From contig NC_067399.1 of the NCBI RefSeq assembly GCF_016432865.1, forward strand, positions 5,704,001 to 5,768,000: a stretch of DNA of 64,000 bases, read 5' to 3'. Made by a program: the position numbers and the translations under genes. A model generated the notes under the pieces. That model worked only from the letters and a program-made list of their open reading frames with translations, made no database searches and was not told the origin of the DNA. Below are positions 1 through 64,000 of this stretch, piece after piece (position 1 is the stretch's first letter; each line of letters begins with the position of its first letter). The stretch comes from Antechinus flavipes. Taxonomy: Eukaryota.

Positions 1-23147: not shown

Positions 23148-26100
23148 CTGCGCAAAAAAGAGAAAGGAAACGGGCGTTCTGCTCCAAGAAAGGCAAAAGT
23201 AGAACGATCCTGGCCGTCTCTGCCAGGCCTGGGCAGGCTCTCCAGCAGGCACCGGGCTCCCACGTGGGCACTCGGCATCAGAGACAGGGCGGACACTCCC
23301 AGGGATTCGGGGTTGGGCAGGGCGGGCCTGGACCAGCCTGGGGCCACCTCGTGGGCAGGAGGCGCCCGGCAGATGGCCCCTGGTGGGGTCCGGGGGGAGG
23401 GACAGAGGGCGGGGGCGGAGCCAGGGCCTTCTGCCAAGGCCCACATGGACCTTCCCGGGAACTGGATCTTCCTGGGGCACTGGAGGGAGGGAGAGACAGG
23501 GATCTGTCCCAAGTTACACGCTAGGAGGGACTGGGGGCAAGACTCGGACCCTGGTCCGAGGGCATTCTGGGATCTAGTGACGATCAGCGAGCCTTTGTGC
23601 CCCCTGGTGCCCACCAGTGTGAGCCAGGCCTGCCGTGCCATGCGGGCCCCAGACTCACTCCTGGACTGCTTCCCCTGGTTTTCCTGCAGCTGCTCCTGGT
23701 ACTGGGCGACCACCTCGGGGTAGGCAGCTTCAAACAAGGTGGCATCCTCCACCGTGAGCACAGCGGACGGCCCGACATGGGGAGCCGCACTGGCCATCAC
23801 ATAGTGCTCTGAAACACGGGGGCGGGTGGGAGGCTGGCACCTCGTGGGCAGTGCCCCACCCTCCCAGGCACCTCACGGGCACTGCCCCCCATGACCCCCA
23901 CTTGTGGGCACCCTCTGCTGTTCCTCTGAAGCGAGCCCCTGCGCCCCCCGTCTTCCCCAGTGGATCCGTCTGCAGTGGATCTGGAGGCCCTGGGGCCCCC
24001 AGAAGGCAGGGCCCAGCTCTGGCTCCCCAGGGCCTGGCACAGAAGCTAGCACACAGCAGGTGCTTAATGGAGGCTCGCTGGCCAGTAGAAGGACAGAGGC
24101 GCTGGGGAGAGGACAAAGCGAGAGCCACAAGCGCACGGGGGTCCCTGTGCAGAGCCCCCTGTCCCCCTGCTCACAACCACCTTCTGTCCCCATCTTGAGG
24201 GACCCTGCCCACTCGCCCCCAGGGCAGGAAGCCCAACAAATGCCCATTGTGCCCAACACACACCTGGCTTCTGCCACAGGATCTCCAAGCAAGGGATGCC
24301 GCTCCTGAGGCGGGAGCGGGTTATTCTGGGAGACAGAAAGTGGCCATTTAATGTGCTGTGGGGATGCCTCGGACCCGGCAGGCCCCCCCCCTCCACCCCC
24401 ATTCCTCGTGGGCCCCCCTGGCCAGCCTGACCAGATGGGGCATAAGCCCCCCTGGAGACCTCCTCCAGGGCTCCGGGGTCTCACTGGGCCCCCCGGGGCC
24501 CCCTCTTCCAGGAGGAAAGGCCGCCCCCCGCCCGTTACCGCAGGGGCCGCAGCTGGCCGGGGCCCTTGTGCCCGAGCTCCCGCTCCACCATGTCGTGATG
24601 GGCCAAGAGCCCCATGAGCTTCTCGCAGGCGTAGTGCCGTGGCCACTCCAGCTTCTCCAAGGCAAAAATCTGGATGGGGAAAGCAACAAGGGAGACGCGA
24701 GCGAGCACTTATGCGGCACCTGCTGTGTTCCTGCATCCCTGCCCACAGACGGCCCACTGACAAAGGGCGGGCACGGGGGTCTCCTGACCGAGGGCAGGGG
24801 CCTTTGCGGGGTGGGGGTCCTGGCGTGGGCGGAGCCTGGTACAGCACAACCCCCTCCCCGGGGCACGCGGAGGGGACGGGCGGCCCCACGTCGGCGGGCC
24901 GGGCTCTCACGCCAGCCTCCTGGGGCCCCTCGGGGCGCGCCCACACGCACCTGGAAGGACAAGAGGTTGGGTCTCTGGAAGCAGATTTTCTTGGTCACTC
25001 GATCCTTGTTTACCTGGAATTCTCGAATGACCTGGGAGGGGGAGGGGAGGCACAGAGAAGAAAACCAGGATTCGGACCCGGCCGCCGGCCCGCCCCGGTG
25101 AGCGCTCGTGGGGGTCTGGTCGTTACCTCAGGGAACGGGAATCCTTGGCAAGCGCAAGCTTTCCTAGAAACAAGCCACAGGCCACGAGGTCAGAGGCCGC
25201 CAGGGCCAGCCAGAAGCACGAGGGGCCCCGGGCGGTGGGGGAGGCTGGGCCAGAGCGCGGACGTGGGGTCTGGCCTCCAAGCCTCCGACGGCTCACAAAA
25301 AGGGGATGCCCACACCCGGGGGACCCTCTCACGGGGCAGTCGAGGCAGGGGAGCCGCGTCCCCGTGAAAACTCTGGGAAACGGAATTGGGGGTCATGGGA
25401 GGAAGGGGCTCCTCCTGGGCTCCCACGGGGCTGGGGGCGAGGGGAGGAAGGGCCTCCTGTGCCTCGCCCGGTGGGTTGCACCAGCAGGGTCCGGCAGCTC
25501 TGGGCAGAGGTGGGTTGGGGGCCATGGGAGCCAGGACCTCCCCGCCTTGGGGGTTACACTGGGGCCCCCCTCCCGGGATGCCGGGTTCTCAGACAGGACG
25601 CCCCCAGCCCACACCTGATTCACAGCACAAGAGCCCAGGGGCCTCTGGCCATGAGCACCTGCTTCTCCCCCTCCCTCAGGGGCCCTGCCCACCCCCCACC
25701 ACCCCTTCTCACATGACCAGGTGGCTCAATCCAGACCAAAGCTGACCCTGCAGCTGCTCCAATGACCCCCTTCTGGCCCTCTCCTGCCTTGGGGCCACAC
25801 TCCTCCCACAGCCCCGGCCCCTCCGGAGCCACCCGTGGGCACTCACTTCCCTTACTGAATCCCCCCTCCCGCAGCCCCCGGGTCTCAGGGGCCTCTCTGC
25901 CGCCCCCTCTGTCTCCTCTACGGAACTTCACGCAGGGAGACCTGGGAGGGAGGCCCCGCGCCCTCTGCCCTCCACCTTTGGACCGTCCCCCCGGGGGTCC
26001 CACCGGCTCCCGGCAACGAGCGGGCTGTCCCGTGGGCTGGGGCCTCTCACGTGCCCCTCTCCAGCCCCGCCCTGCACCCGCATCTCGCATCCATCAGGAG

Positions 26101-29100
26101 CCCCAGCAGACCCCCGTGACCCTTCCCCTCCTCCGACCTTCCCAGGGCCAGCATCCGCCCCCCGGGGTCCCCAGCAGGTCTCCGGGGCACTCGTGGAGTG
26201 GGTGCCCCCGCCCCAGGAAGCGCCACGGAGGGACCCACTTCTTGACGCTGTTCTCGGCGGCGCCCTGTAGCCGGCGGTGCTCGGCGCGGTGCCACTCGCA
26301 CAGGCAGCGGTACTTGGGGTCGTGGGGCTCGCAGTAGCGCTCGCTGCCGCACAGGCGGCAGCCGCGCAGCTCGTGGTCCGCGGGGGAGCCTGCGGAGACA
26401 CAGAGCGCCCGCTCACCGCCCGCCCGGCCCGAGGGCCCGTCACCACGGACGCTCGCGGACAATCAGCGCCCCGTCGCGGCGCCGAGATCTGAGAGGGTCC
26501 CGCGCCCAAAGCGAAGACGCATCTTTAACTGCCGCAGGAGAACCAGGAACCTGGGGCGGATTTCAGAGCAGGGCAGGAGGAGCCTCCTTCCCAGCCTCCG
26601 CGGCCTCGCTGCGCGCTCCCTTCCCGCTGACGCTCCGCCCGGGCCGGGGCTGCAGACTGTGAGCTCCTTGGCGGGCCGCCGATGGGGAGAGCGTGGGCAG
26701 AGACGGCCCCTTGTGCGGGGGGGCCGAGGCCAGGAGCCAAGTCTCTCTGGGTGAGCCCCGCGAGGTGGGCTCTCTGCCCTCCGGAGACATGTCCCCGGCC
26801 TCCCCCCTTCATCGTCCCGAGGGACAACATTAACAAAGAAGCCACTTGTGCTTCTCCCACACCACCAAAGGCTTGGACGAGCCGCGCCCCCCGCGTGTTT
26901 AACTGGTGGGCAGCGAGCGTCCCGTCCAAGCGGCCGGGAGAGGTCAGCCACGTCCCCCGGGGGGCGGAAAGCGAGGGACGAGGGCACCTCTTGGGAGGGG
27001 GAAAGAGGAGCCTGGGAGAGCCGCTGGAAGCAGGGAAGGGCGCCGCCTTCTTGGGCTCGAGAATGGCCATGGACGGGGGCCGCAGCCAGGAAACAAAGGG
27101 GCTCTGGCCCCTCAGGAAAGCTCCGACCGCACGAAGGCCCCTTGCAGGGTGGGAGCTTTTCTAGGGGCCGTGCACGGCTGTGAGAGGGTCTCAGGCCTTC
27201 CACTGGGGGACCGGGAGCCACAAGCACGAGCCCGGACGGACTGCAGTCCGTGGGGACAGAAGGGCTGGCGAGGGCCAGACGGGGCCGAACCACCGGACAC
27301 CCCACGAACGCCCCCTACCTGGATGGGCGCACACGGAGCAATGAACCGGCTTCCTAACTGGCGCTGGCGGCGGGTCGGGGCTGTGGGACTCCTCCTTCCA
27401 CTGATCGAACCTGGAAAGGCAGCAGCCGAGTGGGGCCAGGGCCCGGGGCAGCTCAGCGCTCTCGGGGCAGATGCCCGGGCTCCTCCCTAATTCCACAGAG
27501 CATCCCCTTACGGAGAGGGTCGCGGGAGCCAGTGAGGAAACCGCCCCCGATCTGCAGATGGGGGCGCTGGAGCCCAGTGTGGAAACCGCCCCCGATCTGC
27601 AGACGGGGTCACGGGAGCCAGTGAGGAAACCGCCCCCGATCTGCGGACAGGGGCGCTGGAGCCCAGTGTGGCTTGCCCAGGACTGGCCAAGGGCTGGAGG
27701 GAGCTGCTACACAGACCCACCTCCCTCCCCGTCAGCTGGGCGAGGAGGAGGGGTCAGGGAAACGGAGCACTGCGGAGCTTCTCGGCGCCCAGGGATTCTC
27801 CAAGGGCCGAGGCTCCTCTCCAATGCTCTGCCCCCAATCTCACTCACTGACCCTCACTCCTCCTCTCTGGGAGACGGACGGCGACCGTCAGGGACAGCCG
27901 GTTTCCGAGGCCCCCGCTGGTAGCCCAGGTATCCCGACACGTGAAGGGGTGAGGGCCGAGCCCGGATGTTGGGCTTTGTTCTTTAGTTTTGTCCTGTGTT
28001 TGTGGCTCTCCGGGGGGAGGGGAGCCTGGCAAAGACGTCCAATACCTAAGGCTACGTGGGCCACGGTTTGAATTTATAAAAGGCATGAAGGACTTGGCGG
28101 ACGTCATTTACACCTTTCCTTACTCCGAAAGGCTCTGCTTGAAAATAACTGGCTGTGGGCAGGAGACTCATCCGAGCATTTTACGTCCCAACCAGACTTA
28201 TCTGAACCAGTTTATGTCCCGGCTGGACTTATTTGACCTATTTTACCGCTAACTGGAGCCACCCCAGCAATGCTCATGGCCGGAGGCCCAGAGCAAAGGA
28301 AGAGAACGAGAAGGCCGCACTGAGCCCGGCTTCCTCAGACATCCCTGGGAAAAAGTGGAGTCGAGGGGCACGAGGGAATTTTCAGTTAGAATCCAAGCAC
28401 CTAAAGCAGCCTCTCGAACATAAAAGCAAACTTGTAAAGAGTTGGCCGAGGCCTCCGAGGCCGCGGGTCTGGCCTGACTCCTCCCGGGCCGGAGGGCCGG
28501 GCTCAGCATCCCTCGGCAGGCCCCCGAGCCACAGGGATACCCTCTGCAGGAGAACGCTCCCCTGAGAGCAAGCGGAGCCCGGCCACTCTCACCTGTCGGT
28601 CCTGGGCCAGCCCGGCTCTTTCTGACCTTCTTGACTCCAAGCGTCCACTCCTCTCTGCTGGCTGCTCCAGAGCTTCCCCCAGCCCCTGGGCCCTCCTGTC
28701 CCTGCATGTGACCCCCCACAGGGGCTCCTCCTCAGGGCCCAGCTCCCTCCCTCCTTCCTCTCTCCCTTCCCCCACTAGAAGGGAAGCTTCTGGAGGGCAG
28801 AGCCACCTTTGCTTTTAGGTGCACATGTGCCTCCGGGCCCACAGGAAGCATTTGCTCAATGCTTCCTGCCCCTGACTGCCCTCCCACTGCAGGGAGAGAG
28901 TGGGGCGTGCTCCGGCCCCCTCATGGGCCCCAGGGTTCAGCCCCCCGGGTCCCCCAAAGGCAGTCTCCTCCCAGGCCAACGGGGGCTGATGATGCCGCCG
29001 GGGAAGAGCCGCGTCCTCGAGTTCACCTTGGACTTACTTCTGCAGCAAGCTCTGCCCTTTCAAAGAGCGCACAAGCTTTAGCGCCAGCTCCTTTCCAACT

Positions 29101-32100
29101 CCAGGGACTCCCTTCAGGAAGAAAAAACAACGTGACCCAAGGAAAGCGCCATCAATCCCAGGAACAAGCCCCCTCTCCCCCGGCGGCAGATTCCCCCAGG
29201 GCCGCTTTAAAGGGAGATCTTGGGAAAGCGAGCGGATCTGGGGCTGCAGATGGGGCCACCAAGACGGCAGCGGCGCTTCTGGGGCCCCGAAGGTGGGGTG
29301 ACGGGGCACGCCGGGGCGCTCCTCACCACAGGGGGCAAGAGTTTACAAATGGATCGGGGAGATATGAACAAAGTCCAGCTGTCTCCTCTGAACCCGCCAA
29401 CAAAGGCACTGACGCAAGGGCTGAAGGAGGTGGAAAGAGCCCCGACAGGACAGGATGCCAGCCAGGCCTTGGGAAGGGCTGAGGGGCCCACTTGGCTGCT
29501 GGCAGGGGGTGCTTCGAGCAAGCTCCTGAGGGAACCACTTGGGAGGGGAGCACCCGAGAGAAGGGTCAAGCCCCTGGGGGCTTCCACAAGGTGGAAGACT
29601 GCCCCCCCCCCGTGCCATAGCAGTGCCTCCGGGACAGTAAGAGCGGGGTTCCCTGGGAGCATGGGCCCCAGCAGACACAGTGAGCGTGCCCTAAAACTGG
29701 CAGGAGACACCGGGGGACTGAGGGCTGACGGGCTCTCCTCTCAGCACGTGCGCTCACTAAGCTGGAGCCCGGCACGCCGCAGCCCCCGCAGCGAGAAGGT
29801 GCCCCCTGGTTTGAGGACATTTTGTATCCACCCCTTCCTAAAAGCTCATCAAGTCTGGCTAGCCAATTGTGATCAACAATCGAGGGAGAAGCACACACAT
29901 GGGGGCCCGGGAGCGCTAACAAACCCCCAAAACCCTGAGGGGCGACGTGTCCCCTTCTGCCGCTCTGGGGACCCCCCGGGAAGGCTGCTGAGCAGCCATA
30001 TCCACCAACAGGCCCATGTCCGGCTCCGGCCCCTTCCGGAGCCCAAGCACGGGGCGTCAGAGTCTAACCGACGTAGACTCGCTTCTTTTTAAAAAACTAT
30101 TACTACCTGAAGAAGCTTTTATTTATTTACTCATTTAAGGAAATTCCCTGGAAAGATAATGCATTTTGAAGGTAACAAAGCCATCAGGGGTCTATGATGA
30201 GTCTGACGCCCTCTGGGAAGTGGCTCCTTCTCAACTCGGATCACCACGTCCACGCCCCCCCCTTATCTGGACCCTGAAAAACCACTTTTCTGGCATGAAG
30301 TCTTTTCAGGACAAACTGGGACTTTCTGCACCTTAAATGGAGACCTTTGCCTGAGCAGTCGGGAGAGCGGGGATCTGAGTGCTCCCTCAGTCCCACCCTG
30401 GGCAGATCTGGTCTTGCACCTGGGAACCCTTCCAAAGGTGCTCCGAGTCTCCCTCCGTCCTTCTGCAGCAGCCCCGGGAGAGCTCACCAGGCTTCCGCCC
30501 CGGCCTCTTCCTCTCCAGCCGCCTCCTCCACAATCAGCCACTCAAGAAACACACATTAAATGCCGACTGCGTGCCAAGCACCGAGGGTACACAAAGAGAC
30601 GACCAGGAGTCCCTGCCCTCGTGGTGCTCCAAGGAGGAAGGCTTCAAGCGGGCCAACCAGACACAAAGCGAGCTCTCCCCGGGATAAACAGGGCACAGGG
30701 GATAAATCCAGGGGTCTGAGCTTTGGGGTAAGAAGGACTGACAAAGATCGTTGAGAAAACGGAAAACCAGCTTGTCAGAAACTCTGAAAAGATGGACATC
30801 TGCCATTGTGTGCTAAGAGAAGGTCCAAATGGGAAGGTGGGGATTGGGGAGCATGGGAAATTGTGCCCGTCAGATCTGTGGGTAAAGGAAGAATTTCTGA
30901 CCAACAAGAGACAGAGATGATCACAGGAAGTAAAATGGATTACTGGATTATTCTTATTTAAAAAGGTTTTATACGAACAAAACCAAAGCAGCCAAGATTA
31001 GTGGGGAAACTGGGGGGAGGGGGAAATCATGCAAGTTTCTCTGATAAAGAGCTCATTTTTCAAATATAGGGAACTGAGTCAAATTTACAAAAATAAGAGC
31101 CATTCCTCAATTGAAAATGGTCACATGAACAAGCAGTTTTCAAAAGAAACCAAAGCCATCTATCGTCGTTAAGTTATTTCAGTTGTGTCCTAATCTTCAC
31201 GGTCCTATTTGGGGTTTTCTTAGCAAAAGGGTGATTTACCATTTCCTTCTTCAGTTCATTTTACAGAGAAAGAAACTGAGGCAAACGGGGTTCAGTGGCT
31301 TTCCCAGGGTCTGAGACTGGATTTGAACTCAGGAAGAGGAGAAATCTTGATTCCAGCCCTGGCACCTAGCCATTCAGATATCTAAACACACATAAACCAA
31401 TGCTCTAAATCACTACTGATTAGAGAAATGGGAACTTTTGTTTTTCTTCCCGGGTTATTTCTACCTTCTGAATCCAATTCTCCCTGTGCAACAAGAGAAC
31501 TGTTTGGTTCTGCGAACATATATTGTATCTAGGATATACTGTAACCTATTCAACATGTAAAGGACTGCTTGCCATCTGGGGGAGGGGGTGGAGGGAGGGA
31601 GGGGAAAAATGGGAACAGAAGTGAATGCAAGGGATAATGCTGTAAAAAATTACCCTGGCATGAGTTCTATCAATAAAAAGGTATTTTAAAAAAAAAAAAA
31701 AAAAAGGAAGGTGATACACCATGCACACACACATATTCATAATTCAGTCTCTTTAAATAATGCTAACTTGTCATTTATAAAACACATTAAAGCTTGTAGA
31801 GCTCATTAAAAAAAAAAGAAATGGGAACTAAAACAACTTGGGGTACCACCTCTCACCCACCAGATCACAAATGCTGGAGAGATAGAAAAATAGGGGCGCT
31901 ACGCATCGTTGGTGGAGTTGTGAACTGGCCCAACCATTCAGGAAAACAGTTTGGAACACGCCCTCAGGGCTCTCACACTATCTATGCAGCAACCCCACAA
32001 GGGCTCTGTGCTAGGGGAGGGCAGAACCGAAGGAATGACCCTTTCTGTGTGGCTGGGGAGTGGTGGGGGAGGCGGACATGAGATGCAGGCTGTGAAACGC

Positions 32101-35100
32101 AGGGCCAGGCCGCTCTTTAGGGCAGAAGTGGGGAGAGAAGCCCCAGAGTCAAGCCCCGAACTCTCCCAAGATGGAAGCTGAGAAGGCCACGCTTTTCTTC
32201 TTGGTTAGCTGGCATGAAACATCTGGGAGGCTAAAACCCACACCCAGAAAGCGCCCGAGCACAAGCCCAAGCCATCCCTGATGCCCCCAGAGACTTCAGA
32301 AACTGGACCAATGTGGAGAGATCATGGCTGGGTCGGGCTAACCTAAACCAGGTGGGCGTGCCGAGCCAGGGTGGGGCCAGCTAGACTCCCAGGAGCCCTG
32401 GAAGGAGGTAAAAAGAATAATCTAATGCATCTGGATGCACAGAGGTGAACCACATCAAGGACTCAAGGACCGCCCTGAGGAGGAGGAGGTTCTTACAAGG
32501 TGCTAAGTCAGTGGAAGTGATAGAGACAACGGTTGCTTAACAGTTCTCTAGATGTACTTGGTACTTCTTAGAGTTCACACCTTTAAGAGAGCATATATAA
32601 GCTAGGAGCCTCAACCAGGAGGGACCGTGGGAGACTCAGAGCCAGGATTCAGTTGATGCCAGAGATGGCAGAACCACGGGAGACAGAGAAGAGGTGGCAG
32701 GCTGTCCTGTGGAGAGCACTGAAGCCAAGATCCCAAAGGCCTCCAGAAAGCTAGCCGAGCCCCCAGGGCAGGAGATGATTTTGGAAGAGACAATAAAGGA
32801 TTTGGACTTTAATTCCTGCTACGTTTGAGGTGATTATTACATAGAACTGAAACTAAGGCTGCTCCCACAAGTCCCCCAGGAAACCTGCTCCCAGAGAACA
32901 TTATATTTTAGAGAAAAAAACATTACAGAGGAGAGCCGCCTACCAAAGCGCATCATGTTGGCCCGACGCACATGCACAGAGGCAGGAAGCCCCCACCTTT
33001 ACCAGCCACTTGCCATGGTGGACCGAAGGGCTGCGGGTCTGCTCGCTTGCACGGCAACCCAGAGCGTGTCCCGCGTCCCACCCCATGCCAGGCAGATGAG
33101 GAGGACGCGGGTCTCAAGGGGGGCCCCGCCGGGGGCCACACAAACAGATGTCGGCTGCCTCTCGAAAGCCCTCCCTTTACTAAGCCCACGTCCGAAAGGC
33201 AGGATTTTCTCCACACGCTTCCACCGAAGCGTCTTGTGCCGAGCGAGTGCAGACGTCCCCACGGAGCGAGACAACATCAGTGCCGCGCCGCGCTTCCGGC
33301 TGGGAAAGGAGCGCTTGTGAGTGAAAACGTGCTCTTTGCGTTAACTGGTGGGCTTCCTATTACTTTAGATGAATCAATAAATATTTTTATAAATGCGTCA
33401 GTTTTAATTTCCAACGTGGGAAAGCTGACAGCTGCGACTCATGCAAAGAGAAACTCTTTCAGGAGTGACCGGCTTGAGGACCACCGGCTTCCTCCATCCA
33501 GCCAACCAGCCGTTATGGAGGTGCGACTGTGCTCCGAGCCCCACAGCAGGATTGGGGTGACAGGAACGAGGCAAAGGCGGCTCCTGCCTGCGAAGGGACG
33601 ACTCCCTGCAGGGTGAGCGGGGGCCCACGTGCAATGTGAGTCAATATGGAGCACGCACGGAGCAAAGACCCACGTGGGCCAGTCTTAGGGCGGTAAGGGG
33701 GTGCCCCGGCAACAAAGGCACCACGACAACAGGAGCCCCAAGCAGGTCCTTTTCTCAGTCTGTGGCAACCACGAGTCAAACTAACAGGAGGTCCATGAGC
33801 ATTCGCTCCAGACCAAGCTGGGGAGGCAAAGGGGGCGGCGCCGGCGGCTTACCTTCGGAAGGTAGTCACAGCCCAGGAGCACGGCCAAGCCGATCAGGGC
33901 GTCCCGATCCAGGCCCAGATCCCTCTTAATCGAGGACATTGTGTAGCAATCCACATGGGGGTCCTAAAAGACAGGGAGCGTGCATGTGTTTGAGCTTCAT
34001 GGATCCCTCTCAGCATAGTCTCCTGCACTGTGTGTGTATGTGGAGGGAATACATAAAATCCCAACGTCCCAGCGGGAAGGAAAGACCATTCGGTGTCAAG
34101 AGCACCCCGAGGAGGCTCGGGCAGGCTCCACCCAAAGGGCTCCAGGACCCGGGATGGGCTAAGAAACTTTGCCTCGAGGCCCACACTCCTCAGAGGAGGA
34201 GGACGAGCCTGAAGTCAGTCACCCTCGGTCACTGGGTCGGAGGCAGATGCAGCATCTTGGGCTCCAACAACTGCTCAAGAACTTTCTCTGTAATCATTAT
34301 CCTCGTGGGGTCCGCGGTGAAGAGGGCTCTTACTGAGCAGGTGCAGCTGGCAATTTAGTCGCATCCTGCACCCCCGGCTCCTGACTTACGACCTGGGATG
34401 AGCACCTGAAGGCACCAAGGCTGGGAGAAGGGAAACTCCTTGTGGAGACAAGGGACCTCCTGCCCAGGCTCAAACCCTGGGATGCGTCCGAGACAGCCCT
34501 GCCCCACGTCTCTTTGGCTTTGAGGGCTAATCTTTATGGCACGCTGCCTCAGAATGTCCTCCCCCCAAATTTAATCACTTGACAATAATAATCTTCAAAA
34601 ATTAATTTTCAAAAACACATACCTTTACATTCATAGTGAAATTTCGATAAACAGTCTGTGCTCCGTAAAGGAAAGCGTCTCCATCGTCAGTGAGGCACCC
34701 GTCCACGTAGCCATGGGCATTGAGGTAGGCGCACATAGCCTCGGCTTCCCCGGCTGCCTGAACCCACGGAACTCCCAAGCACTCCAACAAGTCAAGGCAC
34801 TAGGAGCAGAATCCACCAAAATCAGGGGCTGCTTCCGATCAGTCAATCGGCATCAAGTGCCTACTGTGTGCACTAGCTTATGCTTCCTGCATGATCCTTC
34901 TCCAGGTATCATGACGCCCAAAGGGGGAACAATTTATGAAGTTAAAAACTGTCTTTTAAGGACACAAAGATTCCAAATGTAGATAAACGATACAGATGGG
35001 TGGACGATAGCTAAATGATACACAGATGTTATGGAGAGAGGGACAGATGACAGATTGATGGTGGGTGGGGAGATAGGTAGAGGGACACAATGCAGGTCAG

Positions 35101-37355
35101 CTAAAATGACCGAGACTTGAAATGTAGCATCACATGCTTTAGTTTCAATGTTAACCCCTAAATATCTCTCAATGGGCTTAGGGCAGGACCAACAATTCTC
35201 CATTTCTCCTCTGCCACGGCACTTGGACCTGTGCTGCCCACCCACCGAGAAGCTCGCTAAAAGTACAGGACTGGCTTGCTGCCTTCGGCCAGAGGACACT
35301 CTTCAGGGCACCCTGGGAAGTCAGTCCCCTGCCACTGGCTCTCATGCCCTCCCCCTGCTGGCTCAGTTCTGCAAAGACAGATGTTCACATTCAAAGCAAG
35401 GAAGGTCATCTCGGGGACAGCAGAGATCTTTTTACACTACTGAGTGCTCACTAAGGCCGGCTTATGGATCCTCTTTTATCTACACAGAATGGTCGAACCG
35501 TGAAGGAGACCCGCTCTCAGAAGCACAACGTCAGCAACGGCTGAGGAGGACGGACGCCGTCCTTCAAATAACCCACGTCCTATCCGTGATTGAGACTTTG
35601 TGGGGAAAAGAGCTTCTCTTGTAATAGAAGGAACAGCAATAAAGAAATTTCCCAAGAAGGGATGGAGGGAGGGAGGGGAAAAGTCGAAACAGAAGCGAGT
35701 TTAAGGGATAATGTTGTAAAAAATTACCCTGGCATGGATTCTGTCAATATAAAGTTATTATTAAATAAAATAAAATTAAAAAAAAAAATTTCCCAAGAAG
35801 GGAATCGGGCTCCTAGGACTCAATCCCAAATGCTCCGTGTAGTGCAAATGAATATTTAAAAACAAACTGGACGACAATAAGCAGTCGGAATTTCTGTAAT
35901 GACATTGGGACGTTCCCTGCTTGAGATAAAGGTGTAAAAATCATGTTCAAATGGAAAATAGAGAGAAATCCCATAAAGGTGGAGGGGGTGCTAAGTGTAA
36001 TAAGAGCTCCTAGTCACCAGGTAAAGGAAGAGAAGGGAGATAAGACCTGGAGCCTGACCAAAGGCCGCCCTGTGGCACAGATACCCGTGAACCCCCCAAT
36101 CACCATCTCAGCTTCTTAGCTCTCTTCAGTACAAAGACCCTACGGAAGCCCTGAGGCCAGAAACCCAAAATAAGTAAGTGTTCTTCCCTTCTTAGGGGAC
36201 GTGGGGGATATTTTAGCTCCAAACTTTGGGGACAGAAGAGCCCCTGGCTCTGGCTGCTCACCTCTTTTAAGACAGCCTTGAAAGAGGATCTTGTGAATCT
36301 CTGGGCCCGGTTTTGGGGGGCCCCGAAGCGCGTCTCGTTCCGTTTGCCCATCACGTCTGCTTTCAGCTTGGGAGCGTCGCCTTCCATGACGAAGAGCAGT
36401 TTTACTCCCATTAAGGTTAGAGATGAGATCCGAAAAAACAGGTTCCTGAACAGCCCAAACAGATCTAAATGAATCCCTGGCTCTGAGAAAAATCGGCGAG
36501 TGGCCAAGCCCTGCCCCCTATGCCCTGAGCCACGGCCGGCCGGCGTTGCCGCCTCACCCCTCTGCGCCCACGTGGATTGACTCTGTCCCTGGGCACATTC
36601 ACCCCAGCTCTCTGTGCCCTCGCAGAGGCAGACTGAGCCTCACACCTCCCCATCCAGCCCAGGAAATGACTTTGGATGTTCCATACACGTTAGATTCATT
36701 TCCTTGTGTTTGTGTCATTTGCCCTAAAAGCATGTAGCCACCTTGTGGGCAGGGAACGTGCCCTGAGGCCTCACACTGTGGCGGATGTGCGATCGCTCTC
36801 AGGCGTCCGGAGGCGATGCTGTGACATGTGAGTGAGCTTGCCTTAAGGGAGGCTGGGCCATGCATTCATCAGCCTCAACCTCTCCCCTGGGGTCACCAGG
36901 CTCTCGGGGCAAGACATAGTCAGGACAGATTGGCAGGCAATGCCACGCTTGCCACTCTTCTCCCATGCCGTGTCTCCTGAATGAGGAGCAGGAAATCTGG
37001 GGAGGTGACGCTCTCAAAAAACTCTGCCCACCACACCCCACGGAAGCAGGGAGACATAAGAATCAAGGCCACGGTGATGGATGTGGCCGCCACGAATCCA
37101 ACGCACCTGAGGTGGGGCTTGACATGGTGCCAGCCAGCTTTCATAAGAAGCAAGGCCACGGGGGACGGACGCGGCCACCATGAATCCAACGCACCTGAGG
37201 TGGGGCTTGACAACGATGCCGACCATCTTTTTGACGGCGAGTGCTTCGCACACCCAGAGACTCAGGTCGACGGCCAGGGTCTTCCCCTGGAGACTCCGGA
37301 GATGGGCGTGCTGCTTAACAGGCTCCAGAATCTGCCACAGATCGTTCACTCCCAT
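21955..37355 (-). CDS. GEN1: GEN1 Holliday junction 5' flap endonuclease (XPG/Rad2 family); 13 coding exons, 2604 nt, 867 aa, intact
   Basis: Exons 37355-37195, 36445-36262, 34799-34623, 33963-33853, 29111-29038, 27410-27319, 26389-26239, 25163-25127, 25031-24951, 24669-24539, 24325-24264, 23808-23659, 23147-21955. All junctions are GT-AG and phases are consistent. Motifs: MGVNDLW, AVDLS, VMEG, GEAEA, DDGD, GCDY, GVPGVG, and the C-terminal SPLPLAQRLKLRFQSS. Confidence 0.97.
23659..23808 (-). CDS. GEN1: GEN1 exon 13, 150 nt
   Basis: HYVMA...LTVEDATLFEAAYPEVVAQYQ...GKQSR; TTCAG| and |GTGAGT. Confidence 0.95.
24264..24325 (-). CDS. GEN1: GEN1 exon 12, 62 nt (chromodomain)
   Basis: ITRSRLRSGIPCLEILWQKP; CCAG| and |GTGTGT. 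Confidence 0.94.
24539..24669 (-). CDS. GEN1: GEN1 exon 11, 131 nt
   Basis: IFALEKLEWPRHYACEKLMGLLAHHDMVERELG...LRPL(R); TCCAG| and |GTAAC. Confidence 0.95.
24951..25031 (-). CDS. GEN1: GEN1 exon 10, 81 nt
   Basis: VIREFQVNKDRVTKKICFQRPNLLSFQ; CCAG| and |GTGCGT. Confidence 0.95.
25127..25163 (-). CDS. GEN1: GEN1 exon 9, 37 nt
   Basis: KACACQGFPFPE; CTAG| and |GTAAC. Confidence 0.93.
26239..26389 (-). CDS. GEN1: GEN1 exon 8, 151 nt
   Basis: SPADHELRGCRLCGSERYCEPHDPKYRCLCEWH...NSVK(K); CGCAG| and |GTGGGT. Confidence 0.95.
27319..27410 (-). CDS. GEN1: GEN1 exon 7, 92 nt
   Basis: FDQWKEESHSPDPPPAPVRKPVHCSVCAHP(G); TCCAG| and |GTAGG. Confidence 0.95.
27517..27670. repeat. 44-45 bp tandem repeat, ~3.5 copies, alternating A/B, GEN1 intron 6
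   Basis: GGAAACCGCCCCCGATCTGC at 27536, 27581 and 27625. Confidence 0.9.
29038..29111 (-). CDS. GEN1: GEN1 exon 6, 74 nt
   Basis: GVPGVGKELALKLVRSLKGQSLLQ(K); GAAG| and |GTAAGT. Confidence 0.95.
31165..31371 (-). mobile_element. MAR1-like SINE nested in L1
   Basis: TTATTTCAGTTGTGTCC...CATTTTACAGAG...AACTGAGGC...GATTTGAACTCAGG. Confidence 0.7.
31437..31816 (+). mobile_element. 5'-truncated L1 with a 3'-transduced segment and 13 bp TSD
   Basis: TSD AGAAATGGGAACT at 31424-31436 and 31817-31829; L1 3' end, A18 (31688-31705), ~100 bp non-L1 segment, ATTAAA (31786-31791), then a second A tail. Confidence 0.8.
32312..32927 (+). mobile_element. Probable solo LTR
   Basis: TG...CA ends, TATATAA at 32594-32600 and AATAAA at 32792-32797 in U3-R-U5 order; no clear TSD. 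Confidence 0.55.
33853..33963 (-). CDS. GEN1: GEN1 exon 5, 111 nt
   Basis: DPHVDCYTMSSIKRDLGLDRDALIGLAVLLGCDYLPK; TTAG| and |GTAAG. Confidence 0.96.
34623..34799 (-). CDS. GEN1: GEN1 exon 4, 177 nt
   Basis: CLDLLECLGVPWVQAAGEAEAMCA...NFTMNVK; CTAG| and |GTATGT. Confidence 0.96.
35663..35785 (+). mobile_element. Extremely 5'-truncated L1 3' stub with ~18 bp TSD
   Basis: AAATTTCCCAAGAAGGGA at 35645-35662 and 35786-35803 flanks a G-rich tract, GGGATAATGTTGTAAAAAATTACCC and an A-rich tail. Confidence 0.85.
36262..36445 (-). CDS. GEN1: GEN1 exon 3, 184 nt
   Basis: NLFFRISSLTLMGVKLLFVMEG...KAVLKE; TTCAG| and |GTGAGC. Confidence 0.96.
37055..37212. repeat. Tandem duplication (~88 bp period) spanning the GEN1 exon 2 / intron 2 boundary
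   Basis: Copies at 37055-37124 and 37142-37212 share a perfect 31 bp GAATCCAACGCACCTGAGGTGGGGCTTGACA. Confidence 0.92.
37195..37355 (-). CDS. GEN1: GEN1 coding exon 1 (exon 2; probable acceptor at 37381), 161 nt
   Basis: MGVNDLWQILEPVKQ...KPHL(R); donor CAG|GTGCGT. Confidence 0.96.
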
Positions 37356-38719
37356 GCTGGTCTTCTCCGATGTTAGGAAAACTGTTTAACAGAAGGATTT
37401 AATGGTTCCAAATAAAAAATTTAGATGTTATGTGGAAAAGAGTCTTAAAAAGGTGATAGCTCTGCTTTCCCATTACTAGTCCTCAAATGAAAAAATTAAC
37501 ACAAATTCAATAATCATCAATTAAAAACATGTCAAGACAATGAAGAAACGACACAAGAAAATAGGAACCTGTGCCCCGCGGGGTCTGTCTGCAAAACAAA
37601 CAGATGTGGGGGAATCCTTTGAGTCCTCACTGGGACGCAATTAAAAGGACTGACAAGTCACTGTTTACCCGTTCCCTTTATCAGGAGAGAAACTCAATGG
37701 GATCCTCACATCAACCAAGAGCATTAAGCTAGAAGAAAGTCCTTCGCTGATGTGAGAGAATGAAAGCTGGGAGTGAAGGTCACCTCTATGGAAAATGGGG
37801 TCAAGTAAAACAGGAGCCCGGTCAAAGCCACGGCAAAGGAACTGACTGGGGAGCAGGGAGGAAGAGAGAGGGGGCCTCTGTCTCTGCTGTTCTTGACCAG
37901 GGGATGGCTCATGTGAGTCCTGACAGTGCCCCCCATATCAACAGCATTTCATGGTCCCATCTGTGTGGGGCCTGAGAATCCCGGAAGAAAGCCACCCCAC
38001 ACCTAAAAAGTCCTTCAGGGGGACCCCATGATGGGAAGAACACGCGTTCTCATCTCTGAGGAGCTGTAAATTACCCCTTGCCCCCGAGTCTCCCTGGCCT
38101 GTAGCCCCTCATCCTCTGGAATCACCATGGAATCGAGGGAGCCGGGGCTTCTAGTTGGGAGGATGTTTGTACCAAGAGGCTAGCATGACATCACTGGGTA
38201 AATACTTATTCTGAAGCTCGTTAAGTCTGACTGGCTAATGCATCCCAAATAAGGAGAGAAACAGCACAATGGAGGGCACCCATGAGCTGGTGTGAGAAAC
38301 CGGCCCTGGACCTTTCAGGGTCCTCAAAACCCTGAGGGGAGAAAAATAAGAATGGCCCAAAGTGATGTGGACTTGAAAAGGATCCTCCATCACCCTTTCT
38401 CAACAAGGCAACTATTCCCTACATCCCCTTTGCAAAGGCTCCATTAGTCGGCGTCCCCTTCTCATGCCTCCCTTGTGACTGTAGGCCCAATCCACTGGTT
38501 TCTGAGCCCTTTGTCGAAACTGTACAGCAGCTTTCCTCCCTGGACCATGATGCAGGATGGAGGCAGGGTCCCGATTCTGGGACCCCAGCACAAAAGGAAG
38601 CTAACATGAGGCTGGAGGGGCAGGGCCAAAGAGGCCGAAAGCAGATTGGCTGATGGGCCACGGAGAGAAGACTGCTGGAGGTCTGGGAGCTCAGGTGGTG
38701 AAGGGCCGGCCTCATGTGG

Positions 38720-39130
38720 ACAGATGAAAAGGGGAAAGAAGTGCAGCCAGGTGGGAGGGAGAGCCGGCGGGCCCAGGCCCCCTCCTTAAATGGAGGTTTG
38801 GGGAGGAGCTCCCCACTTCTCCCATCAGAGGGCTCACCATCACTCCTCCCTCCGCTACCAGGCCAGAGCTCCACACTTCCTCAGCCAAACTCCAGAAGAT
38901 GAGCTTCTCGTTCCCTCCACTTCCCCCACTCACCCTTTTGCAAGCTGGCCTCTTATCCCCACTTGGCTGAAACTGTTCTCTCCAAAGGAACCTCTTAGCC
39001 GCTCAAAAATCACAAGTCTCTTCTCCAACCAATCCGACGGCCGGTCTGGGTCGCTGGCCCCGCTGACCACCTCTCTCCCCACTTAATTTTAAACTCCTGT
39101 CTCCAGGTCCTCCTACCTAGCTCATTACTT
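38720..39130 (+). mobile_element. Degenerate L2 fragment
   Basis: GGCTGAAACTGTTCTCTCCAAAGG...CTCTTCTCCAACCAATCC resembles L2 ORF2 sequence. Confidence 0.4.
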
Positions 39131-40089
39131 CTGCTCAGCTCCTGAATCTGCCAGCTTCTCTCTGCTCACACTGCCCCTCCCCCAGCCTCTGACTGGGCTG
39201 CATGGCCAGGATGGTACATCACAATTGGCCCCAAGCTGCCCTGCCAGCCTCCTTGGAGGTGGCCAGCCCTCTGGGAGCCAGCCCAACTTGCCCTCTGTTC
39301 TGGAGTCCCTCTCTTCCTTCAAAAAGCAGCCCCTGCCACGTGGAGTTAATTCCGAGCTTCTTATTTCTAGCACCCGCTCGCCCTTCCCAGGCACTCTGGG
39401 ATGAGACTTTCTGATTCTTTTGGTTTTATTTGACACATTTTTCTGCGTGGTTGTGTCTCCCACAACAGGATAAAAAGTTGCCGAGCTGGTGTTCCCTTAC
39501 TTTGGTCTTGTTTCCCCAGGACGTGGCACAGCGTCTGCCCGCCGTGGCGGGCACTGACCTGCTTAGTGACTGGCCGTTCACTCCACTTGCGGTGAAGCAG
39601 CTGGAACATTGAGCCCCTTTGGAATCAAGGTCCAGTGCACATTTATGAGGCAGGTGACCCTCCCCCCAAGTCAACTCAAACTTTGTAATTTTCAGTTTCA
39701 TTAACTGAAAAACGGTCACGCTAATCGTCACTCACAGTAAAGGAAACGCTTCTTAAAGCGCCACATGCACACGTGTACATATATGTGTGGATACATACGT
39801 ATGTTCATACAAAACATCACCAAATGTGTTTTTAAAAACTCAAACAGGACCCGCACATGCCATTCAAAGGCAACAAGTGAACCCCCAGCTAGGGAAGCTC
39901 CAGCATGAACCGGCAGAAGTGCTCCTAAGAGCAGAGCGCCCCCCACTGGGCATCTCACAAAGGCGAGCTGTGAAGGGAAGGCAGCCTGGTCTGCCAGCTT
40001 ATGACATCTCCCTTCCTATCTCCCTACATCGCCTCTGGGCTGAGCCTCAGACAAGAGGCTCCTCCGAACAACATTTGCTCATGAGCTCA

Positions 40090-41907
40090 GGCCGGGCCCA
40101 GGCTCCGGCTGTCCCTGCCGCAGTGGGGGTCGGGCCCAGGCTCCCGGACGAGGCTCTGGCTGTCCCTCCTGCAGTGGGGGCCGGGCCCAGGCTGTCCCTG
40201 CCGCAGTGGGGCCGGGCCCAGGCTCCCGGACGAGGCTCCAGCTGTCCCTGCCTCAGTGGGCCGGGCCCAGGCTCCCGGACGAGGCTCCGGCTGTCCTTGC
40301 CGCAGTGGGGCCGGGCCCAGGCTCCCGGACGAGGCTCCGGCTGTCCCTCCTGCAGTGGGGCCGGGCCCAGGCTCCCGGACGAGGCTCTGGCTGTCCCTGC
40401 CTCAGTGGGCCGGGCCCAGGCTCCCAGACGAGGCTCCGGCTGTCCCTGCTGCAGTGGGGGCCGGGCCCAGGCTGTCCCTGCCGCAGTGGGGGCCGGGCCC
40501 AGGCTCCCGGACGAGGCTCCGGCTGTCCCTCCTGCAGTGGGGGCCGGGCCCAGGCTCCCGGACGAGGCTCCGGCTGTCCCTGCCGCAGTGGGGGTCGGGC
40601 CCAGGCTCCCGGACGAGGCTCCGGCTGTCCCTGCCGCAGTGGGGGTCGGGCCCAGGCTCCCGGACGAGGCTCCGGCTGTCCCTGCTGCAGTGGGGGCCGG
40701 GCCCAGGCTGTCCCTGCCGCAGTGGGGGCTGGGCCCAGGCTCCCGGACGAGGCTCCGGCTGTCCCTGCCGCAGTGGGGGCCGGGCCCAGGCTCCCGGACG
40801 AGGCTCCGGCTGTCCCTGCCGCAGTGGGGGCCGGGCCCAGGCTCCAGACGAGGCTCCGGCTGTCCCTGCCGCAGTGGGGGCCGGGCCCAGGCTCCCAGAC
40901 GAGGCTCCGGCTGTCCCTGCCGCAGTGGGGGGGGCCGGGCCCAGGCTCCCGGACGAGGCTCCGGCTGTCCCTGCCGCAGTGGGGGCCGGGCCCAGGCTCC
41001 CGGACGAGGCTCCGGCTGTCCCTGCCGCAGTGGGGGCCGGGCCCAGGCTCCCAGACGAGGCTCCGGCTGTCCCTGCCGCAGTGGGGGCCGGGCCCAGGCT
41101 GTCCCTGCTGCAGTGGGGGCCGGGCCCAGGCTGTCCCTGCCGCAGTGGGGGCCGGGCCCAGGCTCCCGGACGAGGCTCCAGCTGTCCCTGCCGCAGTGGG
41201 GGCCGGGCCCAGGCTCCCGGACGAGGCTCCGGCTGTCCCTGCCGCAGTGGGGCCGGGCCCAGGCTCCCGACGAGGCTCCGGCTGTCCCTGCCGCAGTGGG
41301 GCCGGGCCCAGGCTCCCAGACGAGGCTCCGGCTGTCCCTGCCGCAGTGGGGGGGGCCGGGCCCAGGCTCCCGGACGAGGCTCCGGCTGTCCCTGCCGCAG
41401 TGGGGCCGGGCCCAGGCTCCCAGACGAGGCTCCGGCTGTCCCTGCCGCAGTGGGGCCGGGCCCAGGCTCCCAGACGAGGCTCCGGCTGTCCCTGCCGCAG
41501 TGGGGCCGGGCCCAGGCTCCCGGACGAGGCTCCGGCTGTCCCTGCTGCAGTGGGGGCCAGGCCCAGGCTCCCGGACGAGGCTCCGGCTGTCCCTGCTGCA
41601 GTGGGGGCCGGGCCAGGCTCCCGGACCAGGCTCCGGCTGTCCCTGCTGCAGTGGGGGCCAGACCCAGGCTCCCGGACGAGGCTCCGCTGTCCCTGCCGCA
41701 GTGGGGCCGGGCCCAGGCTCCCAGACGAGGCTCCGGCTGTCCCTGCCGCAGTGGGGGCCGGGCCCAGGCTCCCGGACGAGGCTCCGGCTGTCCCTGCTGC
41801 AGTGGGGGCCAGGCCCAGGCTCCCGGACGAGGCTCCGGCTGTCCCTGCTGCAGTGGGGGCCAGGCCCAGGCTCCCAGACGAGGCTCCGGCTGTCCCTGCT
41901 GCAGTGG
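40090..41907. repeat. GC-rich VNTR in GEN1 intron 1; 51 bp unit with 31 bp short variants, ~38 copies
   Basis: Consensus GGGCCGGGCCCAGGCTCCCGGACGAGGCTCCGGCTGTCCCTGCCGCAGTGG; 38 CAGTGG anchors counted; G-run length varies between units. Confidence 0.98.
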
Positions 41908-42725
41908 ACTGGGCCAAACCAAGCAGCCCAGATGGGGTTTACCCTGGTAAATGTCCTGACATTCCCAGGAACTGCCATCAGGATGGAGGACGAACGCCCC
42001 CTGCTGGACTCTGATGGGGTGGCACGGGCGCAGCTTCTCCGGGTCCATGGGGCAGTCCCTCATTTAACTGAGATCCCCACAGTCCCAATGGTCGGAGCTG
42101 CTCCCGGCCCCGGCTTCCATCTCCCAGGGCCCCGAGAGCCTCCACCCATCCAGACCTCCATCCTGTGAATGGGGGTCGCCCCTGGGCGGGCTCCGGGAGC
42201 GCCCGGACACCCCCGCCCCGGCCGGGGCTCCCCGCCCCCAGAGGCGGAAGGGCTTCGGAGGGAAGCCCGCCTAAGGGGGGCCCCAGGAGGGGTGCGGGGC
42301 CCAGGAAGCAGGGGCGGCTAGGGACCCACCTGACAGGGGAGGAAGCTGTCCGGGAGCAAGTGCCCCGCGGCTGGATTTGCACTCGCTCTGGGAAGCAGAG
42401 ATGGGTCTGTCATTGAAAGGGGGAGGGAGGAACCGGAGGCGGTGCCCAGCGCGGAGCGGGGGTGCTGGGCTGTCCGCATTGGGAGGGCCCAGAAGCTAGA
42501 GCCTGGGGTGGGGGGACTCAGCCTAGAACACGAGGGGGTGTCTGTGCTGGGAAGGGGCCCGGGGGTCACATGGTCCTGCGGGGGCGGCGCTCCAGCCCCT
42601 CAACGCACCACCCCCGCTCCGGAGGCGACGCAAAATCCGAGCAGCCCCAGGCTCGGCCTCGGCCGCCCCGTCCCTCCCATTCTCCCCCGGGGTCCGTCCC
42701 CATTTCGGGCCCGCACCCCACTTAC

Positions 42726-42790
42726 CGTGAAGGCGCCGACGGGTGCAGAAGTCTCTGAGGCCGAGGCCGTCGCTGACTTCCCAGTTCTAA
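42726..42790 (-). other. GEN1: Probable GEN1 non-coding exon 1; TSS approximate
   Basis: Consensus donor ACG|GTAAG at 42726/42725, immediately downstream of CCAAT and GC boxes. Confidence 0.6.
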
Positions 42791-43029
42791 ATTGGCGCTC
42801 GCGCCTGGCCCCGCCCCTGAGCGGATGGACAGATTCCTCTGCCAATGGGAAACGCCGTCTTCCTTGCCCCGCCCCTCGTCTACCGGTTCCGGCTCCGGGA
42901 ACCGTCAGTACCGCCTTGGAAGGGCGGCCCCATGGGGCGCAAGCGCAGTATTGCCCAGCTCGGCTTCGCCCGAGGAATCGCGGGAAACTGCCGCTTCCCA
43001 GCCGAGATTCAGTCGGGGCCGTGCGGGGG

Positions 43030-43271
43030 CGGAGCGGCAGTTGCGCAAGCGCAAAGGGAGAGCTGGCTGCTGCCCCTCTCCTTCCGTAGTACAGTGGAGC
43101 GTTTTATCCTTATTGCAGCGGCTGGTTTTGGCGGGTTCCGTGGGCAGCCCGAGCCGCGGGCTCCCGTGGGGGCGAAGGCCAGGACGCCTGCGTGGTTTGG
43201 GGGGAACTGAACCCTCAAGTCGCTAAGTCCCACCGCCATCCTCCGCGCAGCGGCTCCTTGAACCTCGGCAG
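43030..43271 (+). other. SMC6: Candidate SMC6 non-coding exon 1; start uncertain
   Basis: Donor GCAG|GTAGGA at 43271/43272 downstream of the promoter motifs. Confidence 0.4.
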
Positions 43272-44130
43272 GTAGGAGGGGGAGGCCCTGAGGGATAAAG
43301 TTCAAGTTCTCTCAGGCGGAGAAAGGGGGGCGGGGTGGTGGAGACACAGACCCGAGGTAGAGACGTTCGTGGGGGGGACTGTCAGGACCAATGCGCGGAG
43401 GTGGGAGACGATGGGAAGGGCCGGAGGGGGGAGGCGGGTGGCGGCGTCCTCCTGTCCTTGCTGTGAGCACTTAAGGGGCGCCTACTGTATACCAACAAAA
43501 GCTCCAGGCAGCGCCTGCTCCGAACCCTGATTTAGAATCCTGGGGGGATGGGAGAGGGAGAAAGAGGAGAAAAGGAGAGGGGGAATCGAGGAACAGGAAG
43601 GAGGGAGAAAGAGAGAAACGGGGAAGGGAGAGGATGGGGGCGACTGAACCCTGTGGGGGAGGAGCACATCCCCTCTGGGGACTGGGTGGTCAAGAGGAGG
43701 CCCCTTGGGGGGTACAGATGACCACTAAGTGGTCACCAGGAGCTCCCTTGAGGGAGGGCATATGCCCACTGGGCTCTCAGCAGGGGGGCACATGTCTGCT
43801 GGACCCAGTAGATGGCGCCGTGCAGGAGTGGTACAGATGCCCGCTGGGCAGGAGGCCGTCCCTCCATTTCTGACTTGGGCCTTGTTCCCTGGAGGCCCCA
43901 GACCCCCTGGCAGCTCCGCGAGGGGCCCTTGCCTTCTCCATCTCCTTTGATGAGGAACCCGAGGCAGGCAGGGTGGCGCGCTGTCCAGGGGCCGCCCTGC
44001 GGGAGGTCCTGGGTTTTTGTGATCCCTGCGGGCTGATAAGCAGGCTCGGGAGCCCAGAGGGCCCCTTGCCGAGCGCTGGGTCGGCCGCTGGGCCCCTTGA
44101 TCCAGAGCTCCGTGAAACGCCCAAACCGCC

Positions 44131-45024
44131 GCGGCGCCCCTGCGGACCCCGCCTTACTGCAGGTGGCGCATCGGTACGTTTTGGGGCTGTTTGCGCAGTT
44201 TCTTTGAGGCGCCCCTGCGGACCCCGGAGGCTCCGCCTTACTGCAGGTGGCGCATTGGTACGTTTTGGGGCTGTTTGCGCAGTTTCTTTCTTTGAGGCGC
44301 CCCTGCGGACCCCGCCTTACTGCAGGTGGCGCATTGGTACAATTTGGGGGTGTTTGCGCAGTTTCTTTGAGGCGCCCCTGCGGACCCCGGAGGCTCCGCC
44401 TTACTGCAGGTGGCGCATTGGTACGTTTTGGGGCTGTTTGCGCAGTTTCTTTCTTTGAGGCGCCCCTGCGGACCCCGCCTTACTGCAGGTGGCGCATTGG
44501 TACAATTTGGGGGTGTTTGCGCAGTTTCTTTGAGGCGCCCCTGCGGACCTCGGAGGCTCCGCCTTACTGCAGGTGGCGCATTGGTACGTTTTGGGGCTGT
44601 TTGCACAGTTTCTTTCTTTGAGGCGCCCCTGCGGACCCCGCCTTACTGCAGGTGGCGCATTGGTACGTTTTGGGGCTGTTTGCGCAGTTTCTTTCTTTGA
44701 GGCGCCCCTGCGGACCCCGCCTTACTGCAGGTGGCGCATTGGTACAATTTGGGGGTGTTTGCGCAGTTTCTTTGAGGCGCCCCTGCGGACCCCGGAGGCT
44801 CCGCCTTACTGCAGGTGGCGCATTGGTACGTTTTGGGGCTGTTTGCACAGTTTCTTTCTTTGAGGCGCCCCTGCGGACCCCGCCTTACTGCAGGTGGCGC
44901 ATTGGTACGTTTTGGGGCTGTTTGCACAGTTTCTTTCTTTGAGGCGCCCCTGCGCACCCCGGAGGCTCCGCCTTACTGCAGGTGGCGCATTGGTACGTTT
45001 TGGGGCTGTTTGCGCAGTTTCTTT
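44131..45024. repeat. Minisatellite of 11 units (75/79/84/88 bp), each with a CTCF-like core ACTGCAGGTGGCGCA
   Basis: Unit starts 44131, 44206, 44294, 44369, 44457, 44532, 44620, 44699, 44774, 44862, 44941. Length variants come from a 9 bp (GGAGGCTCC) and a 4 bp (TTTC) indel. Confidence 0.97.
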
Positions 45025-46468
45025 GTGCACTGCATCTGGGTCCGGATTTCTTTCTGTTAGAGATGGAGAAAATCGGGACGCGGGGAAAGCTCGGCTTTGT
45101 GGCCTCGGCGTGAAGCGGGAGGGTCTGGGTCTGAGTACAGACTTATGGCGGAGGGATAACAAGGAACGGTGGGGTAGGAGAGGGTGGGAACAGGGGGGTG
45201 TCTAAGGGAAGCGGGACTGGGCACGCAGATTGATGGAGAGGGGATAAAGAGGGAGGGATCCCTGGGCGGGGAGAAGCGGAGCAATACGGCCAGTGAAGGA
45301 GCAGAATTAAAGTAGAAGGTTATCACCAGGATGGAAAATGGGAGACGCACAAACACTAGAACAAGGACCAGGAGCAGAAAGAAAAAAGGGCGAGGGATCA
45401 TTGGTCTCAAAGTCAAACCTCCATTCGGTCGAGAGAGACCTAGATTCTACGTTAGCCACGTGATTGTTTTAGACGCGGGTCTGTGTGCGAGGATGCATTT
45501 CTCTGCCTCCGTGTCTGCGTGTGTTTGTCTGTGTACACACACGTACGTGCCTGTGCCCGTGGGGAGGGGGCAGGGAAATGAGGGACTAAAGTGAAAACCG
45601 CACAGCGGAGAACAAAAGTAACTACTGAGAAAGCACGGGGCGCCCGGGAACACGGTGTCTTCTGGTCTGGATACTTTTTGACAGGGAAATTTGTTACACA
45701 TTTTGAATCCTTCCTGATAAGCTGCCAGGCACGTGACAGTATTTTGTTTGTTTTCCTTTTCTTTTTCTATTTTGCTTTTTCTTATTTTCTATCTAGTTTC
45801 AAATAAATATCAGAAAAAAAAAAAACCAAAAGGTCTGAAGAGGAGGTTTAGAATGTCATGTTTGTGATTGGTTTGTTCCTTCTCTGTCCAAACCAGGCAG
45901 TTTAGGAGGCTGGAGAGGTGCTAATTTCTCAGGTATTTGAATTTCCTATTTCTAGAAACGTTTTTTTGGTTACCTTCATTTAGAGATATTTAGAGGCAAT
46001 AAACTTGAAGATCTTTCCCTTTGTGGGGCTGATGGGAGGGGAAGAAGGAAATGCATGAGTTAATGCCTTAAAAAAGCAGCTTGGCCTTGCCTTACGTGTG
46101 CACGGGGTAAACGTTCAGTTTTCACCAGAGGGGCTCACTCCGCCAGTCATCCTCGTAGACTGGAGTCCCCCTTGCGGCCTCTTGTTGGCAGGGCCTAGAT
46201 CTGATAGGCTCCCGAGAGCCCCGTTTGGCTAAAGAGTCCCAGAGGTGGGGGGAAGCTCTCGCCTGGGGCTCCCCAGTCACTGTCGGTGGCGAGATGAGAG
46301 CTTTGGGTTGGAGTTTGTAGTCACTGCACAGTCCGGTTATCAGCAAAGAGGAATGAGAAGAACTTACGTTGTGTGGAGAGGAGAGGGAACAGAAGCGCCC
46401 CGCGTCTCTCCTGGGCTCTGAAAACAGGCCTGGGAGAGGGGAGATGGCCCCTCCCCCATGTGGCGGGG

Positions 46469-46606
46469 TTTTCTGTTCTCATTCTTTTTCTTTGAGGCAG
46501 TTGCCCAGGGTCCCACAGACAGGAAGTGGTGTCTGAGGCCAGATTTGAAATCGGGTCCTCTTGATTTCAGGGCTTGTGCTCTAACCACTGCGCCACCATC
46601 TGCCCC
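46469..46606 (-). mobile_element. tRNA-derived SINE, WSINE1-like
   Basis: Reverse strand reads GGGGCAGATGGTGGCGCAGTGG (A box)...GATTTCAAATCTGG (B box) and an A-rich tail. Confidence 0.8.
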
Positions 46607-47417
46607 TGTGGCTGCTCAGATAGTCATTCGTTGAGGGCACGTGTCTCTAGGTGAATCAGAGCGGGGAATGAGGAAAATTAATGTCGTGTGGGTCACGTCA
46701 CCAGCACTTGTCTGTGATCCAGCCCTCGTTCTGGGGGCCGGGCGGATTCTGCAGGAGTGATTGAGCCCCCCATGGTCATTCCCAGCCCCTGAGTGTCTGC
46801 TCCTTCACCAGCTTGGCTCAGCCCCTCCCAAGGGGGTCCCCTCCGGTCTCCCTCTGTCTTTGTGATCAAGGTGAGGGGTGTCGGTCACAGGATTGCTCAT
46901 GAAGCACCTGGTGTTCCTGAAATGTCAGGGAGCGGCACCCGCCCCCAAAGGCCAGCCCGCCCGCCAGTCGGGGGGACGTCCGAGGGAGGGGCTGTCAGAC
47001 CCTGCGGGAGGAAGCCGCCCTGGGCCTCGCTCAGAGGCAGTCGCCTCCATTTGTTGGTTCTCGCTAATAAATGATTGCTCTCGCTCGGAGCTTTTATGGC
47101 ATTTTCTTCGGGACGTTTCCCACGTACCTCAGGCATTGGAGGCGGGCTGGTGCTTTGGGGGGCCAGAGTTTAATTTCTGCTAAATGCCAGGGGTCGCAAA
47201 AGTCGGTGCTCTCTGATCCCTGCCCCACTCCCCCGGGCCCTGGGCCCCCGCTCCCTGGCCTGGGTGCAGGGGCCTGGAGTTCCTCCCTCTCGGCAGCGAT
47301 CCGAGCGGCAGAACAGCCGCTGCCACGGAGCGCGCTCGGCTCGGATCCCGTGTTCCTGCAGTGTGTCTCCCGGAGTCCTTCATCTTTAACAAGCTGCTCT
47401 TCTCTTGTGTCTCCTAG

Positions 47418-47511
47418 GTCCGGACCTTTCGTCTGGGCCGGGAGCCGCCCTGAGGAAGGGGACGCGCCGGAGCTCGGGAGTTCGGCCTGACTCGGGCTTG
47501 CCTCATAACTG
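47418..47511 (+). other. SMC6: Candidate SMC6 5' UTR exon (94 nt)
   Basis: Polypyrimidine tract and CTAG| acceptor; CTG|GTGAGA donor; 331 bp upstream of the ATG exon. Confidence 0.55.
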
Positions 47512-47847
47512 GTGAGAACCAAACAAAAGCCCCTCCTCGTTGCTGGCCAGGCCTTCCCCTGCGCTTCCCACTCCCTGACCCCCTCGGTCACCAGCCAGGG
47601 GGCTCCCCCGTGATGTGGCAGGAGAGGGCCTCGGGGGAGGCCACATGTGCCGGACGGGGCTAGAGTGTGGGGAGCGCCGCCCCCGGGCCCGACGGGAAGT
47701 GCTTATCGAGGCCCCGCCGGGGCAGCTCTTGTAGCGTTGGGGGCAGGGCGACGGTGACTCGCTGGAGGCCTGGACACCCCCTCCCCCCCCGGGCAGGGTC
47801 TGAGGCCGCCCCCGAGCACCTCGGGACTCCTCGTTGTTCTAGGTCCC

Positions 47848-47988
47848 ATGGCGAAAAGAAAGGAAGAGAATTTTCTGCCCGTGGGGATGCAGAAGAAGCA
47901 AAGGCAGGAGCAGGGCGATGAGTCTGAGGAGAGCGAGGAGGAAGAGTCCCTCATGCCTCTGTCCCCCGGGACCGCCTCAACCCCGGTG
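47848..47988 (+). CDS. SMC6: SMC6 first coding exon (acceptor 47843), 141 nt coding
   Basis: [21 protein letters not shown]...STPV; |GTGAGT. Confidence 0.9.
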
Positions 47989-50900
47989 GTGAGTAGTGGG
48001 TCATCGACGAGGAAACGCTGTGGGCAGCTGCCCGTTCCCTTGGGATCCCAGAGGGCAGGAGGGGCCTGTCCAGCGCGGGGCTCTCCTGCCTCCCCTTCCC
48101 CGCCGCTCCGGTCTGCGGCAAGAACATCTGTACCCACGGGTGTGGCCCTAGCCGGCCAGACTGTGTCCTTGAGAAAGTCCGGCCTCCTGGGCCCTGAGTC
48201 CCCCGGCCGCGGCCCGTGTGTCTGGGTTACCGCGATGGGGAGCGCTCACGCTGCCCGGAACAGGCCTGCGTCGGGTCTCTTAGCCGAGGGAGGGTCGGCT
48301 GGGCCAGGCGGGCATGGGGGCAGGGGCGGTGCCCGCCATGGTCAGGCCCGCGCTGACGCCCGTGGGTCTTTAACAGATAACGGCCGAAGTCGGGATCATC
48401 GAGAGCATCCAGCTGAAGAACTTCATGTGCCACGCCATGCTGGGGCCTTTTAAGTTCGGATCCAACGTCAACTTTGTGGTGGGAAACAATGGGAGTAAGT
48501 TGGCGTCTCTTTGGGATTCACGGTGTCGGTCTGTGCCCCAAGAGCCCCGGGCATTGGCCTGGGGGGGAGGGCAGCTGTTGGTGGCCTTCCCTCCATTGTC
48601 CCCCCTCCCCATGTGTGGGTGACCTCCTGGGGGCTTGTGGGCATCCTGGCATCCAGAGAAAAGCTGACAAGCGTCTGCTGGGCTTGGCCAGGCCCGAGAG
48701 GGGCCCTTTCTCGTGGCCCCGAGTTGGGGGTGAACGAGTCTCGGTCATTTTCTCTGTCCGCTGGCCCCTCCTCAGGATCCATGGGGTCTTCCCCGGCCCT
48801 GGCTCACCGGAGCCCCTCCCAGCATGTCGTGCTCTGCTGGGCGAGGTGCTTGTGGGCACGCGTCTGTGCCGATGGCGGGGCAAGTCTGGGAAGCTCCAGC
48901 AGTCCGAGGCCCCTCAGGCCCGTTTCTCTCTGGGGTCCTCAGTTTCCCCTGAATTCTCTGGGCCGTTGCTGTTGGCGGGCCATGGAGGGCGTTGGCCCCG
49001 GGCATCCTCGGCAATGGCCCGGGGGCAGTCCTGGCTTCCGGCTGCCCTCTTGGCTGGCCTGGGTGAGTCCCATGACTTCTCACTCCTGGGACTTCTCTCG
49101 GGTCCTTCTTCGAGAAGAAAAATGGCTTCTCGTGGTTTTGCTGGAATTAGGTTCTGTTCTGTTCCCCGTAAATCTGTCAGGAGAAGCCGGACAGGCGCTC
49201 TCCGGGCTCGGAGTTAGTCGGGCGTTGGGTGGGACGCCTAAACTTGGGCCGCTCTGGTTCTGGTTCTGCTCGGTCTGAGCCGTTGTGCCCTGGGGGGGGG
49301 CCCAGCATGGCCTGAGCCGGCTTAGCGGCTGCTTCCAGGACAGACGGAACTGGACCCGAGAAACGGGGCTGACTCGCTCCGGGGCAGAATCTCAGCTCGG
49401 GGGGCGGGGGCGCCTCAGTCTCGGCCCACCCGCTTTTCAGATGAGCCTCCGAGGAAGGTGGTTTGTCATGTCTCATTCTGGGGGAGGAGGAGAGTTCTCC
49501 CTGACTATGTCTGGAAGTGCTCGCAGGTTGCGGGTGATGGCTGGCCGTGCCCTTCGAGCTCCTCTGCTCGCTCAGGGTGCCCTGAGGAGGGGGCAGTGCC
49601 CGCTGGGCACATGGCAGCAGGGGTCGGGACAGGGTTCGAGCCCGCTGTCCGGGGGGGGGGGAGGGGGGCCAGGAAGAAGCCTCCTCTCAGATGGTGACTG
49701 GGCTCTTGACATCCTTCCCCCCTCAGGTGGCAAAAGCGCCGTCCTGACCGCGCTCATAGTGGGTCTCGGAGGGAAAGCTACGGCCACCAACAGAGGCTCC
49801 TCTCTGAAAGGGTTTGTGAAGGACGGGCAGAGGTGAGTGCCAGGGGTCGGAGCCTTGGGCCTCTCCCGGGGCTGCCAGCGCGGGAGGAGGTGGCTGCGCC
49901 CCTGCCCGGGGTGCGGGCGAGATGGAGGCGGCGTTTCCTCCCTCACTGACGCCCCCAGGAAAGGTGGGTGGGTGGGAGGGAGCCAGAAGCCCCGCCCTGG
50001 GTTTTGTGCTCATGGTCAGGCTGCAGGGAGTGAAACCCTGAAGTGCGGGGTGAAGGGAACAGGGCGGGGGGAGGGGGCAGGAAATAAGGGAGCAGAGGGA
50101 ATGAGGGGTCCAGTTGTTGCCCCTCCCCCTCCCCCCTGCAGCCAAGAGGGAAGTTAGAAGGGGTGGCCCTGGGGGCGGGGGGACGTGAGGCTGCTGGGGA
50201 GGCTGCCCTGGGCCTGGCTCCCGCCCTCCCGCTGCTTGTCAAGGGCTGTTTGGTAAACCCGGGTTGGAAACGACTCTAGAAAAGCACAGGCCCAGAAAAG
50301 CACCGTGATGACGGTGGTTGGGGCCGAGTATCCCTCCTCATCCTGCCCTTCTCTCCCCCGAGAGAACCGTCCCACATCACCGAGGCCGGGAGGGCGGCGC
50401 CGTCCGCGGCCTCCCCTGCGCTCCCCCTCCCCCATGCTCTGCCCACAAAGCTGCCAGGCGGCTCCCTGGTGACCACGGCCTGCCCGGCCTCGGCGGCTGC
50501 TGCTGCTTCCGGGCCAGCACGCGGCCCCGTCTCTTTGGCTTTGACAGTCCCGGGGGGCCTTTGCCCAAATCGGGGACCCCCGACCCTGTCTGCGGGCCCC
50601 CAAGAGACACTTCCTTCCCCACCTCCCCGTCTTCCCATCATTCAGGAGCTTTGGGTCTGAACCTGGCTCTGGTGTTTTGTGGCCTCATTAGGAGCTTGGT
50701 CCCCAGGGCCCTTGGGGGTCCCTTCCAGCTCAGAACCTCAGCCCTGAGGCAGGGAGGAGCCCGACACCATATTGTGAAGAGCTCTCAGAGCCTTGGGGGT
50801 GGGCTTTCAGCAAGCGGGGCCCCCAAACCCGAGTGTTACCGGCCTGGCGAGGAAGGATGTGGCTGTGACCCAGAGACCCGAGGCTTCGAGCCTGGAAGGG

Positions 50901-53900
50901 GACATGGCAGCCTCGGCAGAAATAGGGGACGGGACAGCGAGAGCCCCAGGAGGCTGTGACCGGGATGAAGGCTCTGCCAGACAGGAGCGGGGGGTCGGGG
51001 GGGGGGGGTCCATGGGCAGTCTAGATGGGTTGGCACCGGCCCCTGTGCCTGGTACATCCCAGGAGCAGCCGGAATCTGGGGTCAGAATCGGGAAATGAGG
51101 GGAGCCCTGGCGGCCCTGATAGGGAAGGGAAAGGCCGGACACGGGGAGGCACGAGTCAGAGAAGGCCGTCATCCTGCTGGGGGCGGGCAGCCGTGGAGAG
51201 CGGCCGGCCGAAGCCTGGCCCACGTGGGGGTCCCCCGGGCCTTGGCTGTCCCCGCGAGGACGACCGGGCTGCTCTGGTCCCGTTTGCAGCTCTGCCGACA
51301 TCTCGATAACGCTGCGGAACAGAGGGGAGGACGCCTTCAAGCCGAACGTGTACGGGGACTCCATCACGGTGCAGCAGCACATCAGCCTGGAGGGCAACCG
51401 CAGCTACAAGCTCAAGGGCCAGACCGGTGAGCTCTGACCCGGGCCACCCGGGCCTCCCGGAACCCCGGCCTCCCAGACACCCCGGCCTCCCGGAACCCCG
51501 GCCTCCTGGCCGCTGGCGCCTCGCCTGCTCTGGGGCTTCTGGCCTTCCCCAGACCGAGGGTGGTCCCTGGGCCCCGAGCCGCCCCCTGACAGCCGGGCCG
51601 GACATTCGCTCCTGCAGCCTTGGCCACGCCCTCTGCCTCCACTGCCAGTTTGGCAGAGCGGGAACGTGCCAGGGCTGCAGATGTTCCCCGAACGCCCTGG
51701 CCGCACCTTGGGGCCCTCTGGGCCATGATTGCCAGAGTGGAGGGTCTCAGCTCACTTCCCCACACAGACCCTCTTTTTGTTTGGTCGTGGGCGGGGCCCT
51801 CTGGGGATGCTCCGCCCCTAGAGCCCCTCTTCCTCCCTGCGCAGTTCTCCCCAAGAGCCCCCGAGGAGGGTTGCCTCCTGTTGGCTTTTCGCCTCCAGGA
51901 GGAGCGTAGTCCTGGGGCATCCTGAGCTCCCTCCCTGTCCCAGCGCGCCGGATCCCTTCACTCCTCGCCGCCTCCCCCACCCCACCCCCCTTTGCTTCCT
52001 GCTGTGGTTTTCCCTGAGGCCTCAGCCTGTGCCCACCCCAGAGGAATCCCAGTGCCATGAAGGGCCCCCTGCCACCTCTGACAGATGGTCCCAAACTGCC
52101 CTCGGGCTGCCCACTCACCCTGCACTCTCTAAGCCCCTCCTGCCAAGTGCGCCTCGATGCAGACGGGATTACCCTGGGCCTCACTTGGTGCCCGTCAGAC
52201 TTTGCTTGATGCTTGCCAGCCCCACTCAGTGCCCTGCTCAGTGCCCACTGGGCCATTTGGTGCCCATCAGGCCCTGTTTGGTGCCCACTGGGCCCTGGGG
52301 GCAGGGTCAGCGCAGCTCTGATGGGGCGGGGGAGCGAGCTCCCGGGGGATCGCAGAGCTTGCGCAGCCAATGTCACTGGATGTCCCGTGTGTGTTTTTCT
52401 AACTAGGAAATCTGGTTTCTAACAAGAAGGAAGAGCTCACGGCCATCCTCGACCATTTTAACATCCAGGTAACGGCGCGGCGTCCCGCCTGCGAGCAGTT
52501 TGTGCTTTTAGGGAGCAGAAGGGCCTCTTTAGGAGGTGGTCCCTCCGAGCGCCCCCTGCCCAGGCTGCGCTGAGCTGTCCCCCCCAAGCCCGAGGGCACG
52601 TCCCCCCGCCCCCGGCATCTCCACGTGCTCCCGTAGCACAGGAACACGCTCCTCTGGCCCGTCCGGCCCACCTCAGGGCCGCCGCCAGGAAACCTGCCCT
52701 CCTTCCCGGCCCCCGCGGCCCCGAGCCCTTAGTCCTTAGCACAGATGCTCGTAGGCTAACGGGCAAAGAGATGAGCAAGAAGGAGCTGCCAGAAGGGATG
52801 GGAGGGAGGGGCAGGACTGGATTTGAACCCTCCAGCCTCAGTCTGGTCCTTTTAGCCCTCACCTGGCCCCTTCCTCTGGGTGCTCGCTCCCCTCTGCCCA
52901 GCAAATTCACGAGAGTAGAGGCAGCCTGGCGATTGGGGGCAGAAGCCATGAATGGGGGGGAAGGGAGGGGGTTCCCATCTCAGTGCCCCCTGCAGGAAGA
53001 CTGAGACTTGGATAGGAAGGTCCGGTGTGGACCTGAGTGGAGGCTGGTGGAGCTCCTGGGCCTGGAGCCCACGGCCCTGTGCAGGCTGTCGCCTCCGGGC
53101 TCCGGCCGTCTCCCGCCCCCACGGCCTGGCCCCCACAGAGGCTGCACCCAGACCCGCCTCAGTCCTCCAAAGCCCACCGCGGTGTATCCAGGTGGGCACT
53201 AACGACTCGCTGTCTGTCCGTCCCCAGGTGGACAACCCCGTGTCCATTCTGACCCAAGAGATGAGCAAGCAGTTCTTACAGTCCAAGAACGAAGGGGACA
53301 AATACAAGGTAAGGGAGCCCAGGAGCACGGCCTGCCTCCGCCATGTTGGGCGAGGGCCCGGGACCCCCGGCCGGGGTGTGACCCTGCCTCGCCCTGCGGC
53401 CCCCACTGGCCCTGGCAGAGAGTGGCAAGACCCAGGGGGCACCTGCAGAGACCCATATTCAGAACTATCCGGATGCCCTGGACAAATCACGTCACCCTGC
53501 GAGACGAGCTGGAGAAGGAGATGGCCAAGTGGTCCGGCATGTCTGCCAAGAGAGCCCCCGGGGGCTCCGGGAGTGGGGCACGGCTGGGGGCCGGAGCCCT
53601 GGGGCCAGGAGGGCTGCTCCGGGCTGACGCAGGCCCTGGGAGAACGGCCCCAAGAGCGCCGGGCTCGATGGCCGTGGATGTTGGGCCCTTCTGAATGGCC
53701 CATCCCCCTCCTCGGTAAAGGTGGCGCCAGGGTTGGGCCTGCAGTCCAGGCTGGTGTCTCCCTCCCAGACAGGGCGCCCTCTGGGGGCTCATTGGGCGAC
53801 TCCCCTCTGCTGGGTTCTGTTGGTAGCCGGTGTTCTGGAACTGACCCAGAATCTGCCGGGGCCGTGAGCCAGGGAGAAGCGACCTTGGGCTTCGAGGGGC

Positions 53901-56900
53901 TCCTCAGTGCGGGGGCCAGCCTATGAGGGGCCTTCGGGGCACTGGCTCCCGCTTCAGAGAGAACGCATCCCCCCCACCCCGGACGCCCCTGGGCAGGGGG
54001 TGGGGTCGTGGGTGGGGAGCCTTCGTGCTCCAGGCAGGAGCACACAAGGAGAACTTCCCTTGGAGATGGGGGCTCTGCCAGGAGTCGTTTCTTGGGAGGG
54101 GCCCTGGGGGCCCTTGTTCCTCCAGGGAGGGCGCGGCTGTGGGCGCCCAGGCCTCCTGGCCCGAGTTCCAATCCGGCCTCCGGCCCTGAGTGGGGGGCAG
54201 AATCCCAGCGCCCTCTGGGCCGACCCCCAGGACCACGGCAGGCGGGAGAGGAAGGGGATTCGGTGACACGCCTGATTCGTGCTGCTCTTTGGTGCAGTTC
54301 TTCATGAAAGCGACCCAGCTGGAGCAGATGAAAGAGGATTACTCGTACATCATGGACACCAAGGCCAGAACCCGGGACCAGATTGAGCAGGGGGAAGAGG
54401 TAGGTGGGAGCCGGGCCCCGAGGGCCGGTCCTCCAGAGGCGGCCACACCGGACCCTGGGGAGACCAGAGAGAAAGGGGCGAGTGGGGGTGGGGTGGGGAG
54501 GGGGGTGCCACACCCAGGGCCTGAGCCTGAGGAGACCCCTCCCCTCCCCCCGGTGGAGTGTCTGAGTGTGGGAAGGAGGGTCCACAGAAAGGAGAGGCTG
54601 AGGTCATCAGGGTCACACAGAGAGGGCCTTGGGCCTGGAGGCCCTGGGGAGATGTGGGCCCGGTCACAGGGTCACAGCCGGCACTGCAGGGCTGGGGGGG
54701 CTGAGAATGGTGACGGGGAGGGCCGCGGGGCAGCCAGTGTAGGCGCTTTTTGTGGCGGCCGGGCTGGGCCTGGGGGAGCATGACCCAACTTGGAGGGTGC
54801 AGCTGTGACCCTTCCGCCCTGAGAGCCACCCCTCAGGCTCCAGGTTATGAGGGGGAGGCCGGAACATTGCCTTCAGGTCTTTGGCGCCTGGTCCTGAAAC
54901 AGGAGGAAGGGGAAGGCCCCGGGGTAACTGAGCTGACGGCGACGCTGAGTCTCCTGGGACAAAGGGACGGGGCGGCCGCTCACGGCCCTGCTCCCGGTCC
55001 CCAGGCCTCTCCATTTCAGGCATACGGGGAGGGCCTATCCAGAGTCATGCACAAAACTGGGCCAGCTGCGGGGGCCAGAACCCCAGCAACAGGCGGGAGA
55101 GCGCAGCAGGAGCACCCCTTGTGGGCCCTGCCCGAGCTCCTGCACCACCAAGGTGTCATGGCTGGATCCCCCGTGGTCCCGAGGGCACCCCCGGGCACAC
55201 CCGGCAGAGGTACCAGCTGCGCCCTTGTGTCTGCAGCGGCTCCTGGAGCTCCGGCGCCAGTGCCTGGAGAAGGAGGAGCGCTTCCAGAGCATCGCCGACC
55301 TGAGCGTGATGAAGAAGAAGCTGGAGGACCTGAAGCACGAGATGGCCTGGGCCCTGGTAGGCCGCGCGGGGTCTCTGCGGGCTGGGGTCAGCTCGGGGTC
55401 GGAGGGGCCTTCGGGACCTCGCGCCTCCTTGTCTCGTAGGTGGGCGAGTACGAGAAGGAGATTAAAGAAATGAGGAATCAGGTGAGCACCGGAGAGGAGC
55501 GCACGGTGCGGCTGACGCAGAAGGTGGAGGACTGGCGGGTGAGCAAACAGGCCTCTGGGGAGCACCCCCACTGGGCCAGAACCAGCTCTAAGAGCCTTAG
55601 TGCTCAGGTCCCATTGATCCCCACAGCGGCCCTGGGAGGAGGGGCTGATCCTCTCCCCATTTTACAGGCAAGGAGCCTGAGGCAGGACAAGGTCAGGGTC
55701 ACCTGGATCACAGGTGTCTGAGGCCAGATTGGAACTTGGGTCTCGCTCAGACTACAGGGCACGGCGTTGCCCTGTTGTAACAGGGTGAGCTGTTAGGGTG
55801 GGGCTCCGGGGAGCAGCCGGGAGCCAGGCTGGTGGAGCCCCGTGTGCTAGGCCCGGTGCGGGGGGGTGTAAGGGGAAGGGGAGACCTCACTGAGGAGAGC
55901 GGGCCCCCGAGGAGGGGCGGCCCACCCTCCTCTAACAGGAAAGAGATCAGGTCGTTGAGTGCAGGATTCAGCACCAAAGTGAACCTCCGAAAATGGAAAG
56001 AAAACAATCGTGTCCGGGGCGTAGGGCCACGAGGGACTGCCGGCCACTCGCAGGAGGGCTCGGCCTGGTGGGGGCGGGGAGCCTCAGCCCCAAACTCCAC
56101 AGCCCTTGTGCCAGTCATGTGACTGTTAGGTAAAAGTCTGTGCCCTGAGCCCAGCCACAGGCCGGGGAAGAGATCATTACCTGGCAGAGACCGAGGGTCC
56201 CAGGAGGGGAAGGAGCAAAGGTTAGGAGCCGGAGTGAGGAGCAGAGCCAAGGGGGGAGCACAAACCCGGGAGCCTCCGGAGCACTCAGCCCGCAGATGAG
56301 GAGGAGGAACAAGGGATCAGAGGGAATACCAGGAGCTCTTTGCTCACCCTGAAGCGGGACCCTGAGGCTCGGCCCCAATGCGATCCTGGTCTAGCCCTGG
56401 GTGAGGAGGGGCCCTAGCACACCGGAGCTTGCAGCCACGGGACCCTCATCACAGAAGGGGCTTGAAGCCCAGGCCAGGAGAGCGGGAAAACCATCCCTCC
56501 TTGGTTTGGAAAAATCTCTGCAAAGAGCAGCACAAAAACCCTGAAGCTTGGGATGCTTGACCCTCCACCCTGGAACAGAACTCTGACAAACAGTTAAAAG
56601 TCATGTGACGGGCTAGGAAATTGAGCAAGCAACAGAAAACGGTGCTGAGCATAGGGAATTCAAAGCACACACTCAGAAGATAACCAGGTGGGACCCCCTG
56701 CATCCAGAGCCTCCAAGAAAACCAAGAACTGGTCTCGGGCCATGGAAGAGCTCAAGAGGGATTTTGAACATCAAATGAGAGAAGCAGGAAAAATTGCAAA
56801 GAGGAGTGAGAGCGATGCAAGGAAACCACGCGGAACAGTCAACAGCTCGGTAAAGAGATAACGGAAAAATACCGAGGAAGACCATGGAAAAACTGACTAG

Positions 56901-59900
56901 GCCGAATGGCAAATGAAGGACAGAGACCATGAAGAAGAATGATTTACAAAGCAGAACTGGCCAAATGGGGGGGAAACCCACTGAAGAAAACAACTCCTGG
57001 AAAAGTAGACGTGAACAGTGGAGAAGGAGGTACAAAACCTCACTGAAGAAAAAATTTAAAAATTAGACTTAAAACAAACGGAAACTAATGATTTTATGAG
57101 AAATCAAGAAACAAAATCAAACCAAAAGGATGAAAATCTAGAAGACAAAGTGAACTATCTCATTGGGAAAACAACTGACCTGGAAAATAGGTCTAGGAGA
57201 GAGAATTTAAAAATGATTAAGACTACCTGAGAATCGTGATCCAAAATAAGCCTAGATATTATCTTTTTAGAAAAATATAGTAATCGTTTTTTGAGTTAAG
57301 TTTTTTCTTTTTTTTTTTTCCACTTGCTGAGGCAGTTGGGGTTAAGTAACTTGCCCAGTCACACGTCTAGGAGGTGTTAAGCGTCTGAGGTCACATTTGA
57401 ACTCAGGTCCTCCTGACTTCAGGGCTGGTGTGCTGTCCACTGCGCCATCTAGCTGCCCCTAGTAATAGTTTTTTTTATTTTTCAAAGTATATGCGAAGAT
57501 AGTTTTCAACAGTCACCCTTGCAAAACCTTACGTTCTAAATGTTTGTCCCTATCTCCCCATCTCCCCCACTAGTAACTCAATATAGGTTAAATGTGTGCA
57601 ATTCTTCTAAATATATTTTCACATTTATCTTCCTGCCCAAGAAAAAATAGCTCAAGAGGGGGAAATGAGGAAGTAAAAAACCAAGCACACCAACAAAAGT
57701 AACCACAAAAAAAGGTGAAAATACTGTTCTTTGATCTACTTTCAGTCTCCATGGTACTCTGATCTAGCACAAGTCTGTTGGAACTGCCTTGAATCACCTC
57801 ATTGTTGAAAAAAGCCAAGTTAGACGGCATCTTTAAAGAAATTGTCAAGAAAACTCCCCTGATATTCTAGAACCAGAGAGGGAAATAGAAATGGGCTGGA
57901 ATCCACCCATCTCTTCTGGAAAAGAAATCCCAAAATGAAAACTTCCGGGAATAGTATAGCCAAATGGTAGAGCTCCCAGGTCAAGGAAAAAGTCCTGCAG
58001 GCAGCCCCAGAGAAACAATTCAAGTTGTGGAGCCATAGTCTGGTAACACAAGATTTAGTATCCTCTACCTTAAAGGACCCAGAGGGCTTGGAATCGAGCA
58101 TTTTGGAGGATATTTATCCTCCAATCCAAATGCTAAGATTATAATCAAGAATCCCCTATCCAGCAACATTTGCACCCTCCCCCCCCCAAAAAAAAAACTC
58201 AAGAAAAATAGCGTTAAAAAAAAAAAAAAAGTCTGCTTCAATCTCTGTTCAGAGGTCCTTCAGAATTCTATAATTCTTCAGAGGGGGAAATAAAGGATAT
58301 TCAATGAAATAGAGATTTTCAGGTATTCTCAATGAAACAACCAGAATGAAGAGAAAATTGATTTTCAGGTACAAGACTCTAGAGAAACATAAAAAGGTAA
58401 ACGGGAAAGAGAATTCGTAAGAAACTTAGTAAGTTTAAAGTGTTTACGTTCCTATATGGGATGATGCTACTTACGACTCATAAGCACTTTCTGATTATTA
58501 GGGTGGTTAGAAGGCGTATATGTAGACAGAGGGCACAGGTATGAGTTGAATAGGAAAGAATATCTAAAGAAAACACGATTTAGGGGTGAGAAAGCAATAT
58601 ACTGAAAAAGGGAAAAAGAAAGGTAGAATGGGGGAGATTTTATCACATACAAAAGGCAAGAAAAAGCTTTTGCAGTGGAGGAGGAGAAAGGTAGCACGGG
58701 AACCTTACTTGAATCAGAATTGGCTCAAAGAGGGAATAACATATACATTCGTTTGGGTGGGGAAGTCTTGTCTGAGCCTGCAGGAAAGTAGGAGGGGGAA
58801 GAATAGAAGGAGAGGATAGAAAAGGGTTCATATGGGGGAGCAAAACACTCATGAGAAGGGATGTGAAAAGAGAATAGAATAAGCAGGGAAATATGATTAG
58901 AGTAATTGTTAGAAAAAAAAAAAGTTTTTGGTGTTTTTTTGGAGCAAATAGAATAAAGATTACTCATTTTCCAAATGGTAAGTAATCAAAAGATATGAAC
59001 AGTTTTCAGATGAAGTAGTCATAGTATTTATAGCCTTATGGAGAAAAAAAATATTCTCACTATTGATTGGAGAAAAGCAAATGAAAAGAGTTCTAAAATA
59101 TTACCACAATCCCTTAGATTGGCTAATAGGACAGGAAAGGAAAATGACAAATGGTGGTGTCAAGGGAAACATGAGACACATGCACCATTCGTGGAGTTGT
59201 GAACTGATCCAGCTGTGGAACTATGAGGAGCTATAAAACCACACGTATACTTTGATCTAGCAGTGCCACTGCTGTATCCCCAGAGAGAGGAACGGAAAGG
59301 AAAAGGACGTATATGTACAAAAACACGTACAGCAGCTCGTTCTTGGGCCAAAGAATTGGATAATTGTGAGGGTGCCCATCAGTTGGGGAATGACTGAGGA
59401 AATCGTGGTCTGTGATGGCGACGAAATACTGTTGTGCTGTGAGAAATGATGAGCAGGATGCTCCCAGAAACACCTGCAGAGCCTTTAGCGGATTGATGCA
59501 GGGGGACGGGTACCGTGCACAAAGTAACAGCGAGAAGAGAATCAGCCGTCAGTGCCGTAACTTCCCAGTGATGCCATGATTCAGAACAACTGAAGGACTC
59601 GGGATGAAAAATGCTCCCCACCCCCAGAGAAAGGACTGCTGCTGTCTGAACACACATTGAAGTGGTTTTTTTTTTTTTTTAACTTATATTTCTTGAGAGT
59701 GGGTTTGGTTTTTTTGGTCCATGTTTTCTTTCACAATGTGACTTACAGAAATAGTCCGCGTACTATACATGTATTGAATTGTGTGAGGGGGGATGGGGAG
59801 AGAGAGTGAAAAATTGAGCTCAGAAGTTTTAAAAACAAATATTAAAGGGATAGCTAGATGGCTCAGTGGGTAGAGCGCTGACCCTGGAATCAGGAGGACC

Positions 59901-62900
59901 CACCCACGTTTAAATCCAGCCTCAGACACTTAACATTTACTTCATGTGTAATGTTAAGCAACTCACTTAATCCCAATTGCCTTGCACTTCTTCCCCCCCC
60001 CCCAAAAAAAAAAAGATATTAAAAATTGTGTCAAGGCGGGATAGGGAGAAATAAGATAATAAGTTTTAAAAACTTTAAAGATCATTAAAAGAAGCAGAGA
60101 GGAAACAGTCAGGAGGGAGGGAGAAGGAAGTAGTGGATGCACAGGGGCCAGGAAGAGGCTTCCTCAGCACCAGAACGAGGATGGCGTAGAAATCATGTCC
60201 CTGTATTTGTGGAGGAAGAAGCAGCAGGGAAGGGCATGGGTTTCCTGGATCAGAACTGAATGCGTGTTGATTCATCAGCTATATAAGGATCTCTTTCATG
60301 CTCAATAAAAGCAAAAATAGGCAAAGCGGTCACTTCTTTTCAATGTGCTCCTCTCAGTTCCTGCCTCCCCCTTCATCAGCAGATATTTATGACTTAAGTC
60401 CTAGGTGCTTGTTAATTTTTTTTGCACTCTGAAAAGGGAGGTAGTGTGGTGCAGTGGGCAGAGGAATGAGGCAGCTCTCGGGGCTCTGAGCTGGCCTTGA
60501 AAGGCTGAAGAAAAAGGGTCTGCCCACCTTCAGCCCAGAAGTCGTGTGCCGAGGCTGTGAGGGGAAAGGGAATGAATTCATTTGGGGCCCCCAAGTCTGC
60601 TCTTCCAGGAGACCTGACAGAGCTTCCTGTGTAAATGCAGAGACAGGGCTCCCCAGAGGTTGCCCTCGCCCTCGGCCATGCTCCCTGGAGTTGGGAACGG
60701 GGAGCAAGAGGTTCCTCCTGACCCTGAGATCTGATGTCACGGGTCAGGCCGCCACCACGCTAGCTCGGGGAGTTCTGGACCATCTTCCCTCCTTTTTTAG
60801 TCCACGTTGTGTAGATTTGGGCATTAGGATTTTTCCTCAGAGGCATCTTTTTCCTTAGGCCAGAGTCAGTGTGGCCGATCGGAAGTTTAAGGCTATTCAG
60901 GATAACTTGGAGAAGATCAGCGAGGAGGCCATCGAGCTGGAGCCCAAGTGCATTCAAGCCAAGGAGGATCTGATCCAGAAGAAGAAAGCTTACAATGATG
61001 CTGAGGTGAGGGCCAGGGCTGGGCCCGGGGGGGGCCTGCTCAGCTCCGGGACCTTGGTGACCTTCCAGATGGGCACCTCTTGGGGGATGGGCTGCTTGGG
61101 CCCTCCAGTCTCTCCTCAGAACGAGGGAGGCTCACGTGGTCACATCCACCCTCAGAATGATCGTAGGGAAAGGATCCTCCGCCCCCTGCTTTCCCTCACG
61201 GGACGCCTAATGTTTCCACATCAGGTTTTGTATATCCGCTGCCGTAATGAGTTTAAAGGGTTGGAGAAGGATGGCGAGCAGCTGAGGAACCGAATTGAGG
61301 AGCTAAAGAGGAGGTAGGGGCCTTCTTTGGTGGGACCTCGGCAGGGGGGCTTGGTTCTCCGCCCGGGGGGAGGTGCCACTCGCGGAGTTTGTCGTGGGGC
61401 CTGTCACGCTGTGTTTGGTCCCACAGTGCTAACCAGAGTTTGGAGCCAGTGCGGCAGGAAAGGCAGAAAAAAATCGCTTCATTGAATGAAAGGCTCAAGA
61501 GCTACGAGGACCAAGAAGATTTCCTGGGGCAGGAGATGGAGCGCTTCCGGCAGACTATAGAAAAAGACAAGGAAGAACGGTCCCGGATCAAGTATGGGGC
61601 TCCCCGGGGACGGACGCCCCTTCTGCTTCAGCCACTGCCCCCTGGGGTCCCCGGCGGCCTCTTCCTCTGGAGCTCACCCCAGCTCTAGAGGCCATAAGAC
61701 ATTGGGCAGATGGAACCCGAAGGGCCCTCAGACCCTGTGAGGTTGTATAGATGGGCCCCCAGACGGGTGGTCCCCGGCTCCCCTGGGGTGGCAGGGCTGG
61801 GCCGCGGGCAGGTCTCACGCTTCGTCCCCTTGGTTAGGCAAGAGGAGTCGGACGTGGTGCAGACCCTGAACACCAAGCGCAGGCACCTGCACCAGCTGAA
61901 GGAGACCAGGACCAACCGGCTCAAGCAGTTTGGCTCCCAAGTGCCGGCCCTCCTGGAAGCCATCGAGGACGCCTACCGCAAGGGCCAGTTCACCCGCAAG
62001 CCCGTGGGCCCACTGGGTAGGCCTTGGGCCGAGTCTGGGCTGGGCCCTGTGCACGGGGATGACCGAGGGGGGCGGCGGACCCTCCCCTGTATCAGCCGTG
62101 CAGAGACAACATCCTCCCTCCGTGGGGGACCCCGCTCTGGCGTCAGGGGCTCTCACAGAAGCTCCCATCCGGATCCGGTGCCCACGGACGGGGGCCCCGG
62201 CCACTGACCAGGCTGCTCTCTCTCCAGGAGCCTGTATTCGCCTGCGCGACCCTGAGCTCGCCTTGGCCATCGAGTGTTGCCTCAAGGGCCTCATTTTTGC
62301 CTTTTGCTGCCACGACTACAAGGATGAGCGGGTCCTCCAGGGACTCATGAAGAAGCTTTATCCTCCGTCCTCCTCCCGGCCCCAGATCATCGTCTCGGAG
62401 TTTCGCAACGAGGTGTATGACGTCAGCCGCAGGTGAGGCTCCTCCCCCCAGGAGGCTGGAGGTGAGCTGGTGCTCCTCGTGCAGTCCCTGACCCAGCGCC
62501 CACCTCCAGCGTCGTCGTAAGGAGGAGCCAGACTTAGTGGTTGGTCATTGTCCTTGGTGTTCAAAGAGTGCCCAGGGGCAGCGAGCTCCGGCCTCCGCCC
62601 CAGGCCCGGCCCCCAAGGTCCCTGGGAACATTGGGGGGATCATCTCTGTTCTTCAGCAAGATCTTGAGGCTGTTCTGACTCCCTCCTGCCTTGTTTTAAT
62701 TCTCCATAGAATAGTCTTTTGGGCAGATGGGCATGGGGCATTTAAGCAGCGTGGCCAGCCATAGAGCTTGAGTACTTGGTAAGGAGGGTTTCAGTGGCCA
62801 CCGCCTGACCCTGCCACATCATCTTCGCTCTTCCTGACTGTCCAAAGGAAGCAATTGGCATATTTGTGAAGCGTATAATAGGTGTTTGATAAGTGCCGCT

Positions 62901-63303
62901 TTCCTTCTCCCACCACCCATTAAACCATGAGACCCTTGAGAGCCAGGACCTGGCACCCAGTAGGTGTTTTGTCCATACTTGACTGACTGACTAGAATTAA
63001 AAGATCTGATTGGGAAGTGAGATACCCAGATCTGTCCCATGATGGGTGGGACTGGCCCCTCCCCGCAGCTGGCTGGCAGCCCTGGGTGTGTGTGGGGGGA
63101 CTTACGGCCTCTTCTATGCCCCAAAAAGGGTCTTCCCTATTCAGGGTGGGAAAGGGTCACTGAGTTTGTCGTTGTCCTCTCCTCCCAGAGCGGCTTATCA
63201 CCCGGAGTTTCCCACAGTGCTCACAGCTCTGGAGATTGACAATGCGGTGGTGGCCAATAGCCTGATTGACATGAGGAGGATAGAGACCGTGCTGCTGATC
63301 AAA
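47848..63303 (+). CDS. SMC6: SMC6 (structural maintenance of chromosomes 6), 5' partial; 15 coding exons, 622 codons in window
   Basis: Exons 47848-47988, 48377-48494, 49727-49832, 51290-51426, 52407-52468, 53228-53308, 54298-54399, 55237-55356, 55440-55538, 60859-61005, 61225-61313, 61427-61591, 61838-62016, 62228-62432, 63189-63303. All junctions GT-AG and in frame. MAKRKEENF start, Walker A GNNGSGKS, Q-loop LTQE, hinge KPVGPLG. Confidence 0.97.
48377..48494 (+). CDS. SMC6: SMC6 coding exon 2, 118 nt
   Basis: [39 protein letters not shown](S); ACAG| and |GTAAGT. Confidence 0.96.
49727..49832 (+). CDS. SMC6: SMC6 coding exon 3, 106 nt
   Basis: [34 protein letters not shown]; TCAG| and |GTGAGT. 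Confidence 0.96.
51290..51426 (+). CDS. SMC6: SMC6 coding exon 4, 137 nt
   Basis: [45 protein letters not shown]; GCAG| and |GTGAGC. Confidence 0.96.
51447..51510. repeat. ~17 bp tandem repeat x4 just after an SMC6 donor
   Basis: CCCGGCCTCCCGGAACC variants. Confidence 0.8.
52407..52468 (+). CDS. SMC6: SMC6 coding exon 5, 62 nt
   Basis: [20 protein letters not shown]; CTAG| and |GTAAC. Confidence 0.96.
53228..53308 (+). CDS. SMC6: SMC6 coding exon 6, 81 nt
   Basis: [27 protein letters not shown]; CCAG| and |GTAAG. Confidence 0.96.
54298..54399 (+). CDS. SMC6: SMC6 coding exon 7, 102 nt
   Basis: [34 protein letters not shown]; GCAG| and |GTAGGT. Confidence 0.96.
55237..55356 (+). CDS. SMC6: SMC6 coding exon 8, 120 nt
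   Basis: [40 protein letters not shown]; GCAG| and |GTAGGC. Confidence 0.96.
55440..55538 (+). CDS. SMC6: SMC6 coding exon 9, 99 nt
   Basis: [33 protein letters not shown]; GTAG| and |GTGAGC. Confidence 0.9.
57293..57459 (-). mobile_element. WSINE1-like tRNA SINE with 15 bp TSD
   Basis: Reverse strand GGGGCAGCTAGATGGCGCAGTGG...GAGTTCAAAT...poly(A); TSD TAGTAAT(C/A)GTTTTTT at 57278-57292 and 57460-57474. Confidence 0.9.
57475..57830 (-). mobile_element. L1 3' UTR fragment inserted antisense in the ORF1 remnant
   Basis: T-rich start, then TTTTCAACAGTCACCCTTGCAAAACC...CTCATTGTTGAAAAAAGCCA, similar to the piece at ~17.4-17.5 kb. Confidence 0.7.
59847..60015 (+). mobile_element. WSINE-like tRNA SINE with ATATTAAA TSD
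   Basis: GGGATAGCTAGATGGCTCAGTGG A box, CAGACACTTAACA core, A tail; ATATTAAA at 59839-59846 and 60016-60023. Confidence 0.8.
60859..61005 (+). CDS. SMC6: SMC6 coding exon 10, 147 nt
   Basis: [23 protein letters not shown]...KKKAYNDAE; TTAG| and |GTGAGG. Confidence 0.95.
61225..61313 (+). CDS. SMC6: SMC6 coding exon 11, 89 nt
   Basis: [29 protein letters not shown]; TCAG| and |GTAGG. Confidence 0.95.
61427..61591 (+). CDS. SMC6: SMC6 coding exon 12, 165 nt
   Basis: [19 protein letters not shown]...[11 protein letters not shown]; ACAG| and |GTATGG. Confidence 0.95.
61838..62016 (+). CDS. SMC6: SMC6 coding exon 13, 179 nt
   Basis: [10 protein letters not shown]...[34 protein letters not shown]; TTAG| and |GTAGGC. 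Confidence 0.96.
62228..62432 (+). CDS. SMC6: SMC6 coding exon 14, 205 nt (hinge)
   Basis: [20 protein letters not shown]...[18 protein letters not shown]; CCAG| and |GTGAGG. Confidence 0.96.
63189..63303 (+). CDS. SMC6: SMC6 coding exon 15, 115 nt
   Basis: [38 protein letters not shown]; CCAG| and |GTAAGA. Confidence 0.96.
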
Positions 63304-63784
63304 GTAAGACCCCTGGGGAGGAGGGGGGGGGAGTGACGAGGGGTGTGGGTCTGTTTGATTTGGGCTCGCTGGAGCAAGTCCAAGGCGAGTGGAGATGGTG
63401 GCCGAGAACCCTCTCCCCTTCGACCACCAGCAGAACTGTGGCCCGCGACCCAAGGCGAGTCATTCTTCCCGGGACCAGAGTGAGTTTCCCAGGTGTCCTC
63501 GATCCGAGGTTCTCTAGCTGCCCCGGATCGCAAAATCATCGTTTTGATCTACTACTCTGCTTTCCTTACTGATGTTTTATTTAAAAGTTTTGCATCCATA
63601 TTCACTGGGGGTATTGTTCTCAACGTTTCTCTGGTTCGATATTAACACCATATTTTTCTTGTGGAGGAAGTTGGTAAAGATAGTCTTCTAATTTTTTTCA
63701 AACAGCTTATGGAATACTGGAGTTGCTTTTTCAGAGCTCATTTATGGCTTTTCATCTGGAATGGTCAGAGGAAAGGACAACCCC

Positions 63785-63787
<3 letters not shown>

Positions 63788-63830
<43 letters not shown>
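63788..63830. repeat. (CA)n microsatellite
   Basis: Read directly. Confidence 0.98.
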
Positions 63831-63837
<7 letters not shown>

Positions 63838-64000
63838 AGTTGTGCAGAAATGTTTTACCTCAGGAAAATCAGAGGGCATAGGGATAAAGTGAAGTAGTGA
63901 AAAGAGGAAATTAGCACCAAGAAAACCAAACTCTGAAGGGAGGGTTGTGAGCCTGGGAGGGTGAGGAAGTGAGAAAAGCCAGCATGAGAACGGAAGAACC

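What the first reader, a model, noticed from the sequence alone, without database searches (positions are those of the whole stretch)
44131..45024. Eleven-copy co-oriented array of CTCF-like sites beside the SMC6/GEN1 promoter
Seen in sequence: all 11 units keep ACTGCAGGTGGCGCA unchanged while flanks vary. This matches the CTCF core (CCASYAGRKGGCRS) except at the first C, and it contains a CpG that could make binding methylation-sensitive. A TGCGGACCC resembling the CTCF upstream motif precedes the core, and the 9 bp GGAGGCTCC insertion in the 88/84 bp units moves it away. Unit order is 75-88-75-88-75-88-79-75-88-79-84, a higher-order dimer that changes phase. Established: clustered CTCF sites in tandem repeats act as strong boundaries (H19 ICR, DXZ4). 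Inference: a lineage-specific, copy-number-variable loop anchor that could shield housekeeping SMC6/GEN1 from neighbouring developmental enhancers or silencing.
Basis: partly seen in the sequence, partly recalled or inferred. Interest (0 to 1): 0.75.

Follow-up and report, generated by a model that had tools for sequence, protein, structure and literature searches.

The report
Promoter-side minisatellite with weak CTCF motifs
A real 11-unit tandem repeat sits in the first intron of SMC6, about 1 kb from the promoter it shares with GEN1 in a marsupial genome, but its CTCF-like motif is only a weak match and shows no sign of selection, so it is most likely an ordinary minisatellite that may bind CTCF weakly at best.

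Summary

1. The core departs from the CTCF consensus at two positions, not one. It scores about 10 of 26 bits (p about 5e-5). At least 12 single-copy sites in the window score higher.
2. The invariance carries no weight. The units differ by only about 7 substitution events and 2 indels, so an untouched 15-mer is expected 17-27% of the time.
3. The only CpG in the core is at position 12, which is methylation-insensitive in vitro. The upstream-like motif lies 6 or 15 bp from the core, not the canonical 8-9 bp.

The promoter context holds. GEN1 (- strand) and SMC6 (+ strand) are head to head. The CpG-island core and best splice donors place the shared promoter near 42.7-43.3 kb, so the array is in SMC6 intron 1. 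Stronger CTCF motifs bracket the promoter in divergent orientation.

Contigs of related species break at or near the array's edges, so the array is shared, not an assembly artefact.

CTCF binding was not testable. The scan has noted four similar CTCF-motif minisatellites elsewhere in this genome. This is a new member of a known kind, of low interest.

The parts
44133..45024 (+). Minisatellite of 11 units (75/79/88 bp; last unit truncated) with 163-bp and 242-bp higher-order periods. GC 0.605, 66 CpG, CpG observed/expected 0.81.
   Evidence: TRF; unit parse; unit alignment A1; composition
44156..44170 (+). First of 11 identical cores ACTGCAGGTGGCGCA. The others start at 44240, 44319, 44403, 44482, 44566, 44645, 44724, 44808, 44887 and 44975. 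Each is a weak CTCF core match that also contains the E-box CAGGTG.
   Evidence: Exact search; PWM 9.6-10.2 bits of 24-26, p 5e-5 to 7e-5
43802..43820 (+). Stronger single-copy CTCF motif match, 330 bp upstream of the array and in the same orientation.
   Evidence: 15.7 bits, p 2.3e-6
41992..42010 (-). Strong single-copy CTCF motif match on the other side of the CpG island, in the opposite orientation.
   Evidence: 16.5 bits, p 1.4e-6
39934..39952 (-). Strong single-copy CTCF motif match just left of the 51-bp array.
   Evidence: 16.0 bits, p 1.9e-6
42500..43500 (.). CpG-island core (GC 0.65-0.69, observed/expected 0.78-0.90), the inferred SMC6/GEN1 bidirectional promoter.
   Evidence: sequence; flanked by the best donors on both strands
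43200..43271 (+). Putative end of the non-coding SMC6 exon 1 (donor CAG|GTAGGA, first intron base 43272). The exon start is not determined.
   Evidence: Donor scan; the ATG exon has its own acceptor, so an upstream exon must exist. Inference, no RNA data.
42726..42800 (-). Putative end of the non-coding GEN1 exon 1 (donor ACG|GTAAGT, first intron base 42725 on the - strand). The exon start is not determined.
   Evidence: Donor scan; sequence. Inference, no RNA data.
47419..47512 (+). Putative SMC6 5'UTR exon (acceptor ...ctcctag|, donor CTG|GTGAGA).
   Evidence: Sequence; donor scan. Inference.
47843..47988 (+). SMC6 start-codon exon (ATG at 47848, MAKRKEENF..., 47 codons, donor GTGAGT at 47989).
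   Evidence: Downstream exons match SMC6 chains in the PDB (9lwi_A, E 1e-28 and 7e-14).
37194..37355 (-). GEN1 start-codon exon (MGVNDLWQILEPV...).
   Evidence: Pfam XPG_N E 1.1e-8. The exon at 34605-34799 matches XPG_I, E 5e-19.

Best explanation
This is an ordinary GC- and CpG-rich minisatellite in the first, non-coding intron of SMC6. It lies about 0.9 kb past the inferred exon-1 donor and about 1 kb from the CpG-island promoter shared with GEN1, in a dasyurid marsupial genome. It grew by slippage and unequal exchange of one-, two- and three-unit blocks, and it is still being homogenised. That is why a 15-mer, and in fact a 23-mer, is identical in all copies. The founder unit happened to contain a sub-optimal CTCF core. 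Its 3' two-thirds (GCAGGTGGCGC) fit the consensus, but its 5' triplet is ACT instead of CCA. Amplification copied that one weak site 11 times. Any CTCF occupancy would be low-affinity and opportunistic, helped by multiplicity and by the CpG-island setting. It would be secondary to the three stronger single-copy motifs that bracket the promoter. Shown: the array, its structure, the motif score, the lack of excess conservation and the gene context. Inferred: the exact first exons, the growth mechanism and low occupancy.
For: Array structure and higher-order periods of 79, 163 and 242 bp. Units 2=4 and 3=5=8 are identical, as expected from recent block duplication. About 7 substitution events and 2 indels explain all variation, so the invariant core is expected by chance (P 0.17-0.27). 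The PWM score is about 10 of 26 bits, p about 5e-5. Twenty-eight sites outside the array score at least as high in the window, and at least 12 score above 12 bits. A random unit of local composition reaches this score in 2-4% of trials. The 44-bp array at 27517-27668 also has a near-threshold hit of 8.8 bits. The upstream-like motif is off the canonical spacing (PMC9004084, PMC10287918). There is no CpG at the methylation-sensitive C2 (PMC8084297). A preprint reports that high G/C flanks lower CTCF affinity (10.64898/2026.01.05.696797), and the array's upstream flank is G/C-rich. Contigs of related genomes break at or near the array edges, as tandem repeats do.
Against: All the most information-rich core positions (C2, A6, G7, G10, G11, C12) are intact, and the mismatches fall only in the 5' triplet. 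In an in-vitro finger-mutagenesis study, fingers 3-5, which read the 3' part of the core, were dominant on several probes (PMC6251859). The array has CpG-island composition (observed/expected 0.81), so it may be unmethylated and accessible. It is co-oriented with the strong site at 43802 and opposed to those at 41992 and 39934, the divergent pattern typical of boundaries. It has persisted in species up to about 4.6% diverged. Eleven weak sites could add up to real occupancy.
Confidence: 0.55

Rival explanations
1. One reading: the array is a working multi-site CTCF platform. Eleven co-oriented sites hold CTCF and stall cohesin arriving from the SMC6 side. Together with the opposite-strand sites left of the promoter, they form a boundary whose strength depends on copy number.
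For: The core passes p<1e-4 with every key position intact. Strict co-orientation. CpG-island composition. Divergent arrangement with the stronger sites at 39934(-), 41992(-) and 43802(+) around the promoter. The array is present in related species. Tandem arrays that bind CTCF are known, for example DXZ4 (PMC3491370). Weak marsupial SINE-borne M1 motifs are bound at hundreds of sites in opossum (PMC3368268).
Against: The score is about 16 bits below the optimum and about 50-fold short of the p<1e-6 benchmark (10.64898/2026.07.18.739380). There is no excess conservation of the core. The upstream motif is mis-spaced. The methylation switch is not supported by the position of the CpG (PMC8084297). 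No binding data exist here.
Confidence: 0.28
2. The array is a promoter-proximal regulatory VNTR read by other factors. Every unit carries an E-box (CAGGTG), and 10 of 11 units carry a CCAAT box on the - strand. It would act as an intronic enhancer or silencer of SMC6/GEN1 whose effect scales with copy number.
For: 11 CAGGTG and 10 ATTGG (CCAAT on the - strand) in the array. It sits in intron 1 within about 1 kb of the promoter. First-intron VNTRs with regulatory effects are known (own knowledge, e.g. the SLC6A4 intron-2 VNTR).
Against: Six- and five-base words are expected by chance in any 79-bp unit. No matrix-based test was run for these factors. No conservation or expression evidence.
Confidence: 0.12
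3. The array is an assembly artefact, either a collapsed or a falsely expanded repeat.
For: Short-read contigs cannot span it. One bin (44400-44599) has no contig laid in any run.
Against: In three independent genomes, contigs end at 44151-44162 and resume at 44995-44999, exactly at the array edges. A fourth genome's contig ends at 44127, just left of the array, and then runs 35 bases into an 88-type unit. Array words are present in the runs.
Confidence: 0.03

Closest known systems
DXPas34 minisatellite at the mouse Tsix 5' end (own knowledge)
   Same: A CpG-rich tandem array of short units about 1 kb downstream of a promoter, with a CTCF-type motif in the units.
   Different: DXPas34 has experimentally shown CTCF/YY1 binding and a genetic role in X-inactivation. 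Here there are no binding data, and the motif is weaker.
DXZ4 macrosatellite (PMC3491370) and the H19/IGF2 imprinting control region (PMC8084297)
   Same: Repeated, co-oriented CTCF sites acting together.
   Different: DXZ4 units are kilobases long. H19 ICR sites carry the CpG at core position 2, which makes binding methylation-sensitive. This array has T after C2, and its CpG is at the insensitive position 12.
SINE-borne CTCF motifs in marsupials (MAR1_Mdo in opossum, PMC3368268)
   Same: A lineage-specific repeat that multiplies a core-only (M1) CTCF motif with no properly spaced upstream motif. A SINE head in this window (57440-57458) scores 9.1 bits, similar to the array core.
   Different: That spread is by retrotransposition to dispersed sites. 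This is local tandem amplification, and derivation of the unit from a SINE was tested and not supported.
Ordinary GC-rich minisatellites (VNTRs) in CpG-rich first introns
   Same: Unit size, higher-order structure, homogenisation and GC richness. The same promoter has a second array (51-bp units) on its other side.
   Different: Nothing found here sets this array apart from that class except the weak CTCF-like word.

Membership tests
Minisatellite / VNTR | Head-to-tail array of 10-100-bp units with high inter-unit identity | tested here: met
   11 units of 75-88 bp, TRF score 1169-1290. Mean pairwise identity 0.96, several units identical.
Minisatellite / VNTR | Length polymorphism between individuals | tested here: inconclusive
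   Short-read contigs break at the array. A 69-base word block specific to the 75-bp variant unit has depth 36.6 against 19-28 in flanking contigs, although there are 3 copies in the window. This hints at fewer copies in that individual, but the tool warns that depth is not copy number.
CTCF binding site (core motif M1) | Matrix match at a stringent threshold (p<1e-6, or at least 1e-5) | tested here: not met
   9.6-10.2 bits, p 5e-5 to 7e-5 under three backgrounds.
CTCF binding site (core motif M1) | Key contact positions C2, A6, G7, G10, G11, C12 present | tested here: met
   Core read directly. Mismatches are only at positions 1 and 3.
CTCF binding site (core motif M1) | CTCF occupancy in vitro or in vivo | not testable with these tools
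   No ChIP or EMSA data. No RNA or ChIP run was listed for this organism.
Two-part CTCF site (upstream motif plus core) | 9-mer upstream motif 5-6 bp from the 19/20-mer core (about 8-9 bp from the CC) | tested here: not met
   The gap is 6 bp in the six short units and 15 bp in the five long units. Spacing from PMC9004084, PMC10287918 and PMC3368268. The upstream consensus itself (TGCAGTNCC) is from my memory; the unit matches 6 of its 8 fixed bases.
Methylation-switched CTCF insulator (H19 ICR type) | CpG at core position 2 | tested here: not met
   C2 is followed by T. The core's CpG is C12-G13, where methylation has almost no effect in vitro (PMC8084297, PMC6222495).
Tandem-repeat CTCF boundary (DXZ4, DXPas34 type) | One co-oriented motif per unit | tested here: met
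   11 of 11 on the + strand, none on the - strand.
Tandem-repeat CTCF boundary (DXZ4, DXPas34 type) | Boundary or loop-anchor activity | not testable with these tools
   No Hi-C or Micro-C data.
CpG island | GC above 0.5-0.55, CpG observed/expected above 0.6, over more than 500 bp | tested here: met
   Array GC 0.605, observed/expected 0.81 over 892 bp, continuing to about 45750.

The most novel reading that the evidence does not exclude
In dasyurid marsupials, local minisatellite amplification, rather than SINE spread, could be a recurrent way of making clustered CTCF sites. On this reading the array would be a working, copy-number-tunable half of a divergent boundary centred on the SMC6/GEN1 housekeeping promoter. 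The scan's four other CTCF-motif minisatellites in the same genome would be further instances.
Probability: 0.15. Interest if true: 0.55.

Novelty: new member of a known kind. Interest (0 to 1): 0.25.

Why it matters
If the array did bind CTCF, it would be a natural allelic series (by unit number) for asking how many weak sites make a boundary at a housekeeping promoter. It would also be an example of CTCF-site birth by tandem amplification in a marsupial. As the evidence stands, its main value is as a caution. An identical motif in all copies of a young tandem repeat is one event, not eleven, and says nothing about selection.

Tried and rejected
1. SINE-head origin of the core. The core shares GGTGGCGCA.TGG with the A-box head of the marsupial SINE copies in the window. 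Local alignment of a three-unit block to two SINE copies gives scores that 3-62 of 300 shuffles reach. The head-like piece is on the + strand and the tail-like piece on the - strand, which is inconsistent with a single SINE. Rejected as unsupported.
2. Structured RNA. Rfam gives no match at gathering score in the whole window. Unit folds have z-scores of -0.3 to -1.1 on both strands. Rejected.
3. Coding sequence. ORFs cross the array in several frames only because it lacks stops. The unit lengths 75, 79 and 88 do not keep one reading frame. Rejected.
4. Other copies of the unit.
5. RNA evidence for the first exons. The single run search returned no RNA run, so exon 1 of both genes rests on splice-site and CpG-island inference.
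6. Cross-species test of core versus flank conservation. The single read-laying run showed where contigs lie but listed no differences inside the array, so this could not be done.

Full report
OBSERVATION. The sequence at 44133-45024 is a clean tandem array. Tandem Repeats Finder gives periods of 79, 163 and 242 bp with scores of 1169-1290. Splitting at the invariant unit start gives 11 units of 75, 88, 75, 88, 75, 88, 79, 75, 88, 79 and 82 bp, the last one truncated. The 15-mer ACTGCAGGTGGCGCA occurs exactly 11 times, always on the + strand and nowhere else in the window. One statement is wrong. Against CCASYAGRKGGCRS the core departs at two positions (A for C at position 1, T for A at position 3), not one.

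IS THE INVARIANCE MEANINGFUL? No. The alignment of the 11 units has 88 columns with 7 substitution columns and 2 indels (a 9-bp GGAGGCTCC insertion and a 4-bp CTTT). Units 2 and 4 are identical, and so are units 3, 5 and 8. The variation therefore traces to a handful of events that were then copied in blocks. The core lies in a 23-column invariant run, and other invariant runs are 12, 10, 7 and 7 columns long. If 6-8 events are placed at random on a 79-column unit, a given 15-mer is untouched with P = 0.17-0.27. A longest invariant run of at least 23 arises with P = 0.58-0.85. It removes the argument for selection but not the possibility of binding.

HOW GOOD IS THE CTCF MATCH? I scored both strands of the window with the 19-column JASPAR MA0139.1 count matrix. 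Its consensus (TGGCCACCAGGGGGCGCTA) and column sums (908-913) are as I remember them, but it should be re-run with the database copy. Each array core scores 9.6-10.2 bits out of a possible 24-26 bits, p = 5e-5 to 7e-5 under uniform, 60% GC and 68% GC backgrounds. That passes the lenient 1e-4 cut-off and fails 1e-5. A recent preprint uses p<1e-6 because about 80% of such hits are true sites (10.64898/2026.07.18.739380). The window holds 28 non-array sites that score at least as high, and at least 12 that score above 12 bits. A random 79-bp circular unit drawn from a first-order model of the array, of the 42-56 kb region or of the whole window has an equal or better hit in 2.5%, 3.8% and 2.0% of trials. 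The 11 copies are one amplified event, so the effective evidence is one weak hit at roughly P = 0.03, before allowing for the many minisatellites in a genome. In favour of binding, all the most informative positions (C2, A6, G7, G10, G11, C12) are present, and both mismatches lie in the 5' triplet. In a finger-inactivation study, fingers 3-5, which read the 3' part of the core, dominated on several probes (PMC6251859).

THE TWO ADD-ONS. The literature places that motif 5 bp, less often 6 bp, from the 19-bp core. That equals 7 bp once the two degenerate leading core positions are trimmed, or about 8-9 bp from the CC (PMC9004084; PMC10287918; 33/34-bp two-part motif in PMC3368268). A 1-bp change of spacing already lowers affinity (10.64898/2026.01.05.696797). 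In the array the gap to the position equivalent to CC is 6 bp in the six short units and 15 bp in the five long ones, so neither class has the canonical spacing. Methylation: in vitro, methylation of C2 blocks binding, whereas methylation of C12 has almost no effect or slightly helps. The H19 sites carry their CpG at position 2 (PMC8084297; PMC6222495). Here C2 is followed by T, and the only CpG of the core is C12-G13. The proposed methylation switch is therefore not supported by the known mechanism.

CONTEXT.
- GEN1 lies on the - strand. Its start-codon exon is at 37194-37355 (Pfam XPG_N, E 1e-8), and a further exon at 34605-34799 matches XPG_I (E 5e-19).
- SMC6 lies on the + strand. Its start codon is at 47848, and downstream exons match SMC6 chains in the PDB (E 1e-28 and 7e-14).
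- The array lies in the 10.4 kb between the two start-codon exons.
- The SMC6 ATG exon is preceded by a splice acceptor, so at least one non-coding exon lies upstream.
- The densest CpG island is at 42500-43500 (observed/expected 0.78-0.90).
On the + strand it finds CAG|GTAGGA at 43272 (8.5 bits). A higher-scoring + strand donor lies outside the island at 46871 (11.0 bits).
- I infer, without RNA data, that the bidirectional promoter lies between about 42726 and 43271. On that reading the array is in SMC6 intron 1, 0.86 kb past the exon-1 donor. 'Beside the promoter' is therefore fair.
- The array and its right flank up to 45750 also have CpG-island composition (observed/expected about 0.8).
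- Three much stronger single-copy CTCF matches bracket the island: 39934-39952 (-, 16.0 bits), 41992-42010 (-, 16.5 bits) and 43802-43820 (+, 15.7 bits). This divergent arrangement is typical of domain boundaries. It is the better candidate for any CTCF function at this promoter, and the array would add to its + side.

RELATED GENOMES. One run search returned only DNA-like runs of coded organisms. I laid contigs of four of them on 42400-48399.
- Flank divergence is about 0.4% in organism A (7 of 1763 bases), 1.4% in B, 2.7% in D and 4.6% in E.
- In A, B and E, contigs end at 44151-44162 and resume at 44995-44999, exactly at the array edges. Array words are present in these runs. This is how a tandem repeat behaves in a 31-mer assembly.
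- In D, one contig ends at 44127 and continues with 35 bases of an 88-type unit, so at least a unit is present there too.
- The array is therefore real and predates these splits, yet its units are 96-100% alike. That is concerted evolution, the normal behaviour of a minisatellite.
- No differences inside the array were listed, so core-versus-flank conservation between species could not be measured.
- A word block specific to the variant 75-bp unit has a depth of 36.6, against 19-28 for flanking contigs, although the window has three such units. This hints at copy-number difference, but the tool warns against reading depth as copy number.

WHICH GENOME? The SINE at about 46490-46605, with word depths in the 100,000s in all four runs, has the head typical of marsupial tRNA-derived SINEs (my recollection). 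Earlier notes of this scan name the genome as Antechinus flavipes (unchecked). Those notes also list four other minisatellites carrying co-oriented CTCF motifs on other pieces of the same genome. I did not re-test those. In opossum, MAR1_Mdo SINEs carry a core-only CTCF motif that is bound at hundreds of copies (PMC3368268). A SINE head in this window scores 9.1 bits (57440-57458), about the same as the array core.

ORIGIN AND OTHER READINGS. Derivation of the unit from a SINE head is not supported. There is no Rfam family, no unusual RNA fold (z from -0.3 to -1.1) and no consistent reading frame. Each unit also carries an E-box (CAGGTG, 11 of 11), and 10 of 11 units carry a CCAAT box on the - strand. 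A regulatory VNTR read by other factors cannot be excluded, but such short words are expected by chance.

VERDICT. The most likely reading (about 0.55) is an ordinary, homogenising minisatellite in the CpG-rich first intron of SMC6 that happens to carry one weak CTCF-like word per unit. A working CTCF cluster remains possible (about 0.28), mainly because of multiplicity, the CpG-island setting and co-orientation with a strong neighbouring site. Another regulatory role has about 0.12, and an assembly artefact about 0.03. Tandem arrays of CTCF sites are a known kind (DXZ4, PMC3491370; DXPas34 and the H19 ICR from established knowledge). This is at most a new, weak member.

Noticed in passing
window 40107-41907: A second, larger minisatellite of about 35 units of 50-51 bp (32-bp variants also occur), GC 0.78-0.79. 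It lies on the GEN1 side of the same CpG island, in the inferred GEN1 intron 1. Its best CTCF matrix score is only 4.5 bits, but strong - strand CTCF matches sit at both of its ends (39934-39952 and 41992-42010).
   Followed up: partly
window 39934-39952, 41992-42010, 43802-43820, 52981-52999: Single-copy CTCF motif matches of 15.7-17.8 bits (p 5.6e-7 to 2.3e-6). The first three bracket the SMC6/GEN1 CpG island in divergent orientation. The fourth is a - strand site in an SMC6 intron that would be convergent with the + sites.
   Followed up: partly
window 27517-27668: A 44-bp tandem repeat (3.4 copies) whose unit also carries a near-threshold CTCF-like word (8.8 bits). GC-rich minisatellites here often come close to the motif.
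   Followed up: no
window 46490-46605 (- strand) and 57250-57460 (- strand): Two copies of a tRNA-derived SINE with the marsupial-type head. Word depth in all four laid genomes is in the 100,000s. The 57440-57458 head scores 9.1 bits on the CTCF matrix.
   Followed up: partly
window 47419-47512 and 46871: A possible extra non-coding SMC6 exon (good acceptor and donor) between the array and the ATG exon. The strongest + strand donor of the interval (AAG|GTGAGG at 46871) has no assigned exon.
   Followed up: no
window 44133-45024, within each unit: The unit start (GGCGCCCCTGCGG) is an imperfect inverted copy of the core (CTGCAGGTGGCGC), so each unit can form a 12-pair hairpin. The fold energy is not beyond shuffled controls.
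   Followed up: yes
window 44127-44215 in run X8 (organism D): A contig of the roughly 2.7%-diverged relative ends at 44127 and rejoins at 44215 (87 bases skipped, TCG between), and its right flank resumes only at 45196. The array edges therefore differ in that species.
   Followed up: no
window 43540-43631 and 45200-45800: Purine-rich low-complexity stretches on both sides of the array, with raised word depth in all laid genomes.
   Followed up: no
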